Notes under the pieces: generated by a model | Told to the model about the DNA's origin: nothing | Databases searched by the model: none | Seen by the model: the letters and a program-made list of their open reading frames with translations, nothing else | NCBI RefSeq assembly: GCF_056712565.1 | Contig: NZ_CM160072.1 | Length of the DNA: 64,000 bases | Reading direction: 5' to 3' (one strand) | Made by a program: the position numbers and the translations under genes | Part shown: positions 1-64,000 of the stretch, in pieces | Layout of the letters: each line of letters opens with the position of its first letter | How positions within the stretch are numbered: the first letter of the stretch is position 1

Positions 1-1
1 G

Positions 2-382
2 GATACTGTGGTTGCCACCAGCGATAAAAAGCGTTTTAGTTATTCCAGTGATGGTAGGTGCATCCGCGCGGTTCAGGGGCATTCGACTTCGCAGGTCGCT
101 ATTTCCTTTGCCGAAAAAACACCGCCACAGTTTCTCTACCACGGTACGGCAAGCCGTTTCCTTGACGAGATAAAAAAACAGGGGCTGATTGCAGGTGAGC
201 GTCACTACGTACATCTCTCTGCTGATGAAGCAACGGCACGCAAAGTGGGAGCAAGACACGGATCGCCGGTTATTTTAACCGTCAAAGCACAGGAAATGGC
301 GAAACGAGGCCTCCCTTTCTGGCAAGCGGAAAACGGGGTCTGGCTGACATCAACGGTTGCGGTTGAGTTTCTTGAGTGGTAA
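2..382 (+). CDS. kptA: RNA 2-prime-phosphotransferase KptA, C-terminal part; the 5-prime end lies upstream of the window
   Basis: Frame of ORF 8..382 stays open to the window edge; translation matches the Tpt1/KptA C-terminal region as remembered from K-12; synteny with yjiJ downstream. Confidence 0.85.
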
Positions 383-394
383 GGGAAACTTCCC

Positions 395-1573
395 TCATGA
401 AGTGACCACTTGTAGCTTAAATAATTGCACTGTGCTGATAAGCGCAGCAATAAACAACGCCGCCGCGCCGCAGAGAGTGGCGCTGGCAAGCGCCGATGTT
501 CCATTGCTGAGCATACTAGTCAGCGCCGGGCCGAGGATTTGCCCAATGCCGTAAATGAGCGTCACAAAGCCTAAAAGATTGAGATTTCCCGGTACGCTCA
601 GTTGGCGGGCGATAGTCATCACCAGAGATGTCGTGCCCATAAAGGTACCGCCAAAACCAAGACTGCTGATGATAAGCAAGAGAGGCGAGTCGCTGGCGAG
701 AGTAAGCAGCACACAGATAGCCTGCACCAGCAAATTCGCCGTCAGGCAGGGCAAAGCCCCCCAACGTTTTGCTGCCCATAGCCAGCCAAAGCAACCAGGC
801 ACAATTGATAAGCCGACTAACGTCCAGAGATGGGCGGTTAACAATGGTGAGCCTGCATCTTTCGCCATGAGCGGCAGGTAAGTCGCGACGATGATATAAC
901 CAAATCCCGCCAGGCCGTACAGAATAGCCAGTAACCACCAGCTCATTATCTGTTGCTCCGTTTTTGCCAATGGCATTGGTGTGATGGCGTGTTTTTTCGA
1001 GGGCATTAAAAGCGTAAGTGCAATCAGCATCATGCCAGAAAGCGCCCCGGCGCCTTGCCATAACGTTTGCGAGGAGAGGTCAAAATGCAGGCCTGCCAGA
1101 ACATATTCATTGCCCAGTGCGATGCCAATGCCAACGCCAGAAAACAAAGCTGCCAGCACAAAAGGATGGCGCGTGTGCTGCATAATCAGCGTCGAACCAA
1201 AAATCAGCATACCGGCGCTGGCGACACCCGCCAGGACGCGAATCAATAACACCAGAATAAATGGCGGCAACCATGCCATTGCGAGGATCAACAACCCGCT
1301 CGCCAGGGCAGAAGCCAACAGAAATGGGCGCAGGCGCGATGGCTGGTGAAATGCGCCAAAAGAAAATAGCAGACTGCCAGCCAGATACCCCGCATAGTTG
1401 CCGCTGGCAATCCACGAGAGCTGGCTAAATGAAAACGATCCTTCCGCCATCATGACGGGCAACATAGGCGTATAAAGGAAGCGGCCTAAACCCATACCTA
1501 AGGTCAGAACCAGCATCCCGAAAAGCGCGGTGCTGAAAGAAAAGCGTTCTACGGGATGCGTGGACGAAGGCAT
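395..1573 (-). CDS. yjiJ: MFS-family transporter YjiJ
   Basis: 392-aa ORF, multi-helix hydrophobic profile, same length as K-12 YjiJ; synteny. Confidence 0.9.
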
Positions 1574-1640
1574 GTTTAACCTTGTTTGTCATTTTTGTTG
1601 TTAACAAGTTAATAACAAAAAGGTGAAGCATGCCAGCCTG

Positions 1641-3593
<1,953 letters not shown>

Positions 3594-3596
3594 TCC

Positions 3597-4748
3597 TTAC
3601 AGCATCTCAATAAAGGCCGCGACACGGGTACTGAGCTGCCCGACATCCGAGGTGGAGTAGTCTGTTTCAATAGCGATATAAGGAATGTTGTGCTGCTGGC
3701 GCACATGACGTTTAATCGCCAGCGATTCCACCGCGTAGGTATGGCACGCCTGCAAAATCACATCAACTACGCCATCGACCTGATATTCCTCCACCATCTG
3801 GCTGAGCATTTTCAGGCGCTGATCGTTCGGCGAAACACAGGAGCAGCCAATCGCCAGATATTTATCCGCCAGCGCGTCGTAGACATCGCCCGTTTCTGCC
3901 ACGCATTGCTCGGTCGCTTTCGCCCCGGTGCAGTTTTCATAACCGACAACCCAGCCGCCATTCTCTTCAATCGCGCGCACCACTTTTTCTGCTGCGCCGC
4001 CAATCGGGCAGCCGGTGATTAAAATGCGCGGACGCGGGTCCAGTCGCTGGCCTTCTTCCCACTGCTGACGAACGCGGGCGGTCATTGCATCCAGTTCATT
4101 GATCAACGCCTCTTTATCGAACCGGAAGGTTGCGCCGTAAACCACTTTCAGAATGTCGCTGCCGCTAAGCGCCGGAGGATTTAACTGCCCAAGATGATAA
4201 AAGTTGGCCAGTGCGCGACGTTCGCGGTTTTTCAGCGCAATGGCATCGCGCAGAGCATCTTCGCTAATCTCGTGCCCAAAACGTTCTTCTACCGTTTTTT
4301 GCAAGCGCAGCATCTCGGCTTTCCATAATGCACGCGAGGCATCGTCCTTAACGCTGTTTGGCAACTGCATCACATGAACGGGCTTAAATTCTGCCATGTA
4401 TTCATACATTTTCTTTTTGCCGTCGCAGGTGGTTTCACCGACCACCAGATCAGAAAAGTAGAAGTAGGGGCATTTATCGGTTTTGCCGAAGCCGTAGCTG
4501 CTTTTAATCAGCGGGCAGAGGTTGCGCGGCAGATCTTTCTCGGCTTCTTCAATGGTTTCATCAGAGGTGGAACATAGCGAAACCACAACCGCACCGGCTG
4601 CCATCGGGATCTCTTGCGGCATAAAGGTGCAGTAGGTGCCAACCAGCGGAATGCCGCGCTCCTTGAGATCCATGACGGTGAGAAAGCCTTTCTGGCGAGC
4701 TTCAGAGAACTGATCGAAAATGGCGGGTAGATCGGTGACAAGTGACAT
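3597..4748 (-). CDS. yjiM: 2-hydroxyacyl-CoA dehydratase D-component-like protein
   Basis: ORF 3597..4769; start set at the Met of MSLVTDLPAIF to match the remembered K-12 length (383 aa); cysteine-rich HgdB/BcrC-like sequence. Confidence 0.85.
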   Translation of the reverse strand: MSLVTDLPAIFDQFSEARQKGFLTVMDLKERGIPLVGTYCTFMPQEIPMAAGAVVVSLCSTSDETIEEAEKDLPRNLCPLIKSSYGFGKTDKCPYFYFSDLVVGETTCDGKKKMYEYMAEFKPVHVMQLPNSVKDDASRALWKAEMLRLQKTVEERFGHEISEDALRDAIALKNRERRALANFYHLGQLNPPALSGSDILKVVYGATFRFDKEALINELDAMTARVRQQWEEGQRLDPRPRILITGCPIGGAAEKVVRAIEENGGWVVGYENCTGAKATEQCVAETGDVYDALADKYLAIGCSCVSPNDQRLKMLSQMVEEYQVDGVVDVILQACHTYAVESLAIKRHVRQQHNIPYIAIETDYSTSDVGQLSTRVAAFIEML

Positions 4749-4863
4749 GATTTTCCTTCCCCGTACCACGGGAGATAATGAAAAGAGGCCACATTATTAC
4801 CATTCTTTTAGTGTGGTTTATTTGATCTCTCTCGCGGTTAGCCACTTAGTTTTTCATGGATTT

Positions 4864-6144
4864 CTATAAATTGCCGAGGGGGAACAAGGCCGGGAGCTGC
4901 GACAGCAAATACAAAATAAGTCCAATACAACCGCCAACCAGCGTACCGTTGACACGGATAAACTGGAGATCTTTGCCGATATTTAACTCGATTTGCCGCG
5001 ACATATCCCGTGCGTCCCAGCTTTTTACCGTGTCGCTGATATGGCGAGTCAGGAATGCGGAAAACTCAGGCGCAATGCGGTGTGCGGCTTGTTCCAGATG
5101 ACCATTTAACGACGCCCGCAAGGCATCATCGGCAATTAACGTTTCGCCAAACCATTGACCCGCCCGCGCGATACGTTCTTTCACACGAGAATCTTCACTG
5201 TTGATATCCGCATTCAGCCATTCCCGTAAATCCCCCCACAATTCACTGAGATAGCGGTTAAAAGCTTCATCTTCTTTCAGATAGCTTTTTACGGCATCGG
5301 CTCGCGCTGCCATTTCCGGATCGTTTTTCAGCTTGTCGATCAGGGCAAAAGTGGCGCGATCAAACGCATGGCGGATCTGATGCGCACGATCGCGGCTGAT
5401 ATCATCAAGCAAAGAATTCACCGCGTCAGAAACCAACTCCGCGCTATGTTCGCCCAGCCATTCAGTGGGCAAAATTTTGGCTTTCAGTGGATGCTCGCTC
5501 TCCAGCCAGCGAACAATTTGCTGGGCGATAAACTTGCGCGATTTATCGCGCTGGAGAAGGGCGATCAACTGTGCGATCAGCGTATCGAGCAGCACCTGAT
5601 GACGATCGTTTCTGGTCATGCTCTCCAGAATCAGTGCGCTGGTGCCGGAAAGATCGACCTTATCGATCGCCCGGTGGACCGCGCGCTTAAGCAGGCGCTG
5701 AATACGCGCATCATCGGTCAGTTCGAGAAAACCGCTCATGATCTGTAACAGATGCTGACCAACGCGGCGGGCGTTCTCCGGCTGACTAAACCAGTTGCCA
5801 ATCAACAACGCCGGTTCGTGACGTCGAATCAATGCCACCAGCGATTGGGTATCGAGAAATTTTTCCTGCACGAACTGGCCGAGATTTTCGCCAATCCGGT
5901 CTTTATTACGCGGGATAATCGCCGTATGACGAGAAATGATCGGAATCGGCACGCGGCGAAACAGCGCCACCACCGCAAACCAGTCCGCCAGCGCGCCGAC
6001 CATCGCCGCTTCAGCAATCGCCTTCACACCGCTCACCCAAAAATTGGGCGGCAAAAACAGCGTAACGACAAAGGTAGCAGCGGCGATAAGCAGTAAAGAG
6101 AGAGCCAACATTTTGGCGCGTCTGAGTTCAATGAGTTTATTCAT
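4864..6144 (-). CDS. yjiN: DUF445 inner-membrane protein YjiN
   Basis: ORF 4864..6180; start set at [11 protein letters not shown] (426 aa); N-terminal transmembrane segment. Confidence 0.85.
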
Positions 6145-6328
6145 ATCGTAAGAATAGAGCCTGACGGTAAGAAAACGCAAAAAGCGAGATATCTTCCATA
6201 AAAATGTATCGTTTGCAGAAGAATAAAAATAGCCTGGAAACCGCCTCGGGGAATAGGAAATAGCCAGGTGTGAATGGCTTTGTTAGTCGCTAAAGTTGGG
6301 CCATCTTATCTACAGGTGACGGATCGCC

Positions 6329-7249
6329 ATGACAAACTTTACGACCAGCACGCCGCATGACGCATTATTTAAATCCTTTCTCACACACTCTGACACCGCG
6401 CGGGATTTTATGGAGATCCACTTACCCAAAGATTTACGTGAACTGTGCGATCTCGATAGCTTAAAACTGGAATCCGCCAGCTTTGTCGATGAAAAATTGC
6501 GGGCGCTACATTCCGATATTCTGTGGTCGGTAAAGACCCGTGAAGGCGATGGCTATATTTATGTAGTGATTGAACATCAGAGCCGTGAGGATATTCATAT
6601 GGCCTTTCGTCTGATGCGATATTCCATGGCGGTGATGCAGCGCCATATCGAACATGATAAACGCCGGCAGCTACCACTGGTCATCCCGATGCTGTTTTAT
6701 CACGGTAGCCGTAGCCCTTATCCTTGGTCTTTGTGCTGGCTGGACGAATTTGCCGACCCAACTACCGCACGGAAGCTTTATACCGCCGCGTTCCCGCTGG
6801 TGGATATCACTGTCGTGCCAGACGACGAGATTGTGCAGCATCGCAGAGTCGCCCTGTTGGAGTTGATCCAAAAGCATATTCGCCAGCGCGATCTGATGGG
6901 GCTTATTGACCAACTGGTAGTATTACTGGTTACAGAGTGTGCTAATGACAGCCAGATAACTGCGCTGTTAAATTACATTTTACTGACTGGTGATGAAGCG
7001 CGTTTTAATGAGTTTATCAGTGAAATTACCCGTCGACTGCCACAACAAAGGGAGCGAATAATGACGATTGCAGAGCGAATTCATAATGATGGATATATAA
7101 AAGGGGAACAGCGCATTCTTCGATTGTTTTTGCAGAATGGGGTAGATCCTGAATGGATACAAAAGATTACCGGACTTTCGGCAGAGCAAATACAGGCATT
7201 AGAGCAGCCCTTGCCTGAGCGTGAGCCTTATTCATGGCTCAAGAGCTAA
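6329..7249 (+). CDS. rpnD: Rpn-family recombination-promoting nuclease (YhgA-like, PD-(D/E)XK transposase-like), apparently intact RpnD homologue
   Basis: 306-aa ORF beginning [20 protein letters not shown], typical Rpn N-terminus. K-12 has this locus split into yjiP/yjiQ as I recall; here it is one uninterrupted frame. Confidence 0.8.
7061..7249 (+). CDS. Candidate internally initiated small protein (RpnS-like) in frame with the rpn C-terminus
   Basis: In-frame ATG at 7061 preceded by a strong Shine-Dalgarno AGGGAG at 7048-7053 inside the rpn ORF; would give a 62-aa C-terminal peptide. Confidence 0.4.
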
Positions 7250-7275
7250 TCAGAGACGGATGACAAACGCAAAGC

Positions 7276-7374
7276 TGCCTGATGCGCTACGCTTATCAGA
7301 CCTACATTATCTCTGCAATCTATTGAATTTGCGCGGTTTGTAGGCCGGATAAGGCGTTCACGCCGCATCCGGCA
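7276..7374. repeat. REP (repetitive extragenic palindrome) elements downstream of rpn
   Basis: GCCTGATGCGCTACGCTTATCAGACCTAC and GTAGGCCGGATAAGGCGTTCACGCCGCATCCGGCA motifs typical of E. coli REP sequences. Confidence 0.7.
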
Positions 7375-7654
7375 TGAACGAAGCACACTTTACGTGGCGA
7401 TGATAGTGACCTTCCTGCACCAACCTTGCCGCCGCCATTTATGTGAACGGTACATTAACGCTGCTGGTGGCAGCAAATGCAGACCCGGTGCGTGTTACAG
7501 CAGGTGAGAGATGAACGGTTAAAGGATATTGGGTTATGCAGGGAGGATGTGGTGTAATGGAGAGAGTCCTTCACGAAACGATGGGATTTATATGTCACCT
7601 CGTCAGATAAGGGGTTATTATTGCGAAATCATCGCTTCACGGAAAGACGTCAGA

Positions 7655-9748
7655 ATGAAAGCTACAGAAGCCCGCCTACTCGATTTTTTAAAACGTTCGC
7701 AGCAGTTCGTTATTACCATTTATCAACGGACTTATTCATGGACAGAACAACAATGTCGGCAACTTTGGGACGACATCATTCGTGCCGGAAAGCGTGACGA
7801 TATATCAGCGCATTTTATCGGTTCGGTTGTTTATATTGAGCAGGGGTTGTATCAGGTTTCTGGTATTTCTCCGTTACTGGTCATTGATGGTCAACAAAGG
7901 CTGACGACCGCAATGTTGCTGATTGAGGCTTTATCGCGTCATCTTGGCGAAGACGAAGTTTTTGATGGCTTTTCAGCAATGAAATTGCGTAATTATTATT
8001 TACTCAATCCTTATGAGTCCGGCGAGAAAGGATTTAAATTACTGCTGACCGAGACTGATAAAGACAGTTTGCTGGCGTTAATAAAACAAAGACCAATGCC
8101 AGAAAACTATTCCCATCGAATAATGGAAAACTTTACTTTCTTTGATGAACAAATTACCAAACTCGGTGATGACTTGATCCCCTTATGTCGTGGGTTAGCA
8201 AAGTTATTAATTGTCGATGTGGCGCTTAATCGTGGTCAGGATAATCCGCAACTGATTTTTGAAAGTATGAACTCCACCGGTAAGGCATTAAGTCAGGCCG
8301 ATCTGGTGCGCAATTTTATTCTGATGGGCCTCGAACCAGAGCATCAAACCCGGTTGTATGAAGATCACTGGCGTCCAATGGAAGTCGCGTTTGGTCAGCA
8401 AGGTTACAGCGAATATTTTGACAGTTTTATGCGTCATTATCTGACGGTAAAAACGGGGGAGATCCCTCGGACAGATGAAGTCTATGAGGCATTTAAACTC
8501 CATGCCCGCAGCCAGAGTGTTGCTGAAAAAGGCGTAGATCGGCTGGTTGAAGATATTCACATCTACGCGGAGTATTACTGTGCAATGGCATTGGGAAAAG
8601 AAAGTGACAAATCGCTTGCTACGGCTTTTCAGGATTTGCGCGAGTTAAAGGTCGATGTGGCGTATCCTTTCTTACTGGCGCTTTATCATGACTATAAAAA
8701 TGGCGTTTTGTCTCACGAAGATTTCCTGAGCATAATTCGTTTAATTGAATCTTATGTTTTCCGCCGTGCAGTATGTGCGATTCCGACAAATTCTCTTAAC
8801 AAGACGTTTGCTACTTTTTATAAGGTCATTAATAAAGAAAAATATCTGGAAAGTATTCAGGTACATTTTCTGAATCTGCCTTCATATCGTCGTTTCCCCA
8901 ACGATGATGAATTTAAACGGGAATTAAAAGTTCGTGATCTCTATAATTTCCGTAGTCGCAGCTACTGGTTACGACGACTGGAAAACGATAAACGCAGAGA
9001 GCGCGTGGAAGAGTTTACGATTGAGCATATTATGCCGCAGAACGAAAATTTGTCGGCTAAATGGCGTGAAGAGCTGGGAAGTGACTGGCAACGCATTCAT
9101 AAAGAACTGTTGCATACGTTGGGGAATCTCACATTAACGCGCTATAACTCCCGCTACAGTGACAGACCTTTCGCGGAAAAACGCGATATTGAAGACGGCT
9201 TTAAACATAGCCCGCTCTATTTGAATATCGGTCTTGGACAGTGCGAAAAATGGGATGAAGCAGCCATTCGCGCCCGTGCAGATCGTCTGGCCGATCTCGC
9301 GGTTCAGGTCTGGCAAGCGCCTGCTCTTCCTGAAGAGGTTTTAGCTGTTTATCGGGCGCAGCCGGAGAACAAAACCAGTTACAGCCTGAGTGATTATCCT
9401 TTTCTTGCTGATGGTTCGCATAGCCGGGTGTTATTTGATCATCTTCGCGATGAAGTTATGCGCCTGGACGCAGGGATCACGCAGGAAGTTTTAAAGCTCT
9501 ATATTGCGTTTAAAGCTGAAACGAATTTTGTTGATGTTGTACCGCAAAAAAGCCGACTGCGGTTGTCGCTTAATATGCAGTTTCATGAACTGGTCGATCC
9601 GAAAGGTATTGCCAAAGATGTGACAAATGTTGGGCGATGGGGCAATGGTGATGTGGAAATTGGTTTCAGTGACCTCGCACAACTTCCTTACATTATGGGA
9701 TTAATTCGTCAGGCATTTGAAAAACAGATGGAGAGCGCGTTGGTATAA
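7655..9748 (+). CDS. DUF262 (ParB/Srx-like, DGQQR motif) plus DUF1524 (His-Me finger, HNH-like) fusion protein; putative GmrSD-family type IV modification-dependent restriction endonuclease
   Basis: ORF 7529..9748 (739 aa); start proposed at ATG 7655 (MKATEARLLDFLKRSQQFVITIYQRTYSW, ~697 aa). N-terminal motifs IYQRTYSW and VIDGQQRLTT; C-terminal motif EHIMPQNE...HTLGNLTLTRYN; a further ~100-aa C-terminal extension. Lies between rpn and symE-hsdSMR-mrr. Confidence 0.7.
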   Translation: MKATEARLLDFLKRSQQFVITIYQRTYSWTEQQCRQLWDDIIRAGKRDDISAHFIGSVVYIEQGLYQVSGISPLLVIDGQQRLTTAMLLIEALSRHLGEDEVFDGFSAMKLRNYYLLNPYESGEKGFKLLLTETDKDSLLALIKQRPMPENYSHRIMENFTFFDEQITKLGDDLIPLCRGLAKLLIVDVALNRGQDNPQLIFESMNSTGKALSQADLVRNFILMGLEPEHQTRLYEDHWRPMEVAFGQQGYSEYFDSFMRHYLTVKTGEIPRTDEVYEAFKLHARSQSVAEKGVDRLVEDIHIYAEYYCAMALGKESDKSLATAFQDLRELKVDVAYPFLLALYHDYKNGVLSHEDFLSIIRLIESYVFRRAVCAIPTNSLNKTFATFYKVINKEKYLESIQVHFLNLPSYRRFPNDDEFKRELKVRDLYNFRSRSYWLRRLENDKRRERVEEFTIEHIMPQNENLSAKWREELGSDWQRIHKELLHTLGNLTLTRYNSRYSDRPFAEKRDIEDGFKHSPLYLNIGLGQCEKWDEAAIRARADRLADLAVQVWQAPALPEEVLAVYRAQPENKTSYSLSDYPFLADGSHSRVLFDHLRDEVMRLDAGITQEVLKLYIAFKAETNFVDVVPQKSRLRLSLNMQFHELVDPKGIAKDVTNVGRWGNGDVEIGFSDLAQLPYIMGLIRQAFEKQMESALV

Positions 9749-9762
9749 CGTGGCGAATAATA

Positions 9763-9786
9763 CCCGGTAGCACTGGCGCTACCGGG
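9763..9786. terminator. Hairpin between the convergent GmrSD-like gene and symE (possible bidirectional terminator)
   Basis: Inverted repeat CCCGGTAGC / GCTACCGGG with a 6-nt loop; no clear U-tract, so weak. Confidence 0.35.
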
Positions 9787-9794
9787 TCAATGTA

Positions 9795-10136
9795 TCAGGC
9801 GACTTTCTGTTTACCCGCAATCACCCCAATAAACTCCTGCACCTGCCTTTGTTTACGCGCCGACAGCTTGCACACCTGGCGAAGCGACTGCATCAGTTCG
9901 CTCTCTTCGGCGGCGGGGGGTTGGGCGGTGAGGACAATACAGCCTTCCATCACTTTGACATCTATCGCCGTGCCAGTGGCAAAACCGGCGGCTTCCAGCC
10001 ACTGACCTTTCAGGGTGATGGCGGGAATACGGCTGTAATCCGGGTAGCGACTCGCATAACTCACGGTTAATTGACGGTTATTTGCCGGGGAGACTTCTGC
10101 TTCGAACGGTTGTGCAATAGAATGCGTGTCAGTCAT
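9795..10136 (-). CDS. symE: SOS-induced toxin-like protein SymE (AbrB/SpoVT fold)
   Basis: ORF 9795..10193; start set at [15 protein letters not shown] (113 aa) matching K-12 SymE; LexA-box-like site upstream. Confidence 0.88.
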
Positions 10137-10207
10137 GATTACTATTCTCCATAAATAGTGATTGTGATGAGCGGTGCGGGTGTGTTGGCGCACATCCGCA
10201 TCGCGCT
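10131..10207 (+). ncRNA. symR: SymR antisense sRNA (approximate bounds) overlapping the symE start and 5-prime UTR
   Basis: Placed by established knowledge of the symE/SymR type I-like pair; coordinates approximate, not derived from a promoter or terminator read. Confidence 0.4.
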
Positions 10208-10213
10208 AAATAC

Positions 10214-10229
10214 CTGGATATATCATCAG
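10214..10229. promoter_or_regulatory. LexA box-like site upstream of symE
   Basis: CTGATGATATATCCAG on the symE strand fits CTG-N10-CAG, 12 of 16 matches to CTGTATATATATACAG. Confidence 0.5.
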
Positions 10230-10364
10230 TAAATACAGGGAAAGTCCAGCTAAAAATAGAATAAAATGGGAAGTTTCTGGAACGATTTAAATATATTTGT
10301 GTGAGTTATGATTGGCGTAAAAATAATAAATAGCGCACCAGAAAGGTGCGCCAGAAAATAATGA

Positions 10365-11732
10365 TCAGGACTTTTTACGCGAGGCTTTTTTACCCCCGCT
10401 GGCTGCGCGTTCAGCTTTGATTTTCTCCAGCAACGCGGCGGCGCTGTTTTCACCGCTGATTAATTCCGGGTTTTCGGCCCGCCACTGGGCGGTGAGTTCA
10501 CCACGGAACGCTTTTGCCAGGATGGATTGCGTCAGATTGTTGACGCGGGCTAAGGCGTTGTTGACCTGTTTTTCTATTGTGTCGGCGTAGGCGAAGAGTT
10601 GCTCGACGCGGCGAACGATTTCAGCTTGTTCGGGAAGGGGGGGAACAGTTATTGGGTATGCAATTAATTTCTGTGCATTAATATTTGATTGACTGACCCC
10701 ATCAGATTTAACTGAATAGCAATATTGTCTCCCCAAAATGCTATTTAAATGGTAGTTAAGATAGTCAGGGTTTAAATCAGGTAAACATTGAACCCTAATC
10801 AAATAACCTGCATAAATAGCTGGTTGCTCTGATTTATATATGGCTGTTTTCCCGACAAGTTCAGGACTATTTGTACGATTGAATAATACATCATTGTACT
10901 CAAGTTTATACTTTTCAATTTCTATGGTATCTGACGTATAGACTAGATCCGTCCAGTCCAACTTTCCTCCCTGAAGATTGCCCATTCTTAATACAGGAAT
11001 GAGTCCTTCTTTATTAGACTTAGATGACGTTCCGTAACTTGGTTTTTTTATAAACTCCCCAAGTTTGCCTTCTCTCCACCCAGACAGGCTTGAATTATCT
11101 CTCCAGTCTTCAGTTAGTTTTCCTCTCACCGCTGCACCCAGAACCGCCTGACGAAAACGTTTCAGGATTTGTGGGATTTGCTCAAGACGTGCTTTGGTGC
11201 TGTCTACCTGTGCCAGCAGCGTATCGAGTTTTTCAGCGATGATTTTTTGTTCGGCAAACGGTACAAGAACAAATGGTAATGTTTTCGCAGAACTACCAGA
11301 AATTTCTTTAAAAGTTGTTCCTGTGCCCATTTCCTCTGCAATATGTCTGATGTTGCGGAGAAAGTAATATGCATAATCAGGAAAAATGTCTGAAGGAAAA
11401 GCAAAACTTTTGAAACCCTGGTTAGTCGCAATCTCATTTGCAGCAATAGCAACATATCCAATCGGTGCCCGGCTACTAAAAAGTATAGTGCCTTTGGGCA
11501 TTAGTTTTGCTGAACAAGAGGAATAGCCTAGTGTAGTTAAATCTCTGGCACCATGTGAGATATATTTCTCTTTATAACCGCTCAAATCGGCAGGCGTAAG
11601 CCAGGCGACTCCCTCACCCGAAGGTGCAAAATTTTCAGCGACTCCCGATTTTGGTGTCCCACCAGAGATGACATCAGCAATGTCGCCTATTTCAATCTGT
11701 TCCCACCCCTCCGGCAATTTCCCAGCACTCAT
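10365..11732 (-). CDS. hsdS: Type I restriction-modification specificity subunit HsdS (type IA framework, non-EcoKI target-recognition domains)
   Basis: 455-aa ORF; N-terminal MSAGKLPEGW, central PFAEQKIIAEKLDTLLAQVDSTKAR...ILKRFRQAVLG and C-terminal PPLPEQAEIVRRVEQLFAYADTIEKQVNN...KAFRGELTAQWRAENP framework segments conserved, variable blocks between; 4-nt overlap with the hsdM stop. Confidence 0.9.
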   Translation of the reverse strand: MSAGKLPEGWEQIEIGDIADVISGGTPKSGVAENFAPSGEGVAWLTPADLSGYKEKYISHGARDLTTLGYSSCSAKLMPKGTILFSSRAPIGYVAIAANEIATNQGFKSFAFPSDIFPDYAYYFLRNIRHIAEEMGTGTTFKEISGSSAKTLPFVLVPFAEQKIIAEKLDTLLAQVDSTKARLEQIPQILKRFRQAVLGAAVRGKLTEDWRDNSSLSGWREGKLGEFIKKPSYGTSSKSNKEGLIPVLRMGNLQGGKLDWTDLVYTSDTIEIEKYKLEYNDVLFNRTNSPELVGKTAIYKSEQPAIYAGYLIRVQCLPDLNPDYLNYHLNSILGRQYCYSVKSDGVSQSNINAQKLIAYPITVPPLPEQAEIVRRVEQLFAYADTIEKQVNNALARVNNLTQSILAKAFRGELTAQWRAENPELISGENSAAALLEKIKAERAASGGKKASRKKS

Positions 11733-13318
11733 TCCTTCACCCCACCAAATGCTTCTTCCAGCAACTGGCGCTGCGCATCCGCCTCATCGCTCGCCCCCAG
11801 TTCACGCATCAGCGCATCCAGTTCAGACAGCGCCTGTACCAGTTCACCCATCGCTTCTGCCGCTAATACATCCGGCTCCGGCAGGTTGTCGGCATCAATA
11901 CTGTCTTTATCTTTCAGCCAGGAGATATCCAGCGAATCGGATTTCGCGGTGCGGATCCACTCGCGGCTGAACTTGCGCCAGCGGCTGGTAGCAAGATGCT
12001 GGTCGGTGTTTTTGTTCTCTTCGCTGTCGGCAATTTCCGTCTCTTCGGCGTTAAAACTCCATTCACCTTCAGTGCGCGGGCTTAAGCCGTGCGGGTCTTC
12101 GCCAAACACGCGCTCAAACGGTTGCAAATGCTCGTCGGTAAACGGCGTGCGTTTACCAAAGCTCGGCATATTGGTCCGCAGGTCGTACACCCACACGTCA
12201 TCGGTGCAGTTCTTATCCTGATTCGGGTTCGCCACCGTCCCTTTGATAAAGAACAGCACGTTGGTCTTCACGCCCTGCGCGTAAAAAATACCGGTCGGCA
12301 GACGCAGAATAGTGTGCAGATGACACTTATCCATCAGGTCACGACGGATGTCCGTACCTTTGCCGCCTTCAAACAGCACGTTATCCGGCACCACCACCGC
12401 CGCACGACCGCCGGGGTGCAGCGTTTCGATAATATGCTGCATAAAGCACAACTGTTTGTTGCTGGTCGGGTGAACAAAGGTGCGGGTAATGTTGGTGCCT
12501 GCGGCGCTGCCAAACGGCGGGTTAGTGGCGACAATATGCGCCTTCGGCAGGTTTTCGCCGTCGCTGCCCAGGGTGTTGCCCAGACGGATTGCGCCGCCGT
12601 GGTCGAGGTTGCCTTCAATATCGTGCAGCAGGCAGTTCATCAGCGCCAGACGACGGGTGCCGGGCACCAGTTCGAGGCCGATAAACGCGCGGTGGATCTG
12701 GAAATCCTGCGTGTCGCCATCAAGGTCGTCCAGATCGTTAGTCTGCGACTTAACGTAGCGGTCGGCTTCAATCAAAAAGCCCGCCGTACCGGCTGCCGGA
12801 TCCTGTACCACTTCACGTGGCTGCGGTTTCAGCAGATGAATAATGGTTTTAATCAGCGGACGCGGGGTGAAGTACTGGCCCGCGCCAGACTTGGTTTCAT
12901 TGGCGTTCTTCTGCAGCAGCCCTTCGTACATATCGCCGAAGTCATCGCGCGACTTACCGTGCGCACCGTTGTACCAGTCCAGTGAATCCATATTGCTGAC
13001 CAGTGCGGTTATTTGTTTCGGCTCGGTGATGGTGGTACTAACATTATGAAAAACTGCCTGTACCAGCTTTTTGTCATCTTCGCCTAAATGCACGAGCATT
13101 TTTCGGTAGAACTGCAACTGCTCCTGGCCGATGCGGGATTTCAGGTCATCCCAGCGGTAACCTTCCGGCAGGTATTCCGCTTCCTGCCCGGTCTCTTTAC
13201 ACATTTTCAAAAACAGCAGCGAGGCGAGTTCATTGACGTAGTTTTGATAGGAAACGCCGCCATCGCGCAGGTTGTCGCACAGCTTCCACAGCTTCGCGAC
13301 CAGATCGTTATTGTTCAT
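11729..13318 (-). CDS. hsdM: Type I R-M N6-adenine DNA methyltransferase subunit HsdM
   Basis: 529-aa ORF; NPPF catalytic motif (IVATNPPFGSAAG) and AdoMet-binding region; same length as K-12 HsdM. Confidence 0.95.
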   Translation of the reverse strand: MNNNDLVAKLWKLCDNLRDGGVSYQNYVNELASLLFLKMCKETGQEAEYLPEGYRWDDLKSRIGQEQLQFYRKMLVHLGEDDKKLVQAVFHNVSTTITEPKQITALVSNMDSLDWYNGAHGKSRDDFGDMYEGLLQKNANETKSGAGQYFTPRPLIKTIIHLLKPQPREVVQDPAAGTAGFLIEADRYVKSQTNDLDDLDGDTQDFQIHRAFIGLELVPGTRRLALMNCLLHDIEGNLDHGGAIRLGNTLGSDGENLPKAHIVATNPPFGSAAGTNITRTFVHPTSNKQLCFMQHIIETLHPGGRAAVVVPDNVLFEGGKGTDIRRDLMDKCHLHTILRLPTGIFYAQGVKTNVLFFIKGTVANPNQDKNCTDDVWVYDLRTNMPSFGKRTPFTDEHLQPFERVFGEDPHGLSPRTEGEWSFNAEETEIADSEENKNTDQHLATSRWRKFSREWIRTAKSDSLDISWLKDKDSIDADNLPEPDVLAAEAMGELVQALSELDALMRELGASDEADAQRQLLEEAFGGVKE

Positions 13319-13519
13319 TGTGAGTTCCGTAAATTAAACAACGGCCCGCATTGTTTGGGGCCGCAGAAGAAGAAATTGCCGAGGGTAATATACACAAAAT
13401 CATTCAGGTTGCATCAAGGCGGCAAGTGAGTGAATCCCCGGGAGCGTACAGAAGTACGTGACCGGGGTGAACGAGCGCAGCCAACGCAGAGGCAGCCTGA
13501 AGGATGAAGTGTATACGTG

Positions 13520-16500
13520 TCAGGCCAGCTCGTCCCAGATATAATCGCTGAATTTATCAAGCAGGTTGTCGAGATTATCGTCAAAGGTTCTTTGTAGCAT
13601 CGCCTTACCGCCGCGGCGGTGGAAGTTGCCGGTTTTGAAGACATCGTCGTCGAGCACCACTTTCTCTTTCAGCGCCTGCGCTAAACGATCGAGCCAGCTT
13701 AATTGCTCGCTGCTCCAGTCGTTTTCACCCTTAATGCGCGTCAGCGCGTGATCGACACGTTCCTCAAACGGTTTCAGCGCATCGCCCACCGCAGCGCGGC
13801 GAATATGACCAATCAGCCGGGCGGCGATATCTTCATTGCGCGTCTCTTTCCATGCTTTGCGCAGGGAAGATTCCTCAAAATGCTGGCGGTCAAACCACTC
13901 CTGGAGCTCGACCAGCCCTTTACGGGTGAGATCGCGCGGGCGATTGATCACCGCCTGCAATGCCGGCTGCGCGTTCGGGGAACGTTGCACCAGCGAGTCA
14001 AAGGCTTCGAGGAAATCCTGCGGCGTGTCGTAATCACCGTACAGCGATTTTACACTCACCACTTCATCGTCGATATCGAGGAAGATCGGCGCATCATTCA
14101 GGTTGTTGATGTCCGTTTTCAGCTTTTCCAGACGGGCGATAAAGCCAGGCAGTTTGTTAAAGACTTCGGCGCTCCAGTGCGGCCCTTTTTCCCGCAGGCG
14201 CGAGGCGAAGCCGTTAAAGTTCACGCCCGCCGCGTCCTGGCATAGCTCATCCAGACGACGCACCTGTTTATCTATCGTTTCGCTGCGGTCACGGTTAAAC
14301 GTGGCCAGGCCGATGATGCGCTGGAGCTTCGCCACCAATTGTTCATGGCTGTGCTCGGCAAAGCTACGGCCATCCGCTTCGGTGATTTTATAGGTTTCTG
14401 AATCGGTAATTTCATTGACCAGCGTTTGCAGTTCCACCTTCGGACGCACCACCACCGGACGCATGGTGTCGACGCTCTCCAGCGTGCTGTAGATATCGAC
14501 ACAGTCGAAAATCTTAAAGCTGGTTTTATTCACGTCCGGGCATAAGCGCGTGGCGCGGCCTTTCATCTGCTCGTACAGAATACGGCTGCGTACTTTACGC
14601 AGGAACACGATATTACAGATCGACGGAATATCGACGCCGGTTGTCAGCAGGTCGACGGTTACCACGATATTGGGCAGCCGCTCTTTATTGAAGCGGGTGA
14701 TCATGGTCTGCACTTTGCGCGCGTCTTTATCGGCATCACCGGTGATCTTGATGATCGCGTCGTGCTCCAGTTGCGGATACTTTTTCTTGAACGCGGTACG
14801 CAACTCTTCCACCACCATATCGGCATGGGCATTGGTAACGCAGAAGACCAGCGTTTTTTGCGACCCGGTCGGGTCAAGGTAGTTGGTGAGCTCGTTACAG
14901 ACGGCGCGGTTAAACGCCGGGATCACCAGGCCACGGTTAAAGTCGGCGACCTCAAAATCCTGATCGTCTTCCAGGGTATCGTTGATCACTTCTCCCTGCG
15001 GGCTGATGCGCTCTACCTGTTCGCCCTTGGAGAGATAAACCCCCTCCTGGGCGTTGCGGGTGATGATCTGAATCGGCGGATCCTGGTCGATCAGAAAACC
15101 GTCGATAACCGCGGTACGGTAGGTATAACGGTAAACCGGCTCGCCGAAAATCTGCACCGTATGCAGCGCCGGGGTGGCGGTGAGGGCGATTTTTACCGCA
15201 TCGAAGTGATCGAGAATGCGACGGTAGGCAGAAACGTAATCCAGCTGGCTGCGGAACTGCAGCTCGCCTTCGGTCTGCTCTTTATCGAGAATATAGCCGC
15301 GATGCGCTTCATCGACGACGATACAGTCGTAACGGGCCACCGGCATCGGTTCATCTGATTGTAGGGTGCGTTTCACCAGCGACTGTACGGTGGCAACGTG
15401 AATTTTGGTGCTGTCTTCGGGGAATTTATCCGTCAGCCCTTTAATGTCGAAAATGCTGTTGAAGGTGTCGCCGTTAATACGCGTATCTTCAAACGCCCCC
15501 AGTGCCTGCTCGCCAAGAGAACGGCGATCGACAAGGAAGAGAATGCGTTTAAAACGCTGGGACTGGATCAGGCGGAACATCATGGCAATTGCGGTGCGGG
15601 TTTTACCGGTACCGGTCGCCATCGCCAGCAGGATCTCTTGTTGACCCTTGACGATTGCCTTTTCCACCGCGCGGACGGCATCTTCCTGGTAATAACGCAG
15701 GCCCAGCTCGCTCATGCCCGGGTTATCGGCAAACCACTGATTCTGTTTTTGCGGTTCGCTGCCGAGCATTTCCAGCAGCTCTTCCGGGCGATGCCACTCG
15801 GGTAAGGCTTTCGACATATTGCGGGTATCACGCACGTCGCGATACCAGATGCCACTTTTAGTCTTCATTGCTGCGCGATATTCGCGCCCGTTGGTGGAGT
15901 AGCAGAAGGGGATTTTAAACCGTTGTTGGCCGCTGGTGTCCTGCCAGCTAGTTTCATACTCCGGCACAGCTTCATGCACTTCATCCGGTGAGTAATGCTC
16001 AAGCAAGGTTTCCCGCAGGAAGCCATTATCGAAGCATTTGCTGTAGCGATACGACTCATTGAGCTTGCCGGGAACGTCGATATTTTTACGTTTCGCCTCT
16101 ACCACCGCGATGGGCTTGAGGCCGACAAACAGCACATAATCCGCAAAGCCCTGATTACCCGTTTCATCTTTCCCGGTCGGCCATTCGGCAATGGCTTTAT
16201 TGACGCCGGGTTCCGGGCGTGCGCCTTTGGAGAAGCGCAGGGTTTTGCTATCGGCCTGCCAGCCTGCTTTACGCAGTTGCGCGTCAATCAGGAAGCGACT
16301 CTCTTCTTCGCTAAGGTTGAGTGTGCGCTTGATGGCCTGATCGGTAATTTCTTTGTGGTAAGCCTTACGTTCCTGTTCGGTCTGTTTGGCCAGCTCCGCG
16401 TTCTTCTCGGCGAGCTGTGCTTCCAGCGCCGCAAGGCGAGCCTGGGTTTGCGCTTCTGTTTCCTGCTGTTTGCCTTCCAGAATGGCGATATAGCCGTTCA

Positions 16501-17032
16501 GGGCAACCAGCTTCTGCTGTTGCGCTTCGACTTCTGCCCGAGTCTGCGCTTTTTCTCGCGCCTGCTGTTCAAGCTGTTGTTTTAGCGTCAGCACTTCCTG
16601 GTGATAGAGGTTTTCGCCACGTTCCGGCAACACAAATACCGGCACCGGGAAGTCATAATCTTTGGTGACCAGACGGTAGTACCAGACAGCCAGGCGGAAC
16701 CCGAGTCGCAGGCACATCTGGGCATCGTCGAGATCGTTATGGTATTCGTGCACCGCCTGGTTACCAATGCGGCGTAATTTGTGGAATACAGAGAGAATGT
16801 TGTCATCAACGAAGGCGATTTTGCCGAGTTCGCGCAGGAGATCGTGTTGATTCTCACAAGGGGGGATGTTGAGTAACAGACCAAGATGTTTCGCTGTAGC
16901 TTCGCCAAACATACGCATTTTAATCAGCGTCGTGTTGGGATCATCCGGGTAGTTATTTTCCGCCGCACAGGCGATGGCATAAGTGAAGTCGTTGACGCCC
17001 TTCAGGAATTCGAAGTTGGATTTATTCATCAT
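13520..17032 (-). CDS. hsdR: Type I R-M restriction subunit HsdR (SF2 helicase/translocase plus endonuclease)
   Basis: 1170-aa ORF; Walker A (AMATGTGKT) and DEAH-like (VVDEAHR) helicase motifs; synteny. Confidence 0.95.
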   Translation of the reverse strand: MMNKSNFEFLKGVNDFTYAIACAAENNYPDDPNTTLIKMRMFGEATAKHLGLLLNIPPCENQHDLLRELGKIAFVDDNILSVFHKLRRIGNQAVHEYHNDLDDAQMCLRLGFRLAVWYYRLVTKDYDFPVPVFVLPERGENLYHQEVLTLKQQLEQQAREKAQTRAEVEAQQQKLVALNGYIAILEGKQQETEAQTQARLAALEAQLAEKNAELAKQTEQERKAYHKEITDQAIKRTLNLSEEESRFLIDAQLRKAGWQADSKTLRFSKGARPEPGVNKAIAEWPTGKDETGNQGFADYVLFVGLKPIAVVEAKRKNIDVPGKLNESYRYSKCFDNGFLRETLLEHYSPDEVHEAVPEYETSWQDTSGQQRFKIPFCYSTNGREYRAAMKTKSGIWYRDVRDTRNMSKALPEWHRPEELLEMLGSEPQKQNQWFADNPGMSELGLRYYQEDAVRAVEKAIVKGQQEILLAMATGTGKTRTAIAMMFRLIQSQRFKRILFLVDRRSLGEQALGAFEDTRINGDTFNSIFDIKGLTDKFPEDSTKIHVATVQSLVKRTLQSDEPMPVARYDCIVVDEAHRGYILDKEQTEGELQFRSQLDYVSAYRRILDHFDAVKIALTATPALHTVQIFGEPVYRYTYRTAVIDGFLIDQDPPIQIITRNAQEGVYLSKGEQVERISPQGEVINDTLEDDQDFEVADFNRGLVIPAFNRAVCNELTNYLDPTGSQKTLVFCVTNAHADMVVEELRTAFKKKYPQLEHDAIIKITGDADKDARKVQTMITRFNKERLPNIVVTVDLLTTGVDIPSICNIVFLRKVRSRILYEQMKGRATRLCPDVNKTSFKIFDCVDIYSTLESVDTMRPVVVRPKVELQTLVNEITDSETYKITEADGRSFAEHSHEQLVAKLQRIIGLATFNRDRSETIDKQVRRLDELCQDAAGVNFNGFASRLREKGPHWSAEVFNKLPGFIARLEKLKTDINNLNDAPIFLDIDDEVVSVKSLYGDYDTPQDFLEAFDSLVQRSPNAQPALQAVINRPRDLTRKGLVELQEWFDRQHFEESSLRKAWKETRNEDIAARLIGHIRRAAVGDALKPFEERVDHALTRIKGENDWSSEQLSWLDRLAQALKEKVVLDDDVFKTGNFHRRGGKAMLQRTFDDNLDNLLDKFSDYIWDELA

Positions 17033-17219
17033 TGTTATTAATCCATTGCTGTGTGGGCCTGTCCAAATATTTAAGGCCCATAACGCCCTATCTTAGCTTT
17101 CTGTACCTTTCCGGGCAATGACCGGAGTCACAGCAACTGACTCATTTCTAACGTGTTCGTCTATTTTGGTAGTGTTATAGTAGCCGAAAAACATCTACCT
17201 GATTCTGCAAGGATGTACT

Positions 17220-18134
17220 ATGACGGTTCCTACCTATGACAAATTTATTGAACCTGTTCTGCGTTATCTGGCAACAAAACCGGAAGGTGCAGCCGCGCGT
17301 GATGTTCATGAGGCTGCCGCGGATGCATTAGGACTGGATGACAGCCAGCGATCGAAAGTCATTACCAGCGGACAACTTGTTTATAAAAATCGTGCAGGCT
17401 GGGCACATGACCGTTTAAAACGTGCCGGGTTGTCGCAAAGTTTGTCGCGTGGCAAATGGTGCCTGACTCCTGCGGGTTTTGACTGGGTTGCGTCTCATCC
17501 CCAGCCAATGACGGAGCAGGAGATGAACCATCTGGCCTTCAATTTTGTGAATGTCAAACTTAAGTCACGGCCGGATGCCGTCGATTTAGATCCGAAAGCC
17601 GACTCTCCCGATCATGAAGAACTTGCAAAGAGCAGCCCGGACGATCGGTTAGATCAGGCGCTAAAAGAGCTTCGTGATGCGGTGGCTGATGAGGTTCTGG
17701 AAAACTTATTGCAGGTTTCTCCTTCGCGCTTTGAAGTCATTGTTCTGGATGTTTTGCATCGCCTGGGGTATGGCGGCCACCGTGATGATTTGCAGCGTGT
17801 TGGCGGTACTGGAGATGGTGGCATCGATGGTGTGATATCGCTTGATAAACTTGGCCTGGAGAAAGTTTATGTTCAGGCAAAACGTTGGCAGAATACTGTA
17901 GGCAGGCCAGAATTACAGGCATTTTACGGCGCACTGGCTGGGCAAAAAGCGAAACGTGGGGTGTTTATTACCACTTCTGGATTTACTTCTCAGGCGCGTG
18001 ACTTTGCCCAATCCGTCGAGGGTATGGTGTTGGTTGATGGGGAACGCCTGGTGCACTTAATGATCGAAAACGAAGTAGGGGTTTCTTCACGTTTGTTGAA
18101 GGTGCCGAAACTGGATATGGATTATTTTGAGTGA
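17220..18134 (+). CDS. mrr: Mrr type IV methylation-dependent restriction endonuclease
   Basis: 304-aa ORF with N-terminal winged-helix and C-terminal Mrr-cat region; divergent from hsdR as in K-12. Confidence 0.92.
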   Translation: MTVPTYDKFIEPVLRYLATKPEGAAARDVHEAAADALGLDDSQRSKVITSGQLVYKNRAGWAHDRLKRAGLSQSLSRGKWCLTPAGFDWVASHPQPMTEQEMNHLAFNFVNVKLKSRPDAVDLDPKADSPDHEELAKSSPDDRLDQALKELRDAVADEVLENLLQVSPSRFEVIVLDVLHRLGYGGHRDDLQRVGGTGDGGIDGVISLDKLGLEKVYVQAKRWQNTVGRPELQAFYGALAGQKAKRGVFITTSGFTSQARDFAQSVEGMVLVDGERLVHLMIENEVGVSSRLLKVPKLDMDYFE

Positions 18135-18140
18135 AATATC

Positions 18141-18172
18141 AGGCCGGATGCGGCTGCGCCTTATCCGGCCCA
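18141..18172. repeat. REP element between mrr and yjiA
   Basis: GGCCGGATGCGGCTGCGCCTTATCCGGCC palindrome. Confidence 0.7.
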
Positions 18173-18179
18173 TAACCCC

Positions 18180-19136
18180 TTACTTCCTCAACCCCGCAAA
18201 CGCCGCCCGAATCTCATCCTCCGGCAGCTGAATCCCGATAAACACCATCGTGCTATGCGGTTTTTCATCGCCCCACGGCCTGTCCCAGTCGGCGCTGTAG
18301 AGGCGCTGGACGCCCTGGAACAGCAGGCGGTTAGGTTCGCCGTCAATCCACAGCATCCCTTTGTAACGCAGCAGTTTATCTGCCGATTCCAGCAGCAGGT
18401 TTTCCATCACGCGGGAAACTTCGCTGATATCTACCGGGTAATCCAGTTCCACCACAATCGACGAAATATCGTTTTGTTTGTCCGCGATAAAGTGAAAACG
18501 TGGCTTGGTGCTGACGACGTTTTCTTCCAGCATAAAACCGTTGGTGTTGAACAACAGGCCCAGGTCGATGTCGCCGTGGGTGACGGTGTAGACCGGTGCA
18601 CGGGCGTTGATGCGCGCCAGGCGTTCACGCAGTTTTTCTGCTTCGCCTGCGACGTCGGTTTTAGTCAGCAGAATACGGTCGGCGTAGCCAACCTGGGACT
18701 GGGCGATGGTGAACTGGTTCATCTGCTCATCGGCATGTACCGCATCCACCAGCGCAATCACGCCATCCAGCAGGTAACGCTGGCATAAAATCTCATGGGA
18801 GAAAAAGGTCTGAATAATCGGGCCGGGATCGGCCATGCCGGTGCATTCAATGACCAGACGGTCGAACTGAATATTGCCCTTGTCGAGATTATCCAGCAGG
18901 TCGAGTAGGGCGTCTTCCAGCTCGTTGGAGCGCGAACAGCAGATGCAGCCGTTGGTCAGCGTTTTGATCTGCGTGGCGCGGTCGCCAATCAGTTGATCAT
19001 CAACGGAGACTTCGCCGAATTCGTTTTCAATCACGGCAATCTTGTAGCCGTGTTGTTCGTTAAGAATATGGCGCAGCAGGGTGGTTTTTCCTGCGCCTAA
19101 AAAACCGGTGAGTAGGGTAACTGCAATCGGGTTCAT
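18180..19136 (-). CDS. yjiA: CobW/COG0523-family GTPase YjiA
   Basis: ORF 18180..19220; start set at MNPIAVTLLTGFLGAGKTTL (318 aa, P-loop right after the start) so it does not overlap yjiX. Confidence 0.9.
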   Translation of the reverse strand: MNPIAVTLLTGFLGAGKTTLLRHILNEQHGYKIAVIENEFGEVSVDDQLIGDRATQIKTLTNGCICCSRSNELEDALLDLLDNLDKGNIQFDRLVIECTGMADPGPIIQTFFSHEILCQRYLLDGVIALVDAVHADEQMNQFTIAQSQVGYADRILLTKTDVAGEAEKLRERLARINARAPVYTVTHGDIDLGLLFNTNGFMLEENVVSTKPRFHFIADKQNDISSIVVELDYPVDISEVSRVMENLLLESADKLLRYKGMLWIDGEPNRLLFQGVQRLYSADWDRPWGDEKPHSTMVFIGIQLPEDEIRAAFAGLRK

Positions 19137-19146
19137 GCTCTCTCCA

Positions 19147-19350
19147 TTAACAACAGCGCATACCGCCTTTACCATCGCCGCCGTAGCGCGCGTTCTGGCG
19201 TTCGCGGAAGAATTCTTCATAGCTCATGTACGGCTTGTCGGGATGGTTGGTCTTCATATGCTCGACGTAGTTGTCGTAGTCTGGAATGCCAATCAACATC
19301 TTCGCCGCCTGGCCGAGATATTTTTTTGCCTGTCCTAAGTTACCAAACAT
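19147..19350 (-). CDS. yjiX: DUF466 small protein YjiX
   Basis: 67-aa ORF ending in a CC motif, immediately downstream of btsT as in K-12. Confidence 0.88.
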
Positions 19351-19398
19351 TTTGCCTTCCAGATATGCGTAAAGCCCGGAAGGTCCGGGCTGGGGATT

Positions 19399-19465
<67 letters not shown>

Positions 19466-19467
19466 GG

Positions 19468-21618
19468 TTAGTGGTGCGAAGAGATCTTCACGCCGCCTTC
19501 CGGGATTGGAACGTACGGTGTTTCTTTGTCAGTACGTTTGTCGCTGTTACGCACCTTCAGCCAGGTTTTGAAACCGTAGAAGATGATGCTGTACACCACA
19601 ATCAGGAACAGAATACTCAGGCCTGCGTTGGTGTAGTTGTTCACAACGATGTGGTTCATGTTGGCAATCTGCTGCGCCGTCAGGTCAGTACCGTTAGCAA
19701 TCTTCTCTTTGTACTGGCTCGCCATGTAGAAGAAGCCTTCCATCTGCGGGTTGGTGCTGAACAGTTTCAGGCCCAGCGCCCAGGTGGTGCAGATAAGCAG
19801 CCATACTGCCGGGATAACGGTAACCCAGATGTATTGGGTGCGCTTCATCTTAATCAGTACAACGGTGCCCAGTACCAGCGCCACGGCTGCCAGCATCTGG
19901 TTGGAGATACCGAACAGCGGCCACAGGCTCTTAACGCCGCCCAGCGGATCGACCACGCCCTGATACAGCAGGTAGCCCCACAGACCCACACAGCCCGCAG
20001 TACCGATGATACCGGCAACCAGAGAGTCGGTTTTTTTCAGGAACGGGATGAAGTTACCCAGCAGGTCTTGCAGCATAAAGCGGCCAGAACGGGTACCCGC
20101 ATCCAGCGCGGTCAGGATGAACAGGGCTTCGAACAGAATACCGAAGTGATACCAGAAGCCCATGTCAGCCATCGGCAGCACTTTGTGGAACACGTGAGCG
20201 ATACCTACCGCCAGCGTTGGCGCACCACCTGCACGGTTCAGGACAGAAGGCTCACCAATGTCTTTCGCGGTTTGCAGGATCTGCTCTGGCGAAATCACGA
20301 AGCCCCAGGAGCTGACGGTCGCTGCCGCGTGTGCGGTAACGTCTTTCAGCTGTGCCATGATGATCGGCGCGTTCTCGCCACCCATTTCATGCAGGTTAGG
20401 CATGGTGATGCCGAGGCCAGCAGGCGGGGTGTTCATCGCGAAGTAAAGACCCGGTTCGATGATGGACGCAGCAACCAGCGCCATAATCGCCACGAAGGAC
20501 TCCATCAGCATTGCGCCGTAGCCGATGAAACGCGCGTCGGTTTCATTAGCCAGCAGTTTCGGCGTCGTGCCGGAAGAGATCAGCGCGTGGAAGCCAGATA
20601 CCGCACCACAGGCGATGGTGATGAACAGGAACGGGAACAGAGCGCCTTTCCACAGCGGGCCAGTACCGTCAATGTACTGGGTCATGGCAGGCATTTTCAG
20701 TTCCGGGTTCAGCACCACGATACCCAGCGCCAGGCCGACGATAACGCCGATTTTCAGGAAGGTTGCCAGATAGTCGCGCGGTGCGAGGATCAGCCACACT
20801 GGCAGCAGTGCGGAAACAAACGCATAGCCAATCAGCGCGAAAGTAATGGTGGTATCTTTAAAGGTCAGTGCCGGACCCCAGTACGGATCGTGAGCAATCA
20901 CGCCACCGAAGTAGATAGAGGCAACCAGCAGCACGATACCAATGACAGAGACTTCACCCACACGCCCCGGACGAATAAAGCGCATGTAGATACCCATAAA
21001 CAGCGCAATCGGTACGGTTGAGCAAACGGTGAAGACCCCCCACGGACTTTCGGCCAGGGCTTTAACCACAATCAGTGCCAGAACGGCGAGGATGATGATC
21101 ATGATTAAGAAACAGCCAAACAGCGCGATAGTCCCCGGTACTGGTCCCATCTCTTCTTTGATCATCTCACCAAGAGATGCGCCGTTACGGCGAGAGGAGA
21201 TAAACAGCACCATAAAGTCCTGAACCGCACCGGCCAGCACGACCCCCGCCAGCAGCCACAGCGTGCCAGGCAGGTAGCCCATCTGCGCGGCGAGAACCGG
21301 ACCCACCAGCGGACCAGCACCGGCGATAGCGGCGAAGTGGTGACCAAACAACACGTAACGGTTGGTCGGAACGTAGTTCAGACCGTCGTTGTTAATAACC
21401 GCAGGCGTCGCGCGCGTGGGGTCGAGTTTCATCACCTTCTGGGCGATGTACAGACTGTAGTAGCGATACGCCACCAGATACACCGACACAGAGGCGACCA
21501 CGATCCACAGGGCGCTGACGTGCTCCCCCCGACGTAATGCAACTACCGCGAGGCAGAATGCACCGATGATTCCGAGAATCACCCAAGGTATGTGCTTGAA
21601 TATCTTTTTAGTATCCAT
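19468..21618 (-). CDS. btsT: CstA-family pyruvate/H+ symporter BtsT (YjiY)
   Basis: ORF 19468..21633; start set at MDTKKIFKH (716 aa); polytopic membrane protein; synteny. Confidence 0.9.
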   Translation of the reverse strand: MDTKKIFKHIPWVILGIIGAFCLAVVALRRGEHVSALWIVVASVSVYLVAYRYYSLYIAQKVMKLDPTRATPAVINNDGLNYVPTNRYVLFGHHFAAIAGAGPLVGPVLAAQMGYLPGTLWLLAGVVLAGAVQDFMVLFISSRRNGASLGEMIKEEMGPVPGTIALFGCFLIMIIILAVLALIVVKALAESPWGVFTVCSTVPIALFMGIYMRFIRPGRVGEVSVIGIVLLVASIYFGGVIAHDPYWGPALTFKDTTITFALIGYAFVSALLPVWLILAPRDYLATFLKIGVIVGLALGIVVLNPELKMPAMTQYIDGTGPLWKGALFPFLFITIACGAVSGFHALISSGTTPKLLANETDARFIGYGAMLMESFVAIMALVAASIIEPGLYFAMNTPPAGLGITMPNLHEMGGENAPIIMAQLKDVTAHAAATVSSWGFVISPEQILQTAKDIGEPSVLNRAGGAPTLAVGIAHVFHKVLPMADMGFWYHFGILFEALFILTALDAGTRSGRFMLQDLLGNFIPFLKKTDSLVAGIIGTAGCVGLWGYLLYQGVVDPLGGVKSLWPLFGISNQMLAAVALVLGTVVLIKMKRTQYIWVTVIPAVWLLICTTWALGLKLFSTNPQMEGFFYMASQYKEKIANGTDLTAQQIANMNHIVVNNYTNAGLSILFLIVVYSIIFYGFKTWLKVRNSDKRTDKETPYVPIPEGGVKISSHH

Positions 21619-21937
21619 AGTAAAACCTGGCATGTATTGATTAATAGTTGGCCGAAGCCGTTCTAGGTTTGCGTTGCGTTTGAGGAGGTAAATTGACCGC
21701 TATCCTGCAGTGATGTTGCCAGAGTTACGCGCGCGTAAAGTAAGGTAAATAACTGAGTGGTTATTTTAGGGACGTAAGCGGTCAGGAATGGCGGTGAGCG
21801 GCAAAGGCGTCGTTTAAGTGACCATAAATATGTGATTTATATCACATATTTATATTGCGAATAATTTATGTAAATAATGGCTTTTTAAATTCAGGGGGTG
21901 AATAAAATTACTCGGCGTCATCTCCGCGGGATTTTCA

Positions 21938-21964
21938 TAAAGTTTTTCCTTTCCAGGCCGAAAA
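21938..21964 (+). promoter_or_regulatory. Sigma-28 (FliA) class 3 flagellar/chemotaxis promoter for tsr
   Basis: TAAAGTTT-N11-GCCGAAAA, close to the consensus TAAAGTTT-N11-GCCGATAA, ~30 nt upstream of the tsr start. Confidence 0.6.
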
Positions 21965-21994
21965 TCTTGCATCGGTCCACAGGAAAGAGAAACC

Positions 21995-23650
21995 ATGTTA
22001 AAACGTATCAAAATTGTGACCAGCCTACTGCTGGTTTTGGCCGTTTTTGGCCTTTTACAACTGACTTCAGGCGGTCTGTTCTTTAATGCCTTAAAGAACG
22101 ACAAAGAAAATTTCACTGTTTTACAAACCATTCGCCAGCAGCAATCCACGCTGAATGGCAGCTGGGTCGCTTTGTTGCAGACGCGTAACACCCTCAACCG
22201 CGCGGGTATCCGCTACATGATGGATCAGAACAATATTGGTAGCGGTTCAACCGTTGCTGAGCTGATGCAGAGTGCCAGTATTTCGCTGAAACAGGCGGAA
22301 AAAAACTGGGCGGATTACGAAGCGTTGCCGCGTGACCCGCGTCAGAGCACCGCCGCAGCGGCAGAGATCAAACGTAATTACGATATTTATCACAATGCGC
22401 TGGCGGAGCTGATACAACTGTTAGGTGCAGGCAAAATCAACGAGTTCTTTGATCAGCCGACCCAGGGATATCAGGACGGTTTCGAGAAGCAGTATGTGGC
22501 TTACATGGAGCAAAACGATCGGCTCTATGATATCGCCGTCAGCGATAACAATGCCTCCTACAGCCAGGCGATGTGGATTCTGGTAGGCGTGATGATCGTC
22601 GTACTGGCGGTCATCCTCGCCGTCTGGTTCGGTATTAAAGCCTCGCTGGTAGCGCCAATGAATCGCCTGATTGACAGCATTCGTCATATTGCAGGCGGCG
22701 ATCTGGTGAAACCGATTGAGGTGGATGGCTCTAATGAGATGGGGCAACTGGCAGAGAGTTTGCGCCATATGCAGGGAGAGCTGATGCGTACCGTCGGTGA
22801 TGTGCGCAACGGGGCCAATGCCATCTATAGCGGTGCCAGCGAAATCGCCACCGGCAATAACGATCTCTCTTCGCGCACCGAGCAACAGGCCGCTTCGCTG
22901 GAAGAGACGGCAGCCAGCATGGAGCAACTGACCGCAACGGTGAAACAGAATGCCGAAAATGCGCGCCAGGCCAGCCATCTGGCGTTAAGTGCTTCCGAAA
23001 CGGCGCAACGCGGCGGCAAAGTGGTGGATAACGTGGTGCAGACCATGCGCGATATCTCCACCAGTTCGCAGAAAATCGCCGATATTATCAGCGTAATTGA
23101 CGGCATTGCCTTCCAGACCAATATTCTGGCTTTGAACGCGGCGGTTGAGGCTGCGCGTGCGGGTGAGCAAGGACGCGGTTTTGCGGTGGTCGCGGGAGAA
23201 GTGCGTAATCTGGCCCAGCGTAGCGCTCAGGCTGCTCGTGAAATTAAAAGCCTGATTGAAGACTCGGTGGGGAAAGTGGATGTTGGCTCTACGCTGGTCG
23301 AAAGCGCCGGGGAAACAATGGCGGAGATTGTCAGTGCCGTGACCCGCGTGACGGACATTATGGGCGAAATTGCTTCTGCTTCTGATGAGCAGAGCCGTGG
23401 TATCGATCAGGTTGGCTTAGCGGTTGCTGAGATGGACCGGGTAACTCAACAGAACGCCGCGCTGGTGGAAGAATCTGCCGCCGCCGCCGCCGCGCTGGAA
23501 GAACAGGCCAGTCGCCTGACCGAAGCAGTGGCAGTGTTCCGGATTCAGCAACAGCAGCGTGAAGCATCGGCTGTGGTAAAAACCGTGACGCCAGCTACGC
23601 CGCGCAAAATGGCCGTGGCAGATAGCGAGGAGAACTGGGAAACGTTTTAA
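21995..23650 (+). CDS. tsr: Methyl-accepting chemotaxis protein I, serine chemoreceptor
   Basis: 551-aa ORF; two TM segments, periplasmic sensor, HAMP, methylation and highly conserved signalling domains, C-terminal NWETF pentapeptide. Confidence 0.95.
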
Positions 23651-23660
23651 CGTAATGATG

Positions 23661-23693
23661 CCGGATGAGTATTTCATCCGGCGTTTTTATTAT
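23661..23693 (+). terminator. Rho-independent terminator downstream of tsr
   Basis: Hairpin CCGGATGA / TCATCCGG followed by a T-rich tract (CGTTTTTATTATT). Confidence 0.7.
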
Positions 23694-24964
23694 TAAACCA
23701 GGAACAGTGAAATCGCCGGGATATATGTCACCAGCATTAGCATTAACAGTAGAGCCGCCAGTAGGGGCAGGGATTGTTTAAAGAAATTTCCCACCGAAAC
23801 TTGCGTGATATTACATACCAGCAGCATCACGGTACCTACCGGTGGCGTGAATGCGCCAATCGACAGGTTGAAGATCATGATGATGCCAAAATGCACCGGA
23901 TCGATGCCAAAGTGTTCGACCACCGGTTTTAATAGTGGTACCAGGATCAGCAAAATGGCGTTTCCTTCCAGAAACATCCCCAGCGTCAGCAGCAATATGT
24001 TGATAATCAACAGGAACATGTATTTGTTTTCGGTCAGCGAAGTCACAAAATTCGCCACTGCGACACCAGCATGTTCCATTGAGAAAATCCATCCCAATGC
24101 GGCGCTGGCCATGATTACCAGCATCACCGATGCGGTTGCGCGTGCCGTTTCGCCCAATGCTTTGACGACATGAGAAATCCGCATTTCACGATAGATAAAA
24201 AAGCCAATCGCCAGCACGATTAGCACCGCTACTGCACCTGCTTCTGTTGGGGTGAAAATGTTAGCGCGAATACCACCCACCACAGCAAAAATGAGGAACA
24301 GCGCAGGCCAGGCCTGTCCCAGCGAGAACACCACCTCTTTGCCCGTAGGCCAGCTTTCACGCGAGGGTTTAGCGTTAGTTTTGCGGGCGACAAGGTAGAC
24401 GGTAAACATCAGTACGACTGCGCATAGCAAACCAGGTACCAGTCCGGCGATAAACATTTTTCCGATAGAGACATCGGCAACCAGACCGTAAATAATCAGG
24501 GCTATTCCAGGCGGTATGATCGGGGTGACTAACGAGCCACCAGCGGTAATGGCGGCGGCAAACGCGCGATTGTAGCCTTTACGTTCCATCTCCGGCACCA
24601 TCATGCGCGACAGCATCGCCGCGTCAGCAAGGTTAGAGGCGCTGACGCCGCCCATCATGGTGCTGACGAGAATGTTTGCCACGCCCAGTCCGCCGCGCAT
24701 TTTCCCCACCAGAACGTTGGCAATGTGCAGGATGCGTTCGGCAATGCCGGTGTAGCTCATTAGTGTGCCGAGCAAGATAAAAAACGGAATTGCCAGCAAT
24801 GATGGGCTTTGCGTTGGCGCGATTAGTCTTTGCACGGCAATTTCAATCGGTACGCTGGAGAAGAATAAAAAGTAAGCGATGATGCCAATAAACATCGCCA
24901 GATAGACCCGAATGTTGAGAAACAAACAGACGATCATTAGCGGAATAATCAATAACCAACTCAT
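23693..24964 (-). CDS. TRAP transporter large permease (DctM family)
   Basis: 423-aa polytopic ORF with DctM-like sequence; 4-nt overlap with the upstream small permease gene; not present at this position in K-12. Confidence 0.85.
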   Translation of the reverse strand: MSWLLIIPLMIVCLFLNIRVYLAMFIGIIAYFLFFSSVPIEIAVQRLIAPTQSPSLLAIPFFILLGTLMSYTGIAERILHIANVLVGKMRGGLGVANILVSTMMGGVSASNLADAAMLSRMMVPEMERKGYNRAFAAAITAGGSLVTPIIPPGIALIIYGLVADVSIGKMFIAGLVPGLLCAVVLMFTVYLVARKTNAKPSRESWPTGKEVVFSLGQAWPALFLIFAVVGGIRANIFTPTEAGAVAVLIVLAIGFFIYREMRISHVVKALGETARATASVMLVIMASAALGWIFSMEHAGVAVANFVTSLTENKYMFLLIINILLLTLGMFLEGNAILLILVPLLKPVVEHFGIDPVHFGIIMIFNLSIGAFTPPVGTVMLLVCNITQVSVGNFFKQSLPLLAALLLMLMLVTYIPAISLFLV

Positions 24965-25434
24965 TGCATTTTGTCTCCGCTATCGGATTGTTTTGTATCG
25001 TTTATTAACCAGTAGAGGGTATAAATAGCCGTTGCCAGTGCGCCGACAGGGACCGCCAGATCGATCCAGAACCAGGAAACTTTCAGAATTTGTGTCACTT
25101 TAAACTGCGCCATTTCGGCTAGTCGGTAGCCCAGCCAGGCCATATAAAGCAGCAGTGCGATGGAGAGAAGGGCGACCAGTACTGCAATAACACGCCTGAG
25201 TTTGCCTGGAAGCATCTCCATCAGGAAGGGAATGGTCAGGTGCGCCCTGTCACGTTCCGCCACCACTCCACCTAACATCACCACCCAAATCATCAGCATT
25301 CCCGACATTTCTTCTGTCCATTGAAGCGGTTGGCCGATGAAATAACGCATAAATACCGCTCCAATTGTCACCACAACCAGAACGAATAGCGCAAAGGCAG
25401 CACTAAATTCTGCCACTTTGCCAAAAAGACGCAT
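24961..25434 (-). CDS. TRAP transporter small permease (DctQ family)
   Basis: 157-aa ORF with four predicted TM helices, located between the SBP and large-permease genes. Confidence 0.8.
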   Translation of the reverse strand: MRLFGKVAEFSAAFALFVLVVVTIGAVFMRYFIGQPLQWTEEMSGMLMIWVVMLGGVVAERDRAHLTIPFLMEMLPGKLRRVIAVLVALLSIALLLYMAWLGYRLAEMAQFKVTQILKVSWFWIDLAVPVGALATAIYTLYWLINDTKQSDSGDKMQ

Positions 25435-25497
25435 GAAACCTCCTGTTAGTGCGTGTCCTGCCTAAGAGAGATGAGGCAGGACGCTGAGCATTAATGC

Positions 25498-26469
25498 TTA
25501 TTGCAGTTGCTGTTGAATGGTTTCGTACAGACCTGGTGTCCATTCCGGGAATTGAGAGTAAACTTCGCGTGCTTTCTTCTGGAATGGTCCAGTATCGGGA
25601 TAGATCACTTCGACGCCGGCTGCCTGCATGGTTTTCAACATTTCGGCATCACGCTCAAGAGTGAGTTTCTGGCTATAGACACCCGCTTCATAGCCGGTCT
25701 GGTGGATCATCTCCAGTTGTTCTGGTGAAAGGGTGCTAAAGAAGGCTTCACCACCTATCCACACTGAGGTATTTGTCAGGTAGTTAACCATTGTCAGATA
25801 TCTTGCCTGCTCATACAGTTTTTGCCCTTGCAGCACTGAAATTGGGTTTTCTACGCCGTCAATAACGCCCTGGGTTAATGCGGGATAAACTTCGCCTAAT
25901 GGCATGGGAGTTGGTGTTGCCCCCATCGCCTGAATGGCTTTTATTTGCATGACGTTATTAGGAACGCGAATTTTTAAACCTGCGAGATCGTCAACGGTGC
26001 GAATGGGTTTTTTCGAAATAATCTGTCGAGTGCCATAGAGATAATTATTCATTACCACATGAATTCCCTTTTTCTTCAGACTTTCATTTTTTTGTTTAAA
26101 CCAGTCGCTTTCATATATTTTGAACAGTTTTTGCGGATCGTCAGTCAGATACGGTCCAAACAAAATCCCCAAATCGGGTTCATAATCGGCAAGAAAAGCC
26201 ACATCACTCAAGGTTATGACATTCATGCCCATCATGGCTTGCTCGGTGACATCCTGTTTTGATCCCAATTGGGAGCTGGGATAGAGCGCAAGTGTTATTT
26301 CGCCATTACTTTTTTTATTTAATAGGTCTGCCCAGTAACGCATGACCACATCCAGGGGTTCTCCAGGGTTATTTTCATAGGCAACTTTTATTGAAATAGG
26401 TTTTGCCTGGATTATTGACGGTAAAAAAAGGGTACTGACAGTAATTAGCATCGCTATTATTTTGCTCAT
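25498..26469 (-). CDS. TRAP transporter periplasmic solute-binding protein (DctP family)
   Basis: 323-aa ORF with N-terminal signal peptide (MSKIIAMLITVSTLFLPSIIQA); first gene of a dctPQM-type operon. Confidence 0.85.
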   Translation of the reverse strand: MSKIIAMLITVSTLFLPSIIQAKPISIKVAYENNPGEPLDVVMRYWADLLNKKSNGEITLALYPSSQLGSKQDVTEQAMMGMNVITLSDVAFLADYEPDLGILFGPYLTDDPQKLFKIYESDWFKQKNESLKKKGIHVVMNNYLYGTRQIISKKPIRTVDDLAGLKIRVPNNVMQIKAIQAMGATPTPMPLGEVYPALTQGVIDGVENPISVLQGQKLYEQARYLTMVNYLTNTSVWIGGEAFFSTLSPEQLEMIHQTGYEAGVYSQKLTLERDAEMLKTMQAAGVEVIYPDTGPFQKKAREVYSQFPEWTPGLYETIQQQLQ

Positions 26470-27138
26470 CTTTACTTACTCCATGCTAAGGAAATAAAAC
26501 TCCAACATTGTTGTCGGGAGTGAAACCTTATGAAAAAGCAGTCATTACTGAAAAGTAGTCAGCGAATAGCAGAATGGCTGCAGATGTATCATAAATTCGT
26601 GCACCGGGTAATACTTTGCTGCTTTTAATCGGTTTTTAATGCATTTTTTGATTGTATATCTTAAAGTTATGTAATGCATGACGTTACAAGGAACACCCTC
26701 TGATGAGTTTAGTTACCGCTGATAAGATCTCTTATTCTGTTGATGATTTATTAAAAATAAAATCATTAATTTGGCTGCGGCCATTTTAAATTGTCAATAC
26801 AGATAAAAACTAAGTGTTGACGCAGAATGGTGGTATCCATTAAATTTATTTAGTGCTGATTTAATACATTTGCTGAACGTATAATTCATGCTGATATTAA
26901 AAGAAAACCGTCATTCACTAAATAACTTGTTCGGCAAGGAAATCAGAGAGTAACGGATGATTCGTTACAACGGGGAAAGGCAGTAAATATTCACGTGGTG
27001 AATTTGTTATCAACTTGAAAACTCATTTTACTGGGTTCCTTCTGATCATGTGAGTGAACGCAGTGATTAATGATTAACGTTAAGTGCTAACCAGAGCGCT
27101 TTTTATGAAGTTAAATTAATAATATCCATTATTTATGA

Positions 27139-28812
27139 ATGAGGAAGCCTGTTTATTATATGGAAATACTTTTAACAATTTTAATTCTTACGTTGGTAGT
27201 ATCATTAACCAGCGTGCTTACACGTCTGTCTCCTGTCCAGATACCACTTCCTTTAATCCAGATTGCCGCTGGCGCAGTACTGGCCCAGCCTATATTTGGT
27301 CTGCATGTGGAATTCAATCCTGAACTTTTTCTCTTATTGTTTATACCACCCCTGTTGTTTGCTGAAAGTTCAAAAATACAACCTAAAGAATTGATCAAGC
27401 ACAGCCGGGAAATTATCAGCCTGGCACTTGTGTTGGTACTAATCACTATTTTTTGTGTCGGCTATGTGATTCATTTACTCTTACCGAATGTGCCGCTCAT
27501 CGCTGCTTTCGCATTAGCCGCCGTGTTGTCGCCTACCGATGCCGTGGCGTTGCTGGGGATTGTCGGGAAAGGGCGTATCAGCAAAAACATCCAGGAAGTG
27601 CTCGAAGGCGAAGCGTTGATGAATGATGCTTCCGGCCTGGTGGCGTTGAAATTTGCTGTTGCAGTGACGATGGGAACGATGGAATTCAGCGTTCATGGCG
27701 CAACCATTGCGTTTTTTGTCGTTGCGTTGGGCGGTATTGCCGTGGGGATCGCTGTTACCTGGTTATATGGTAAAGGGCTGCTGTTGATCAGCCGATATGC
27801 TCACGATGAACCTTCCATTCAGATTGTATTGATGCTTCTGTTGCCGTTTATTGTTTATCTGGTTGCGGAACATTTTGGCTTATCTGGCATTCTTGCCGCT
27901 GTCGCCGCGGGGTTAACAACCAGTCGCATTGGTGTAGTCCACCACGCGCCTATTCGCCTGAGAATTAAAGCTAAAAGTAGCTGGTCGATGCTTGAATATG
28001 TCTTTAACGGCATGGTGTTTCTGATTTTAGGCTTACAACTGCCGGGCATTATTTCGGAATCACTGATCCGTGCAGAAAACGATCCACTGGTGGACACCGG
28101 ATCGCTGCTCCTTGATGTCATTTGGATCTACCTGGCGTTAATGGTTGTGCGCCTGGGCTGGCTTTGGCTGATGCGTCTGTATAGCCGTAAACGACCCGGC
28201 AAACATCCGATGCTGTTTGCTGGATATAAAACGCGTCATATGCTGCTGGCGACCTTTGCGGGGGTGCGCGGAGCTATCACGCTTGCGGGGGTGCTTTCTA
28301 TCCCGTTATTGCTGCCGGATGGCACACCTTTTCCCGGGCGTTACTTGCTGGTATTTCTCGCCACAGGTGTGATCCTCTTTTCGCTGGTTTGCGGCATTAT
28401 TATTCTGCCGTTATTACTGGGGAAAAATGTGGGGATTTTCAGCGATAACCGACAAAAAGAAGAGGAAGCTGCCGATCTGTTTATGGCTAAAATGGCCATA
28501 CTGAGTGTGCAAAAGACCGAGCAACGTTTGCTGCGCGCCAGAACAGAAAACCTCGATAACGAGTTGATTATGGAAACGGGGGCCAGAGTTATCGGTTATA
28601 TGCGACATAGTGAAGAGGATATGTCGCCTAATGATAATTCCCTGCATATGCAGCGTGCGAAGCTGGAAAGAACATTTAATCTGGCGGCGTTAAATGCCAA
28701 ACGCGCGGCTATTTACCAGATGCGCGCAAGGCAAGAAGTCAGTGATGAAACACTGGCAAAAATAGTCAGTGAATTAGATGTGCTGGAAACGTTAATCATG
28801 GATAGCCGATAA
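27139..28812 (+). CDS. CPA1-family Na+/H+ exchanger (NhaP/NHE type)
   Basis: 557-aa ORF; membrane domain with LSPTDAVA and EGEALMNDA motifs, plus a C-terminal soluble domain. The start could be ATG 27139 or ATG 27160. Confidence 0.8.
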   Translation: MRKPVYYMEILLTILILTLVVSLTSVLTRLSPVQIPLPLIQIAAGAVLAQPIFGLHVEFNPELFLLLFIPPLLFAESSKIQPKELIKHSREIISLALVLVLITIFCVGYVIHLLLPNVPLIAAFALAAVLSPTDAVALLGIVGKGRISKNIQEVLEGEALMNDASGLVALKFAVAVTMGTMEFSVHGATIAFFVVALGGIAVGIAVTWLYGKGLLLISRYAHDEPSIQIVLMLLLPFIVYLVAEHFGLSGILAAVAAGLTTSRIGVVHHAPIRLRIKAKSSWSMLEYVFNGMVFLILGLQLPGIISESLIRAENDPLVDTGSLLLDVIWIYLALMVVRLGWLWLMRLYSRKRPGKHPMLFAGYKTRHMLLATFAGVRGAITLAGVLSIPLLLPDGTPFPGRYLLVFLATGVILFSLVCGIIILPLLLGKNVGIFSDNRQKEEEAADLFMAKMAILSVQKTEQRLLRARTENLDNELIMETGARVIGYMRHSEEDMSPNDNSLHMQRAKLERTFNLAALNAKRAAIYQMRARQEVSDETLAKIVSELDVLETLIMDSR

Positions 28813-28982
28813 TTTTATCGCTGCCAGTAATAGGGAATTAAATGATGGCTGAGAGTAATACTTCCAGCATCGTTTATTCCCTATGTATTTCCTTATGGGC
28901 AGAACAATCGCCTGGATTAATACTGCATTAATACAACATAGTGATATAAACCAAGAATCAATGTTTTTAATCTGTACTTAAT

Positions 28983-29888
28983 TTATCGGTGATGTTGCCT
29001 GATGGAACGAATCATTGATTGTTTGGCGGTATCCAGATGGTTTCGCAACGCCGTTATTGCATCTAAATCGCTACGGCAAATCAGGGCGCTGAGAATGGTC
29101 ATATGTTCATCAACAGCAATGATATTGCGCTGTTTGAGATCGCTTTCATCCCATTGATAGTGAAAATGAAAGATCACCGATATAATTTCAAGTGATTGAT
29201 TAAAAAAGATGTTGTCAGCAGCGGATAACAGCATGGCATGAAAATCACGGTCTAATTGAGAAAACATTCGAAAGTTGCTGCCAATGCTGTCGCGCAATGT
29301 CCTGTGACGTTCGAGCATGGTTTTCGCCTGCAACCAGCGAGGGTCATCATCGGGAAGGTTGAGAAAGTGTTGCAGGGAATGTGTTTCGAGCATTTCGCGT
29401 AGCTCAAACAGCTGCTCGGCGTAGGATTGATCGAACTGCTTCATGCTCCATTGGCCGCGCTTTTCGCTTTGAATAAGATTATAACGACCGAATTTCAAAA
29501 GATATTCTCGTACCACTACCGGACTGACGCTTGCCGCTCGCGCCAGCTGAAGTTCGGAAAAGCTTTCTCCGGCGCGTAACTGGCGCAGGTTAATCATGGT
29601 GAAAAATGCCTGCTCGAAAAGACGGTTTTGCTCTTTCAGCGAGGCCGTGATGCAATCAAATCCATCGTTCTGTTCGGGTTTGCGGGCGATAACATAATTT
29701 TTCCCCACCAGGGTGAGCACGCCACATGCGCTTAAATGCTGGAGTATGTGGCGTACCGTAGTGCGACTGATGTTATACATTTCTGCCAGTCCGCTTTGTG
29801 AAGGCAGCGGAGAAGGAATATTGCCCCTCGCCATATCTTCAATCACCTGATTTATGACGCTATGACGTAAATTCTGCGAACGACTCAT
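28983..29888 (-). CDS. lgoR: GntR/FadR-family regulator of L-galactonate catabolism
   Basis: 301-aa ORF with N-terminal winged HTH; divergent from lgoD as in K-12 (yjjM). Confidence 0.88.
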   Translation of the reverse strand: MSRSQNLRHSVINQVIEDMARGNIPSPLPSQSGLAEMYNISRTTVRHILQHLSACGVLTLVGKNYVIARKPEQNDGFDCITASLKEQNRLFEQAFFTMINLRQLRAGESFSELQLARAASVSPVVVREYLLKFGRYNLIQSEKRGQWSMKQFDQSYAEQLFELREMLETHSLQHFLNLPDDDPRWLQAKTMLERHRTLRDSIGSNFRMFSQLDRDFHAMLLSAADNIFFNQSLEIISVIFHFHYQWDESDLKQRNIIAVDEHMTILSALICRSDLDAITALRNHLDTAKQSMIRSIRQHHR

Positions 29889-30026
29889 TCTTCCCTCCAG
29901 TCCGGCATTAAAAGCCGATTTAAAACATTTTTATGCGCGATCATCCGCATATTTTATGGGTAAATTCAGGCGCTCTTATAAATTCGACGATATCTGAAAG
30001 TCATAAAATAAAAGGAGCGGTGAATC

Positions 30027-31049
30027 ATGTCCACAATGAAAGTATTAATTTGTCAGGAAATAAAGAATTTAGTATGGGAAGTCCGGGAAAGACCGGTGCC
30101 AGGCGATAATGAAGCATTAATTAAAATTAAAACTGTCGGGATTTGCGGTACAGATATTCATGCCTGGGCGGGCAATCAGCCATTTTTTAGTTATCCACGC
30201 GTTTTAGGCCATGAAATATGTGGGGAGATTATTGAATCAGGAAAAAACATTCACAATTTTAATATCGGACAGCAAGTTGCGGTAATTCCGTATATTTCTT
30301 GTCAGCAATGCCCGGCGTGTAAAAGCGGTCGTACCAATTGCTGTGAAAAAATTTCAGTCATGGGCGTGCATCAGGATGGCGGTTTTAGTGAGTATTTGAG
30401 CGTGCCGGTGGCGAACATTTTGCCCGCAGACGGTATTGACCCGCAGGCGGCAGCATTGATTGAACCTTTCGCTATTAGCGCTCATGCGGTGCGTCGTGCA
30501 GCCATTGCACCCAGCGAGCAGGTGCTGGTGGTCGGGGCGGGGCCAATCGGTCTGGGCGCGGCGGCAATCGCTAAAGCCGATGGCGCGCAGGTGGTGGTGG
30601 CGGATACCAGTCCGGCGCGTCGTGAACATGTGGCAACGCGTCTGGAATTACCTGTTCTGGACCCGTCAGCCGAAGATTTTGACGCGCAGCTGCGGGCGCA
30701 GTTTGGTGGTTCGCTGGCGCAGAAAGTGATTGACGCGACAGGTAATCAACATGCGATGAATAACACCGTAAATCTGATTCGTCACGGCGGCACGGTGGTA
30801 TTTGTCGGCCTGTTTAAAGGTGAGTTGCAGTTCTCCGATCCGGAATTCCATAAAAAAGAAACGACGATGATGGGCAGCCGCAACGCCACGCCGGAAGATT
30901 TCGCTAAAGTCGGTCGATTGATGGCGGAAGGGAAAATCACTGCCGACATGATGTTAACCCATCGCTATCCGTTCGCCACGCTGGCAGAAACCTACGAGCG
31001 CGATGTGATTAACAATCGTGAGTTGATTAAGGGCGTAATTACTTTCTGA
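30027..31049 (+). CDS. lgoD: Zn-dependent L-galactonate 5-dehydrogenase
   Basis: 340-aa MDR-family ORF (GHE..G zinc motif, GxGxxG NAD site); yjjN position. Confidence 0.9.
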   Translation: MSTMKVLICQEIKNLVWEVRERPVPGDNEALIKIKTVGICGTDIHAWAGNQPFFSYPRVLGHEICGEIIESGKNIHNFNIGQQVAVIPYISCQQCPACKSGRTNCCEKISVMGVHQDGGFSEYLSVPVANILPADGIDPQAAALIEPFAISAHAVRRAAIAPSEQVLVVGAGPIGLGAAAIAKADGAQVVVADTSPARREHVATRLELPVLDPSAEDFDAQLRAQFGGSLAQKVIDATGNQHAMNNTVNLIRHGGTVVFVGLFKGELQFSDPEFHKKETTMMGSRNATPEDFAKVGRLMAEGKITADMMLTHRYPFATLAETYERDVINNRELIKGVITF

Positions 31050-31130
31050 TAAGGCGAGATTATTCAAGTTGCCATGCAGCGTCCGGGGAAGTGTTGGGCG
31101 CTGTTTTTTTTCTGTTTCTCAATAATGTTT

Positions 31131-31175
31131 TGTAGGCCGGAGAAGGTGTGTAGGTCGCACTTTATGCGACCTACA
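31131..31175. repeat. REP-like palindromic element between lgoD and opgB
   Basis: TGTAGGCCGGAGAAGGTGTGTAGGTCGCACTTTATGCGACCTACACA inverted-repeat structure. Confidence 0.55.
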
Positions 31176-31188
31176 CATCAGTCAGGAA

Positions 31189-33480
31189 TTACCCTTCACG
31201 TTCTACCACTTTAATTTCCACCATGCCGATCCCGAGCTTACGCGGCGAGTGCCCGAGGATATTCCCTTCGTTGGTTGAGACAGGTTCCGGTGGCACAATT
31301 ACCAGTGTGTCGGCATCGGTTGGGTTATCGAAATGCAGTGTGGTGGTGGTCACTTCATTGCCCAGCACAAGGGTTTGTTCTTCATTGCCTACGCGTACCG
31401 GAATAGGACGGCTGGCGTTATTGCCGTATGCTTTGGCGGTAATCACCAGGTCAAATTTCTTCGGCAGCGGATGCTTGTACTCGATTTTTACTTCATCGCC
31501 CAGCTGTGCGTTGGACCAGCGGCCCCACGACTCTGGACGAGAAATCCCGCTAAACTGTTTCACCTCTTCTGGCGCACCAGCGACGTTAAAGATGAAACTG
31601 TCGGCTTTGTAGCGAATATCGTTATCAACAATCTTTAGCGTATCGACATTGCCTTTGTAACGCGCCATGTCGATGACCGTATCTTTAAATGCCGTTTTTC
31701 CCTTCCATATTGCTTTGTCAACATGCTGAACAATTTGCTGACCGCCAAGCTGCCCTTGCGAGACACACCAGTCGGTGGAGAGTGCCAGTTCCGGAGCCCA
31801 GAGTTGTGCCATCTTGTAGCAACGGTCAACCCAGACGAAATTGTCGCGTGGAGCGAAATCTGCCAGCTGGAAACGCAGCGGTGCTGAGTATTCGCTTTCC
31901 GGCAGCGGTTCCACGCGTTTGTCTGAAACCCGCAACAGCAGCGGCAAACGGAAATGGCTACCTGAGAAGGCAATCATGTTTTTCTGCTGGTCGATGGTGA
32001 ACTCTTTCATCTCTTTAGGGAATTTCCACAGGCGGATGATATCCGGCTTCCACGCCAATGTTTTCTCTTTGATATTGAGGAAGATTTCCGACATCGACTG
32101 CCCGGATAAACTGCTACGGCCAAGTCCGAGATAGTTATCGCCACCGAGAATGTCCAGCACCGTCGCGCCGTTATCCATCGTATTACGCTTCACTGCCAGC
32201 GTCTCTTGCTGCGGCTTGTCGCCACGGATGACAAAAAACAGGTTATTGCGATCCTGCTTATTAAGGTATTTCCACGCCGTATTGTTCATCGCTAAATGGT
32301 CAGAAGAGACGACGATGACGGTATCTTTAAACCACGGTGACGCTTTGATTTTGTTGATAAACGTCGCAATATTCTCCTGGCTGCAACTTACCGCGCTGAA
32401 TGACTGATTCGGCTTACCGTCAAAATCATATTTTTTGCGGTTACAGGTGCGCGAGATAAAACCATCCGGGTGATGGGTATCGACTGTCAGGGTAAACAGT
32501 GAGAATCGCTGACCTGAGCGGGAAAGCTCTTCAAATTTTTTCCACGCTTCATCGAGAACGGTATCGTCGTAGAATCCCCAGTCGTTGCGATAGTGCGGGT
32601 CGGCCACCACGCTTTTCAGCTCTTCTGAGCCGTATAAGTGGTCGAAGCCGTGCGATTTCAGGAACACATCTTTACCGGCAAAACGCAGATTCGCGCCCTG
32701 CACGAAATAGTTCTGATAACCCGAGTTTTTCATAATATCGCCCAGACAGATGTTCTGCGGGAAGAAGCTGGAAACAGAAGCGGAGGCGTTGCCTTCAAAT
32801 GGGGCAAACAGCGGTATGCCGCACTGAGAAGCCACCATGCCCGCAATCGTGTAATCCGTTCCTGGCAGCTGCTGCGTGTGGCTGAAATCCAGGCCTTCAT
32901 TTTTCAACGCGCCCAGTTCAGGCGTGAGATCCGGGAAAGCCTCGTTATCAAAATAGGTCCGCTCGAGACTTTCGCCGTAGATATAAACCAGGTTGAGTTT
33001 CGGGTCAGGGATAGTTTTCGACGGCTCTTTATAATAAGCCGCAAAGTCCGGGTCGCCGTCGCGTGACTGGGATTTCACCAGTTCCGTTATCTGACGAAAT
33101 GCCGGGCTGGCATCCACTGAACCCAGCGCCAGTAAGAGTGCCAGCAGGCTGTAACCAAAATGGTGCGGATGATGACGACGACGGCGCAGGATCCAGCCCA
33201 GCGCACCGAACACCGCCGCCAGCCCCAGCACAATGCCGATACCAGGCAGGATGTATTTGCTGACGCCAGCACCGGTCAGGCTGTTGGTTAAGGTATAGAG
33301 AACCGCGTCGTTAATACCATCGCCAGTAAAATAGTCGCTGGCAAACAGGGTGATATTTAAAACGACAAATAGCCCCAGTACCGTTAATGTGGCTGCAAAC
33401 CACCAGGTGTTACGTCCCGCTTTCCATGCGTAAATCAGCACAGAGGCGAGAAAAAGGGCGAAAGAGAGTAGTTCTGACAA
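31189..33480 (-). CDS. opgB: Phosphoglycerol transferase I (osmoregulated periplasmic glucan biosynthesis)
   Basis: 763-aa ORF with N-terminal TM helices and sulfatase-like domain; same length as K-12 OpgB/MdoB. Confidence 0.93.
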
Positions 33481-33733
33481 CGGGCGATCCTCACTAAACC
33501 GGGCCGTTTAGCCAACGTTTAAGCTTTTTGAGAAGCACAATGTAATGGCGTCGCCATATTGCTGCAATTCTAGTGTCAAAAAAATGCGATGTTGTTAGGA
33601 ATTAGTTTATAAACAGACTTTTTTGATCGCGGTCGCTTCCCGTGTAACAGGGGTAAAACCGTCCAGGAGCAGGGAAAAGGGCAGGAGAGAGCCGCGTCAG
33701 CCGGGTAACAGCTAAAACGCGGCGTTTCGCGGT

Positions 33734-34231
33734 TCAGGAAATGAAGTTCAGCCCCTGCTTTAACACCAGATCGCAGGCTTTGGTTTTCACCTTTTCTGCC
33801 AGCGGAGTCGTTCCAATATTATCCAGATTGAGTTGCTGACCATCTTTGGTTTTCAGCAAACCCTGAATGCCATCCAGATAGTTGGTGTCTTCTTTTTGCT
33901 CTTCACTGTTCAGGCCCAGTTTTTCCAGTACCTGATTCTTGATGTTTTCGGCATCGGTTACCGAAGCCAGCTTTTGCTTCGCGCAGTATTGCAGAATGCC
34001 TGCGGCGTTGTTCATGTTATCTGCGCTTAAGGCCTGGTTCCCGTTGCTAAGCAAGTTAGTTAATGACGCGAGCGACCAACCGCCTTCCTGTGTCGTGTTG
34101 TTTTGGTTGCCAAGTTCGCTGGCGGCGCTGGAGAGCGCATCTTTCCAGGACGCAGCATGCACCCCGGTGGAAATTAATGCGCTGGCGGCAATGGCACAGC
34201 ACAGAAGATGTTTAATAGTTTTCATCATCAT
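33734..34231 (-). CDS. yjjA: DUF2501 secreted protein YjjA
   Basis: 165-aa ORF with signal peptide; position upstream of dnaC. Confidence 0.85.
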   Translation of the reverse strand: MMMKTIKHLLCCAIAASALISTGVHAASWKDALSSAASELGNQNNTTQEGGWSLASLTNLLSNGNQALSADNMNNAAGILQYCAKQKLASVTDAENIKNQVLEKLGLNSEEQKEDTNYLDGIQGLLKTKDGQQLNLDNIGTTPLAEKVKTKACDLVLKQGLNFIS

Positions 34232-34276
34232 TACTCAAGGTTGAATTGTGTCGCAGTATACCGCCAGAAACGGGGA

Positions 34277-35014
34277 TTAATACTCTTTACCTGTTACACG
34301 GCTACGGTAGCTATCCCAGTTGAAGATCACCCACAAACTGTTACCCAGGCGCATACGGTCCATCACGCGTTCGCCCAGCAACTTGGTCATCTCTTCCATA
34401 TTACTGTTGGTCAGCATCCCGGTTGGGCGTTTGGAAGAAGAGCGGCGATCGACGATCTGGTTGATGATCACTTTTTCGTATTTCGATTCGGTCTGCACGC
34501 CGATCTCATCGATCACCAGCAGATCAACGTTACTCAGATCGTTAAGCAGTTGTTCTTCGCTGGTACCGCTATTCCTGAAGGTATCTTTCATCGCCGACAT
34601 AATATCGGCCACGGTGATGATCAATACGGATTTACCGCGTAGCAGCAGCTCGTTGCAGATTGCCGCCGCCAGATGGTTTTTGCCGGTTCCTGGCTTGCCA
34701 GAAAAGATGAAGCTGGCGATGTTGCCGTCAAACTCTTCGACATACTGGCGCGCTTTGCTTAACGCATTCATTTGCCCTTCACACTCAACGCGATAGTTCT
34801 CAAAGGAGCAGTTCTGATGCAGTGGACGAATACCGGAGCGGTTAAAGGTGCGCTGCATTTTCATCGCCCGATTTTCACGTTCGAGAGCGGCGGAGCGGAT
34901 CGCCCCTTGTTCTTTCTGCCAGGCCAGTAATTCTTCACCCGTTTTGAAAGCAGGTTTGATATGGGCAGGCATCATTTTTTGCAGGCGTTGCATCAGGTCG
35001 CCAACGTTTTTCAT
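34277..35014 (-). CDS. dnaC: Helicase loader DnaC
   Basis: 245-aa ORF with AAA+ Walker A (GKPGTGKNHLAAAI). Confidence 0.95.
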   Translation of the reverse strand: MKNVGDLMQRLQKMMPAHIKPAFKTGEELLAWQKEQGAIRSAALERENRAMKMQRTFNRSGIRPLHQNCSFENYRVECEGQMNALSKARQYVEEFDGNIASFIFSGKPGTGKNHLAAAICNELLLRGKSVLIITVADIMSAMKDTFRNSGTSEEQLLNDLSNVDLLVIDEIGVQTESKYEKVIINQIVDRRSSSKRPTGMLTNSNMEEMTKLLGERVMDRMRLGNSLWVIFNWDSYRSRVTGKEY

Positions 35015-35016
35015 CG

Positions 35017-35556
35017 TTACCCTCTGAATCCTGGTGGAATTTGGCTGTCAGGTTCACTGACCGTATTCACATCTCGTTTCGGCAGTCCGCCGTTGCTGGC
35101 ACGACCGATTTGCAGGCTGCGCGCCAGTTTTTGTTGCCACTGCACATGGTGAAAGACTTTGCCTTCCGCCTGCCAGTAGGCAATGAATGACGCCAGTTCT
35201 TCGGCGGTCACCGACTCTCTTAGTGCCACGCCCCATAGCGCCGCCAGGCGGATAAAGTCGGCATCGGGTTGCCAGTCTGGGTACATGGCAAATTTCCCCA
35301 TGGGTACGGCAACGGGAGCGGTTTGCGGTTCCTGATAGAGTTGATCGTCCAGAGCGACATCGCTTCCCGGACGCGCCAGCTTTTCTTCCAGCGCCAGCAG
35401 TTCAGCCAGGCGTGCAGGAGTGATGGCATAAAACGCCGGGGCATTGTTAGCAAATACGGCAACCACACCGCCTTCAGCTTTTGCCAGAACGGTTTGGTGA
35501 TCGTGTACCAGGGCGTCAATACCAACGACGTCCGGGGTCAAAACTCTGGAAGACAT
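35017..35556 (-). CDS. dnaT: Primosomal protein DnaT
   Basis: ORF 35017..35568; start set at [17 protein letters not shown] (179 aa); 2-nt gap to dnaC. Confidence 0.93.
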
Positions 35557-35663
35557 ACTGTTTCTCAAATATGGAACGATGAACGAGAAGGGAGATAACT
35601 TTTATAGTAACACACGGAGGAGAGGAGGCTGTCTCTCATCCGCGTGCTTTAAGTGAGGCAATT

Positions 35664-36898
<1,235 letters not shown>

Positions 36899-37517
36899 AA
36901 CTCGCCCTTTGTCATAGACGTGCTGCGTATTGTTCAGATAATGAGAATCCATTTGTATCATGAAGCACGGTTGTTTTGCGGTAGGTTAAGATCAAAATTG
37001 CGCTGATTAATCCTGGTTATCGGGAGATGCTCGGTGATAAAAAGCGAATTATCTCTCGCCGTAAACAAACTATCGCATGAATATTATCACTATAATGAAT
37101 TTGTTATTTGGCCTTTACGAGTCAGGATAATAGATAGCTGGGCGCGTTTTTTTATGTTAACAAGTTAAAACCATCAGATTTTATTGAATAAATATTGATT
37201 GTGTGATTCCCGCACTCTGCGGGAAGAGATATTATTTAATTATAAATTAAATGAATGAGATTTCTGTTTTTCATTAAGTATTTCTAACAACTTAATGTAG
37301 ATATTTTAAATGTCTCCAGGCTATTTCACCAGGTTATCATTTGATGCTAACCTTCTGACACATGCAGTGGAGTTGTTGTGCAGCAGGAGTATGCTGATAT
37401 GAAAGTGAATGCTAAGGATAATTTATTCGCTTAATCTATTAATTTGCTGGAAATATTTAAGGAATGAATGCCTTGAATAAACCATCATGATTTTTAGACA
37501 GTGGATGTGGAGGAAAT

Positions 37518-38243
37518 ATGTTGCCAGGATGCTGCAAAAATGGAATTGTTATCAGTAAAATACCTGTTATGCAAGCAGGGTTAAAAGAGGTCATGAGGAC
37601 TCACTTCCCTGAATATGAAATAATATCCAGCGCCTCTGCGGAGGACCTTACCTTATTACAATTACGTCGTTCCGGATTAGTCATTGCTGATTTGGCCGGT
37701 GAAAGTGAAGATCCACGTTCCGTTTGTGAGCATTATTACTCTTTAATCTCACAATATCGGGAAATTCACTGGGTTTTCATGGTGTCACGCTCCTGGTATT
37801 CCCAGGCAGTAGAATTGCTCATGTGCCCTACGGCGACGTTATTGTCTGATGTTGAACCCATTGAGAATCTGGTCAAGACCGTACGTTCCGGCAATACGCA
37901 CTCAGAGCGTATCAGCGCCATGCTGACCTCTCCGGCAATGACTGAAACTCATGATTTTAGCTATCGCTCCGTCATTCTCACTCTTTCAGAGCGCAAGGTA
38001 CTGCGGCTATTAGGTAAAGGATGGGGCATCAACCAGATAGCTTCATTGCTTAAGAAAAGTAATAAAACTATTAGCGCCCAAAAAAACAGTGCGATGCGTC
38101 GACTGGCAATTCACAGCAACGCTGAAATGTATGCATGGATAAATAGCGCGCAGGGTGCAAGAGAACTTAACTTGCCTTCTGTTTATGGAGATGCCGCAGA
38201 ATGGAACACAGCCGAATTAAGAAGAGAAATGTCGCACTCATAG
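37518..38243 (+). CDS. yjjQ: LuxR/FixJ-type transcriptional regulator YjjQ
   Basis: 241-aa ORF with C-terminal LuxR HTH; long AT-rich leader upstream. Confidence 0.9.
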
Positions 38244-38878
38244 AAAAATGCGTCATGAGTCGTATCGGTATTGAGAGTTTATTCAGAAAGTTTGCAGGTA
38301 ACCCTTATAAGCTCCATACCTATACCAGTCAGGAGTCATTTCAGGATGCCATGTCGCGGATCTCGTTTGCAGCGGTCATTTTTTCTTTTTCTGCCATGAG
38401 AAGTGCGCGCAGAGAGGGATTATCCTGCCTGACTGAACTGGCGATTAAGTTTCCGCGTACCCGGCGTTTAGTTATTGCGGATGATGATATTGAAGCTCGG
38501 CTGATTGGTTCATTGTCGCCATCACCGCTGGACGGTGTATTAAGTAAAGCGTCAACGCTGGAGATTTTTCATCAGGAACTCTTTTTGTCATTAAATGGTG
38601 TACGTCAGGCGACCGATCGACTGAACAATCAGTGGTACATTAACCAAAGCCGGACGTTAAGCCCGACGGAGAGAGAAATATTGCGCTTTATGTCGCGTGG
38701 CTACTCAATGACACAAATTGCCGAGCAGCTTAAACGCAATATTAAAACGATCCGTGCACATAAATTTAATGTGATGTCGAAACTGGGCGTCAGTTCTGAT
38801 GCAGGGTTGTTGGAGGCCGCAGATATTCTGTTATGTATGCGGCATTGCGAAACAAGTAATGTGTTGCATCCTTATTAA
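38201..38878 (+). CDS. bglJ: LuxR-type transcriptional activator BglJ
   Basis: 225-aa ORF overlapping the yjjQ 3-prime end, LuxR HTH at the C-terminus. Confidence 0.9.
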
Positions 38879-38915
38879 TCCGCATGATGCCGGGTTTACT
38901 TCCCCGGCAGTGCTT

Positions 38916-39704
38916 TCATTTCAGCGTACAATCGCCACATTGCTGCACATCCGGTAAGCGATAACGCTGGCAGCAAGTGCGGCGCACCAGCAGGCCGTCG
39001 CGTAGCACCACGGTACGCCAGAGTGGATTATCTTCACCGGTAGTAAGCGTTTTCTCAAAAAAGAGGGCATAGCGCAGCGATTCAACCGTCGCCTCGCCGA
39101 GCAGCTGTTTCATCTCAGTCAGATACCAGTTGATCAAATAACCGGTATTGCTCCAGATAAGTTTGCCGTTAATCTCTCCCGTTGCTTCTAGTGCCTGCAG
39201 AACCGGAACCAGCGCCTGGCTGATTAACGTTTCCATTCGCTGCTGCGGCGAATGTAGTGTTGCGTTTTTATCTTCACACACATCGACCCAGAAACAGGCG
39301 GCGCGTCCGGTTTCGTGAAACTCAACGTGGACATGTTCCGGCGACACATCTAATGCTTTTTCCTGAGTCAGCAGCGCCAGCATTAATGGTGGTACCATCA
39401 GGCCGATATACCATTGCGCCCACAGTGAGATAAGCGGTTTGTTTTCGCGGATCATCAAAGGTTGGTTGCGGTAGATATGATCGGAATAGACCGCGAGTAG
39501 AGAACTTAGCGCATTCGGTGATGACCATTGCGCCAGCGTCATGGCGTTAAGTGGGGCGGGTTCATCCAGGCGGATAAACTCCAGCAAATGTTCACGATGT
39601 TCGGCGATCGTTGCCCGCACGGCTTGTGCAAGCCCAGCATCCTGCGGCTGGAGATGCGTTCGCCAGATAACATCTTCATAGAGCGGTGCGGAACGATAGG
39701 CCAT
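38916..39704 (-). CDS. fhuF: Ferric-siderophore reductase FhuF (2Fe-2S)
   Basis: 262-aa ORF with C-terminal C-C-x10-C-x2-C cluster motif (CCQRYRLPDVQQCGDC). Confidence 0.93.
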   Translation of the reverse strand: MAYRSAPLYEDVIWRTHLQPQDAGLAQAVRATIAEHREHLLEFIRLDEPAPLNAMTLAQWSSPNALSSLLAVYSDHIYRNQPLMIRENKPLISLWAQWYIGLMVPPLMLALLTQEKALDVSPEHVHVEFHETGRAACFWVDVCEDKNATLHSPQQRMETLISQALVPVLQALEATGEINGKLIWSNTGYLINWYLTEMKQLLGEATVESLRYALFFEKTLTTGEDNPLWRTVVLRDGLLVRRTCCQRYRLPDVQQCGDCTLK

Positions 39705-39783
39705 AATCGTGATAGTAATCTAAATGATAATTATTGCTAATCCTATCGATAGGTTTACCCGATAGCAAGGAATTTCTCTGGCT

Positions 39784-39830
39784 TGCAAATGATAAAAATT
39801 ATCATATGATATTAGTTATCATTATCAATG
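39784..39830. promoter_or_regulatory. Fur-box cluster in the divergent fhuF / yjjZ promoter region
   Basis: AAATGATAAAAATTATCAT and AGTTATCATTATCAAT resemble the Fur consensus GATAATGATAATCATTATC. Confidence 0.65.
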
Positions 39831-39844
39831 AAAGAGATGAAACC

Positions 39845-40081
39845 ATGTTGCAACGTACGCTGGGCAGTGGCTGGGGAGTGTTGCTGCCGGGATTGCTGAT
39901 TGCAGGGCTGATGTATGCGGATTTATCGCCGGATCAATGGCGGATTGTCATTCTGATGGGATTGGTATTGACGCCGGTGATGCTGTATCACAAACAGTTA
40001 CGGCATTACGTTTTGCTACCATCGTGCCTGGCGCTTATTGCTGGCATCATGCTGATGATAATGAATTTGAATCAGGGGTGA
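39845..40081 (+). CDS. yjjZ: DUF1435 small inner-membrane protein YjjZ
   Basis: ORF 39734..40081; start set at MLQRTLGSGWGVLLPG (78 aa); two predicted TM helices. Confidence 0.8.
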   Translation: MLQRTLGSGWGVLLPGLLIAGLMYADLSPDQWRIVILMGLVLTPVMLYHKQLRHYVLLPSCLALIAGIMLMIMNLNQG

Positions 40082-40119
40082 TAAAACAGTGACGAGACAA
40101 GAAAAGAAGTAAAGATAAT

Positions 40120-40206
40120 TGGTGCGAGGGGGGGGACTTGAACCCCCACGTCCGTAAGGACACTAACACCTGAAGCTAGCGCGTCTACCAATTCCGCCAC
40201 CTTCGC
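40120..40206 (-). tRNA. leuV: tRNA-Leu (CAG anticodon), 87 nt with encoded CCA
   Basis: Reverse complement reads GCGAAGGTGGCGGAATTGGTAGACGCGCTAGCTTCAGGTGTTAGTGTCCTTACGGACGTGGGGGTTCAAGTCCCCCCCCTCGCACCA; type II tRNA with long variable arm. Confidence 0.95.
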
Positions 40207-40240
40207 ACAGTCATCTTACTTTTTTTGATATCGCCTCGTT

Positions 40241-40327
40241 TGGTGCGAGGGGGGGGACTTGAACCCCCACGTCCGTAAGAACACTAACACCTGAAGCTAG
40301 CGCGTCTACCAATTCCGCCACCTTCGC
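40241..40327 (-). tRNA. leuP: tRNA-Leu (CAG), variant copy with one substitution in the variable arm
   Basis: Identical to the flanking copies except GTGTTCTTACGGAC instead of GTGTCCTTACGGAC (tRNA sense). Confidence 0.93.
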
Positions 40328-40355
40328 CCAGTGCGAGCAATATCAACGTGGTTTT

Positions 40356-40442
40356 TGGTGCGAGGGGGGGGACTTGAACCCCCACGTCCGTAAGGACACT
40401 AACACCTGAAGCTAGCGCGTCTACCAATTCCGCCACCTTCGC
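40356..40442 (-). tRNA. leuQ: tRNA-Leu (CAG)
   Basis: Third tandem copy, identical to the copy at 40120-40206. Confidence 0.95.
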
Positions 40443-40587
40443 ATACCATCAATTCTTAAAAAGAATTGCTACCACGGAGGCGCATTCTAGTGGTTTTCAG
40501 CTTTTCGTCAATAGTTAATTATCGACAGAGGTGTAATTGCTGGAAAAATATCCATCAGCGGATTGTGGATAATTCGTTTGTCGGTCA

Positions 40588-40630
40588 GATAAGGCGTGTA
40601 CGCCGCATCCGACACGGTATGCGGCGACAT
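40588..40630. repeat. REP-like palindrome downstream of rsmC
   Basis: GATAAGGCGTGTACGCCGCATCCGACACGGTATGCGGCG. Confidence 0.5.
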
Positions 40631-40641
40631 ATATCAGATAC

Positions 40642-41673
40642 TCAACCTTTCTTCGCCTGGCGGGTCATAATGGCGCGATACACCTTGAAGCGCCCGGTTT
40701 GCGCGATCACTTCATGGAAGCCAAATGTCTCATCCAGCACGTCCGGGTAAGGCAGGAAGGCGTTCGCTACAATTCGCAACTCGCCGCCGCTGTTCAGATG
40801 ACGCACCGCGCCGCGAATCAGCGTTTGCGCGGCATCCAGGCTGGTTTGCATCCCATCGTGGAACGGCGGGTTGGAGATTATCATATCAAAGCGACCTTTC
40901 ACCTCGGAAAAGACGTTGCTGGCAAAGACTTCACCTTCAACACCGTTGGTCGCAAGTGTTGCGCGGCTGGCTTCTACCGCTGGTGCAGAAACATCACACA
41001 GAGTGAGGCGGATCTTCGGTGAATGGCGCGCAAAAGCAACGGAAAGCACTCCCGCGCCGCAGCCGACATCCAGCACTTTACCTTTCGTGTGTGGAGTTAG
41101 CGTCGAGAGCAGCAACTGACTGCCGACATCCAGACCGTCGCGGCTAAACACGCCCGGCAGTGTTTTGACCGTCAAGCCATCGACGCTGTATTCGCCCCAG
41201 AATTTATTGGCATCAAATACCGGCTGCTTTTCCAGACGACCAAAATAGAGGCCGCAGCGACGGGCGCTGTCTACCTTATTCAACGGCGCATAATCGGCCA
41301 GCATCTGCTCGGCGATGCGCACGCCGCTGCGGTTCTCGCCAACGACAAAAATATCCGTGCCCACCGGAAGCAGAGAAAGTAAATTCATCAACTGGAACTG
41401 GGCTTCCGGTTTGTTCTTCGGCCAGTAGTAGATCAGCGTATCGCAATCTGCGACATCATTCGCCGTGGCGACCAGGCTAAAACGGGCGTTATCCCCCATC
41501 TGGCGGCTTAACACCTGCCAGTGGTGGAATTGCTGGGTATGAGCACGGCTGGCCGCGGTATCTAAACGCGCGGGCAGGTCATCCTGTAAGTCTCCGGCAA
41601 ACAGAATACGGCTTTGTTCGAAATCATCACTGTGACGCAGCAAGACTTCACTTGCCGGGGTAAATGCAGACAT
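40642..41673 (-). CDS. rsmC: 16S rRNA (guanine1207-N2)-methyltransferase
   Basis: 343-aa ORF with duplicated methyltransferase fold ([12 protein letters not shown] AdoMet motif, NPPFH). Confidence 0.93.
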
Positions 41674-41775
41674 GGAATGCTCCTCAATTGATACTGGCGG
41701 CGATTATAGCCATATGTTGGCGCGGTATCGACGAATTTGCTATATTTGCGCCCCTGACAACAGGAGCGATTCGCT

Positions 41776-42189
41776 ATGACATCCCGACGAGACTGGCAGT
41801 TACAGCAACTGGGCATTACCCAGTGGTCGCTGCGTCGCCCTGGCGCGTTGCAGGGGGAGATTGCCATTGCGATCCCGCCACACGTCCGTCTGGTGATGGT
41901 GGCAAACGATCTTCCCGCCCTGACCGATCCTCTGGTGAGCGATGTTCTGCGTGCGTTAACTGTCAGCCCCGATCAAGTGCTGCAACTGACGCCAGAAAAA
42001 ATCGCGATGCTGCCGCAAGGCAGCCGCTGCAACAGCTGGCGGTTGGGTACTGACGAACCGCTATCACTGGAAGGCGCTCAGGTGGCATCACCGGCGCTCA
42101 CCGAATTACGGGCAAACCCAACGGCACGCGCCGCGTTATGGCAACAAATTTGCACATATGAACACGATTTCTTCCCTCGAAACGACTGA
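41776..42189 (+). CDS. holD: DNA polymerase III psi subunit
   Basis: 137-aa ORF; 32-nt overlap into rimI as in K-12. Confidence 0.93.
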   Translation: MTSRRDWQLQQLGITQWSLRRPGALQGEIAIAIPPHVRLVMVANDLPALTDPLVSDVLRALTVSPDQVLQLTPEKIAMLPQGSRCNSWRLGTDEPLSLEGAQVASPALTELRANPTARAALWQQICTYEHDFFPRND

Positions 42190-42604
42190 TTTACCAGCGG
42201 CTTACCACATTGAACAACGCGCCCACGCCTTTCCGTGGAGTGAAAAAACCTTTGCCAGCAACCAGGGCGAGCGTTATCTCAACTTTCAGTTAACGCAAAA
42301 CGGCAAAATGGCGGCGTTTGCGATTACGCAAGTGGTGCTGGATGAAGCTACATTGTTCAATATTGCGGTCGATCCTGACTATCAGCGTCAGGGATTGGGA
42401 AGGGCGCTGCTGGAACATCTGATCGACGAACTGGAAAAACGCGGCGTGGCGACGCTATGGCTGGAAGTCCGTGCCTCAAATGCTGCCGCCATTGCCCTGT
42501 ACGAAAGTTTAGGCTTTAACGAGGCGACGATTCGCCGCAATTACTACCCCACCACGGACGGTCGCGAAGACGCCATCATCATGGCGTTACCAATCAGTAT
42601 GTAA
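42158..42604 (+). CDS. rimI: Ribosomal protein S18 alanine N-acetyltransferase (GNAT)
   Basis: 148-aa GNAT ORF ([13 protein letters not shown]). Confidence 0.93.
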
Positions 42605-42618
42605 GACAAGGTGGAATA

Positions 42619-43296
42619 ATGAAGTGGGACTGGATTTTCTTTGATGCCGATGAAACGCTGTTTACCTTTGACTCATTCACCGGCCTGCAGCGGATGTTTC
42701 TTGATTACAGCGTCACCTTTACCGCTGAAGATTTTCAGGACTATCAGGCCGTTAACAAGCCACTGTGGGTGGATTATCAAAACGGCGCGATCACTTCATT
42801 ACAGCTTCAGCACGGGCGGTTTGAGAGCTGGGCCGAACGGCTGAACGTCGAACCGGGTAAACTCAACGAGGCCTTTATTAATGCGATGGCGGAAATCTGT
42901 ACGCCGTTGCCGGGGGCGGTTTCCCTGCTTAACGCCATTCGTGGCAACGCCAAAATCGGCATCATCACCAACGGCTTTAGCGCCTTGCAACAGGTACGTC
43001 TGGAACGCACGGGCCTGCGTGATTACTTCGATTTGCTGGTGATTTCCGAAGAAGTTGGCGTTGCCAAACCGAATAAGAAAATTTTCGATTATGCGCTGGA
43101 ACAAGCGGGCAATCCTGACCGTTCACGCGTGCTGATGGTTGGTGACACTGCCGAGTCCGATATTCTCGGTGGCATCAACGCCGGGCTTGCGACCTGCTGG
43201 CTGAATGCGCACAATCGCGAGCAACCAGAAGGCATCGCGCCCACCTGGACCGTTTCTTCGTTGCACGAACTGGAGCAGCTCCTGTGTAAACACTGA
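42619..43296 (+). CDS. yjjG: HAD-family pyrimidine 5-prime-nucleotidase YjjG
   Basis: 225-aa ORF with HAD motif I (FFDADETL). Confidence 0.93.
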
Positions 43297-43386
43297 TTGC
43301 CTCCCCCCCGTTGATGGGTAAAATAGCCGCAATTTTTCGTTTTCAACAAGCGCGGCGCGATGCCGCTTACTCAAGAAGAAAGAATT

Positions 43387-44976
43387 ATGACGTTGTCTCC
43401 TTATTTGCAAGAGGTGGCGAAGCGCCGCACTTTTGCCATTATTTCTCACCCGGACGCCGGTAAGACTACCATCACCGAGAAGGTGCTGCTGTTCGGACAG
43501 GCCATTCAGACCGCCGGTACAGTAAAAGGCCGTGGCTCTAACCAGCACGCTAAGTCGGACTGGATGGAGATGGAAAAGCAGCGTGGGATCTCCATCACTA
43601 CGTCTGTGATGCAGTTTCCGTATCACGACTGCCTGGTTAACTTGCTCGATACCCCGGGGCACGAAGACTTCTCGGAAGATACCTATCGTACCCTGACGGC
43701 GGTGGACTGCTGCCTGATGGTTATCGACGCCGCAAAAGGTGTAGAAGATCGTACCCGTAAGCTGATGGAAGTTACCCGTCTGCGCGATACGCCGATCCTC
43801 ACCTTTATGAACAAACTTGACCGTGATATCCGCGACCCGATGGAACTGCTCGATGAAGTTGAGAACGAGCTGAAAATCGGCTGCGCACCGATCACCTGGC
43901 CGATTGGCTGCGGCAAGCTGTTTAAAGGCGTTTACCACCTTTATAAAGATGAAACCTATCTCTATCAGAGCGGTAAAGGCCACACCATTCAGGAAGTCCG
44001 CATTGTTAAAGGGCTGAATAACCCGGATCTCGACGCTGCGGTTGGTGAAGATCTGGCACAGCAGCTGCGTGACGAACTGGAGCTGGTGAAAGGCGCGTCT
44101 AATGAGTTCGACAAAGAGCTGTTCCTTGCGGGCGAAATCACCCCGGTATTCTTTGGTACTGCGCTGGGTAACTTCGGCGTCGATCATATGCTGGATGGCC
44201 TGGTGGAGTGGGCGCCTGCGCCGATGCCGCGTCAGACCGATACCCGTACCGTAGAAGCGAGCGAAGATAAATTTACCGGCTTCGTATTTAAAATTCAGGC
44301 CAACATGGACCCGAAACACCGCGACCGCGTGGCGTTTATGCGCGTGGTATCCGGTAAATATGAAAAAGGCATGAAGCTGCGCCAGGTGCGCACCGCGAAA
44401 GATGTGGTGATCTCCGACGCGCTGACCTTTATGGCGGGTGACCGTTCGCACGTTGAAGAAGCGTATCCTGGCGATATCCTTGGTCTGCACAACCACGGCA
44501 CCATTCAGATCGGCGACACCTTTACCCAGGGTGAGATGATGAAGTTCACCGGTATTCCGAACTTCGCGCCAGAACTGTTCCGTCGTATCCGCCTGAAAGA
44601 TCCGCTGAAGCAAAAACAGCTGCTCAAAGGGCTGGTACAGCTTTCCGAAGAGGGCGCGGTGCAGGTGTTCCGTCCGATCTCCAACAACGATTTGATCGTT
44701 GGCGCGGTTGGTGTGCTGCAGTTTGATGTGGTGGTAGCGCGCCTGAAGAGCGAATACAACGTTGAAGCAGTGTATGAGTCAGTCAACGTTGCCACTGCCC
44801 GCTGGGTAGAATGTGCGGACGCGAAGAAATTCGAAGAGTTCAAGCGTAAGAACGAAAGCCAACTGGCGCTTGATGGCGGCGATAACCTCGCTTACATCGC
44901 TACCAGCATGGTCAACCTGCGCCTGGCGCAGGAACGTTATCCGGACGTTCAGTTCCACCAGACCCGCGAGCATTAA
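43387..44976 (+). CDS. prfC: Peptide chain release factor 3 (translational GTPase)
   Basis: ORF 43360..44976; start set at [28 protein letters not shown] (529 aa); G1-G4 GTPase motifs. Confidence 0.95.
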
Positions 44977-45368
44977 TTCTTGCCTCCAGGGCGCGGTAGC
45001 CGCTGCGCCCTGTCAATTTCCCTTCCTTATTAGCCGCTTACGGAATGTTCTTAAAACATTCACTTTTGCTTATGTTTTAGCTGATATCCCGAGCGGTTTC
45101 AAAATTGTGATCTATATTTAACAAAGTAATGACATTTCTGACGGCGTTAAATACCGTTCAATGCGTAGATATCAGTATCTAAAGCCGTAGATTGTCATTC
45201 TACCGATATTAATAACTGATTCAGAGGCTGTAATGGTCGTTATTCATCACCCATCGCTTTTGTGATGGCGACCATTGACTTCTGTAGAGGGTGAAGTCTC
45301 TCCCTATTCAGCAATGCAACCTCGTGTTGCCAGGCTCAAATTACGAGCAAACATACAGGAATAAATCG

Positions 45369-45974
45369 ATGACTATGACAAGACTGAAGATTTCGAAAAC
45401 TCTGCTGGCTGTAATGTTGACCTCTGCCGTCGCGACCGGCTCTGCCTACGCAGAAAACAACGCGCAGACTACCAATGAAAGCGCAGGGCAAAAAGTCGAT
45501 AGCTCTATGAATAAAGTCGGTAATTTCATGGATGACAGCGCCATCACCGCGAAAGTGAAGGCGGCCCTGGTGGATCATGACAACATCAAGAGCACCGATA
45601 TCTCTGTCAAAACCGATCAAAAAGTCGTGACCCTGAGCGGTTTCGTTGAAAGCCAGGCTCAGGCCGAAGAGGCGGTGAAAGTGGCGAAAGGTGTTGAGGG
45701 CGTGACCTCTGTCAGCGACAAACTGCACGTTCGCGACGCTAAAGAAGGCTCTGTGAAAGGCTACGCGGGTGACACCGCCACTACCAGTGAAATCAAAGCC
45801 AAACTGCTGGCAGATGACATTGTCCCTTCCCGTCATGTGAAAGTTGAAACCACCGATGGCGTGGTCCAGCTCTCCGGTACCGTAGATTCTCAGGCACAGA
45901 GCGACCGTGCTGAAAGTATCGCCAAAGCGGTAGATGGTGTGAAAAGCGTTAAAAATGATCTGAAAACTAAGTAA
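45369..45974 (+). CDS. osmY: Osmotically inducible periplasmic protein OsmY (two BON domains)
   Basis: ORF 45291..45974; start set at [28 protein letters not shown] (201 aa, signal peptide). Confidence 0.93.
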
Positions 45975-45989
45975 TTCGTCGTAATTCGA

Positions 45990-46011
45990 CCTCCCGAACT
46001 TTGTCGGGAGG
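45990..46011 (+). terminator. Hairpin downstream of osmY (candidate terminator)
   Basis: CCTCCCGA / TCGGGAGG inverted repeat; no obvious T-tract. Confidence 0.4.
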
Positions 46012-46100
46012 CGCGATGTGCACCACACTAAAAATATCGCATTGAGTGATTTTCACGCTCATATCAAGCGGTGACATTAACTATGGTAAAGGAGACGCTT

Positions 46101-46262
46101 ATGTTTCGTTGGGGCATCATATTTCTGGTTATCGCGTTAATCGCCGCCGCACTTGGGTTTGGTGGTCTGGCCGGTACTGCTGCAGGCGCAGCTAAAATTG
46201 TCTTTGTCGTCGGGATTATTCTGTTCCTGGTGAGTTTGTTCATGGGCCGAAAACGACCCTAG
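46101..46262 (+). CDS. ytjA: DUF1328 small membrane protein YtjA
   Basis: ORF 46071..46262; start set at [22 protein letters not shown] (53 aa) with a GGAG Shine-Dalgarno upstream. Confidence 0.85.
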
Positions 46263-46292
46263 ATTTCAGACCATTAAGAAAATTTTATCCAA

Positions 46293-46324
46293 AGCCAGTC
46301 CAGCGGACTGGCTTTTGCGGTTTT
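46293..46324 (+). terminator. Rho-independent terminator downstream of ytjA
   Basis: AGCCAGTCC / GGACTGGCT hairpin followed by TTTTGCGGTTTT. Confidence 0.7.
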
Positions 46325-46383
46325 AGCGAATAATAAATTGCGTTACTTTGTCATTCTTTCACAACAAAAACAGGAAGGCAGAG

Positions 46384-47457
46384 GTGGGGCAGCGAATACC
46401 TGTAACGCTTGGTAATATTGCGCCGTTGTCGCTAAGGCCGTTCCAGCCTGGACGGATTGCTCTGGTGTGCGAAGGCGGCGGACAACGTGGAATTTTCACG
46501 GCTGGCGTGCTGGATGAGTTTATGCGCGCGCAGTTTAATCCTTTCGATCTTTATCTCGGCACATCTGCCGGGGCGCAGAACCTCTCGGCGTATATCTGCA
46601 ATCAGCCCGGTTACGCGCGCAAAGTCATCATGCGTTACACCACAAAACGCGAATTTTTCGATCCATTGCGCTTTGTCCGTGGAGGAAATCTTATCGATCT
46701 CGACTGGCTGGTGGAGGCCACCGCAAGCCAGATGCCGTTGCAAATGGACACCGCAGCGCGGTTATTTGACAGCGGCAAATCGTTTTATATGTGCGCCTGT
46801 CGTCAGGATGACTATGCGCCGAATTACTTTTTGCCAACTAAACAAAACTGGCTGGATGTGATTCGCGCCTCCAGTGCGATACCTGGCTTTTATCGTAGCG
46901 GAGTGTCGCTGGAAGGTATTAACTACCTGGATGGTGGGATCAGTGATGCGATCCCGGTTAAAGAGGCGGTAAGGCAGGGAGCAAAAACGTTGGTCGTCAT
47001 CCGCACTGTGCCGTCACAAATGTACTACACGCCACAGTGGTTCAAACGCATGGAACGCTGGCTGGGTGACAGTAGCCTGCAGCCGCTGGTCAATCTGGTG
47101 CAGCATCATGAAACCAGCTATCGTGAGATTCAGCAATTTATTGAGAAACCACCGGGCCAGCTGCGGATATTCGAAATTTATCCGCCGAAGCCATTGCATA
47201 GTATTGCGCTCGGCAGTCGGATTCCGGCGCTGCGTGAAGACTATAAACTTGGGCGTTTATGTGGGCGTTATTTTCTGGCAACGGTCGGTAAATTATTGAC
47301 TGAAAAAGCGCCGCTGAGCCGCCATCTGGTGCCGGTGGTGACGCCGGAGTCGATCGTTATTCCGCCTGCGCCAGTCGCCAACGATACGCTGGTTGCTGAA
47401 GTGAGCGACGCTCCGCAGGCGAACGACCCGACATTTAACAATGAGGATCTGGCTTGA
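46384..47457 (+). CDS. yjjU: Patatin-like phospholipase-domain protein YjjU
   Basis: ORF 46348..47457; GTG start at 46384 chosen to match the remembered K-12 length (357 aa); GGGxRG and GTSAG patatin motifs. Confidence 0.85.
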   Translation: MGQRIPVTLGNIAPLSLRPFQPGRIALVCEGGGQRGIFTAGVLDEFMRAQFNPFDLYLGTSAGAQNLSAYICNQPGYARKVIMRYTTKREFFDPLRFVRGGNLIDLDWLVEATASQMPLQMDTAARLFDSGKSFYMCACRQDDYAPNYFLPTKQNWLDVIRASSAIPGFYRSGVSLEGINYLDGGISDAIPVKEAVRQGAKTLVVIRTVPSQMYYTPQWFKRMERWLGDSSLQPLVNLVQHHETSYREIQQFIEKPPGQLRIFEIYPPKPLHSIALGSRIPALREDYKLGRLCGRYFLATVGKLLTEKAPLSRHLVPVVTPESIVIPPAPVANDTLVAEVSDAPQANDPTFNNEDLA

Positions 47458-48233
47458 TTTGCCGTTTTATCGACACCCACTGCCATTTTGATTTCCCGCC
47501 GTTTAGTGGCGATGAAGAGGCCAGCCTGCAACGCGCGGCACAAGCGGGCGTAGGCAAGATCATTGTTCCGGCGACAGAGGCGGAAAATTTTGCCCGCGTG
47601 CAGGCGTTAGCGGAAAAATATCAACCGCTGTATGCCGCATTGGGCTTACATCCTGGTATGTTGGAAAAACATAGCGATGTGTCTCTTGATCAGCTACAGC
47701 AGGCGCTGGAAAGGCATCCGGCGAAGGTGGTGGCGGTGGGGGAGATCGGTCTGGATCTCTTTGGCGACGATCCGCAATTTGAGAGGCAGCAGTGGTTACT
47801 CGACGAACAACTGAAACTGGCGAAACGCTACGATCTGCCGGTGATCCTGCATTCACGACGCACGCACGACAAACTGGCGATGCATCTTAAACGCCACGAT
47901 TTACCGTGCACTGGCGTGGTTCATGGTTTTTCCGGCAGCCTGCAACAGGCCGAACGGTTTGTGCAACTGGGCTACAAAATTGGCGTAGGCGGGACTATCA
48001 CCTATCCACGCGCCAGTAAAACCCGCGATGTCATCGCAAAATTACCGCTGGCATCGTTGTTGCTGGAAACCGACGCACCAGATATGCCGCTCAATGGTTT
48101 TCAGGGGCAGCCTAATCGCCCTGAACAGGCCGCCCGTGTGTTTGCCGTGCTTTGCGAGTTACGACCGGAACCGGCGGATGAGATTGCCGAAGTGTTGCTT
48201 AATAACACCTATACGTTGTTTAACGTGCCGTAG
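47454..48233 (+). CDS. yjjV: TatD-family metal-dependent DNase/hydrolase YjjV
   Basis: 259-aa ORF with HxH metal-binding motif near the N-terminus (DTHCHFDF); 4-nt overlap with yjjU. Confidence 0.9.
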   Translation: MICRFIDTHCHFDFPPFSGDEEASLQRAAQAGVGKIIVPATEAENFARVQALAEKYQPLYAALGLHPGMLEKHSDVSLDQLQQALERHPAKVVAVGEIGLDLFGDDPQFERQQWLLDEQLKLAKRYDLPVILHSRRTHDKLAMHLKRHDLPCTGVVHGFSGSLQQAERFVQLGYKIGVGGTITYPRASKTRDVIAKLPLASLLLETDAPDMPLNGFQGQPNRPEQAARVFAVLCELRPEPADEIAEVLLNNTYTLFNVP

Positions 48234-48445
48234 GCCGGACAAGGCGTTTACGCCGCATCCGGCCGTTGGCGCACAATGCCTGATGCGACGCTGACGCGTC
48301 TTATCATGCCTACAAGTCTGTGCCGAACCGTAGGCCGGATAAGGCGTTCACGCCGCATCCGGCAGCTGGCGCACAATGCCTGATGCGACGCTTGACGCGT
48401 CTTATCATGCCTACAGGTCTGTGCCGATCCGTAGGCCACATCCGG
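48234..48445. repeat. BIME/REP cluster with a tandemly duplicated ~100-bp unit
   Basis: Two near-identical units, each TAGGCCGGA(C/T)AAGGCGTT(T/C)ACGCCGCATCCGGC...GCGCACAATGCCTGATGCGACGCT...CTTATCATGCCTACA, then a third REP-like palindrome. Confidence 0.75.
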
Positions 48446-48449
48446 CATG

Positions 48450-49313
48450 TCACAAATATAGCGCCGGAAATATTAACCGGCTCACCCCGCGCTCCCGTAA
48501 CGCATCAGCCAGTTGTTCCACATCCTCCGGCGTGGCGCTCGGCCAGCTTTGCGCCTCGCCATACACGCCGTGGGCATGAAACGCGTTCAGGCGTACCGGA
48601 ACATCGCCAAGTCCCTTGATTAACGCCGCCAGTTCTTCGATATGTTGCAAATAATCCACCTGGCCAGGGATTACCAGCAAACGCAGTTCCGCCAGCTTAC
48701 CGCGCTCTGCCAGCAAACAGATGCTGCGCTTGATCTGCTGATTATCGCGTCCGGTTAATTGCTGATGACATTCGCTCCCCCACGCTTTGAGATCGAGCAT
48801 TGCGCCGTCACACACCGGGAGCAATTTTTCCCAGCCGGTTTCGCTCAACATGCCGTTACTGTCCACGAGGCAGGTGAGATGGCACAGTTGCGGATCGTTT
48901 TTGATGGCAGTAAACAGCGCCACCACAAACGGCAACTGGGTCGTGGCTTCGCCGCCGCTTACCGTTATCCCTTCAATAAACAGAACCGCTTTGCGGACAT
49001 GGTTAAGCACCTCGTCCACGCTCATGGATTGCGCCATTGGCGTAGCATGTTGCGGACACATCTTCAGGCAGGTATCACATTGCTCGCAGACAGCCGCGCT
49101 CCACGCCACTTTGCCGTCGACAATCTGCAACGCCTGATGCGGACACTGCGGCACGCACTCTCCGCAATCATTACAGCGCCCCATCGTCCACGGATTGTGA
49201 CAGTTTTTGCAGCGCAGATTGCAGCCCTGCAAAAACAGAGCCAGACGACTGCCTGGCCCGTCAACGCAGGAGAAGGGGATAATCTTACTGACTAAAGCGC
49301 ATCTGCTGTTCAT
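48450..49313 (-). CDS. yjjW: Glycyl-radical enzyme activating enzyme (radical SAM) YjjW
   Basis: 287-aa ORF with cysteine-rich N-terminal region and ferredoxin-like Cys clusters; 29-nt overlap with yjjI. Confidence 0.9.
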
Positions 49314-50835
49314 GGCTTATCACGCGCGGCTGGCGTTCCAGAATACGAGTGTTGCGTGCGGCTTCTTCTCCCAGCCAGGTGGTGTTGGTGCGTGAACCTT
49401 CGGCGCGATATTTTTCTAAATCCGACAAACGCACCATATAACCGGTAACGCGAACCAGATCGTTACCGCTGACATTGGCGGTAAATTCACGCATTCCAGC
49501 TTTAAAGGCACCGAGGCAAAGCTGTACCAGCGCCTGCGGATTACGTTTGATGGTTTCGTCGAGCGTCAGAATGTCGCTGATGCCGGAATAATAATAAGCA
49601 TGATGCGGGGCGACAGTTTGCAGATGGGTAATCGGATCTGGCTCATCACCATACGGCAAACGCGCGCCCGGCGTGGTGCCGATATCGGAACTTATCCCCG
49701 ACTGTGCGTGTAACATGGCGCGTTTTTGCCAGCCATATTTCACGGGGGTATTGGCGACAAACTCCGCCAGTTGCGCGCTAATGCGATAACCCACTTCATT
49801 TGCGGCGGCCTCTTTACCGTAGCGTGCGGCAATCCCTTCTTTTTCACACAGCAAGTTAACCGCTTCCGCCAGCCCATACATGCCAAACATCGGCACAAAA
49901 CGTTCAGGGTTAATCAGCCCTTCTTTCACCAGGAAGCTATTCTCAAAGAAGTGTGATTGTTGATAGAGGAATTCACACCGCGCATCGATGATGGCGATCT
50001 GCTGTTGGCAGTAGTGCGGTAGAGTGCGCGTAAAGAAGTCCTCCAGCGATTCACTGCGCTCGGCAATGGCTTTCAGGTTTAGGCGTACCAGCGTGCTGCC
50101 ACCACCCGCCAGCGGCAGTGAGTTGTAACAGCTCACAATCCCGTAGCCCCCTTTTGTGAAAATTTTATCATGCACCGGACCGTTGGCGATGTGCGGTTTG
50201 CTACATTCACAGATGTTTTTCGCCACTTCCAGCAGCAGGTCATCAGGGGTGATATCAGGATCGTAGATAAAGGTCAGGTTCGGTGAAACCTGCTTCAGCT
50301 CTGCGTCTGCACGTAATATCGCACGGGTAATGGGCGAATCAGACGGGCCGATATTGGCATGCATAAAGGCGTCTGGCAGGGTTCTGTCGAGGTAACGCCA
50401 GAAACGTTTTATTCGAATATCGATCTCGTCTTGTGTTAGAATTCTAACATACGGTTGCAACAACGCATCCAGTTGCCCCAGGTAGACCGGCATCGATGTG
50501 ACCGACGGTACATGGTGGTAAAGAATGGTCAGCAGAGAGAGTGCGTCATCAAGGTCTTTCGCGCCTTCCAGCTCCAGCCATTCGGAACCGTTGGCCAAAA
50601 AACGGGCGTAATCGGGTAAGACATAGCGCGGTTTGTACGGCGCATGACCTTCAAACATATCGCAGATTACCCCCTCATCCAGCGCGCGGCGGGCTTCGGC
50701 AGGCAGCTGTGGGTAAGGCAGATTGTTTTCTGCTTCCAGTGCCAGAAAATGGCGCTTCTGCTCCGGGCTAAGTACCGGGCTGGTGACAATTTGCTGGCAA
50801 CGTTGTTGCAGTGCATTTTCATGAGAAGTGGGCAT
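49285..50835 (-). CDS. yjjI: Glycyl-radical-enzyme-like protein YjjI (DUF3029)
   Basis: 516-aa ORF; synteny upstream of its activase yjjW and divergent from deoC. Confidence 0.9.
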
Positions 50836-51032
50836 CTTCTTTTCCTTTTATGCCGAAGGTGATGCGCCATTGTAAGAAGTTTCGTGATGTTCACTTTGAT
50901 CCTGATGCGTTTGCCACCACTGACGCATTCATTTGAAAGTGAATTATTTGAACCAGATCGCATTACAGTGATGCAAACTTGTAAGTAGATTTCCTTAATT
51001 GTGATGTACATCGAAGTGTGTTGCGGAGTAGA

Positions 51033-51048
51033 TGTTAGAATACTAACA
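51033..51048. promoter_or_regulatory. DeoR operator in the deo promoter region
   Basis: TGTTAGAATACTAACA, a 16-bp palindrome matching the DeoR operator consensus TGTTAGAA-TTCTAACA, ~45 nt upstream of the deoC start. Confidence 0.7.
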
Positions 51049-51092
51049 AACTCGCAAGGTGAATTTTATTGGCGACAAGCCAGGAGAATGAA

Positions 51093-51872
51093 ATGACTGA
51101 TCTGAAAGCAAGCAGCCTGCGTGCACTGAAATTGATGGACCTGACCACCCTGAATGACGACGACACCGATGAGAAAGTGATCGCCCTGTGTCATCAGGCC
51201 AAAACTCCGGTCGGCAATACCGCCGCTATCTGTATCTATCCTCGCTTTATCCCGATTGCTCGCAAAACGCTGAAAGAGCAGGGCACCCCGGAAATCCGTA
51301 TCGCTACGGTAACTAACTTCCCACACGGTAACGACGACATCGAAATCGCGCTGGCAGAAACCCGTGCGGCAATCGCCTACGGTGCCGATGAAGTTGACGT
51401 GGTGTTCCCGTACCGCGCGCTGATGGCGGGTAACGAGCAGGTTGGTTTTGACCTGGTGAAAGCCTGTAAAGAGGCTTGCGCTGCGGCGAACGTACTGCTG
51501 AAAGTGATTATTGAAACCGGCGAACTGAAAGACGAAGCGCTGATCCGTAAAGCGTCTGAAATCTCCATCAAAGCGGGTGCTGACTTCATCAAAACCTCTA
51601 CCGGTAAAGTGGCTGTGAATGCGACGCCGGAAAGCGCGCGCATCATGATGGAAGTGATCCGCGATATGGGCGTAGAAAAAATCGTTGGTTTCAAACCGGC
51701 GGGCGGCGTGCGTACTGCGGAAGATGCGCAGAAATATCTCGCCATTGCAGATGAACTGTTCGGTGCTGACTGGGCTGATGCGCGTCACTACCGCTTTGGT
51801 GCTTCCAGCTTGCTGGCAAGCCTGCTGAAAGCTCTGGGCCACGGCGACGGTAAGAGCGCCAGCAGCTACTAA
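51093..51872 (+). CDS. deoC: Deoxyribose-phosphate aldolase
   Basis: ORF 51069..51872; start set at [26 protein letters not shown] (259 aa). Confidence 0.95.
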
Positions 51873-51949
51873 GGCTTGATTTGCCGGATGATGCAGCGAT
51901 GCTCATCCGGTTCCCCGATTACCTCGTCTCTTTTCCACGGGAGGTTACC

Positions 51950-53272
51950 TTGTTTCTCGCACAAGAAATTATTCGTAAAAAACGTGATGGTCATGCGCTG
52001 AGTGATGAAGAAATTCGTTTCTTTATCAACGGCATTCGCGACAACACTATCTCCGAAGGGCAGATTGCCGCCCTCGCGATGACCATTTTCTTCCACGATA
52101 TGACAATGCCTGAGCGTGTCTCGCTGACCATGGCGATGCGAGATTCAGGAACCGTTCTCGACTGGAAAAGCCTGCATCTGAATGGCCCGATTGTTGATAA
52201 ACACTCGACCGGCGGTGTCGGCGATGTGACTTCGCTGATGTTGGGGCCGATGGTCGCTGCCTGTGGCGGCTATATTCCGATGATCTCCGGTCGCGGCCTC
52301 GGTCATACTGGCGGTACGCTCGACAAACTGGAATCCATCCCTGGCTTCGACATTTTCCCGGATGACAACCGTTTCCGCGAAATTATTAAAGACGTCGGCG
52401 TGGCGATTATCGGCCAGACCAGCTCACTGGCTCCGGCGGATAAACGTTTCTACGCGACCCGCGATATTACCGCAACCGTGGATTCAATCCCGCTGATCAC
52501 CGCCTCTATTCTGGCGAAGAAACTGGCGGAAGGTCTGGACGCGCTGGTGATGGACGTGAAAGTGGGTAGCGGCGCGTTTATGCCGACCTACGAACTCTCT
52601 GAAGCCCTTGCCGAAGCGATTGTTGGCGTGGCTAACGGCGCTGGCGTGCGCACCACCGCGCTGCTCACCGATATGAATCAGGTACTGGCCTCCAGTGCAG
52701 GTAACGCGGTTGAAGTTCGTGAAGCGGTGCAGTTCCTGACGGGTGAATATCGTAACCCGCGTCTGTTTGATGTCACGATGGCACTGTGCGTGGAGATGCT
52801 GATCTCCGGCAAACTGGCGAAAAATGACGCCGAAGCGCGCGCGAAATTGCAGGCGGTGCTGGACAACGGTAAAGCGGCAGAAGTCTTTGGTCGTATGGTC
52901 GCGGCACAAAAAGGCCCGACCGACTTCGTTGAGAACTACGCGAAGTATCTGCCGACAGCGATGCTGACGAAAGCAGTCTATGCTGATACCGAAGGGTTTG
53001 TCAGTGAAATGGATACCCGCGCACTGGGGATGACAGTGGTTGCAATGGGCGGCGGACGCCGTCAGGCATCTGACACCATCGATTACAGCGTCGGCTTTAC
53101 TGATATGGCGCGTCTGGGCGACCAGGTAGACGGTCAGCGTCCGCTGGCAGTTATCCACGCGAAAGACGAAAACAGCTGGCAGGAAGCGGCGAAAGCGGTG
53201 AAAGCGGCAATTAAACTTGCCGATAAAGCACCGGAAAGCACACCAACTGTCTATCGCCGTATCAGCGAATAA
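51950..53272 (+). CDS. deoA: Thymidine phosphorylase
   Basis: ORF 51881..53272; TTG start at 51950 ([21 protein letters not shown]) preceded by a GGGAGG Shine-Dalgarno; 440 aa. Confidence 0.93.
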
Positions 53273-53302
53273 CGGTATACTGATCTGATCATTTAAATTT
53301 GA

Positions 53303-54547
<1,245 letters not shown>

Positions 54548-54603
54548 TGGATTTGGGCGGAGCAGTGACTCCGCCTTTAATATGTCACAAAAAGGATAAA
54601 ATG

Positions 54604-55323
54604 ATGGCTACTCCACACATTAATGCAGAAATGGGCGATTTTGCTGACGTAGTTTTGATGCCAGGTGACCCGCTGCGTGCGAAGTATATTGCTGAAACTT
54701 TCCTTGAAGATGCCCGTGAAGTGAACAACGTTCGCGGTATGCTGGGCTTCACTGGTACTTACAAAGGCCGCAAAATTTCCGTAATGGGCCACGGTATGGG
54801 TATCCCGTCCTGCTCCATCTACACCAAAGAACTGATCACTGATTTCGGCGTGAAGAAAATTATCCGCGTTGGTTCCTGTGGCGCTGTTCTGCCGCACGTA
54901 AAACTGCGCGACGTCGTTATCGGTATGGGTGCCTGCACCGATTCCAAAGTTAACCGCATCCGTTTTAAAGACCATGACTTTGCCGCTATCGCTGACTTCG
55001 ACATGGTGCGTAACGCGGTAGACGCGGCAAAAGCACTGGGCGTTGATGCTCGTGTTGGTAACCTGTTCTCCGCTGACCTGTTCTACTCTCCGGACGGCGA
55101 AATGTTCGACGTGATGGAAAAATACGGCATCCTCGGCGTGGAAATGGAAGCGGCTGGTATCTACGGCGTCGCTGCAGAATTTGGCGCGAAAGCCCTGACC
55201 ATCTGCACCGTGTCTGACCACATCCGCACTCACGAGCAGACCACTGCCGCTGAGCGTCAGACCACCTTCAACGACATGATCAAAATCGCGCTGGAATCCG
55301 TTCTGCTGGGCGATAAAGAGTAA
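54604..55323 (+). CDS. deoD: Purine nucleoside phosphorylase DeoD-type
   Basis: ORF 54547..55323; start set at [30 protein letters not shown] (239 aa). Confidence 0.95.
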
Positions 55324-55355
55324 TTGTGTTTTGCTGAAAGGCGATTGTCGTGTGA

Positions 55356-55388
55356 AGCCGGAGTGGGAGACTGCTCCGGCTTTTTATT
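55356..55388 (+). terminator. Rho-independent terminator of the deo operon
   Basis: AGCCGGAG / CTCCGGCT hairpin followed by TTTTTATTAT. Confidence 0.75.
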
Positions 55389-55489
55389 ATCTATTCATTT
55401 CTCTCTCCAGCTTGAATATTTTCGCTATACTTTTCAGTGAAATGTGTTAATAAATCTATTCAAGTATCTATTCACGAATCTATTCATTA

Positions 55490-56821
55490 ATGAGCGAATT
55501 GACCGATCTTTTATTGCAAGGGCCGCGTTCTGCCCCGGAATTGCGCCAGCGTCTGGCAATCAGTCAGGCGACGTTCTCACGCCTTGTTGCCAGAGAAGAT
55601 CGGGTGATTCGCTTTGGTAAAGCACGGGCAACGCGATATGCACTGCTGCGTCCTTATCGCGGAATTGAGCGTATTCCCGTATGGCGAGTGGATGATGCCG
55701 GAAAGGCGCATAAATTCGCCGACATCCGGTTGTGCTGGCCGCAGGGAAGTTGTCTGGTAACAGGCGCAGATGGCGACGAACGGTGGTTTGATGGTTTGCC
55801 CTGGTATTTGACCGATCTGCGACCGCAGGGGTTTTTGGGGCGCGCGTGGGGCAGGAAGTTAGCCGCGCAACTGAATCTTACTGAAGATATCCGTCTCTGG
55901 CAGGAAGAAGATGTGCTCTACGCCCTGACCGTATTTAGCGGTGAATACACCGGCGGCTGGCTGGTCGGGGAGGGGAATTATCAGCGATGGATTACTGCAC
56001 AACGCCCTGCGGCAATTCCTCTGGATCAAAAACTCACCCATTACGAACAACTGGCAAGCGATGCACTGGCAGGAGAAATTGTGGGTTCTTCTGCGGGCGG
56101 TGAGCAGCCAAAATTTACCTGCTATGCACAAACGCCGTCAGGCAATAAACATGTGCTGGTTAAATTCACCGTGCCACAGCAAACCGCGGTCAGCCAACGT
56201 TGGGGCGACTTGCTTATTGCGGAATCTATTGCCGCGCAAATCCTGCGCGACGGCGGGATCCACGCCATCGAGTCAACGGTGCTTGTAACAAGTAACAGGC
56301 AGGTATTCCTTGAAGCGGAACGATTTGACTGCAAAGGTAACGATGGTCGCTTGCCCATTGTGTCGCTGGAGGCGGTGCAGAGTGAGTTTATCTCTTCTCC
56401 GGGATCGTGGCCGGAGGCTATGCGCCGTTTGTGTGAGCAACAACTTGTCACTCACCAGAGCGTGGCGCAAACAGAAGTGATCTGGGCGTTTGGGCGACTT
56501 ATCGCCAACAGCGATATGCACGCAGGCAATTTATCATTTTATTTATCTGAACCACCATTTGCGCTGACGCCCGTCTACGACATGCTGCCGATGGCCTATG
56601 CACCAAACAGCGCCGGAATGTTGCGTGATGCTGCCATTGAGGTGAGGTTTGATCTTAACGTCAGTAAAAGTGCATGGTTAACGGCGATCCCGCTGGCGCA
56701 GCAGTTCTGGCAAACGGTCGCCGGAGATCCGCGTATCAGCGAGGCATTTCGCCACATTGCACAAGAAATGCCGGAAAAAATCCGGCAAATCGAAGGGAAA
56801 GTTGCCCGCATGGGCGGGTAA
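55490..56821 (+). CDS. yjjJ: HipA-family Ser/Thr kinase toxin homologue with fused N-terminal HTH-like segment
   Basis: 443-aa ORF; the N-terminal ~50 aa (LRQRLAISQATFSRLVA) look HTH-like, followed by HipA-like N and C regions; no hipB-like ORF adjacent. Confidence 0.85.
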   Translation: MSELTDLLLQGPRSAPELRQRLAISQATFSRLVAREDRVIRFGKARATRYALLRPYRGIERIPVWRVDDAGKAHKFADIRLCWPQGSCLVTGADGDERWFDGLPWYLTDLRPQGFLGRAWGRKLAAQLNLTEDIRLWQEEDVLYALTVFSGEYTGGWLVGEGNYQRWITAQRPAAIPLDQKLTHYEQLASDALAGEIVGSSAGGEQPKFTCYAQTPSGNKHVLVKFTVPQQTAVSQRWGDLLIAESIAAQILRDGGIHAIESTVLVTSNRQVFLEAERFDCKGNDGRLPIVSLEAVQSEFISSPGSWPEAMRRLCEQQLVTHQSVAQTEVIWAFGRLIANSDMHAGNLSFYLSEPPFALTPVYDMLPMAYAPNSAGMLRDAAIEVRFDLNVSKSAWLTAIPLAQQFWQTVAGDPRISEAFRHIAQEMPEKIRQIEGKVARMGG

Positions 56822-57838
56822 CTATCGCACCGCCCCCGCTATCCATGCCGACAACTCCCGTAGCTCTTTTTCCTGTTCCGGGAAGTCAACCAGCAGCGCT
56901 TCGCACTCCTGTTGCAGCATATCCGCGCGGTACAGACAGCCTTGCAGTCGCCCGGCGAGGGCTTCCAGCGGCGCGGGGTTGAGACTGTCGGTAAACACCT
57001 GGGCGCGGGTGATATGGCCTTTTTCAACGTCGAAATGCAGTTCCACGCCGCCCCAGGTAAAGCGTTCATCCAGCAGATGCGAGAATGCCGGAGCCTGACC
57101 GAAGTTCCATTCCCAGCTACTCTGGCGGGCAAAGGTTTCGGCGAAGTTTGGCAAGTCTGGCGTTTTGTCCGGGGAGATGATTTCCGCTTCCACGCGCTCG
57201 CCATAATGGGCGAAAAAGGCCTCGGTTATGGCCTCGCAAACCTGCTCATGGGTGATCCCCGGTAGCAATTCGGTCAGATTGGTCACGCGGGAACGCACTG
57301 AGGTAATGCCTTTCGCCGCCAGTTTCTTTTTATCCGGATTGAGATAGTTTGCCAGGCGGCTAAGGTCGGAATTGAGCAGCAAAGTGCCGTGGTGGAAGCC
57401 ACGATCTTTGGTTTCGCGATAGGCCGAGCCTGAGACTTTGCGATCGCCTTCGGCGGTTTTCACCACCAGATCGTTACGCCCGGAAGCTTCGGCGCTGACG
57501 CCGAGCGCGTTCAGCGCATTGAGCACAATCGACGTGGAGATAGTTTTATCGTACTCCGGCTTGCCAGCCATAAAGGTAAAACAGGTATTGCCGAGATCGT
57601 GGAACACTGCGCCGCCACCGCTACTGCGCCGCGCCAGGCGGACGTTATCTTCTTCCATCCGCCGGGTATTACACTCTTTCCACGGGTTCTGCGCGCGACC
57701 AATCACTACCGTGTCGGCATTGCGCCAGAGAAACAGAACGCGCTGCGTAGCCGGCATCTGGCGAAAAATACACTCCTCTACCGCCAGGTTAAACCACGGG
57801 TCGTAAGAGTCAGAGATGAGCAGGCGTAATGTGGACAT
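56822..57838 (-). CDS. lplA: Lipoate-protein ligase A
   Basis: 338-aa ORF; BPL/LPL catalytic-domain sequence; synteny. Confidence 0.95.
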
Positions 57839-57865
57839 AACGATTTCCTTTCTTGTAGTAATGGG

Positions 57866-58510
57866 TCACTCTTTTTTCTCGCTTTCTTCCTCTTCCGGCA
57901 CCGGTTTACTGGCGGTTAACAGGAAGGGCGATTGCTGCCAGCGGGTGCGTTTACCCTGTAGCAGCGTGCGGGTCAGCACTACGCCGATTGCCAGCGAGAG
58001 CAGCAACATCAGGCGTAAAATGTTAGTGGTGTTATCCACCTGTTGGGCTTCGGTGGCGAGCGTATGGGTGTCGAGCGTCAGGCGCAGATAGCCGAGCGGT
58101 CCGTTTTTACCCGCAATGGGTTCGACAATCTGCTGGTTAAAATAGCCGCCCGCTTTTTTGCCGTCGAGCGCCAGTCGGTCGCGCACGTCGACGCTTTCGC
58201 CAGAACGGGCGATAAGATCGCCTTGCTCATCATATACGCCTGCGTCGAGAATGCGGCTTTCATCCGTTAACTGATCGAGGATCGCCTGAATGCGTTTTTC
58301 ATCCGGTGAGTCGGTACGCATCCGCGGTGCAACGTTTAGCGTCACCTGCCGCGCCAGGGTGCGGGCCAGTTCTTCCAGCTGTGGATTACGCTGTCGCTGG
58401 TGGTTTTGACTAAACCATGACGCTCCCTGCATCAGCGCCACTAACAAGGCAAGACAGAACAGGACAATCACTGCCCGATGCAGCCGGAATTTCAGTTTTG
58501 TGCGAGCCAT
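57866..58510 (-). CDS. ytjB: Inner-membrane protein YtjB (Smp)
   Basis: 214-aa ORF with N-terminal TM helix; divergent from serB. Confidence 0.88.
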   Translation of the reverse strand: MARTKLKFRLHRAVIVLFCLALLVALMQGASWFSQNHQRQRNPQLEELARTLARQVTLNVAPRMRTDSPDEKRIQAILDQLTDESRILDAGVYDEQGDLIARSGESVDVRDRLALDGKKAGGYFNQQIVEPIAGKNGPLGYLRLTLDTHTLATEAQQVDNTTNILRLMLLLSLAIGVVLTRTLLQGKRTRWQQSPFLLTASKPVPEEEESEKKE

Positions 58511-58615
58511 CTTCCACCCTTTGAAAATTTGAGACTTAATGTTGCCAGAAGCAATGGATACAAGGTAGCCTCATGCGTTATTTTCCCTGCTTCGAACGAT
58601 TTTACAGGAGCCTTA

Positions 58616-59584
58616 ATGCCTAACATTACCTGGTGCGACCTGCCTGAAGATGTCTCTTTATGGCCGGGTCTGCCTCTTTCATTAAGTGGTGATGAAGTGA
58701 TGCCACTGGATTACCACGCAGGTCGTAGCGGCTGGCTGCTGTATGGTCGTGGACTGGATAAACAACGTCTGACCCAATACCAGAGCAAACTGGGCGCGGC
58801 GATGGTGATTGTTGCCGCCTGGTGCGTGGAAGATTATCAGGTGATTCGTCTGGCAGGTTCACTCACCGCGCGGGCTACGCGCCTGGCCCACGAAGCGCAG
58901 CTGGATGTCGCGCCGCTGGGGAAAATCCCGCACCTGCGCACGCCGGGTTTGCTGGTGATGGACATGGATTCCACCGCCATCCAGATTGAATGTATTGATG
59001 AAATTGCCAAACTGGCCGGAACGGGCGAGAGGGTGGCGGAGGTAACCGAACGGGCGATGCGCGGCGAACTCGATTTTACCGCCAGCCTGCGCAGCCGCGT
59101 GGCGACGCTGAAAGGCGCTGACGCGAACATTCTGCAACAGGTGCGTGAAAATCTGCCGCTGATGCCAGGCTTAACGCAGCTGGTACTCAAGCTGGAAACG
59201 CTGGGCTGGAAAGTGGCGATTGCCTCCGGCGGCTTTACTTTCTTTGCTGAATACCTGCGCGACAAGCTGCGCCTGACAGCCGTGGTAGCCAATGAACTGG
59301 AGATCATGGACGGTAAATTTACCGGCAATGTGATCGGCGACATCGTTGACGCGCAGTACAAAGCGAAAACTCTGACTCGCCTCGCGCAGGAGTATGAAAT
59401 CCCGCTGGCGCAGACCGTGGCGATTGGCGATGGAGCCAATGACCTGCCGATGATCAAAGCGGCAGGGCTGGGGATTGCCTACCATGCCAAGCCAAAAGTG
59501 AATGAAAAAACGGAAGTCACCATCCGTCACGCTGACCTGATGGGTGTATTCTGCATCCTCTCTGGCAGCCTGAATCAGAAGTAA
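58616..59584 (+). CDS. serB: Phosphoserine phosphatase
   Basis: ORF 58478..59584; start set at MPNITWCDLPEDVSLWPG (322 aa); HAD motif DMDSTAI. Confidence 0.95.
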   Translation: MPNITWCDLPEDVSLWPGLPLSLSGDEVMPLDYHAGRSGWLLYGRGLDKQRLTQYQSKLGAAMVIVAAWCVEDYQVIRLAGSLTARATRLAHEAQLDVAPLGKIPHLRTPGLLVMDMDSTAIQIECIDEIAKLAGTGERVAEVTERAMRGELDFTASLRSRVATLKGADANILQQVRENLPLMPGLTQLVLKLETLGWKVAIASGGFTFFAEYLRDKLRLTAVVANELEIMDGKFTGNVIGDIVDAQYKAKTLTRLAQEYEIPLAQTVAIGDGANDLPMIKAAGLGIAYHAKPKVNEKTEVTIRHADLMGVFCILSGSLNQK

Positions 59585-59632
59585 TTGCCTGCCCGTCATC
59601 CTGCGGGCGGCACAGCATTAACGAGGTACACC

Positions 59633-61015
59633 GTGGCAAAAGCTCCAAAACGCGCCTTTGTTTGTAATGAATGCGGGGCCGATTATCCGCGCTGGCAGGG
59701 GCAGTGCAGCGCCTGTCATGCCTGGAACACCATCACCGAGGTGCGTCTTGCTGCGTCGCCAACGGTGGCGCGTAACGAGCGTCTCAGTGGCTATGCCGGT
59801 AGCGCCGGAGTGGCAAAAGTCCAGAAACTTTCCGACATCAGCCTTGAAGAGCTGCCGCGTTTTTCCACCGGATTTAAAGAGTTCGACCGCGTACTAGGCG
59901 GCGGCGTGGTGCCGGGAAGTGCCATTCTGATTGGCGGTAACCCAGGTGCCGGGAAATCCACGCTGCTGTTGCAAACGCTGTGCAAACTGGCGCAGCAGAT
60001 GAAAACGCTGTATGTCACCGGCGAAGAGTCGCTGCAACAGGTGGCAATGCGCGCTCATCGCCTTGGCCTGCCGACTGACAATCTTAATATGCTGTCGGAA
60101 ACCAGCATCGAGCAGATCTGCCTGATTGCCGAAGAAGAGCAACCGAAGCTGATGGTAATTGACTCCATCCAGGTGATGCATATGGCGGATGTACAATCAT
60201 CGCCTGGCAGCGTGGCACAGGTGCGTGAAACGGCGGCTTATCTGACGCGCTTCGCCAAAACGCGCGGTGTGGCGATTGTCATGGTCGGGCACGTAACCAA
60301 AGATGGCTCGCTGGCTGGCCCTAAAGTGCTGGAACACTGTATCGACTGTTCGGTGCTTTTGGATGGTGATGCCGACTCACGTTTTCGCACCTTACGCAGC
60401 CATAAAAACCGCTTCGGCGCGGTGAATGAGCTGGGTGTCTTCGCAATGACCGAGCAGGGGCTGCGTGAAGTCAGCAACCCTTCGGCAATTTTCTTAAGTC
60501 GCGGCGATGAAGTGACCTCCGGTAGCTCAGTGATGGTAGTGTGGGAAGGAACGCGTCCGCTGCTGGTGGAGATTCAGGCGCTCGTCGATCACTCGATGAT
60601 GGCGAATCCACGCCGCGTGGCAGTCGGGCTGGAGCAAAACCGTCTGGCAATCCTGCTGGCGGTGCTTCACCGTCACGGTGGTCTACAAATGGCCGATCAG
60701 GATGTGTTTGTTAACGTGGTCGGTGGCGTGAAGGTGACGGAAACCAGTGCCGATTTAGCGTTACTGCTGGCGATGGTTTCCAGCCTGCGTGACAGACCGC
60801 TACCGCAGGATCTGGTGGTGTTTGGTGAAGTCGGGCTGGCAGGGGAGATCCGCCCGGTGCCCAGCGGCCAGGAACGAATCTCAGAAGCGGCGAAACACGG
60901 TTTTCGCCGGGCAATTGTTCCGGCAGCTAACGTGCCGAAAAAAGCGCCGGAAGGGATGCAGATTTTTGGCGTTAAAAAACTCTCCGACGCGCTTAGCGTG
61001 TTCGACGACTTATAA
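59633..61015 (+). CDS. radA: DNA repair protein RadA/Sms
   Basis: ORF 59585..61015; GTG start at 59633 (VAKAPKRAFVCNECGADYPRWQGQCSAC zinc finger, 460 aa); RecA-like Walker A (GGNPGAGKST) and Lon-protease-like C-terminus. Confidence 0.93.
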   Translation: MAKAPKRAFVCNECGADYPRWQGQCSACHAWNTITEVRLAASPTVARNERLSGYAGSAGVAKVQKLSDISLEELPRFSTGFKEFDRVLGGGVVPGSAILIGGNPGAGKSTLLLQTLCKLAQQMKTLYVTGEESLQQVAMRAHRLGLPTDNLNMLSETSIEQICLIAEEEQPKLMVIDSIQVMHMADVQSSPGSVAQVRETAAYLTRFAKTRGVAIVMVGHVTKDGSLAGPKVLEHCIDCSVLLDGDADSRFRTLRSHKNRFGAVNELGVFAMTEQGLREVSNPSAIFLSRGDEVTSGSSVMVVWEGTRPLLVEIQALVDHSMMANPRRVAVGLEQNRLAILLAVLHRHGGLQMADQDVFVNVVGGVKVTETSADLALLLAMVSSLRDRPLPQDLVVFGEVGLAGEIRPVPSGQERISEAAKHGFRRAIVPAANVPKKAPEGMQIFGVKKLSDALSVFDDL

Positions 61016-61035
61016 TAAGAGATACGGAGGGAGAT

Positions 61036-62268
61036 ATGTCGTCATTTGATTACCTGAAAACTGCCATCAAGCAACAGGGCTGCACTCTACAGCAGGTAGC
61101 TGATGCCAGCGGTATGACCAAAGGGTATTTAAGCCAGTTACTGAATGCCAAAATTAAAAGCCCCAGCGCACAAAAGCTGGAGGCATTGCACCGTTATTTG
61201 GGACTTGAATTTCCCCGGCAGAAGAAAACGATCGGTGTCGTATTCGGTAAGTTTTACCCGCTGCATACTGGACATATCTACCTTATCCAGCGCGCCTGTA
61301 GCCAGGTTGACGAGCTGCATATCATTATGGGTTTTGACGATACCCGCGACCGCGCATTGTTCGAAGACAGCGCCATGTCGCAGCAGCCAACCGTGCCGGA
61401 TCGTCTGCGCTGGTTATTGCAGACCTTTAAGTATCAAAAAAATATCCGCATTCATGCTTTTAACGAAGAGGGCATGGAACCGTATCCACACGGCTGGGAT
61501 GTGTGGAGCAACGGCATCAAAAAGTTTATGGCCGAAAAAGGCATTCAGCCGGACCTGATCTACACCTCGGAAGAAGCCGATGCGCCGCAGTATATGGAAC
61601 ATCTGGGGATCGAGACGGTGCTGGTCGATCCGAAGCGTACCTTTATGAGTATCAGCGGTGCGCAGATCCGCGAAAACCCGTTCCGCTACTGGGAATATAT
61701 TCCTACGGAAGTGAAGCCATTCTTTGTGCGTACCGTGGCGATCCTCGGTGGTGAATCGAGCGGTAAATCCACCCTGGTAAACAAACTTGCCAATATCTTC
61801 AACACTACCAGTGCGTGGGAATATGGTCGTGATTATGTCTTTTCGCACCTCGGTGGCGATGAGATCGCGTTGCAGTATTCCGACTACGATAAAATCGCGC
61901 TGGGACATGCGCAATATATTGATTTTGCAGTGAAATATGCCAATAAAGTGGCGTTTATCGACACCGATTTTGTCACTACCCAGGCGTTCTGCAAAAAGTA
62001 CGAAGGGCGTGAGCATCCGTTCGTGCAGGCGTTGATTGATGAGTACCGTTTCGATCTGGTGATCCTGCTGGAGAACAACACGCCGTGGGTGGCGGATGGT
62101 TTACGCAGCCTCGGCAGTTCGGTGGATCGCAAAGAGTTCCAGAACTTGCTGGTGGAGATGCTGGAAGAGAACAATATCGAATTCGTGCGGGTTGAAGAGG
62201 ACGATTACGACAGCCGTTTCCTGCGCTGCGTGGAGCTGGTGCGGGAGATGATGGGGGAGCAAAGATAA
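61036..62268 (+). CDS. nadR: Trifunctional NadR (HTH repressor / NMN adenylyltransferase / ribosylnicotinamide kinase)
   Basis: 410-aa ORF; N-terminal HTH, (H/T)xGH nucleotidyltransferase motif (LHTGH), Walker A (GGESSGKST). Confidence 0.95.
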   Translation: MSSFDYLKTAIKQQGCTLQQVADASGMTKGYLSQLLNAKIKSPSAQKLEALHRYLGLEFPRQKKTIGVVFGKFYPLHTGHIYLIQRACSQVDELHIIMGFDDTRDRALFEDSAMSQQPTVPDRLRWLLQTFKYQKNIRIHAFNEEGMEPYPHGWDVWSNGIKKFMAEKGIQPDLIYTSEEADAPQYMEHLGIETVLVDPKRTFMSISGAQIRENPFRYWEYIPTEVKPFFVRTVAILGGESSGKSTLVNKLANIFNTTSAWEYGRDYVFSHLGGDEIALQYSDYDKIALGHAQYIDFAVKYANKVAFIDTDFVTTQAFCKKYEGREHPFVQALIDEYRFDLVILLENNTPWVADGLRSLGSSVDRKEFQNLLVEMLEENNIEFVRVEEDDYDSRFLRCVELVREMMGEQR

Positions 62269-62297
62269 TCATCTTTATAAGATGTTGAGTGGGATTA

Positions 62298-62345
62298 CTG
62301 ATTCAAAAGTGTACTTAGTACTCCATTTCGGTGTACAATGTACCT
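62298..62345 (+). promoter_or_regulatory. Candidate promoter/operator of the toxin-antitoxin pair (two GTAC-N3-GTAC inverted repeats)
   Basis: GTACTTAGTAC (62311-62321) and GTACAATGTAC (62333-62343); the second overlaps a TACAAT -10-like hexamer just upstream of the toxin start. Confidence 0.45.
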
Positions 62346-62359
62346 GCCAGGGAGGGGGA

Positions 62360-62692
62360 ATGGGTAAGGCGATAATATTTATAGAGACGCCAATGTTTAC
62401 GCGTCAGATCAAGCAGATTGCAACCGATGATGAATTAAAGGAATTACAAAAAGAACTCATCGGAACTCCCGATAAAGGTGATCTCATTCAGCAGACTGGT
62501 GGATTGCGTAAAGTCCGAATGGCTGCGGGTTCACAGGGAAAAAGTGGCAGTGTCAGAATAATTTACTTTCTGGCGACGGAAGAGATTATTTATTTGATTA
62601 TGGCCTATCCGAAAAATGCCAAAGATAGTCTGACAGATACGGAAAAAGCTCAACTAAAGAAGTTGACGAAACTGCTCAAAGGCGAGATATAA
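62360..62692 (+). CDS. RelE/ParE-superfamily toxin, HigB-like (toxin-first gene order)
   Basis: ORF 62282..62692; start set at ATG 62360 (MGKAIIFIETPMFTRQIKQ, 110 aa) with a GGAGGG Shine-Dalgarno; 1-nt gap to the HTH gene downstream; not present between nadR and ettA in K-12 as I recall. Confidence 0.65.
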   Translation: MGKAIIFIETPMFTRQIKQIATDDELKELQKELIGTPDKGDLIQQTGGLRKVRMAAGSQGKSGSVRIIYFLATEEIIYLIMAYPKNAKDSLTDTEKAQLKKLTKLLKGEI

Positions 62693-62693
62693 A

Positions 62694-62978
62694 ATGAGTT
62701 TTTTTGATGAGTTGAAAACCTCTCTGGAAGAGGCTGTCGAGATTAAACAAGGTTTAAAAGAACCTGCACGGGTGACCCGCTACGAAATTGCGGATGTTAA
62801 AGCTATTCGTGAGCAACTCAACGTTTCTCAAAGTGAGATGGCAAAAGCTCTGGGAACCAGTGTGGATACCATTAAAAGCTGGGAATCGAAGCGAAGAAAT
62901 CCTACGGGATTGGCTGCAAAAGTACTTGCCACAATTAAAGAAAATCCTGCCTTTTTCCGGGAACTTGCTTCCCATTAA
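62694..62978 (+). CDS. XRE-family HTH antitoxin, HigA-like
   Basis: 94-aa ORF with central HTH (IREQLNVSQSEMAKALGTSVDTIKSWE); tightly coupled to the upstream toxin-like ORF. Confidence 0.65.
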   Translation: MSFFDELKTSLEEAVEIKQGLKEPARVTRYEIADVKAIREQLNVSQSEMAKALGTSVDTIKSWESKRRNPTGLAAKVLATIKENPAFFRELASH

Positions 62979-62991
62979 TCATTTAACTAAT

Positions 62992-63025
62992 ACCGGATGC
63001 GATGCTGGTGCGCCGCATCCGGCAT
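62992..63025. repeat. REP element downstream of the TA pair
   Basis: CCGGATGCGATGCTGGTGCGCCGCATCCGG palindrome. Confidence 0.65.
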
Positions 63026-63033
63026 TTTACGCA

Positions 63034-64000
63034 TTACTTCGCAATACGCTTGTACTTGATACGCTTCGGCTCCAGCGCGTCTGCGCCCAGCGTGCGTTTC
63101 TTGTACTCTTCGTACTCGGTAAAGTTACCTTCGAAGAACTCAACTTTACCTTCATCCTGGTAATCCAGAATGTGGGTGGCGATACGGTCGAGGAACCAAC
63201 GGTCGTGCGAGATAACCATCGCGCAGCCCGGGAACTCCAGCAGGGCGTTTTCCAGTGCGCGCAGGGTTTCGATATCCAGGTCGTTGGTTGGTTCGTCGAG
63301 CAGCAGCATGTTGCCGCCAACCTGCAGCAGCTTCGCCAGATGCAGACGACCGCGCTCACCGCCGGAGAGTTCGCCAACGCGTTTACCCTGATCAACCCCT
63401 TTAAAGTTAAAGCGGCCAACGTAGGCGCGGCTTGGCATCTCGGTGTTGCCGATCTTCATGATATCCAGCCCGCCGGAAACTTCTTCCCAAACGGTTTTGC
63501 TGTTATCCATTGAGTCACGGAACTGATCAACCGACGCCAGTTTCACCGTTTCACCCAAAGTGATGGTGCCGCTGTCCGGCTGTTCCTGACCAGAGATCAT
63601 ACGGAACAGCGTCGATTTACCCGCACCGTTCGGACCGATGATCCCGACGATCGCTCCTTTCGGGATCGAGAAGCTCAGGGAGTCAATCAGCAGACGATCA
63701 CCATAGGATTTACGCAGGTTGCTGACTTCCAGCACTTTATCGCCCAGACGCGGTCCAGGTGGAATAAACAGTTCGTTGGTTTCGTTACGTTTCTGATATT
63801 CGGTGCTGTTGAGTTCTTCAAAGCGCGCCAGACGTGCTTTACCTTTTGACTGACGGCCTTTAGTTCCCTGACGTACCCACTCCAGCTCTTTCTCGATCGA
63901 CTTACGACGCGCCGCTTCTTGTGAAGCTTCCTGCGCCAGACGCTGATCTTTCTGCTCCAGCCAGGAGGAGTAGTTACCTTCCCACGGAATACCTTCACCG
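63034..64000 (-). CDS. ettA: Energy-dependent translational throttle ABC-F ATPase EttA (YjjK), C-terminal part; the N-terminal part lies beyond the window end
   Basis: Minus-strand frame open from 63034 to the window edge; ABC signature LSGGERGRLHLAKLL, Walker B LLLDEPTNDLD and second Walker A GPNGAGKST visible. Confidence 0.9.
   Translation of the reverse strand, partial: GEGIPWEGNYSSWLEQKDQRLAQEASQEAARRKSIEKELEWVRQGTKGRQSKGKARLARFEELNSTEYQKRNETNELFIPPGPRLGDKVLEVSNLRKSYGDRLLIDSLSFSIPKGAIVGIIGPNGAGKSTLFRMISGQEQPDSGTITLGETVKLASVDQFRDSMDNSKTVWEEVSGGLDIMKIGNTEMPSRAYVGRFNFKGVDQGKRVGELSGGERGRLHLAKLLQVGGNMLLLDEPTNDLDIETLRALENALLEFPGCAMVISHDRWFLDRIATHILDYQDEGKVEFFEGNFTEYEEYKKRTLGADALEPKRIKYKRIAK

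Follow-up and report, generated by a model that had tools for sequence, protein, structure and literature searches.

Gene content and junctions of a GmrSD-type immigration control region in Escherichia coli

The interval between yjiN and hsdS in the 64,000-nucleotide stretch of E. coli DNA analysed here (the window; contig NZ_CM160072.1) is compact compared with that of K-12 and differs from it in gene content. The question is whether this interval was exchanged as a single cassette or departs from K-12 at several separate places.

The island and its anchors

The variable segment lies between yjiN (DUF445; minus strand, 4864-6144; Pfam 399 bits) and the GTPase gene yjiA (minus strand, 18180-19136), both named in the RefSeq annotation of an identical genome and each aligned colinearly with K-12 (97-98% identity). 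These genes are the anchors given for the immigration control region (ICR) in a recent review (EcoSal Plus 2025, PMC12707154). BLASTN against K-12 showed 98% identity on the yjiN side, including yjiN itself, and 97% from hsdM to yjiA, in agreement with the preliminary description, which had called the flanks conserved. Pfam and PADLOC identified the defence genes hsdSMR, mrr and gmrSD in the island, and slot states in 5,426 genomes showed that the content at this one chromosomal position differs among strains. We are highly confident that the locus is the E. coli ICR (defence hotspot 36), running from yjiN to yjiA, and its configuration is very probably the one typical of B2 strains of the ST95-like group, APEC O1 for instance.

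The gene order was yjiN(-), rpn(+), the GmrSD-family ORF(+), symE(-), hsdS(-), hsdM, hsdR, mrr(+) and yjiA, based on the ORF listing, on Pfam and on RefSeq annotation for genomes that are 100% identical. The MG1655 order is yjiN-mdtM-ytiE-rpnD(pseudogene)-yjiR-yjiS-yjiT-yjiV-mcrC-mcrB-symE-symR-hsdSMR-mrr, and the K-12 layout given in the preliminary description, with mdtM, yjiR, yjiS, yjiT, yjiV and mcrCB in the interval, was correct by this annotation. BLASTN alignment with K-12 showed that the gene content differs and mapped the breakpoints; no sequence of mdtM, yjiT, yjiV or mcrCB was matched in the window. Between the end of yjiN (6144) and hsdS (from 10365) we found rpnD in intact form, a pair of REP elements, a GmrSD-family gene for a 697-aa protein, symE, symR and remnants of yjiR and yjiS. 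The first reading of the interval had recognised rpn, the REP elements, the nuclease gene and symE, but had missed symR, the yjiR fragment and the yjiS remnant. The genes yjiN, rpnD, symE/symR, hsdM, hsdR, mrr and yjiA are present in both the window and K-12 MG1655 at 92-98% identity, whereas mdtM, yjiR, intact yjiS, yjiT, yjiV, mcrCB and a nonsense codon in rpnD are K-12's own. K-12 in turn has no gmrSD, and its HsdS target-recognition domains differ from those of the window.

The rpnD gene (plus strand, 6329-7249) encodes 306 aa and matched Pfam Transposase_31 with 288 bits, the alignment covering positions 1-202 of the 203 in the profile, and TIGR01784 with 160.8 bits (cut-off 52.1). It equals K-12 rpnD in length, with 50 substitutions and no indels, and codon 104 is Gln in the window and an in-frame stop in K-12. 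Its full-length reading frame and its domain identify the product as a predicted recombination-promoting nuclease of the Rpn family (YhgA-like, PF04754; PD-(D/E)XK type).

On the right side of the island, symE (minus strand, 9795-10136) matched the Pfam SymE_toxin family with 76 bits and the NCBIfam equivalog with 229 bits (cut-off 132); it codes for a type I toxin / SOS-induced protein. A full-length symR antisense antitoxin sRNA (plus strand, 10131-10207), which scored 95.8 bits with Rfam RF01809 (gathering score 61), overlaps the symE start at 10136, as in a symE/symR type I toxin-antitoxin pair. The type IA system hsdS-hsdM-hsdR (minus strand, 10365-17032, with hsdS at 10365-11732; Pfam, PADLOC/NCBIfam) has hsdM and hsdR about 97% identical to EcoKI and different target-recognition domains in hsdS, where the BLASTN alignment with K-12 was lost at 10632-11102 and 11258-11701. 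The type IV restriction endonuclease gene mrr follows (plus strand, 17220-18134; Pfam Mrr_cat and Mrr_N, PADLOC mREase_IV 575 bits).

Junctions with K-12

The alignments indicate that the window carries three separate differences from K-12 and not one exchanged cassette: the loss of mdtM, a yjiR/yjiS scar and a swap of cargo. The first lies at 6179-6183, where the BLASTN breakpoints overlap by 5 bp and a K-12 segment of 1,560 bp with mdtM and ytiE (NC_000913 4567287-4568846) is absent. Hand alignment showed a short CGCAAAAA-like similarity at this join. The identical mdtM-less junction was found in 676 of 5,426 E. coli genomes, with mdtM present in 4,704.

To the right of this junction, window 6179-7391 corresponds to K-12 4568847-4570062, a 1.2-kb segment with rpnD and the REP block that is 92% identical to K-12. 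The REP pair (BIME-like, 7276-7376) lies downstream of rpnD; the REP core GCCGGATAAGGCGTT matched the window six times, where 0.1 matches would be expected, with one of these at 7344-7358, and the REP-derived families naRNA4/ES036 gave sub-threshold Rfam matches at 7298-7379. The REP pair is common to the window and K-12 and is therefore not a breakpoint, although it had been proposed as a boundary of the cargo; the true left edge is the yjiS stop codon.

The second difference is a scar at 7392-7471 left by two deletions, which removed yjiR together with the 5' end of yjiS. A 77-bp internal remnant of yjiR (minus strand, 7395-7471; BLASTN 88% identity to K-12 L003 7485-7561, within yjiR) lies between two deletions, in which 421 bp and 1,262 bp of the K-12 sequence are missing. 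The 3' remnant of yjiS (DUF1127; plus strand, 7465-7557; 88% identity to K-12 L003 8824-8914) holds homology to the last ~91 bp of the gene (7465-7555) and its stop codon (7555-7557), and PGAP calls a 27-aa hypothetical protein over it at 7477-7557. The scar occurred in 421 of the 5,426 genomes. Both the absence of mdtM and the loss of yjiR with the 5' half of yjiS, which left the scar, would be lineage-specific deletions, with an overlap of just 5-7 bp at the joins.

The third difference, the cargo swap, is delimited by two stop codons, that of yjiS on the left and that of symE (9795-9797) on the right. In a three-way alignment K-12, O157 and the window agreed as far as the yjiS stop; K-12 diverged from there on, and its homology resumed at 9799 on the symE side. 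This slot contains yjiT-yjiV-mcrC-mcrB in K-12 and a single 2.2-kb low-GC gene in the window. Of the 5,426 complete genomes of E. coli, 1,359-1,481 had the gmrSD allele, 920 an empty allele and 582-597 the K-12-type mcrBC allele; in the empty allele just 41 bp separate yjiS from symE. These alignments identify the slot as a genuine replaceable site with sharp junctions.

A GC-rich hairpin lies where gmrSD and symE converge, at 9762-9787 (10-bp stem, 9762-9771/9778-9787; -20.1 kcal/mol, z = -2.55). The hairpin first placed at 9763-9786 is thus real, but it is not the boundary it had been taken for: it is part of the cargo, just inside it, K-12 and the empty allele each have a hairpin of their own at that position, and the right edge is the symE stop codon.

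The preliminary description had proposed a single cassette exchange at fixed yjiN and symE junctions, with recombination boundaries at the REP block on one side and the convergent hairpin on the other. Conserved flanks around a differing interior agree with this, as does a hairpin 8 bp from the right junction. We nevertheless consider it very unlikely. The REP block sits within the segment shared with K-12, the swapped DNA begins at the yjiS stop about 180 bp to its right, the yjiR and yjiS remnants show deletion and not replacement, and the states of mdtM, yjiR/yjiS and gmrSD combine differently in other genomes. In O157:H7, KGu016, EC261 and HUSEC2011, gmrSD occurs together with mdtM, yjiR and yjiS. 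Since the same cargo lies elsewhere beside mdtM, yjiR and intact yjiS, the differences are separable. Their frequencies are nested, from the mdtM-less junction (676) through the scar (421) to the whole layout (253). The right half also varies: IAI39 and 400625 have the left half as in the window and a type IB hsd, and both type IA and type IB hsd were found beside the same gmrSD-symE.

The empty-slot allele of FDAARGOS_144 shares with the window the mdtM-less yjiN-rpnD junction (99% identity) and the convergent yjiS/symE frame. It differs in its 41-bp hairpin spacer without cargo, its intact yjiS and its right half, which has an hsdR remnant and a 3'-5' exonuclease.

Distribution and probable exchange of the cargo

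The gmrSD cargo could also be, or have been brought by, a discrete mobile element inserted at this position: a unit flanked by IS elements, a cassette of the integron type or DNA transposed by Rpn. The adjoining gene of the Rpn 'putative transposase' family, the low GC of the cargo and its close homologues in distant taxa are in line with this. However, of the features of a mobile cassette (terminal repeats, a target-site duplication, an associated integrase or transposase), no direct or inverted repeats were found at the cargo ends, and ORFs, Pfam and RefSeq annotation showed no integrase or IS in 6100-10400. Moreover, rpnD also occurs in K-12 and in genomes whose slot is empty, and 1,481 of the 1,482 places matching gmrSD in complete E. 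coli genomes were chromosomal, with a median of one per genome. We consider a mobile element highly unlikely. Among the full-length gmrSD matches listed at 95-100% identity, the annotated features include symE.

In the explanation that we prefer, the island is modular, with a species-wide framework of yjiN, rpnD, yjiS, symE and yjiA and alternative defence cargoes in between. From the mosaic structure and the positions of the junctions, cargoes were most likely exchanged between lineages by ordinary homologous recombination in the common flanks. Judged by family membership, the defence would be layered: modified DNA would be cleaved by GmrSD and Mrr, and unmodified DNA by the EcoKI-family type I system, whose HsdS has a specificity of its own, while symE/symR and rpnD would be toxin-type modules.

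The full layout recurs in 253 of the 5,426 genomes, APEC O1 among them, with at least 80% of a 7.2-kb stretch covered.

An assembly or scaffolding artefact (a collapsed region) was also considered for the short island, its compactness relative to K-12 being the sole point in favour. It was refuted by the occurrence of the 7.2-kb stretch in many independent closed genomes, with at least 14 of the listed matches at 100.0%.

The arrangement had been implied to be new, but it was already published. He et al. (2015) named APECO1_2080 and reported that gmrSD replaces mcrBC here, and the EcoSal Plus 2025 review (PMC12707154) surveys the island and gives GmrSD in 12% of 9,040 enterobacterial loci. The GmrSD-type alleles described (APEC O1 APECO1_2080, UTI89_C5048 and CFT073 c5421; He et al. 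2015, Fig. 8; EcoSal Plus 2025, Fig. 10) have the same locus, anchors and gene order: transposase-like rpn, gmrSD, the endoribonuclease gene symE, hsdSMR, mrr and the GTPase gene yjiA. The gmrSD of APEC O1 is 100% identical to that of the window, and apart from the choice of start at 7655 we saw no substantive difference. The island, its variability and the replacement of mcrBC by gmrSD are already known, and the layout is common and ordinary. In the papers on the island that we consulted, neither the loss of mdtM nor the yjiR/yjiS scar nor the stop-to-stop junctions are described. The present analysis adds base-level junctions, the 41-bp empty allele, three separable events and frequencies in 5,426 closed genomes, together with a gmrSD that is intact despite its split RefSeq annotation and a suspicious P21T substitution in an otherwise invariant motif. 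These results are of use for defence-system annotation and for cloning into ST95/APEC strains, and open no new question.

The GmrSD-family gene

The gene for a single-chain GmrSD-family type IV restriction endonuclease (plus strand, 7655-9748; 697 aa; APECO1_2080) is open without interruption from 7529/7655 to 9748. We placed the start at ATG 7655, where homologues begin and the MKATEARLL start is conserved; the alternative ATG at 7547 would give exactly 733 aa, the length quoted for APECO1_2080. BLASTN found no K-12 match for the gene. Its GC (0.437) and GC3 (0.414) were below those of neighbouring core genes (0.53-0.55 and 0.59-0.67; yjiN GC 0.527), and homologues at 70-82% identity occur in Citrobacter, Halomonas, Oceanimonas and Kiritimatiella. 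We take both the composition and the homologues in other taxa as support for a foreign origin of the cargo.

Pfam identified DUF262, a ParB-like NTPase domain (GmrSD_N, 113.9 bits), the nuclease domain DUF1524 (GmrSD_C, 94.1 bits) and a C-terminal DUF5655 (51.5 bits). The DUF262 motifs D78-G-Q-Q-R82, Q24 and R25 are present and invariant in homologues, and E457, H458, P461, N491 and N498 of the DUF1524 His-Me finger, defined as (D/E)H...N...N by He et al. (2015), are conserved. An AlphaFold2 model of the protein (pLDDT 89.5) matched DndI (9jfl, E 8e-17), SspE (6e-14) and BrxU (7p9k, 2e-5) in Foldseek with probability 1.00. By its N-domain, C-domain and predicted fold, the gene product is assigned to the GmrSD family. 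It shares DUF262 with DGQQR and QR, and DUF1524 with EH...P...N...N, with Eco94GmrSD and BrxU of that family and with the phosphorothioate-sensing SspE and DndI; identity was 24% to Eco94GmrSD and 14-18% to the solved relatives DndI, SspE and BrxU. Family members of roughly 555-590 aa lack the extra ~100-aa C-terminal DUF5655 domain, which in Foldseek showed weak likeness to YjbR and DUF1801 (E 0.66 and 2.6). The nearest solved relatives are phosphorothioate-sensing nucleases and not the hmC-specific GmrSD.

Beside QR in the IPxYQR motif, Pro21 is replaced by Thr (P21T). Pro was found in 52 of 52 homologues compared, down to 34% identity, and P21T is lineage-specific; the substitution may impair the enzyme. 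In the literature consulted we found no activity or other experimental data on APECO1_2080 or this GmrSD homologue, of which modification-dependent, NTP-stimulated DNA cleavage and phage restriction would be expected from its family.

The gmrSD copies of O157:H7, EC261 and HUSEC2011 are disrupted by frameshift or nonsense mutations that differ from strain to strain, and the copy of the ST95-like lineage, though its ORF is intact, has the P21T change. Tentatively, and with rather less than even probability, ICR gmrSD has been repeatedly inactivated in E. coli, a pattern that would suggest either that the enzyme is costly through self-toxicity or that selection on it is relaxed. RefSeq splits even intact copies into a pseudogene and a 387-aa CDS, so that automated defence-system surveys may misjudge where the GmrSD enzyme is functional.

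Gene order of the immigration control region

The gene order of the window was compiled from an ORF listing, Pfam matches and the RefSeq annotation of identical genomes. These sources gave yjiN (4864-6144, minus strand), an Rpn-family gene (rpnD, 6329-7249, plus strand), one long ORF with GmrSD_N, GmrSD_C and DUF5655 domains (gmrSD, 7529-9748, plus strand), symE (9795-10136, minus strand), hsdS (10365-11732, minus strand) followed by hsdM and hsdR, and mrr (17220-18134, plus strand) followed by yjiA. Rfam placed symR at 10131-10207 with 95.8 bits. The order in K-12 MG1655 is yjiN-mdtM-ytiE-rpnD(pseudogene)-yjiR-yjiS-yjiT-yjiV-mcrC-mcrB-symE-symR-hsdSMR-mrr-yjiA. Comparison of the MG1655 annotation with the window bore out the K-12 layout given in the preliminary description, and the differences in gene content that it claimed are real.

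Over 7.2 kb (window 4800-12000) several closed E. coli chromosomes, including strain 104, HS13-1 and SF-468, showed 100% identity to the window, and APEC O1, a member of the ST95-like B2 lineage, showed 99.7% identity. The hsdM and hsdR genes were approximately 97% identical to EcoKI. Neither of the variable regions of hsdS (10632-11102 and 11258-11701) gave a BLASTN match to K-12, implying a different specificity. The window carries a type IA system with a recognition sequence predicted to differ from that of EcoKI. The rpnD gene was intact in the window (306 aa), while the MG1655 copy is interrupted at codon 104 by an in-frame stop. In other strains rpnD was observed with a 12-aa insertion in its C-terminal tail, or as frameshifted or nonsense copies. 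RpnD, when overexpressed, is a toxic, recombination-promoting nuclease (PMC5350276).

The layout of the window is already known, since it is described in two publications. He et al. (2015, PMC4437046) reported APECO1_2080, the gmrSD gene of APEC O1, as a diverged GmrSD homologue with 24% identity to Eco94GmrSD, lying within the immigration control region (ICR) with a putative transposase, an endoribonuclease, hsdS, hsdM, hsdR, Mrr and a GTPase. The EcoSal Plus review of 2025 (PMC12707154) anchors the ICR, as hotspot 36, at yjiN and yjiA, lists mdtM, symE/symR and rpn as passengers that vary, and reports that of 9,040 enterobacterial loci 12% carry GmrSD and 6% McrBC. What is mildly new here is confined to the mapping of the junctions at base level, the existence of an empty-slot allele and how often it occurs, the wrong splitting of gmrSD in the annotation, the knock-outs of independent origin and the P21T substitution.

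Breakpoints relative to K-12

Breakpoints were mapped by BLASTN of the window against K-12 and by hand alignments. The window and K-12 were found to differ in three separate places: at mdtM, at yjiR/yjiS, and by a swap of the cargo, the variable DNA between yjiS and symE. The preliminary description had proposed a single cassette exchange between yjiN and symE; a real slot with sharp junctions does exist, but the differences amount to three events, not one. The original paper on "cassette-like variation" is reportedly that of Sibley and Raleigh from 2004.

At the first junction, window 1898-6183 matched K-12 (98%) up to the base preceding the mdtM stop codon, and window 6179-7391 matched the K-12 rpnD region (92%). 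The two alignments share 5 bp, so that 1,560 bp of K-12 containing mdtM and ytiE are missing from the window. At the second, 77 bp from the interior of yjiR (7395-7471) lay 3' of the shared REP pair and were followed by the last ~91 bp of yjiS (7465-7555), with 7 bp shared between the two alignments. Relative to K-12, two deletions (421 bp and 1,262 bp) account for the loss of most of yjiR and of the 5' half of yjiS. The 27-aa "hypothetical protein" annotated by PGAP at 7477-7557 is the yjiS remnant.

The third difference, window 7556-9798, has no K-12 counterpart and stands in place of 7.6 kb of K-12 holding yjiT, yjiV, mcrC and mcrB. When the window was aligned jointly with O157:H7 and K-12 (a three-way alignment), similarity to K-12 stopped at the yjiS stop codon (7555-7557) and restarted at the symE stop codon (9795-9797). 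K-12 YjiT and YjiV had zero Pfam matches, and Pfam gave no sign that either is a GmrSD relative.

A REP block and a hairpin had been proposed as the boundaries of the cargo, and both elements are present. The REP core GCCGGATAAGGCGTT had 6 matches in the window, where 0.1 would be expected; one of the six lies at 7344-7358, and 7298-7379 gave sub-threshold Rfam matches to REP-derived families. The block is not the left boundary, as the three-way alignment sets the true left edge at the yjiS stop codon. The hairpin has a 10-bp stem (9762-9771/9778-9787, -20.1 kcal/mol, z = -2.55) and is itself part of the cargo; at the equivalent place the K-12 and empty alleles carry different hairpins of their own. 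It was not called by the terminator scan because no T-run lies 3' of the stem, so we describe it as a hairpin only and not as a proven terminator.

The repeat search returned no direct or inverted repeats flanking the cargo, just short chance-level matches, and no integrase or IS was found in the yjiN-symE interval. A mobile element was considered for the gmrSD cargo and rejected because its ends lack repeats. Homologous recombination within the framework genes that the alleles share would be the most economical mechanism for exchanging the cargo.

The gmrSD gene and its broken alleles

The gmrSD ORF was uninterrupted in the window by both ORF listing and direct translation. Homologues start at MKATEARLL, including the paralogous allele beside yjiA in SCU-115 (73% identical to the window gene at the nucleotide level), and we therefore took ATG 7655 as the start codon, for a protein of 697 aa. 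Translation from the ATG at 7547 would instead yield 733 aa, which is the published length of APECO1_2080. The gene had a GC content of 0.437 and a GC3 of 0.414, compared with 0.53-0.55 and 0.59-0.67 for yjiN, hsdM and hsdR. A sigma-70-like match (ATGTCA, 18-nt spacer, TATTAT; 7592-7621) was seen just 5' of the start, with its -10 hexamer in sequence conserved with O157:H7; it is relevant because the upstream yjiR-yjiS intergenic region is deleted in the window lineage.

Full-length homologues with 70-82% identity occurred in Citrobacter, Halomonas, Oceanimonas, Nitrincola and Kiritimatiella. At E ≤ 0.001 the family comprised 17,762 representative clusters, and the C-terminal domain is absent from some of its members (~555-590 aa). 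The window protein kept the catalytic signatures DGQQR 78-82, Q24-R25, E457-H458, P461, N491 and N498. Its AlphaFold2 model was confident (pLDDT 89.5) and matched DndI (9jfl, E 8e-17), SspE (6e-14) and BrxU (7p9k, 2e-5) in Foldseek, where the C-terminal DUF5655 domain of the whole-protein model was weakly like YjbR and DUF1801 (E 0.66 and 2.6). The PADLOC models matched were "Orf5", "HEC-06", mREase_IV and SspE, with the C-terminal domain matching candidate PDC-S18, and no NCBIfam model matched the protein. Family membership predicts a modification-dependent (type IV) nuclease.

RefSeq/PGAP splits gmrSD into a DUF262 pseudogene ("missing C-terminus") and a 387-aa GmrSD CDS, and does so also where the genome is identical to the window. 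This split covers window 7547-9748 and recurs in five of the compared E. coli loci (L001, L002, L006, L007 and L008). A frameshift in the window was rejected as its cause, direct translation giving one open frame. The split likely arises because truly broken alleles (O157:H7, EC261 and HUSEC2011) supply the reference proteins. O157:H7 and EC261 have 1-bp deletions at window positions 8455 and 8127, respectively, and in HUSEC2011 the frame is ended by a nonsense codon at position 239; the three lesions are independent of one another. The window lineage, 400625, IAI39 and KGu016 all have an intact gene.

Residue 21, within the IPxYQR motif (codon 7715-7717), was Thr in GmrSD of the window, APEC O1 and strain 104. 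Pro occupied this position in 52/52 homologues compared (34-82% identity) and also in the O157, IAI39, KGu016, EC261, HUSEC2011 and 400625 alleles.

Slot states, modularity and other differences from K-12

Frequencies were counted in 5,426 complete E. coli genomes. Of these, 1,481 had gmrSD (at least 80% of the query covered in 1,359), 920 an empty yjiS/symE junction and 582-597 K-12-type mcrCB. mdtM was present in 4,704 genomes and the mdtM-less junction in 676. The yjiR/yjiS scar joined to gmrSD occurred in 421, and the whole layout with the hsdS of the window in 253. The mdtM-less yjiN-rpnD junction of the window recurs in FDAARGOS_144, where just 41 bp, with a hairpin within, separate an intact yjiS from symE; this is an empty slot.

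O157:H7, KGu016, EC261 and HUSEC2011 carried mdtM, yjiR and an intact yjiS alongside gmrSD and a type IB hsd. IAI39 and strain 400625 had the left half as in the window, yet a type IB hsd. These differing combinations of mdtM, yjiR/yjiS, gmrSD and hsd states show the island to be a mosaic of modules and not one cassette.

GmrSD-family genes were also observed at the other end of the ICR, adjoining yjiA. O157:H7 has a split DUF262 and HNH pair there (17748-19399 of its locus, L004), and SCU-115 has an intact paralogous allele of 699 aa (8001-10100 of its locus, L005), followed by fic and brnA genes.

Two further differences from K-12 were noted elsewhere in the window. A 5.35-kb segment (23651-29001) stands in place of the K-12 lgoT region (1.65 kb) and contains TRAP transporter genes (DctM, 23693-24964; DctP, 25498-26469) with a small ORF between them (24961-25434), and a Na+/H+ exchanger family protein of 557 aa (27139-28812). 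Between nadR and ettA, a 0.74-kb insert absent from K-12 (62269-63009) holds a neighbouring pair of short ORFs (62361-62693, 111 aa; 62695-62979, 94 aa), by eye a candidate RelE/HigB-type toxin and HTH antitoxin, with a REP-like element after them.

Follow-up and report, generated by a model that had tools for sequence, protein, structure and literature searches.

A single-chain GmrSD-family nuclease gene with a C-terminal DUF5655 domain in the immigration control region of Escherichia coli

A cassette between rpn and symE

We examined the part of the E. coli immigration control region (ICR) where K-12 carries mcrBC, in a strain that has no mcrBC there. In the 64,000-nucleotide stretch of contig NZ_CM160072.1 that we analysed (assembly GCF_056712565.1; hereafter the window), the gene order is rpn, a nuclease gene, symE, hsdS, hsdM, hsdR and mrr. 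The left neighbour, rpn, encodes an Rpn family recombination-promoting nuclease (6329..7249, + strand); to the right lie symE (9795..10136, − strand), which is transcribed towards the nuclease gene, together with the antisense RNA symR (10131-10207, + strand), the type IA restriction-modification (R-M) genes (10365..17032, − strand; hsdS 10365-11732, hsdM 11729-13318, hsdR 13520-17032) and mrr, for a type IV restriction endonuclease (17220..18134, + strand). The annotation agrees with the neighbourhood recognised in an earlier note made from the sequence.

The K-12 order at the corresponding position is rpnD-yjiR-yjiS-yjiT-yjiV-mcrC-mcrB-symE. A 2.2-kb cassette without a K-12 counterpart by BLASTN (7556..9798; GC 44.0%) stands in place of yjiT-yjiV-mcrC-mcrB, between a yjiS remnant and symE; its left edge is marked by remnants of yjiR (7395-7471, 77 bp) and of the 3' end of yjiS (7465-7555, 91 bp), which together span 7395..7555 and are 88% identical to K-12 by BLASTN, and its right end is the symE stop codon. 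The earlier note held that this strain had swapped McrBC for another nuclease; mcrBC is indeed absent and the K-12 yjiT-yjiV-mcrCB segment replaced, but the direction of replacement is not given by these data. The gene is also AT-rich, as that note had it: its GC content is 43.7%, whereas the window as a whole has 51.1% and yjiN, hsdM and hsdR have 53-55%.

One intact open reading frame

The ORF listing gave one uninterrupted frame at 7529..9748 (+ strand), 739 codons from a TTG that merely opens the mechanical ORF. Translation of the nuclease gene likely starts at ATG 7655, giving a coding sequence at 7655..9748 (+ strand) of 697 amino acids plus stop; the same ATG is the start in an earlier RefSeq model (APECO1_RS28005, WP_000648248.1), and homologues of 697-701 amino acids align from the methionine that it encodes. 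The ORF of about 700 residues proposed previously is thus an intact 697-residue protein. A sigma-70-like promoter match (ATGTCA-18-TATTAT; 7592..7621, + strand) lies 34 nt upstream of the ATG, in a region where promoter and terminator scans returned a number of matches not above chance.

Current RefSeq divides this ORF into a pseudogene, covering the 5' part, and a second coding sequence. The split is wrong, an annotation artefact, because the allele of strain 536, which has proline at position 21 where the window protein has threonine, is split identically. Residues 219-310, which the split leaves out, contain columns that are invariant across the family, and the linker between the two catalytic domains is conserved across it, so that the ORF is one protein and not two. 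Gene decay, as suggested by the pseudogene label, was rejected on the same split in strain 536, on the uninterrupted frame and on these invariant columns. Surveys are affected by this annotation: searches of current RefSeq proteomes for DUF262 and DUF1524 in one protein miss this common gene.

Two catalytic domains and a C-terminal module

The N-terminal part of the protein is a DUF262/GmrSD_N domain of the ParB/Srx-like NTPase/sensor type (residues 9-222; 7679..8320, + strand; PF03235, E 1.3e-32), and a helical linker evident in the alignment and the model (residues ~223-414; 8321..8896, + strand) joins it to a DUF1524/GmrSD_C His-Me finger nuclease domain (residues 415-547; 8897..9295, + strand; PF07510, E 1.5e-26). 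The motifs from which this pairing had been proposed are all present (YQRTYSW at 23-29, DGQQR at 78-82, nt 7886-7900, EHIMPQ at 457-462 and GNLTL at 490-494), and profile searches upheld it, with both Pfam families and GmrSD-like models of the PADLOC defence catalogue matching, among them an Orf5/DndI-type model at 735 bits over residues 10-553; a search of the protein against NCBIfam gave no match. In an alignment of 33 sequences, with identity down to 42%, YQR (23-25), D78-G-Q-Q-R82, F202 and N206 of the F202xxxN206 motif within DUF262, and N491 of DUF1524 are invariant, while E457-H458 (nt 9023-9028) and N498, also of DUF1524, are at least 90% conserved. All catalytic motifs of the two domains are retained.

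The protein ends in a further module (residues 556-697; 9320..9745, + strand) that includes a match to Pfam DUF5655 (PF18899; residues 591-690, nt 9425-9724, E 3.4e-13). The earlier note had left about 100 C-terminal residues without an assignable function; they are present, but DUF5655 covers the stretch. The AlphaFold model of the nuclease is confident (pLDDT 87.3), with residues ~214-443 all-helical and strands predicted at 455-458 and 492-495.

Relatives and a proposed function

The prototype GmrSD enzymes, EcoCT596 GmrSD and Eco94GmrSD, are collinear with the window protein through DUF262, helical linker and DUF1524 and have its YQR, DGQQR and (D/E)H...N...N motifs in common; residues 1-625 of CT596 GmrSD align with window residues 1-553 at 23.5% identity (BLASTP, E 2e-28). 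The window protein differs in having some 140 additional C-terminal residues, the DUF5655 module, and its gene is chromosomal, in the ICR, whereas the prototype is prophage-borne. The PADLOC models of HEC-06, an experimentally validated system, match residues 8-555 over their full length (E 2.7e-66) but stop at ~560 residues and hence lack the DUF5655 domain. HEC-06 consists of one protein, needs no partner for defence, was found embedded in Hma systems, and loses defence when its DGQQR or EH motif is mutated (Payne et al. 2024, bioRxiv 10.1101/2024.01.29.577857); equivalent motif mutants of TgvB likewise abolish defence. BrxU, embedded in BREX, and TgvAB, embedded in type I systems, are GmrSD-family enzymes that restrict Tevenvirinae with modified cytosines. 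Their embedding in operons resembles that of the window gene's homologues, although BrxU is remote from the window protein (BLASTP E 0.027, Foldseek E 3e-5), and TgvAB requires two proteins where the window enzyme is a single chain.

We consider it probable that the gene encodes a stand-alone single-chain restriction nuclease of the GmrSD family, working as follows; by analogy with its relatives it would most likely be an NTP-gated His-Me nuclease with hypermodified phage DNA as its substrate, and we infer both its modification dependence and its specificity. The ParB-like DUF262 domain would bind and hydrolyse NTP through YQR and DGQQR and sense the state of the DNA, an activity proposed because of mutants of BrxU, SspE, DndI, HEC-06 and TgvAB, the motifs themselves being in place here. 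This step would license the beta-beta-alpha-metal nuclease of DUF1524 (E457-H458, N491, N498), and invading DNA would be nicked or cut. The likeliest targets would be hypermodified phage genomes, for example those with sugar-modified hydroxymethylcytosine, that the adjacent type I system fails to restrict; judging from family behaviour and genomic context, the enzyme would complement HsdRMS and Mrr. DUF5655, which is kept throughout the lineage and has a recognisable fold, probably serves as an accessory for substrate recognition or regulation.

Comparison of the model with solved structures by Foldseek gave significant PDB matches to DndI (9jfl, E 3.3e-16, TM 0.59), SspE (7drs, E 2.8e-14) and BrxU (7p9k, E 3e-5) only, in keeping with kinship to GmrSD relatives. 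The earlier note named BrxU and SspE-like enzymes as related defence nucleases; DndI and SspE are the closest solved structures, and the likeness to BrxU is much weaker than its framing had implied. DndI (PDB 9JFL) and SspE (6JIV, 7DRS) are nearest by sequence as well as by fold, DndI being first by sequence (E 2.4e-12), and have in common with the window protein the design of an NTPase plus a His-Me nuclease; they are 16-18% identical to it, lack DUF5655, and work together with phosphorothioation genes (dnd or ssp) that are missing around the window gene. That the nearest solved relatives are phosphorothioate-sensing nickases counts against a modified-cytosine model.

The enzyme could instead be a nickase like DndI and SspE, in which the NTPase domain recognises a self mark made by the adjacent type I methyltransferase; the mark would keep the enzyme off the host's own DNA, so that DNA of an invader is attacked for being unmarked rather than hypermodified. 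DndI's closeness in both sequence and fold fits such a mode of action, as does the best PADLOC model, 'Orf5' being the old name of dndI, and the lineage, like DndI and SspE, typically shares its locus with a DNA-modification module, here type I operons. We nonetheless think it unlikely. No dndBCDE or sspABCD genes were found in the annotated APEC O1 region of ~43 kb that matches window positions 1-43451, nor were dnd or ssp modification genes found in the homologous loci examined; HEC-06 and BrxU, which are single-chain relatives, protect a heterologous host unaided; and near-identical orthologues accompany type I systems that belong to unrelated families and differ in specificity, lie beside BREX, or occur without any R-M system. 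With partners so varied, a sequence-specific methyl mark is unlikely to be what the orthologues read.

A mobile lineage in type I operons

We examined 10 loci encoding close homologues, the window included. The gene lies within a type I operon, co-oriented with it and with overlapping stop and start codons, in 6/10 (6/9 outside the window), and adjoins a type I system in two more, one being the window; at the remaining two it follows BrxL and lies beside Mks/Wadjet-like genes, respectively. Across these loci the nuclease is 71-89% identical, whereas the flanking HsdR and HsdM are just 23-38% identical, and one orthologue inside a type I operon belongs to another phylum. The DUF5655-bearing nuclease lineage combines high conservation with horizontal mobility, and is usually found between hsdS and hsdR of otherwise unrelated type I operons. 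The window gene itself is not between same-strand type I genes: it is convergent with hsdSMR, with symE in between. This convergence, and with it the lack of co-transcription with hsdSMR in E. coli, counts against the proposed model.

The hsdS-hsdR slot is also that of PrrC. A role as a guard of this kind would have the nuclease remain inactive until HsdRMS is knocked out by an anti-restriction protein of a phage, with DUF5655 contacting the R-M complex or the inhibitor. Most homologous operons hold the gene in the PrrC position; DUF5655 recurs in PDC-S18, a candidate embedded in R-M, BREX and DISARM systems, and in a 307-residue protein next to hsdR; and an acidic, frataxin-like domain suits protein contacts. 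We regard a guard role as highly improbable all the same, as partner HsdR and HsdM proteins of such low identity speak against a conserved protein-protein interface, and the hsdS-hsdR gap behaves as an insertion hotspot, which also carries many unrelated defence genes, namely Abi_C, Abi_2, Fic, RVT, HipA and AAA_13. Predicted HsdS-, HsdM- and HsdR-DUF5655 fusions, taken as a sign of physical coupling to type I systems, were rejected as deletion-like products, because all of them have the form expected after a deletion inside an hsdS-X or hsdR-X operon; several keep part of GmrSD_C, and one adjoins an integrase on a short contig.

The DUF5655 module (helix, antiparallel sheet, helix) has, in the model, the alpha/beta fold of the YdhG/YjbR/CyaY 'double-wing' proteins. 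It is 9-15% identical to YdhG-like, MmcQ-YjbR (DUF419) and CyaY proteins and to the C-terminal domain of T4 MotA; it also differs in being acidic, with a pI from composition of ~5.2 (family median 5.2). DNA binding by DUF5655, an idea that came from the similarity to YjbR and MotA, is made less likely by this composition. An acidic DUF5655 fits a simple DNA-binding role poorly, a further point against the proposed model.

A known gene and its T21 allele

The gene is already known. He et al. 2015 (Sci Rep 5:9747, PMC4437046) described it at this ICR locus, listed it as APECO1_2080 / UTI89_C5048 / c5421 and proposed the same role; window 7655-9748 matches positions 4967613-4969706 of APEC O1 at 100% identity. 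Silas et al. 2025 (Nat Commun 16:7828, PMC12373910) placed it in CLS_001, their commonest enterobacterial GmrSD cluster, and assayed a CLS_001 representative against T-even phages; just 5/12 additional systems were active against these phages (PMC12373910). CLS_001/APECO1_2080 and the window gene are the same gene with the same neighbours (rpn, symE, hsdSMR, mrr, yjiA), and the window allele is its T21 variant, with no other structural difference. With a description at this locus in 2015 and a second listing in 2025, the gene is ordinary as a discovery and carries little weight as one, and the view that it was the window's best candidate for an uncharacterised defence activity is overstated. 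A paper-text search for its protein and locus accessions found no mention, and the texts of He et al. 2015 and Silas et al. 2025 do not discuss the C-terminal DUF5655 domain. The new details are the DUF5655 fold, the orthologues in type I operons, DndI and SspE as nearest structures, the P21T substitution and the RefSeq split.

Codon 21 of the window gene is ACC (7715..7717, + strand), placing threonine in the motif IPIYQR. Position 21 is proline in all 118 other family members examined, making T21 unique among 119 sequences, and the equivalent residue is proline in five relatives compared by eye (CT596, BrxU, DndI and two SspE proteins). T21 is a derived variant in an otherwise invariant motif.

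P21T might disable or attenuate the NTPase/sensor domain, leaving an allele that is crippled or silent and restricts nothing; that the allele may be attenuated also counts against the proposed model. The singularity of T21, the proline conserved as far as CT596 GmrSD, BrxU, DndI and SspE, and the sole difference from strain 536, whose protein is identical except for Pro21, are consistent with such a loss. RefSeq moreover calls the 5' part a pseudogene, and several GmrSD enzymes are highly toxic on expression, so that attenuating mutations could be selected. We judge this unlikely: the 697-codon frame is intact with all catalytic residues kept, the exact T21 protein is on at least 1,000 contigs, the codon-21 region of the window allele is in 222 complete genomes, and the RefSeq split is an artefact that strikes the P21 allele of strain 536 too.

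A broader proposal, which we hold to be quite unlikely, is that the DUF5655 lineage forms a distinct GmrSD subclass whose acidic double-wing domain couples the nuclease to type I restriction, with the widespread ST95-type P21T allele selected as an attenuated or re-tuned form. Such coupling would run through reading a DNA state made by the type I system or through sensing DNA-mimic anti-restriction proteins, and would explain why type I families that are unrelated, and in different phyla, have taken up near-identical copies (71-89%) in their hsdS-hsdR gap.

The gene is present in roughly one in four complete E. coli genomes, mainly from ExPEC/APEC-type strains, and may therefore narrow the range of hosts open to therapeutic phages of the T-even-like kind. 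GmrSD homologues occur in 12% of 9,040 ICR loci (EcoSal Plus 2025 review, PMC12707154).

A three-domain GmrSD-family nuclease in the immigration control region

The uninterrupted forward-strand frame at 7529–9748 opens with TTG at 7529, merely the first possible start; the likely start is the ATG at 7655, giving a nuclease of 697 aa. The earlier RefSeq model has the identical gene of APEC O1 begin at this ATG (APECO1_RS28005, 4967613–4969706), and the alignment of 697–701-aa homologues from many taxa begins at the same Met. An earlier note had read DUF262 and DUF1524 domains into this frame, and both are real: within a single intact frame, Pfam matched GmrSD_N/DUF262 at residues 9–222 (E = 1.3e-32) and GmrSD_C/DUF1524 at 415–547 (E = 1.5e-26), followed by DUF5655 at 591–690 (E = 3.4e-13). 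The motifs it had named were likewise present (YQRTYSW, 23–29; DGQQR, 78–82; EHIMPQ, 457–462; GNLTL, 490–494). In a family alignment with identities down to 42%, D78-G-Q-Q-R82, F202, N206 and N491 are invariant, and Y23, Q24, R25, E457, H458 and N498 show conservation of 90% or more.

Current RefSeq annotation (PGAP) cuts this intact 697-codon ORF in two on identical sequence (window 7655–8308 and 8585–9748), a split seen in APEC O1, strain 536 and all of the best 20 matches: one piece is a pseudogene, 'DUF262 domain-containing protein, missing C-terminus', and the other a separate 387-aa CDS, WP_072002093.1. The full-length protein, WP_000648248.1, is the earlier RefSeq model. A two-domain nuclease gene annotated in this way escapes surveys relying on current RefSeq proteins.

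In the window, yjiN, rpn and the nuclease gene are followed on the opposite strand by symE (with symR), hsdS, hsdM and hsdR, and then by mrr; K-12 has rpnD, yjiR, yjiS, yjiT, yjiV, mcrC, mcrB and symE at the same site. Gene order and BLASTN against K-12 bear out the proposed placing of the nuclease where K-12 carries yjiR–yjiV and mcrCB: 7556–9798 has no K-12 counterpart, its left edge lying at remnants of yjiR and yjiS (77 bp and 91 bp, at 7395–7555) and its right edge exactly at the symE stop. From these breakpoints, a 2.2-kb cassette occupies the place of ~7.6 kb in K-12 (yjiT to mcrB). The gene is also AT-rich, as claimed, at 43.7% GC (window, 51.1%; yjiN, hsdM and hsdR, 53–55%).

The remnants at 7395–7555 are 88% identical to K-12; WP_020233658.1, an annotated 26-aa 'hypothetical protein' (7477–7557), falls within the yjiS 3′ remnant and is therefore probably a yjiS relic, judged by position rather than reading frame. 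Two genes that K-12 has between yjiN and rpnD, mdtM and ytiE, are missing at ~6179–6183, where the K-12 alignment skips over them. Both hsdS target-recognition regions (10632–11102 and 11258–11701) are dissimilar to K-12 hsdS, in contrast to its conserved central and terminal parts, so the recognition sequence of this type IA system should differ from that of EcoKI; hsdS is AT-rich (44% GC). Identity to APEC O1 is 99.3–100% up to 43451, just past yjjG, where APEC O1 continues into an integrase and lambdoid prophage and the window has different content.

Kinship with DndI and SspE

The top PADLOC model was 'Orf5' (735 bits, residues 10–553), an old name of dndI (PMC4198939), followed by HEC-06 (E = 2.7e-66, residues 8–555) and type IV mREase models; PDC-S18 matched the last ~100 residues. 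Among PDB sequences, DndI 9JFL was the best match (E = 2.4e-12) and SspE the next, and the search did not reach BrxU. Using an AlphaFold model of the full-length nuclease built on 33 sequences (pLDDT 87.3), Foldseek returned only seven significant PDB matches, all of them DndI, SspE or BrxU chains: DndI at E = 3e-16 (TM 0.59), SspE at best E = 3e-14 and BrxU at E = 3e-5. The earlier note had named BrxU and SspE-like enzymes as related; by sequence and predicted structure the nuclease is nearer to DndI and SspE than to BrxU. Such kinship makes a DndI/SspE-like reader of self marks a rival reading; the annotation of the APEC O1 stretch matching the window up to 43451 contains no dnd or ssp genes.

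The prototype GmrSD of E. coli CT596, its sequence drawn from a published alignment, is collinear with residues 1–553 (23.5% identity, E = 2e-28), in agreement with the '24%' that He et al. 2015 (PMC4437046) gave for this gene. The prototype stops at the point where the additional C-terminal module of the nuclease starts. Motif conservation together with the profile, structure and prototype matches indicates that the predicted protein has every sequence and fold hallmark of the GmrSD family.

Codon 21 (7715–7717) is ACC, encoding Thr. In each of the other 118 family sequences this residue is Pro, part of the IPIYQR motif, and CT596 GmrSD, BrxU, DndI and SspE have Pro as well; the strain 536 protein differs from that of the window solely by P21. 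An inactive window allele is thus a rival reading to be weighed. The T21 variant is common: the exact protein is found on at least 1,000 contigs, IHE3034 among them, and 222 of 1,233 matching complete genomes carry the 63 nt around codon 21 without a mismatch.

The C-terminal DUF5655 module

Searching 1.84 billion representative proteins with residues 556–697 gave 1,447 relatives; of the top 150, most are the C-terminal ends of DUF262–DUF1524 proteins of ~700 aa or fragments thereof. AFDB50 matches with the same three-domain architecture came from Helicobacter, Bacteroides, Eubacterium, Moraxella, Proteus, Chloroflexota and the archaeon Methanobrevibacter. YjbR/MmcQ domains have been described as 'double-wing' putative DNA binders and are present in nuclease–EVE fusions (PMC7641849), and McrB-N has distant similarity to YjbR (PMC3424535). 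The domain here has a YdhG/YjbR/CyaY-like fold but is acidic (pI 5.2; family median 5.2), and so it is its fold that we assign, with recognition, regulation or protein contact as possible roles. PDC-S18 candidates carry the same DUF5655 subtype, which is also present as tandem copies; apparent fusions to HsdS, HsdM or the C-terminus of HsdR resemble deletion products and were rejected as evidence of coupling to type I enzymes. At L020, an enterobacterial locus resembling the immigration control region, a 307-aa DUF5655 protein (L020 1–329) directly 3′ of hsdR has the length of a PDC-S18 candidate, and the opposite flank of the type I operon holds a full-length orthologue of the window nuclease.

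Genomic contexts and proposed role

At least 80% of a 2.55-kb query is present in 1,358 of 5,426 complete E. coli genomes; the query's 172,773 matches in E. coli genomes are due to REP-type palindromic repeats in the intergenic DNA 3′ of rpn (7250–7400). Beyond E. coli, proteins of ~700 aa with 70% identity or more are found in many Gammaproteobacteria and also in Kiritimatiella glycovorans, of the phylum Kiritimatiellota.

We compared nine further close-homologue loci, ten including the window. At L002, L004, L007, L008, L009 and L015-17 the gene lies within a type I operon on the same strand with overlapping stop and start codons, mostly between hsdS and hsdR; it is divergent from hsdMSR at L020, convergent with hsdSMR in the window, after BrxL at L018 and beside Mks/Wadjet-like genes at L003. 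The nucleases are 71–89% identical between loci, whereas the flanking HsdR and HsdM are merely 23–38% identical, except in one pair sharing the whole operon; even in E. coli the neighbour is type IA in the window and type IB in strain 536. By these comparisons the nuclease appears to be conserved, cassette-like, across unrelated type I operons. Other occupants of the hsdS–hsdR gap are Abi_C, Abi_2, Fic, RVT, HipA and AAA_13 genes, so the gap behaves as a defence-gene hotspot. Machnicka et al. 2015 and, later, Payne et al. 2024 had already connected GmrSD homologues with type I loci (RloF). This linkage makes a PrrC-like guard of type I restriction a further rival; two remoter relatives (45–50% identity) lack it.

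The best-supported reading is that of an NTP-gated His-Me nuclease that would act by itself against invading DNA, most likely that with hypermodified bases, complementing the adjoining type I system and Mrr. It draws on the conserved motifs, on the loss of defence when DGQQR or (D/E)H is mutated in HEC-06 and TgvB, or (D/E)H in BrxU, and on the action of the embedded relatives TgvAB and BrxU against Tevenvirinae. Architecture, motifs, predicted fold and context we observed in the nuclease itself; NTP gating, modification dependence and target phages we infer.

The earlier note had ranked the gene as the best candidate in the window for an uncharacterised defence activity, but it has been described before. 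He et al. 2015 (PMC4437046) listed APECO1_2080, UTI89_C5048, c5421, ECP_4674 and further genes of the immigration control region as diverged GmrSD homologues, with the neighbours seen here and no McrBC, and suggested that they restrict T-even phages; an EcoSal Plus 2025 review counted GmrSD homologues in 12% of 9,040 such loci; and Silas et al. 2025 assigned WP_000648248.1 (APECO1_RS28005) to CLS_001, the largest of their enterobacterial clusters, and synthesised one representative per group, 15 in all, for phage assays. The finding is thus not new: the observation holds and its interpretation is supported, but the gene is an ordinary one. Our additions are modest, namely the DUF5655 fold, the cassette-like conservation, the closer DndI/SspE kinship, the P21T allele and the RefSeq mis-annotation.

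E. coli 536 (L021, 10646–12298) carries a second, different GmrSD-family gene (CLS_005, 550 aa) at the position of mrr in the window. On a metagenomic contig (L010, 5817–10094), two tandem DUF262–DUF1524–DUF5655 paralogues of 698 and 697 aa recall two-gene GmrSD systems.

Follow-up and report, generated by a model that had tools for sequence, protein, structure and literature searches.

A symE-SymR module with a LexA-like operator beside a GmrSD-like gene in an immigration control region

Results

Organization of the locus and the symE gene

The window, i.e., the entire 64-kb stretch of DNA that was analyzed (contig NZ_CM160072.1 of RefSeq assembly GCF_056712565.1), carries a symE gene within an immigration control region (ICR) with the gene order yjiN, an intact Rpn-family gene, a GmrSD-like ORF, symE, hsdS, hsdM, hsdR (type IA), mrr, and yjiA. 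The Rpn, GmrSD-like, symE, hsdSMR, and mrr genes are bracketed by a yjiN-like gene coding for a DUF445 protein (4864-6180) and a yjiA-like gene coding for a CobW GTPase (18180-19220), i.e., by counterparts of the two genes that bound the ICR, a cassette-exchange locus (PMC12707154). Over 20.4 kb of this sequence, the window is 99.2% identical to strain 7/2. Where K-12 carries mcrBC, the window has a gene for a GmrSD-like type IV restriction enzyme (7655..9748, + strand; 697 aa counted from the ATG), which combines DUF262, DUF1524, and DUF5655 domains (Pfam: GmrSD_N, GmrSD_C, and DUF5655), matches the PADLOC models Orf5 (734.9 bits) and mREase_IV, and has an uninterrupted ORF. The proposal made in a preliminary description of this DNA, namely that McrBC has been replaced by another type IV enzyme, is thereby borne out. 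The GmrSD-like ORF and symE are convergent, with 46 nt between the end of the former and the stop codon of the latter. On its other side, symE is preceded by hsdS (type IA; 10365..11732, - strand), recognized by the Pfam model Methylase_S and from the annotation of strain 7/2, which is the last gene of the hsdR-hsdM-hsdS series.

The symE coding sequence itself (9795..10136, - strand) is comprised of an ATG start and 113 codons followed by a stop, and was identified from the translation of the ORF, its Pfam match, and comparison with K-12. The 113-aa product belongs to the SymE_toxin family, whose members span about 110-114 aa (Pfam: PF08845; E = 1.6e-21; score, 76.6 bits; cutoff, 29), and is identical to K-12 SymE at 107 of 113 positions (95%), the two differing by six amino-acid substitutions; the earlier identification of the gene thus stands. 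Moreover, the region from 9700 to 10400 is 100% identical to a genome in which the gene is annotated as symE. A Pfam search with SymE at E-values up to 10 recovered SymE_toxin and otherwise noise, no PADLOC model matched SymE, and a sequence search of the PDB at E-values up to 10 returned no match.

The fold of SymE has been described as MazE/AbrB-like (PMC1891008, PMC11894785). When a SymE alignment was compared with E. coli MazE using hhalign, the expected RIPA...IVL segment was the one aligned, but without significance (E = 0.029, probability 1.7%). An AlphaFold2 model of the SymE monomer, built from a 21-sequence alignment, has a mean pLDDT of 57 and a pTM of 0.28, with residues 1-41 falling below a pLDDT of 50, which is too poor for a fold search; proteins with the AbrB fold are obligate dimers with intertwined chains, for which modeling of a monomer works badly. 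In K-12, SymE is toxic when overproduced and is degraded by Lon (PMC1891008). Its biochemical activity is disputed: the 2007 study of Kawano et al. proposed RNA cleavage as the activity and the recycling of damaged RNA as the role (PMC1891008), and the RefSeq name 'endoribonuclease SymE' derives from this proposal, whereas Thompson et al. (2022), as summarized in a 2024 review (PMC11894785), reported SymE to be devoid of RNase activity, to bind DNA non-specifically, and to condense the nucleoid upon overexpression.

The SymR antisense RNA

A scan of the whole window with Rfam recovered SymR, a 77-nt cis-antisense RNA, on the strand opposite symE (10131..10207, + strand; Rfam: RF01809, model positions 1-77 of 77), scoring 95.8 bits (gathering score, 61; E = 1.6e-17). 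The preliminary description had placed the antisense RNA at 10131-10207, and the full-length match coincides with exactly this interval. The 5' end of SymR lies 3 nt inside the symE ORF, just after the ATG (10136-10134), and the RNA spans the start codon, the GGAG Shine-Dalgarno sequence of symE (10147..10150, - strand; 10 nt before the ATG, as read from the sequence), and 71 nt of the leader, i.e., most of it.

The minimum free-energy fold of the 77-mer is comprised of two hairpins (-41.1 kcal/mol, z = -5.96 against shuffled sequences) and equals the family consensus. The first hairpin has in its loop (CUCCAUA, 10147-10153) the complement of the symE GGAG, CUCC, which in this predicted structure would be displayed as an anti-Shine-Dalgarno sequence. 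All 11 symE loci from within and outside the E. coli context set were aligned for SymR, with those outside E. coli yielding full-length Rfam matches of 83-95 bits. The consensus of two hairpins derived from them contains 28 pairs, eight of which show compensatory double changes, and several G.U pairs are kept in all or most of the loci. As such G.U pairs would turn into A.C mismatches if read on the symE strand, the conserved structure is that of SymR and not that of the mRNA leader. The K-12 and window versions of SymR differ by eight substitutions, none of which breaks a predicted pair.

A hexamer TAGAAT (10118..10123, + strand), situated 7 nt before the SymR 5' end and inside the symE ORF, is the probable -10 element of SymR. 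A consensus scan of 9700-10400 on both strands reported zero sigma-70 promoters for either symE or SymR, and hence also missed this hexamer. The placement of the SymR promoter inside the symE ORF is instead deduced from identity with K-12: the promoter region, 10072-10136, is the same in both sequences, and in K-12 mutations of the -10 element embedded in symE abolished SymR (PMC1891008).

A LexA-like operator upstream of symE

Upstream of symE there is a LexA-like operator of the form CTG-N10-CAG, CTGATGATATATCCAG (10214..10229, - strand, reading from 10229 to 10214 on the symE strand), which lies within the 20-mer TACTGATGATATATCCAGGT (10212-10231, - strand). The box matches the consensus CTGTATATATATACAG at 12 of 16 positions, the 20-mer matches at 14 of 20, and 77 nt separate the box from the symE ATG, in agreement with the 12-of-16 element that had been described earlier as lying approximately 80 nt upstream of the start. 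CTG-N10-CAG sites occur 21 times in the 64-kb window, and the symE box alone among them reaches 12 of 16. However, dinucleotide shuffles have a mean of 0.155 sites with at least 12 of 16 matches per 64-kb window, and the consensus match alone is weakly significant because 13.5% of the shuffles contain one or more such sites. The real evidence for a putative LexA operator is its position combined with its homology.

With respect to the latter, the K-12 box CTGATGATATATACAG, tabulated as the LexA box of yjiW in PMC2585105, which cites Fernandez de Henestrosa et al. (2000), is identical to the window box at 15 of 16 positions; the one changed base turns ACAG into CCAG, and the K-12 box matches the consensus at 13 of 16 positions versus 12 of 16 for the window box. 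Across the upstream regions of 11 symE loci (seven genera as attributed, with four E. coli contexts), the TG and CAGGT half-sites are invariant and the spacer between them varies freely; the first C of the box is present in nine of the 11, with two Kosakonia-attributed loci having TTG. The retention of the half-sites around a freely varying spacer is the signature of a LexA site.

The K-12 site has a heterology index of 7.9, and symE expression in K-12 is lexA-dependent, with a modest induction by AZT of 1.5-fold (PMC11228462). In strain EDL933, the 20-mer identical to that in the window lies upstream of EDL933_RS28195, and symE of this strain is reported to go up 2.5-fold with ciprofloxacin (PMC11125564). 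At the variant position, three of the seven LexA boxes in PMC2585105 have a C, namely those of dinI, dinB, and ybfE, which read CCAG. Judged from these comparisons, the one-base difference from K-12 is probably not important.

The two alleles differ in their frequency among the 5426 complete E. coli genomes. An exact 32-mer around the window box is found in 1971 of them and the K-12 version in 437, such that the CCAG allele is approximately 4.5 times commoner than the K-12 ACAG allele, and the LexA box of symE that has been studied in K-12 is a minority allele. Elsewhere in the window, a second site of the form CTGT-N8-ACAG (32484-32499) falls within a 763-aa ORF, and its spacer is rich in GC; we took it to be a chance occurrence.

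Promoter-proximal block and terminators

Adjoining the operator is a conserved promoter-proximal block, ATTTTTAGCTGGACTTTCCCTGTATTTA (10230..10257, - strand; starting with ATTTTTAGCTGGACTTT), which was delineated by conservation across the 11 loci. Its CTGG and CTTT elements are invariant in all of them, and it is at this block that the homology among the type IA, IB, and ID contexts begins. The block is a probable -35/upstream promoter region of symE and, likewise, the probable upstream edge of the conserved module; the LexA site is described as overlying the symE promoter (PMC3874152). Further upstream, a terminator scan detected an intrinsic-terminator-like hairpin (10331..10353, - strand; -16.6 kcal/mol, z = -5.9, then a U-rich tail) located after the hsdS stop and before the symE promoter region, by virtue of which symE would be an independent transcription unit. 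At the other end of the gene, a 10-bp inverted repeat (9762..9787, on either strand) occupies the space between the convergent GmrSD-like and symE stops, with a folding energy of -20.2 kcal/mol when read on the symE strand and of -19.6 kcal/mol on the opposite strand. It probably represents a bidirectional terminator; the repeat is kept with the GmrSD context in O157, and other hairpins are found in the McrBC and yjiS contexts.

Association of symE with type I restriction operons

DNA of symE is present in 2872 of the 5426 complete E. coli genomes. We estimated its co-occurrence with type I operons using junction-specific queries, with the counts bounded from BLAST coverage classes: the IA hsdS-symE junction was found in 917 genomes, the ID hsdR-symE junction in 969, and the IB hsdS-symE junction in 500 at coverage of at least 80%, or in about 890-980 when estimated by evenly spaced ranking. 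At least 83% of the E. coli symE copies, and probably around 97% or more, lie directly after a type IA, IB, or ID gene. In each of these three kinds of operon, symE is directly downstream of, and co-directional with, the last type I gene: hsdS in the type IA context (K-12 and the window), hsdS in the type IB context (O157:H7), and hsdR in a third type I operon with the order M-S-R (NC101 and EC958), which we take to be family ID of PMC12707154. The hsdM gene of type IA is found in 927 genomes, and the hsdS-symE junction is present in 917 of them. The framework gene yjiA is present in 5382 genomes, and the three symE-negative ICRs that were sampled are all likewise devoid of type I genes, their cargo being IS elements, a penicillin acylase, or brnTA. 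The neighbor on the other side of symE in E. coli is McrBC, GmrSD, or yjiS.

The same co-directional layout, with a spacer of 223-228 nt between the type I operon and symE, recurs in loci outside E. coli, whose organism names are labels of SymE protein clusters and not per-contig assignments. In these, type IA genes are beside symE in loci labeled Serratia, Pantoea, and Kosakonia, and the M-S-R order in loci labeled Salmonella, Citrobacter, and Kluyvera, with the other neighbor being variously YjiV, a McrBC-like system, an efflux operon, a TauD-like gene, or others. A match in strain IH5 was left out, being a scrambled assembly of gene fragments. Thus, the E. coli contexts together with those attributed to other genera support the earlier suggestion that symE stays beside hsd regardless of its other neighbor. 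The published descriptions that we consulted mention this association with type I systems without quantifying it.

A departure from this pattern is seen in contigs attributed to Kosakonia cowanii, in which an identical 113-aa SymE, together with SymR and the box, occurs either after hsdRMS or beside Lamassu-like genes. The Lamassu-like version has LmuA and LmuC matches along with an SMC_N protein and lacks hsd. The homology between the hsd and Lamassu-like versions is confined to 6777-7375 (locus positions) and resumes at an integrase.

The module as a discrete conserved block

When the contexts are compared, homology to the window is lost on one side at the symE stop, or 20 nt ahead of it, and on the other side at a distance of 30-55 nt upstream of the box; in E. 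coli, the breakpoints are at the edges of the module, at query positions 100/120 and 562-587. Judged from these alignments, the conserved module forms a discrete segment of some 450-470 bp extending from roughly 9800/9820 to 10260. As the breakpoints flank it on both sides, the symE block persists while its type IV and type I neighbors differ, and symE remains 94-96% identical between contexts in which the flanking genes cannot be aligned. Further, the symE that adjoins a family ID operon in E. coli is similar to the one adjoining type IA in the same species and not to the symE beside the M-S-R operon of Salmonella. The symE sequences hence group by species and not by hsd family, which indicates cassette exchange around the conserved block.

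Discussion

Interpretation of the locus

Taken together, we are highly confident that the locus is an ortholog of the K-12 symE-SymR type I toxin-antitoxin module with its LexA operator, situated at the usual ICR site; nothing in the sequence argues against this reading. Both the symE/SymR/LexA module and the swap of McrBC for GmrSD are already known, and what was recognized here, correctly, is accordingly a textbook locus in a strain other than K-12, which confirms that Rfam and the annotation pipelines recognize symE and SymR. Control of K-12 symE by LexA, SymR, and Lon has been described (PMC1891008). By analogy to K-12, LexA bound to the CTG-N10-CAG box overlapping a weak symE promoter would keep transcription off until DNA damage occurs. 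A constitutive and stable 77-nt SymR, transcribed from a promoter within symE and perfectly complementary to the leader, Shine-Dalgarno sequence, and start codon, would block symE translation and reduce its mRNA levels, and whatever SymE gets made would be degraded by Lon.

Why symE is retained at this position is a separate issue. One account, compatible with the orthology set out above and not exclusive of it, is passive linkage: the symE-SymR block would serve as a homologous segment between two variable slots, with swaps of the flanking cassettes resolving at its edges. We give this account somewhat less than an even chance, and we are equally reserved about its second component, namely that purifying selection on an overlapping sense/antisense unit keeps the block itself. 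It draws on the coincidence of the E. coli breakpoints with exactly the module edges, the confinement of homology in the Kosakonia-attributed versions to a short segment followed by an integrase, the near-identity of symE amid unalignable flanks, and the known nature of the ICR as a cassette-exchange locus extending from yjiN to yjiA (PMC12707154). However, passive linkage alone leaves unexplained why type I-less E. coli ICRs rarely, if ever, have symE.

This last observation, along with the junction counts for the three operon families, the 917 of 927 type IA hsdM genomes with the junction, and the same layout and spacer in the Salmonella-, Citrobacter-, Kluyvera-, Serratia-, Pantoea-, and Kosakonia-attributed loci, would be accommodated by a functional or regulatory coupling of symE to the type I hsd genes, e.g., in restriction alleviation or in limiting self-restriction damage after SOS induction, for which symE would be retained beside hsd. 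The DNA binding and nucleoid condensation attributed to SymE in the review mentioned above (PMC11894785) could plausibly affect a translocating restriction enzyme. Nevertheless, we consider such a coupling unlikely. The preliminary description had given restriction alleviation after DNA damage as the presumed setting in which symE acts; the role proposed for it in 2007 is RNA recycling (PMC1891008), and restriction alleviation is described as the ClpXP-dependent proteolysis of HsdR (PMC12707154). A literature search combining symE with 'restriction alleviation' yielded no documented role or link: the two terms occur in unrelated sections of PMC12707154, and the remaining papers with both terms, going by their titles and abstracts, deal with Clostridium prophages and RalR. 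The latter, according to the same titles and abstracts, is a different type I toxin named from restriction alleviation, with which SymE may have been conflated.

The further suggestion that conservation of the junction points to a regulatory link with the hsd system is not supported either. Conservation of the junction is real, yet it is not evidence of such a link, given that symE has its own putatively LexA-controlled promoter region and lies behind a terminator-like hairpin, and that the Kosakonia-attributed contigs have the identical SymE, SymR, and box beside Lamassu-like genes in a locus without hsd. Linkage, combined with the gain and loss of whole cassettes in a single hypervariable locus, can yield the co-occurrence, and the symE sequences follow the species and not the hsd family. 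A polar effect on yjiW seen upon deletion of hsdSMR in CFT073 (PMC8287963) is an artefact of the construct and not regulation.

A stronger version of the functional account would regard SymE/SymR as an accessory dedicated to chromosomal type I restriction-modification cassettes as opposed to a free-standing toxin-antitoxin pair. In one specific form of this proposal, breaks from self-restriction or those induced by phages would trigger the SOS response, upon which SymE would compact the nucleoid and thereby either limit further damage caused by translocating HsdR or arrest the cell. Our search of the literature found no experiment or paper on SymE as a type I accessory, and we hold this proposal to be improbable; it is similarly doubtful that the near one-to-one coupling of symE with type I systems reflects function rather than linkage. 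Were the association to reflect function, it would provide a testable context for the physiological role of SymE. Lastly, the idea that the ACAG-to-CCAG change impairs or abolishes the LexA operator, such that symE has escaped SOS regulation and is curbed by SymR and Lon only, is very hard to credit: despite the lower consensus match of the window box and the already mid-strength nature of the K-12 site, the C allele is the majority version in E. coli, the dinI, dinB, and ybfE boxes have the same CCAG, and symE of EDL933 responds to ciprofloxacin with an identical 20-mer.

Comparison with known systems

The preferred reading, that of an ortholog of the K-12 module, is in keeping with the shared features of the two loci: symE and SymR of K-12 have the same location, orientation, and lengths (a 113-aa protein and a 77-nt RNA), the same position of the LexA box, and the same 228-nt spacer between symE and hsdS. 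Besides the substitutions noted above in SymE, SymR, and the LexA box, the two loci differ in the 3' neighbor of symE, which is the convergent GmrSD-like gene in the window and the co-directional mcrB in K-12, with a corresponding difference in the 3' hairpins. Conservation of symER has been presented before in an alignment of K-12, O157:H7, CFT073, UTI89, Shigella, and Salmonella by Kawano et al. (2007; PMC1891008), and symE/symR is included among the toxin-antitoxin systems of the ICR in a recent account (EcoSal Plus 2025; PMC12707154), Figure 10 of which also depicts the swap of McrBC for a GmrSD homolog in some E. coli. The gene order in the window equals that of the ICR of APEC O1 (He et al., 2015; PMC4437046, Figure 8), given there as a putative transposase, a GmrSD homolog of about 733 aa, an endoribonuclease, hsdS, hsdM, hsdR, Mrr, and a GTPase, in which the putative transposase corresponds to the Rpn-family gene, the 'endoribonuclease' to symE, and the GTPase to yjiA. 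Nothing substantive distinguishes the window from these published GmrSD-bearing variants of the ICR.

Among other SOS-controlled type I toxin-antitoxin pairs, tisB/istR-1 has a similar logic: here, too, LexA represses the toxin gene, and a small antisense RNA made constitutively blocks translation of the toxin (PMC1891008, PMC3874152). The two systems differ in both their components. TisB is a small membrane peptide, whereas SymE is soluble, has 113 aa, and is MazE/AbrB-like; the gene for IstR-1 is divergent and does not overlap its target in full, whereas SymR is a true cis-antisense RNA.

symE as a linker between exchangeable defense slots

In the comparison contigs attributed, by their protein-cluster labels, to Kosakonia cowanii (L011 and L013, 1-6678; L012), the slot upstream of symE is occupied either by a type IA hsdRMS operon or by a Lamassu-like set comprising an SMC_N protein, LmuC-like and LmuA-like/metallo-beta-lactamase-fold proteins, and a PDC-M36A-like protein. 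The downstream slot is filled either by McrBC-like genes or by an ORF of 140 aa, and beyond it lie an integrase of 203 aa and a fimbrial operon. As the contents of both slots vary, symE is a fixed linker joining two exchangeable defense slots. In loci where symE lies between yjiS and a type I operon of the M-S-R gene order (L004; L005, 7980-8318), homology ends ~20 nt ahead of the symE stop codon, and, because of this break, the encoded SymE is a 112-aa protein with an altered C-terminal tail (…VISSKTPR vs …VIAGKQKVA). The purported complete genome of strain IH5 (L006, NZ_CP168949.1) has a region patched together from ~500-bp pieces of genes unrelated to one another, a portion of symE among them; the region appears to be mis-assembled, with the potential to contaminate homology counts.

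LexA box alleles and other elements of the window

Among E. coli genomes, the 32-mer spanning the LexA box (window 10204-10235) carries the CCAG half-site in 1971 genomes, whereas ACAG, the version of the experimentally studied K-12 box, is the minority allele, with 437 genomes. Other variants of the box occur in ~460 symE-positive E. coli genomes, that of strain NC101 being ATGTCCAG. A second LexA-like palindrome, CTGT-N8-ACAG (CACTGTTTACCCTGACAGTC; 32484-32499), has perfect half-sites and a GC-rich spacer (10/16); it sits within a 763-aa ORF on the minus strand (31189-33480), probably opgB, and is itself probably a chance occurrence.

Elsewhere in the window, Rfam matches include two tandem copies of the REP-derived naRNA4 on the plus strand (48233-48411), and three 84-nt tRNA genes with identical scores on the minus strand (40123-40442) probably constitute the leuVPQ cluster.

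Intact genes and their fragmented counterparts

The GmrSD-like gene (7655-9748, plus strand) is an uninterrupted 697-aa ORF combining DUF262, DUF1524, and a C-terminal DUF5655, and that of strain 7/2 (L001, 7956-10049) is likewise uninterrupted at 697 aa. RefSeq presents the latter as a truncated DUF262 pseudogene and a separate 387-aa CDS, a split that looks like an annotation artefact; in O157 strains the gene is represented by two separate CDSs.

Between yjiN and this gene lies a Rpn-family gene (YhgA-like, Transposase_31; 6329-7249, plus strand), a family counted among the three toxin-antitoxin systems of the immigration control region (EcoSal review, PMC12707154). It is intact (306 aa), whereas its K-12 counterpart is an annotated pseudogene with an internal stop. 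In Serratia- and Pantoea-attributed loci, symE is adjoined by intact YjiV (2106 aa, with DEAD, YjiV_N, and MZB domains) and YjiT (1099 aa), and in E. coli PE15 mcrC is adjoined by an intact DEAD/DEAH helicase (YjiV/YjiT/helicase regions: L007; L010, 7373-14339; L024, 1-3810). In contrast, K-12 retains YjiV, YjiT, and the DEAD/DEAH helicase only as pseudogene fragments.

What the first reader, a model, noticed from the sequence alone, without database searches (positions are those of the whole stretch)
10365..11732. hsdS allele with type IA framework but non-EcoKI target-recognition domains
The HsdS N-terminus (MSAGKLPEGW), the central conserved repeat (PFAEQKIIAEKLDTLLAQVDSTKAR...FRQAVLG) and the C-terminal repeat (PPLPEQAEIVRRVEQLFAYADTIEKQVNN...TAQWRAENP) match the EcoKI family. 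The two intervening blocks (roughly residues 11-150 and 215-370) differ from the EcoKI TRDs as I remember them. hsdM and hsdR look like standard family IA subunits. The enzyme should therefore recognise a bipartite site different from AAC(N6)GTGC, and host DNA would carry a different m6A pattern.
Basis: partly seen in the sequence, partly recalled or inferred. Interest (0 to 1): 0.5.

Follow-up and report, generated by a model that had tools for sequence, protein, structure and literature searches.

The report
Known E. coli hsdS allele (EcoUTI89I/Eco646I)
This is the DNA-recognition subunit of an ordinary E. coli type I restriction-modification system. Its sequence is identical to the allele of strain UTI89, whose target, CCA(N7)CTTC, has already been determined by experiment, so the finding is correct but not new.

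Summary
The ORF at 10365-11732 (minus strand, 455 aa) is an intact hsdS gene. It overlaps hsdM by 4 bp and lies downstream of hsdR, in the E. coli immigration-control region between mrr and symE.

The N-terminal decapeptide and the central and C-terminal conserved regions are 93-100% identical to EcoKI HsdS. The two target-recognition domains are only about 13-47% identical to EcoKI. HsdM and HsdR are 99% identical to K-12.

The interpretation (family IA scaffold, non-EcoKI specificity) is also correct, but it is already known. The hsdS DNA is 100% identical over its full length to that of E. coli UTI89, and the allele occurs in 223 of 5426 complete E. coli genomes.

For UTI89 this system (EcoUTI89I, REBASE Eco646I group) was shown to methylate and restrict 5'-CCA(N7)CTTC-3'. 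The evidence was SMRT sequencing, hsdSMR deletion, plasmid restriction assays and reciprocal hsdS swaps with K-12 (Mehershahi & Chen, NAR 2021). The Eco646I specificity is credited to a 2003 study, and a 2008 survey found it among the two commonest type I specificities in clinical E. coli.

Other alleles in the collection carry only one of the two recognition domains, which is the classic pattern of domain shuffling. Nothing here is unexplained, so interest is low.

The parts
10365..11732 (-). hsdS, the specificity subunit (455 aa). It is the EcoUTI89I / Eco646I-type allele.
   Evidence: ORF. Two PF01420 domains. NF007278 equivalog above its cut-off. 100% DNA identity to UTI89 hsdS, protein WP_001272440.1.
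11262..11702 (-). TRD1 (about aa 11-157), the N-terminal target-recognition domain. It is inferred to read the CCA half-site.
   Evidence: 13-33% identity to EcoKI TRD1 per 15-aa bin. This DNA occurs in 242 of 5426 E. coli genomes, always in hsdS. Strain Tig228 combines it with a different TRD2. It resembles the TRDs of M. jannaschii HsdS 1YF2, at 113 and 70 bits. The half-site assignment is an inference from family IA precedent.
11100..11261 (-). Central conserved region (about aa 158-211), a coiled-coil spacer.
   Evidence: 80-100% identity to EcoKI for residues 166-210, and the same length as in EcoKI.
10644..11099 (-). TRD2 (about aa 212-363), the C-terminal target-recognition domain. It is inferred to read the CTTC (GAAG) half-site.
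   Evidence: 13-47% identity to EcoKI TRD2 per bin. This DNA occurs in 278 genomes: 223 at >=99% identity, and 55 at 95-99% of which the four listed (97.4%; ZYB62 examined) lack this allele's 5' part.
10365..10643 (-). C-terminal conserved region (about aa 364-455) plus the stop codon.
   Evidence: 93-100% identity to EcoKI.
11729..13318 (-). hsdM, the m6A methyltransferase subunit (529 aa). Its stop codon overlaps the hsdS start codon by 4 bp (ATGA).
   Evidence: junction sequence. 524/529 identical to K-12 HsdM and DNA identical to UTI89.
13520..17032 (-). hsdR, the restriction/translocase subunit (1170 aa).
   Evidence: 1158/1170 identical to K-12. It differs from UTI89 and SF-468 by one residue, Q165R.

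Best explanation
The ORF is the hsdS gene of a family IA (EcoKI-family) type I restriction-modification system. It is allelic with K-12 hsdS and identical to the allele of uropathogenic E. coli UTI89 (EcoUTI89I, REBASE Eco646I group).

HsdS joins two HsdM subunits to form an M2S1 methyltransferase that places m6A on both strands of 5'-CCA(N7)CTTC-3'. With two HsdR subunits it forms R2M2S1, which translocates and cuts DNA carrying unmethylated sites.

Shown, for the identical sequence in UTI89: the motif, its loss when hsdSMR is deleted, methylation-dependent restriction of plasmids, and function of swapped hsdS alleles with the 99%-identical HsdM/HsdR of K-12.

Inferred: (1) the system is active in this particular strain; (2) TRD1 reads CCA and TRD2 reads CTTC, as in EcoKI where the N-terminal TRD reads the trinucleotide; (3) the bottom-strand methylated adenine is the one opposite the first T of CTTC (5'-GAA*G-3'). 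Point 3 follows because it gives the 8-base methyl interval shared by all family IA enzymes, whose central conserved region is the same length as here.
For: The intact ORF has two Methylase_S domains and matches the HsdS equivalog above its cut-off.

Identity to EcoKI HsdS is mosaic. HsdM is 99.1% and HsdR 99.0% identical to K-12.

Gene order is mrr - hsdR - hsdM - hsdS - symE, as in K-12.

hsdS and hsdM DNA are identical to UTI89, and the full-length hsdS allele occurs in 223 of 5426 complete E. coli genomes.

PMC8287963 reports SMRT detection of m6A at CCA(N7)CTTC at 737 and 749 of 754 sites, and no longer reports this motif for the hsdSMR deletion strain. It also reports plasmid restriction assays, classification as Type IA, and functional hsdS swaps between UTI89 and MG1655.

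Eco646I = CCA(N7)CTTC is listed in PMC2490747 and PMC3874165.
Against: Nothing contradicts it. Four caveats apply.

Activity in this exact strain was not measured.

HsdR carries one substitution (Q165R) that is absent from UTI89, SF-468 and K-12.

The link between the UTI89 allele and the original Eco646I strain rests on the REBASE grouping as reported in PMC8287963. I could not obtain the sequence of strain EC646, and the 2003 paper is not held.

The assignment of half-sites to TRDs and the position of the bottom-strand methyl group are inferences. The 2013 review lists the Eco646I methyl interval as '?'.
Confidence: 0.95

Rival explanations
1. The genes are intact, but the system is silent or restriction-deficient in this particular strain. 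The cause could be the HsdR Q165R change or regulation such as restriction alleviation. The CCA(N7)CTTC pattern would then be absent, or present without restriction.
For: HsdR differs by one residue from the UTI89, SF-468 and K-12 proteins. Other strains do inactivate this allele: N31 has an IS1 insertion, and in MS20654 the match is split into two places, the larger covering only 86% of the gene.
Against: All three ORFs are full length. hsdS and hsdM are base-identical to the functional UTI89 genes. Residue 165 lies in a Q/E/A-rich N-terminal segment, outside the region that contains the helicase-like 'DEAH' motif (sequence). In UTI89 97.7-99.3% of sites are methylated, which indicates constitutive activity.
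Confidence: 0.04
2. The specificity is as published, but the domain assignment is reversed: TRD1 reads GAAG (CTTC) and TRD2 reads TGG (CCA).
For: No tool result here ties either TRD to a half-site. Which strand a type I site is written on is a matter of convention. The only published table I found leaves the Eco646I methyl interval as '?'.
Against: In the characterised family IA enzymes (EcoKI, StySPI, StySQ hybrids) the N-terminal TRD reads the trinucleotide half. This is established knowledge and was not tested here.
Confidence: 0.2
3. The allele still recognises the EcoKI site AAC(N6)GTGC.
For: None.
Against: The TRDs are only about 13-47% identical to EcoKI's. With megablast, K-12 DNA matches only 28% of the gene, namely the conserved regions. 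UTI89 carrying this allele restricts only the CCA(N7)CTTC plasmid, and it switches to the EcoKI site only when given MG1655 hsdS.
Confidence: 0.01

Closest known systems
EcoUTI89I (S.EcoUTORF5051P, UTI89_C5050; WP_001272440.1) of E. coli UTI89
   Same: hsdS and hsdM DNA are 100% identical, HsdR is 1169/1170 identical, and the neighbouring genes are the same. Its published specificity is CCA(N7)CTTC.
   Different: One HsdR substitution (Q165R). The window comes from a different, UTI89-like ExPEC/APEC-type genome. Over bases 1-25000 it is about 100% identical to SF-468, APEC E18055 and others.
Eco646I (the prototype of the CCA(N7)CTTC specificity; the cited source, a 2003 paper, is not held here)
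   Same: It has the same recognition sequence, according to the REBASE grouping quoted in PMC8287963 and the tables in PMC2490747 and PMC3874165. It is one of the two commonest type I specificities in clinical E. coli.
   Different: The sequence of the EC646 S subunit was not available to me, so identity to the prototype is not shown at sequence level.
EcoKI (E. coli K-12, family IA prototype, AAC(N6)GTGC)
   Same: The chromosomal slot is the same, HsdM and HsdR are 99% identical, and the N-terminal, central and C-terminal HsdS regions are identical or nearly identical and of the same length. The S subunits are interchangeable in vivo.
   Different: Both TRDs are unrelated in detail, at about 20-30% identity. 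The protein is 455 aa against 464 aa. The target is CCA(N7)CTTC instead of AAC(N6)GTGC.
Recombinant family IA alleles in E. coli ZYB62 and Tig228
   Same: ZYB62 carries this TRD2 (97% DNA identity), and Tig228 carries this TRD1 (100%). Both sit in the same conserved framework.
   Different: In each, the other TRD is unrelated, so each presumably has a hybrid specificity. I do not know those specificities.

Membership tests
Type I R-M specificity subunit (HsdS) | Two tandem TRD / Methylase_S domains separated and followed by conserved helical regions | tested here: met
   PF01420 at residues 7-187 and 217-394. NF007278 scores 736.6 bits against a cut-off of 662. PADLOC Specificity_I scores 592 bits.
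Type I family IA (EcoKI family) | HsdM and HsdR closely similar to those of EcoKI | tested here: met
   HsdM is 524/529 and HsdR 1158/1170 identical to K-12.
Type I family IA (EcoKI family) | HsdS conserved regions (N-terminal, central, C-terminal) of the IA type | tested here: met
   Residues 1-10 are identical. Residues 166-210 are 80-100% and 376-455 are 93-100% identical to EcoKI.
Type I family IA (EcoKI family) | Allelic chromosomal position in the immigration-control region (mrr - hsdRMS - symE) | tested here: met
   The gene order in the window matches K-12.
Type I family IA (EcoKI family) | Genetic complementation between subunits of family members | not testable with these tools
   Published for the identical allele: UTI89 with MG1655 hsdS restricts the EcoKI site, and MG1655 with UTI89 hsdS was also constructed (PMC8287963).
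Eco646I / EcoUTI89I isospecific group (CCA(N7)CTTC) | S subunit identical or near-identical to one whose specificity was determined by experiment | tested here: met
   455/455 aa and 1368/1368 nt identical to UTI89 hsdS. The UTI89 motif was shown by SMRT sequencing, deletion and restriction assays.
Eco646I / EcoUTI89I isospecific group (CCA(N7)CTTC) | m6A at CCA(N7)CTTC and restriction of unmethylated sites in this strain | not testable with these tools
   This needs a methylome or a transformation assay of the source strain.
EcoKI specificity (AAC(N6)GTGC) | TRDs matching those of EcoKI | tested here: not met
   TRD1 is 13-33% and TRD2 13-47% identical per 15-aa bin. K-12 DNA matches only the conserved 28% of the gene.

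The most novel reading that the evidence does not exclude
The most novel reading still open concerns the CCA-reading TRD1. It scores 113 and 70 bits against the two TRDs of the archaeal Methanocaldococcus jannaschii HsdS (1YF2), and the same CCA(N7)CTTC motif appears in a Bacteroides dorei methylome. TRD1 could therefore be a very widely exchanged recognition cassette. Its structure-to-specificity code could be read from the existing archaeal crystal structure, which might assign a target to that structure. This would be an incremental insight into TRD evolution, not a new system.
Probability: 0.15. Interest if true: 0.2.

Novelty: already known. Interest (0 to 1): 0.07.

Why it matters
The practical value is small. 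The window's strain should methylate CCA(N7)CTTC, and it should restrict DNA prepared in K-12 or other hosts that do not methylate this site. That matters for transforming ST95-like ExPEC/APEC strains and for interpreting their methylomes. Published work on the identical allele found no effect of this methylation on gene expression, growth phenotypes or virulence. The locus is a textbook example of type I specificity changing through exchange of recognition domains, and it raises no open question.

Tried and rejected
(1) I tried to read the 2003 paper cited as the source of the Eco646I specificity (PMC149844). It is not held, so I used the 2008 and 2013 papers that tabulate the site.

(2) I counted CCA(N7)CTTC sites in the window to look for avoidance or enrichment. 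There are 14, against 7.4 +/- 2.9 in shuffles, and 2 of 100 shuffles reach 14. However, the UTI89 genome average is 754 sites in about 5.07 Mb, or about 9.5 per 64 kb. The site is generally 2.4-fold commoner than a simple prediction, so the count is uninformative.

(3) I looked for the TRD DNA outside hsdS, in other families or on plasmids, with sensitive blastn. Every match lies in the chromosomal hsdS gene, so there is no cross-family lead for assigning half-sites.

(4) REBASE is not available here, so a direct TRD-to-specificity look-up was impossible.

(5) I considered phase variation. There is a single hsdS gene and no second copy in the matching genomes (median one place per genome). The UTI89 paper reports no repeats or extra hsd homologues. 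I rejected this idea.

Full report
**Observation.** The window holds an uninterrupted 455-codon ORF at 10365..11732 on the minus strand, beginning MSAGKLPEGW.

- The ORF starts 4 bp inside the end of a 529-aa ORF at 11729..13318 (junction ...GGAATGAGTGCT...).
- That ORF is preceded by a 1170-aa ORF at 13520..17032.
- mrr lies beyond it on the opposite strand, at 17220..18134.
- Pfam finds two Methylase_S domains, at residues 7-187 and 217-394.
- The protein passes the curated cut-off of the NCBIfam HsdS equivalog NF007278, with 736.6 bits against 662.

**Comparison with EcoKI.** The protein matches EcoKI HsdS in the PDB (2y7c_A) at E = 4e-105. A global alignment with the K-12 gene product gives 48% identity overall, and the identity is sharply mosaic.

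| Residues | Identity to EcoKI HsdS |
|---|---|
| 1-10 | identical |
| 16-150 | 13-33% per 15-residue bin |
| 166-210 | 80-100% |
| 211-360 | 13-47% per 15-residue bin |
| 376-455 | 93-100% |

The central conserved region has the same length in both proteins. HsdM is 524/529, HsdR 1158/1170 and Mrr 301/304 identical to K-12.

**What it is.**

- Megablast of the gene against 5426 complete E. coli genomes finds the full-length allele at >=99% identity in 223 genomes, always on the chromosome. UTI89 is among them at 100%.
- K-12-type genomes match only the conserved 28% of the gene.
- A direct comparison confirms that the hsdS and hsdM DNA is base-for-base identical to UTI89. HsdR differs at one residue.
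- The first 25 kb of the window is essentially identical to several ExPEC/APEC genomes, including SF-468, APEC E18055 (O2:K1:H7) and E166.
- The gene order yjiA - mrr - hsdR - hsdM - hsdS - symE is that of the K-12 immigration-control region.

**Published characterisation of the identical allele.** Mehershahi & Chen (NAR 2021, PMC8287963) studied the UTI89 hsdSMR locus.

- SMRT sequencing found m6A at 5'-CCA(N7)CTTC-3', at 737 and 749 of the 754 sites on the two strands.
- The motif is no longer reported for the hsdSMR deletion strain.
- Plasmids carrying one or two sites were restricted in a methylation-dependent way.
- The system is classed as Type IA, named EcoUTI89I, and placed by REBASE in a group of 104 E. 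coli systems whose prototype is Eco646I.
- Replacing UTI89 hsdS with the MG1655 allele switched specificity to the EcoKI site. This is the complementation test that defines a type I family. The reverse construct was also made.

Eco646I = CCA(N7)CTTC is tabulated in Loenen et al. 2014 (PMC3874165). It also appears in a 2008 survey in which Eco377I and Eco646I together made up 48% of the type I specificities identified in 26 clinical E. coli strains (PMC2490747).

**Mechanism.**

*Shown, for the identical allele:* HsdS directs the EcoKI-like HsdM and HsdR subunits to CCA(N7)CTTC for m6A methylation and for restriction of unmethylated DNA.

*Inferred:*

1. The system is active in this strain. All three ORFs are intact, and the only difference from the UTI89 proteins is HsdR Q165R, in a Q/E/A-rich N-terminal segment.
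2. TRD1 (about residues 11-157) reads CCA and TRD2 (about residues 212-363) reads CTTC. This follows EcoKI, StySPI and StySQ, where the N-terminal TRD reads the trinucleotide. That is established knowledge and was not tested here.
3. The bottom-strand methylated adenine is opposite the first T of CTTC. This gives eight bases between the two methylated positions, as in all family IA enzymes listed, and it fits the unchanged length of the central conserved region. The 2013 table leaves this interval as '?' for Eco646I.

**Domain shuffling.**

- TRD1 DNA alone occurs in 242 genomes.
- TRD2 DNA alone occurs in 278 genomes. Of these, 55 are at 95-99% identity; the four listed (97.4%) are annotated only as a generic S subunit, and ZYB62, the one examined, has a different TRD1.
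- Protein alignment shows that strain ZYB62 carries a foreign TRD1 with this TRD2, and isolate Tig228 carries this TRD1 with a foreign TRD2. Both use the same conserved framework.

This is the classic modular evolution of type I specificity. It also supplies natural hybrids that could test the half-site assignment.

**Verdict.** The feature is an already known, named and experimentally characterised allele that is common in E. coli, present in about 4% of complete genomes. Interest is low.

**Surroundings, outside the finding.**

- K-12 has mcrBC downstream of symE. This window instead has a single intact ORF at 7655..9748 (+) with GmrSD_N, GmrSD_C and DUF5655 domains. It gives a full-length match to a PADLOC GmrSD-like model, so it is a candidate type IV restriction enzyme.
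- RefSeq annotates that stretch in SF-468 (window bases 1-25000 about 100% identical) and UTI89 as a 387-aa CDS plus a DUF262 pseudogene, although no stop codon interrupts the ORF in the window. I did not check those records' own sequence.
- SymR is detected antisense to the symE 5' end.

Noticed in passing
window 7529-9748 (+); probable start ATG at 7655: In the slot where K-12 has mcrBC there is an intact 697-aa ORF with GmrSD_N + GmrSD_C + DUF5655 domains. It is a candidate type IV, modification-dependent restriction enzyme. RefSeq annotates this stretch in SF-468 (window bases 1-25000 about 100% identical) and UTI89 as two pieces, a 387-aa CDS and a DUF262 pseudogene. No stop codon interrupts the ORF in the window, which suggests an annotation artefact; I did not compare those records' sequence directly.
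   Followed up: partly
window 16539 (hsdR codon 165; gene nt 494): HsdR carries Q165R relative to UTI89, SF-468 and K-12. This is the only difference from the UTI89 R-M proteins. It lies in a Q/E/A-rich N-terminal segment, and its effect is unknown.
   Followed up: partly
window 11742-11758 and 11059-11072: Two overlapping copies of the system's own target, CCA(N7)CTTC, lie at the 3' end of hsdM, just upstream of the hsdS start. A third lies inside hsdS TRD2. This is probably chance: the window has 14 sites in all.
   Followed up: partly
window 9795-10136 (-) and 10131-10207 (+): The symE toxin gene has the SymR antisense sRNA overlapping its 5' end (Rfam RF01809, 95.8 bits). SymE is 107/113 identical to K-12.
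   Followed up: no
E. coli N31 (NZ_CM165896.1) and MS20654 (NZ_CP082083.1), hits H1 and H8: In other strains the same hsdS allele appears disrupted. N31 has an IS1B element annotated under the match, which is split into two pieces. In MS20654 the match falls in two places, the larger covering only 86% of the gene. These look like natural losses of the system; the insertion points were not examined.
   Followed up: no
hsdS residues 3-205 vs PDB 1yf2_A: TRD1 is unusually similar to both TRDs of the archaeal Methanocaldococcus jannaschii S subunit, at 113 and 70 bits. A Bacteroides dorei methylome also contains CCA(N7)CTTC (PMC4101878). This hints that these recognition modules are very widely distributed.
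   Followed up: no
window 1-25000 vs strains MS15052, AH21G053, HS13-1, APEC 16-1068 (hits H31, H32, H39, H40): In several otherwise identical genomes this 25-kb stretch aligns in two pieces spanning about 31.6 kb. That implies an insertion of about 6.6 kb somewhere in the region that is absent from the window. Its position and content were not examined.
   Followed up: no
window 48233-48411 (+) and 40123-40442 (-): There are two tandem naRNA4 (REP-type) elements and a cluster of three identical tRNA genes, annotated as tRNA-Leu in SF-468. These are ordinary E. coli features.
   Followed up: no

Follow-up and report, generated by a model that had tools for sequence, protein, structure and literature searches.

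TRAP transporter genes in place of lgoT, with an inserted CPA1 antiporter gene, in a variant of the Escherichia coli L-galactonate locus

The window analysed here is a 64,000-nt stretch of contig NZ_CM160072.1 (NCBI RefSeq assembly GCF_056712565.1). It is 98% identical to E. coli K-12 up to the tsr stop codon at 23650. From 23651 to ~30380 the identity profile against K-12 shows either no counterpart or 56-91% identity, and beyond ~30380 the identity is 96-100%. This variant segment measures about 6.7 kb, compared with about 3.3 kb for its K-12 counterpart, which consists of lgoT, lgoR and the 5' third of lgoD. In both genomes the locus lies between tsr and opgB and includes an orthologous regulator and dehydrogenase (yjjM-yjjL/yjjN for lgoR-lgoT/lgoD in K-12). 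As a sequence-only reading of the window had proposed, lgoT alone lies between tsr and lgoR in K-12, and the comparison found neither the TRAP genes nor the antiporter gene at that position.

Gene families were assigned by NCBIfam and Pfam profiles with their cut-offs. The profile matches identified the three minus-strand reading frames next to tsr as the TRAP genes named in the sequence-only reading, at the same coordinates: dctM (23693-24964, large permease, 423 aa; TIGR00786, 400 bits against a cut-off of 268), dctQ (24961-25434, small permease, 157 aa; PF04290, E 6.8e-31) and dctP (25498-26469, periplasmic solute-binding protein, 323 aa; TIGR00787, 179.5 bits against a cut-off of 175.05). 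DctP also matched NF037995 with 177.7 bits (cut-off 50). The genes are read in the order P-Q-M, with a 63-nt gap between dctP and dctQ and a 4-nt overlap (ATGA) of the dctQ stop with the dctM start. The exchange of lgoT for these genes is an ordinary case of one transporter type in place of another: the K-12 transporter is an H+-coupled MFS/ACS permease, while a three-component TRAP system is encoded here.

Residues 1-22 of DctP form a hydrophobic N-terminus of the signal-peptide kind. The protein is 70% identical to PDB 4OVT (E 6e-147), and 4ovt_A was also the best Foldseek match of its AF2 model (pLDDT 89; 70% identity, TM 0.94). TRAP binding-protein structures matched the model with TM values of 0.85-0.94, among them 4O8M (42% identity, TM 0.92). 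In fold and family DctP resembles both 4OVT, from Ochrobactrum anthropi (Oant_3902), and 4O8M, from Actinobacillus succinogenes. Both are sugar-acid TRAP binding proteins, reportedly from the Enzyme Function Initiative screen by Vetting and colleagues in 2015. 4OVT was reportedly crystallised with L-fuconate and not with L-galactonate, and the reported ligand of 4O8M is L-galactonate. In SiaP, R147 is the conserved binding-protein arginine that pairs with the substrate carboxylate. R168, R148 and N208 of DctP, which are invariant or nearly so in an alignment of 30 relatives, would correspond to SiaP R147, R127 and N187, a pairing that rests on the alignment offset.

The membrane unit resembles that of the SiaPQM systems of H. 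influenzae, P. profundum and V. cholerae, with which it shares the P/Q/M architecture and full-length DctM alignments (E 1e-68 to 1e-79; 2.5e-79 for PpSiaM, 7QHA_B). The Na+ sites of PpSiaM are formed by S103/S106/G145/V148/P150 and G325/G366/T369/M372 (PMC9971032), and the aligned residues of DctM are G105/S108/T147/I150/P152 and G329/G370/T373/V376. The Na1/Na2 positions are conserved in DctM, together with both twin-proline (PP) motifs and the cavity glutamate (E333). Because backbone carbonyls supply most of the Na+ ligands and TRAP systems at large have these sites in common, their conservation is consistent with Na+ coupling but does not prove it. The genes for Q and M are separate, as in PpSiaQM, whereas HiSiaQM is fused. 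The binding proteins are only ~27% identical, and the substrate class differs.

At the other end of the segment lie the regulator and dehydrogenase genes, which the sequence-only reading had regarded as retained. Both are indeed present at the tsr-opgB locus as orthologs that align over their full length, with flanking genes as in K-12; the description is nevertheless only partly right, since the variant segment extends to ~30380 inside lgoD and makes lgoR a divergent and lgoD a mosaic allele. The lgoR-type gene (28983-29888, minus strand) encodes a GntR/FCD regulator of 301 aa with 87% amino acid and 79% nucleotide identity to K-12 LgoR and 88% amino acid identity to the Citrobacter ortholog; at the nucleotide level the K-12 and Citrobacter alleles are equally distant from it. 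Its effector domain (residues 121-300) is almost identical to that of K-12. The lgoD gene (30027-31049, plus strand), the ortholog of L-galactonate 5-dehydrogenase, encodes a protein with 93% identity to K-12 LgoD, and all differences except one fall within residues 1-125. Its nucleotide identity to K-12 is 82% over positions 1-350 and 97.5% thereafter, the first ~350 nt being part of the variant haplotype.

A 21-nt motif with the consensus ATTAAAAnCnnATTwAAArCA occurs three times in the window, against 0.03 matches expected. Copy 1, ATTAAAAACCGATTAAAAGCA (26620-26640, minus strand), precedes the dctP start by 151 bp; copy 2, ATTAAGTACAGATTAAAAACA (28962-28982, minus strand), is of the K-12 type and directly 3' of the lgoR stop; copy 3, ATTAAAAGCCGATTTAAAACA (29907-29927, plus strand), is located in the divergent lgoR-lgoD promoter region, within a block that K-12, two Citrobacter sequences and the TRAP form of E. 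coli share unchanged. K-12 and Citrobacter each carry the motif at two equivalent sites, one at the lgoR-lgoD promoter and the other ahead of the transporter gene (lgoT or dctP). The motif is AT-rich, unlike typical GntR palindromes, and is a candidate LgoR site. Copy 1 belongs to a conserved control element (26586-26642, minus strand) that aligns with the regions upstream of Citrobacter dctP and K-12 lgoT; this block of ~55 bp is common to both although the genes downstream of it are unrelated. The transporter operon is preceded, then, by a cis element also found at lgoT and lgoD, and the shared motif putatively links it to the lgo regulon.

The locus of Citrobacter amalonaticus reads opgB-lgoD-lgoR-dctPQM-tsr-btsT. 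It has the tsr-opgB slot and the motifs in common with the E. coli variant, as well as an orthologous TRAP system (90% amino acid identity for DctP, 94% for DctM and 80% for DctQ). Unlike the E. coli variant, it contains no antiporter gene, and lgoR and dctPQM are collinear, as are lgoR and lgoT in K-12, with a lgoR-dctP spacer of 184 bp. In the E. coli variant the antiporter gene splits lgoR from the transporter operon, so the operon is not directly 3' of lgoR.

Relatives of this TRAP system were found at 65 loci, most of which carry an LgoD-like gene within 10 kb of dctP, directly adjacent in many cases; the antiporter gene was absent from all 65. In Brucella the ortholog operon encodes a GntR regulator alongside three enzymes: an LgoD-like Zn-dehydrogenase, a UxaA/GarD-family dehydratase and a UxaB-like tagaturonate reductase. 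Its content agrees with an L-galactonate locus type with a TRAP transporter reported in PMC5507952, where TRAP systems specific for L-galactonate/L-fuconate are also described. More generally, 4OVT-type orthologs of Brucella and Ochrobactrum are encoded with LgoD-like, UxaA-family and UxaB-like genes, whereas uxaA and uxaB lie outside the E. coli lgo locus, and the regulator of the enterobacterial system is of the LgoR type instead of the ExuR/UxuR-like GntR type of 4OVT/4O8M-type systems. The closest orthologs outside the syntenic loci have other neighbours: in Edaphovirga (83%) the tetronate-catabolism genes otnK/otnC follow at a distance of 310 bp, and in Affinibrenneria (81%) the ortholog adjoins a DASS/DcuSR module.

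The divergent gene beyond dctP had been read as a frame of 557 aa at 27139-28812 on the plus strand. The reading frame and the CPA1 family stand (TIGR00831, 525.9 bits against a cut-off of 279.6), but the start is most likely the ATG at 27160, because the alignment with YjcE begins there and the RefSeq start is identical; the product then has 550 aa (27160-28812). It is a paralog of YjcE, the core CPA1 protein of E. coli, which it matches in length, architecture and the TD/ND/R motifs, with 58% identity end to end. It differs from yjcE in being a second copy, present in ~16% of genomes at another locus ~300 kb away (K-12 coordinates). No established physiological role is known for YjcE itself. 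Among solved structures, SOS1/NHX7-type exchangers are nearest in sequence; T125-D126, N154-D155 and R370 align with their equivalent residues, and PF00999 is annotated for all members of the antiporter cluster. An ND motif, as opposed to DD, marks electroneutral CPA1 exchangers. The protein is thus predicted to be a YjcE-type CPA1 Na+/H+ exchanger.

This gene occupies a segment of 2,321 bp (26641-28961) that has no counterpart in the Citrobacter and K-12 layouts. Its flanks are AT-rich, with a GC fraction of 0.34 in the 690-bp spacer, and it is framed by motif copies 1 and 2, 2,342 bp apart (repeat family D2); homology to K-12 restarts exactly at 28962, the right edge of the insertion. Because the syntenic C. 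amalonaticus locus has no antiporter, we regard the gene as a separate 2.3-kb insertion, and by this comparison of loci it is outside the ancestral TRAP module. Its clade is small, comprising Escherichia and four cluster representatives at 76-77% identity. Members beyond Escherichia come from Klebsiella sp. I138, Edaphovirga and the metagenome-derived contig L076. In Klebsiella sp. I138 the ortholog (77%) is divergent from a dctP-dctQ-dctM operon across an AT-rich spacer of ~700 bp, and a contig labelled Limnobaculum has the same flanks, but the TRAP system there shares just 26-28% identity with the E. coli one. On L076 the ortholog is two genes from a DASS Na+-anion symporter. The Edaphovirga gene adjoins Rep3/ParA/ParG genes ~100 kb from the TRAP ortholog, and this plasmid-like Rep/Par context suggests mobility.

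The TRAP/antiporter form was found in 860 of 5,426 complete E. coli genomes (~16%, about one in six), lgoT being present in the others. The antiporter gene is carried by 859 genomes, without exception at the lgo locus, and is kept in 859 of ~864 TRAP-form genomes.

Uptake of a sugar acid by the TRAP system, as the sequence-only reading had suggested, is well supported by these comparisons. An L-galactonate-type aldonate is the predicted substrate, with good support from the position of Citrobacter dctPQM directly 3' of lgoR in the lgoT slot of K-12, from the shared motif and from the 4OVT-type orthologs beside LgoD-like, UxaB-like and UxaA-family genes. Growth of K-12 on L-galactonate depends on LgoT (bioRxiv 10.64898/2026.05.20.726482), and strains without lgoT but with intact lgoR and lgoD would therefore need another importer. 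DctP would capture the aldonate and pass it to the DctQM membrane unit, which probably imports it with Na+ through an elevator movement as described for SiaPQM. The substrate would then be oxidised by LgoD to D-tagaturonate, which would enter the UxaB/UxaA route. As the control element is kept upstream of dctP, including the direct-repeat motif that recurs at the lgoR-lgoD promoter, transcription of dctPQM most likely begins at the promoter element through which LgoR controls lgoT in K-12. The CPA1 gene would be a yjcE-paralog insertion in the short lgoR-dctP spacer, beside the motif. Taken as a whole, we consider it fairly probable that the segment represents an alternative haplotype of long standing at the E. 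coli L-galactonate (lgo) locus, with TRAP for LgoT, an L-galactonate-type substrate, control by LgoR and the antiporter as a separate insertion.

It is rather improbable that the TRAP system imports another acid (a C4-dicarboxylate, tetronates, L-fuconate or L-gulonate), the lgo enzymes being fed otherwise or shifted in specificity. The RefSeq product name of DctP, 'C4-dicarboxylate TRAP transporter substrate-binding protein', points that way, but the characterised close relatives nearly all bind sugar acids and not C4-dicarboxylates. The otnK/otnC neighbours of the Edaphovirga ortholog and the ligand presumed for 4OVT would agree with tetronates or L-fuconate, while the Brucella-type operon context fits the L-galactonate route. 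L-Gulonate is reportedly also oxidised by LgoD (Kuivanen and Richard 2014). LgoR as a whole and the substrate-proximal N-terminal third of LgoD are divergent, yet the LgoR effector domain has stayed close to that of K-12, and the site downstream of lgoR with its shared control element points to the lgo regulon.

For the antiporter, the sequence-only reading had proposed a TRAP partner that recycles the coupling ion. In such a scheme every substrate would bring in Na+, which the electroneutral exchanger encoded next door would expel for H+. Such a role, which would make Na+-coupled uptake workable where the main antiporter NhaA is inactive (acidic-neutral gut pH), appears unlikely on balance. 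The small clade, the divergent dctPQM of Klebsiella sp. I138 and the Limnobaculum-labelled contig, the symporter on L076, the near-constant retention in TRAP-form genomes, and the kept Na1/Na2 and TD/ND/R motifs speak for it. On the other hand, its absence from Citrobacter and the 65 related loci means that in other genomes the TRAP system functions without this gene, the Edaphovirga copy is remote from the TRAP genes, and independent TRAP adjacencies number only two. Furthermore, the antiporter leaders share no regulatory sequence, no Rfam element was found, other systems for Na+ extrusion exist in E. coli, and our literature search found no report of a CPA1 antiporter-TRAP pairing. More speculative still, and less probable, is a small YjcE-like clade serving as a portable 'sodium-return' partner of TRAP transporters, recruited at least twice in divergent orientation beside unrelated dctPQM operons, once in E. 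coli and once in a Klebsiella sp. I138-type lineage. Since the gene lies between two putative LgoR-type operator copies, L-galactonate would then induce uptake and Na+ extrusion together, and a proton-economy gut bacterium could run Na+-coupled high-affinity scavenging at a pH that leaves NhaA inactive. A neutral passenger, that is, a yjcE-type duplicate that landed in the lgoR-dctP spacer of a locus that may be decaying in some lineages, falls somewhat short of an even chance. It would agree with the separate insertion and its AT-rich flanks, with the Edaphovirga context, with the lgoD frameshift in APEC E19035 (at least one TRAP-form strain is so affected) and with yjcE::paralog chimeras, which show that the two copies recombine. 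Against a mere passenger, however, the open reading frame is intact and 96-100% conserved in hundreds of genomes, which form two allele groups, as well as in Escherichia sp. E4742; the catalytic motifs are kept, and in a second genus the gene again adjoins a TRAP operon.

All four ORFs that the sequence-only reading had placed between tsr and lgoR were found at precisely those coordinates, and were assigned by NCBIfam and Pfam profiles. On the minus strand these are dctM (23693-24964; TIGR00786, 400 bits against a cut-off of 268), dctQ (24961-25434; PF04290, E 7e-31) and dctP (25498-26469; TIGR00787, 179.5 bits, cut-off 175), and on the plus strand a CPA1 Na+/H+ antiporter (ORF 27139-28812; TIGR00831, 526 bits, cut-off 280). 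The antiporter had been given as 557 aa from 27139; the alignment with YjcE and the RefSeq start place its ATG at 27160, which gives 550 aa. E. coli strain 104 is 100% identical to the window across the locus.

Alignment to K-12 showed 98% identity as far as the tsr stop codon (23650), no or weak similarity from 23651 to ~30380, about 350 nt into lgoD, and again 96-100% identity beyond this point. Thus, the variant haplotype extends from 23651 to ~30380. As claimed, the K-12 tsr-lgoR interval holds lgoT alone, and the TRAP and antiporter genes are not there. The genes lgoR and lgoD, described as retained, are indeed both present, but the lgoR allele has diverged from that of K-12 (87% aa and 79% nt identity) and lgoD is a mosaic, in which all amino-acid differences from K-12 except one fall within residues 1-125. 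The TRAP/antiporter arrangement was found in 860 of 5,426 complete E. coli genomes, the remainder carrying lgoT. Because the ORFs were confirmed, K-12 has only lgoT and so many genomes share the arrangement, the observation is real and far from chance. Outside the haplotype, the yjiX-btsT spacer (19351-19464) is ~68 bp longer than that of K-12 (117 bp vs 49 bp).

Upstream of dctP, a stretch of ~55 bp aligns with the regions upstream of Citrobacter dctP and of K-12 lgoT, despite the unrelated downstream genes. The core of this shared block is the direct-repeat motif ATTAAAAnCnnATTwAAArCA, and the same motif forms an invariant block of the lgoR-lgoD divergent promoter in every sequence compared. 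The pattern has three matches in the 64-kb window (0.03 expected), at 26620-26640 (151 bp upstream of dctP), at 28962-28982 (directly after the lgoR stop codon) and at 29907-29927 (lgoR-lgoD spacer), and it matches both equivalent sites in K-12 and likewise in Citrobacter. As no description of LgoR binding sites was found in the literature searched, we can only infer that the motif is a candidate LgoR operator. Whichever protein binds, the shared element ties dctPQM into one regulon with lgoD and lgoT. The copy at 28962-28982 is no longer followed by a transporter gene and faces the 3' end of the convergent antiporter gene, which therefore sits between two candidate-operator copies. A promoter and terminator scan of 26400-30100 gave match counts not above those of shuffled sequence, and an Rfam search, aimed at a riboswitch or sRNA in the 690-bp dctP-antiporter spacer, gave no match at E <= 1 anywhere in 23600-30100.

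Among solved structures, DctP is closest to 4OVT of Ochrobactrum anthropi (E 6e-147), and the AF2 model of DctP (pLDDT 89) superposes on it with a TM-score of 0.94 at 70% identity; 4O8M ranks second among solved relatives at 42% identity. We take 4OVT and 4O8M to be the L-fuconate and L-galactonate complexes of Vetting et al. 2015. In orthologs of the Brucella/Ochrobactrum group, the genes ahead of dctPQM encode an LgoD-like Zn-dehydrogenase, a UxaA/GarD-family dehydratase, a GntR regulator and a UxaB-like tagaturonate reductase; the enzymes are those of the route from L-galactonate via D-tagaturonate and D-altronate to KDG. PMC5507952 describes a locus of this type whose TRAP system is specific for L-galactonate/L-fuconate. 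Since a K-12 delta-lgoT strain fails to grow on L-galactonate (bioRxiv 10.64898/2026.05.20.726482), strains lacking lgoT with intact lgoR and lgoD need another importer. Two DctP orthologs stand in other contexts, which count against this substrate: that of Edaphovirga (83%) lies 310 bp upstream of otnK/otnC, and that of Affinibrenneria (81%) adjoins a DASS/DcuSR module. The RefSeq names of the locus genes are generic only, and 'C4-dicarboxylate' is a family label that gives no evidence on substrate. The best explanation of the TRAP system is an lgo-regulon importer substituting for LgoT, a non-orthologous displacement inside a known pathway by a sugar-acid TRAP transporter of a known kind. 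As far as could be found, the TRAP form of the lgo locus has only generic annotation and is apparently undescribed in the literature searched. In APEC E19035 (NZ_CP126926.1, L077:1460-2483), lgoD is annotated as frameshifted while the TRAP genes, antiporter and lgoR are intact; thus, the lgo pathway may be decaying in some lineages.

Sodium coupling was approached by transferring the Na+ sites of PpSiaQM (PMC9971032; those of HiSiaQM are published in PMC10942642) to DctM via alignment. At Na1, S103/S106/G145/V148/P150 of PpSiaQM correspond to G105/S108/T147/I150/P152 of the window DctM, and at Na2, G325/G366/T369/M372 correspond to G329/G370/T373/V376. DctM keeps both twin-proline motifs and the sole side-chain ligand, T373. 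Such conservation fits Na+ coupling but is no proof, since TRAP systems in general keep these positions.

Should the TRAP system serve these strains as their L-galactonate importer, roughly a sixth of the E. coli sequenced, among them B2 pathotypes such as LF82 and APEC O2:K1, would differ from K-12 in the mechanism by which this pectin- and plant-derived sugar acid is taken up. A binding-protein-dependent, probably Na+-coupled TRAP transporter could scavenge below the range of LgoT (KM ~37 uM). This bears on strain-specific metabolic models, on gut niche partitioning and on the interpretation of K-12-based transporter knock-outs.

The syntenic order in Citrobacter amalonaticus is opgB-lgoD-lgoR-dctP-dctQ-dctM-tsr-btsT, with lgoR and dctPQM collinear and 184 bp apart, the same layout as lgoR-lgoT in K-12; unlike the window, this locus is without an antiporter. 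A DctP scan with one genome per species yielded 65 loci, and in none of them did an antiporter homolog lie less than 10 kb from the TRAP genes. In the window, an antiporter-carrying 2,321 bp (26641-28961) splits the lgoR-dctP spacer and is flanked by two imperfect 21-nt motif copies 2,342 bp apart. The antiporter is thus an insertion separate from the TRAP operon. A transposon target-site duplication was not adopted as the origin of the paired 21-nt sequence: the length exceeds what typical insertion sequences produce, the copies differ at 4/21 positions, and the lgoR-side copy is K-12-like while the dctP-side copy is Citrobacter-like, i.e. they are of different parental types. A recent import from Citrobacter was also rejected. 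The TRAP genes are just 76-81% identical to those of Citrobacter at the nucleotide level, near the 80-81% of the flanking core genes tsr and opgB, and megablast with the Citrobacter layout found the antiporter-free form in no complete E. coli genome. As the TRAP genes diverge from Citrobacter about like core genes, and the E. coli lgoR alleles are only 79% identical to each other (either being equally far from Citrobacter lgoR), the TRAP haplotype is old, or else it came from a lineage as distant as another genus. Two haplotypes diverging like different genera make a clear case of a long-lived transporter polymorphism under one regulatory element. One allele group, to which the B2 strains LF82 and APEC O2:K1:H5 belong, counts 600 genomes that match the window at >=99% identity; the other comprises 264 genomes at ~98.4%, including large STEC-like genomes, and has one antiporter cluster named from O145:H28.

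The antiporter is a paralog of the core yjcE product (58% identity, full length) with intact TD, ND and Arg motifs, and its gene, present in 859 genomes, lies at the tsr-opgB lgo locus every time. Its clade is small, consisting of Escherichia and four cluster representatives at 76-77%, the next matches being at YjcE level (57-60%). In Klebsiella sp. I138 the antiporter ortholog is divergent from dctP-dctQ-dctM with a spacer of ~700 bp, a layout as in the window, although that TRAP system is just 26-28% identical to the window one. The island (CP180447.1, L070:5169-11650) reads GntR-dctPQM-antiporter and is flanked by acrD-like and aegA-like genes, at the site presumably occupied by narQ in K-12. 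The 353-aa DctP of this island most closely resembles 4YZZ/4YIC, SmoM (2HZK) and a keto-acid-binding protein (7UG8). The divergent layout recurs on a contig labelled Limnobaculum xujianqingii, which has the island genes and flanks at 87-97% aa identity and is probably of the same lineage. The Edaphovirga ortholog lies ~100 kb from the TRAP ortholog, and that on the unassigned contig L076 adjoins a ManD-like dehydratase gene, with a DASS symporter two genes off. A leader block is common to Klebsiella, the Limnobaculum-labelled contig and L076, and shares nothing with the E. coli leader. Adjacency to unrelated TRAP operons in two independent cases exceeds what we would expect by chance, but the sample is too small to carry the claim, and no report of such pairing was found in the literature. 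Recycling of Na+ by the antiporter for the TRAP system is a testable idea with modest comparative support, and the recurrent adjacency offers a cheap and testable approach to how enterobacteria sustain their Na+-coupled transporters.

Two further contexts, L074:10001-11653 (GCA_015160575.1) and L075:1133-2782 (ERZ827177), were rejected as independent since both are reciprocal chimeras of yjcE and the antiporter gene in public assemblies. L074 runs ghxP, yjcE 5' part (~800 nt at 100%) fused to the antiporter 3' part (94-100%), lgoR-lgoD-opgB; L075 runs dctP (100% to the window), the 690-bp spacer, antiporter 5' part fused to yjcE 3' part, LysR-lrgAB-actP-yjcH-acs. As the two genes are ~300 kb apart in K-12 coordinates, the chimeras reflect a large rearrangement or else an assembly artefact that recurs. 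In Edaphovirga cremea (L069:5862-11644), the antiporter ortholog (76%) is directly downstream of ParA, ParG and Rep3 replication-initiator genes on a 222-kb contig, which suggests an integrated plasmid or mobile context for the clade.

Other TRAP loci occur in Escherichia. The TRAP locus of the BEN2908 paper (GR 21) is not the window locus, as it lies at ygiQ-ftsP; in B2 ExPEC it carries a YjjN-like dehydrogenase gene (55% to YjjN) and a UxuB-like gene (PMC12928451). Hence, some E. coli lineages hold up to three sugar-acid-type TRAP systems besides YiaMNO of K-12. A second, paralogous operon (L006:4995-12800; DctP 72-73% aa, ~70% nt; also in E. albertii, L007, and E. whittamii, L009) adjoins gltA and fimbrial genes. 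Its neighbours encode a GntR regulator, an RraA-like aldolase, a Zn-dehydrogenase, an SDR and a split UxaA-like dehydratase, and it probably serves a different sugar-acid pathway. This paralog is present in 603 complete E. coli genomes from which the tsr-opgB TRAP form is absent.
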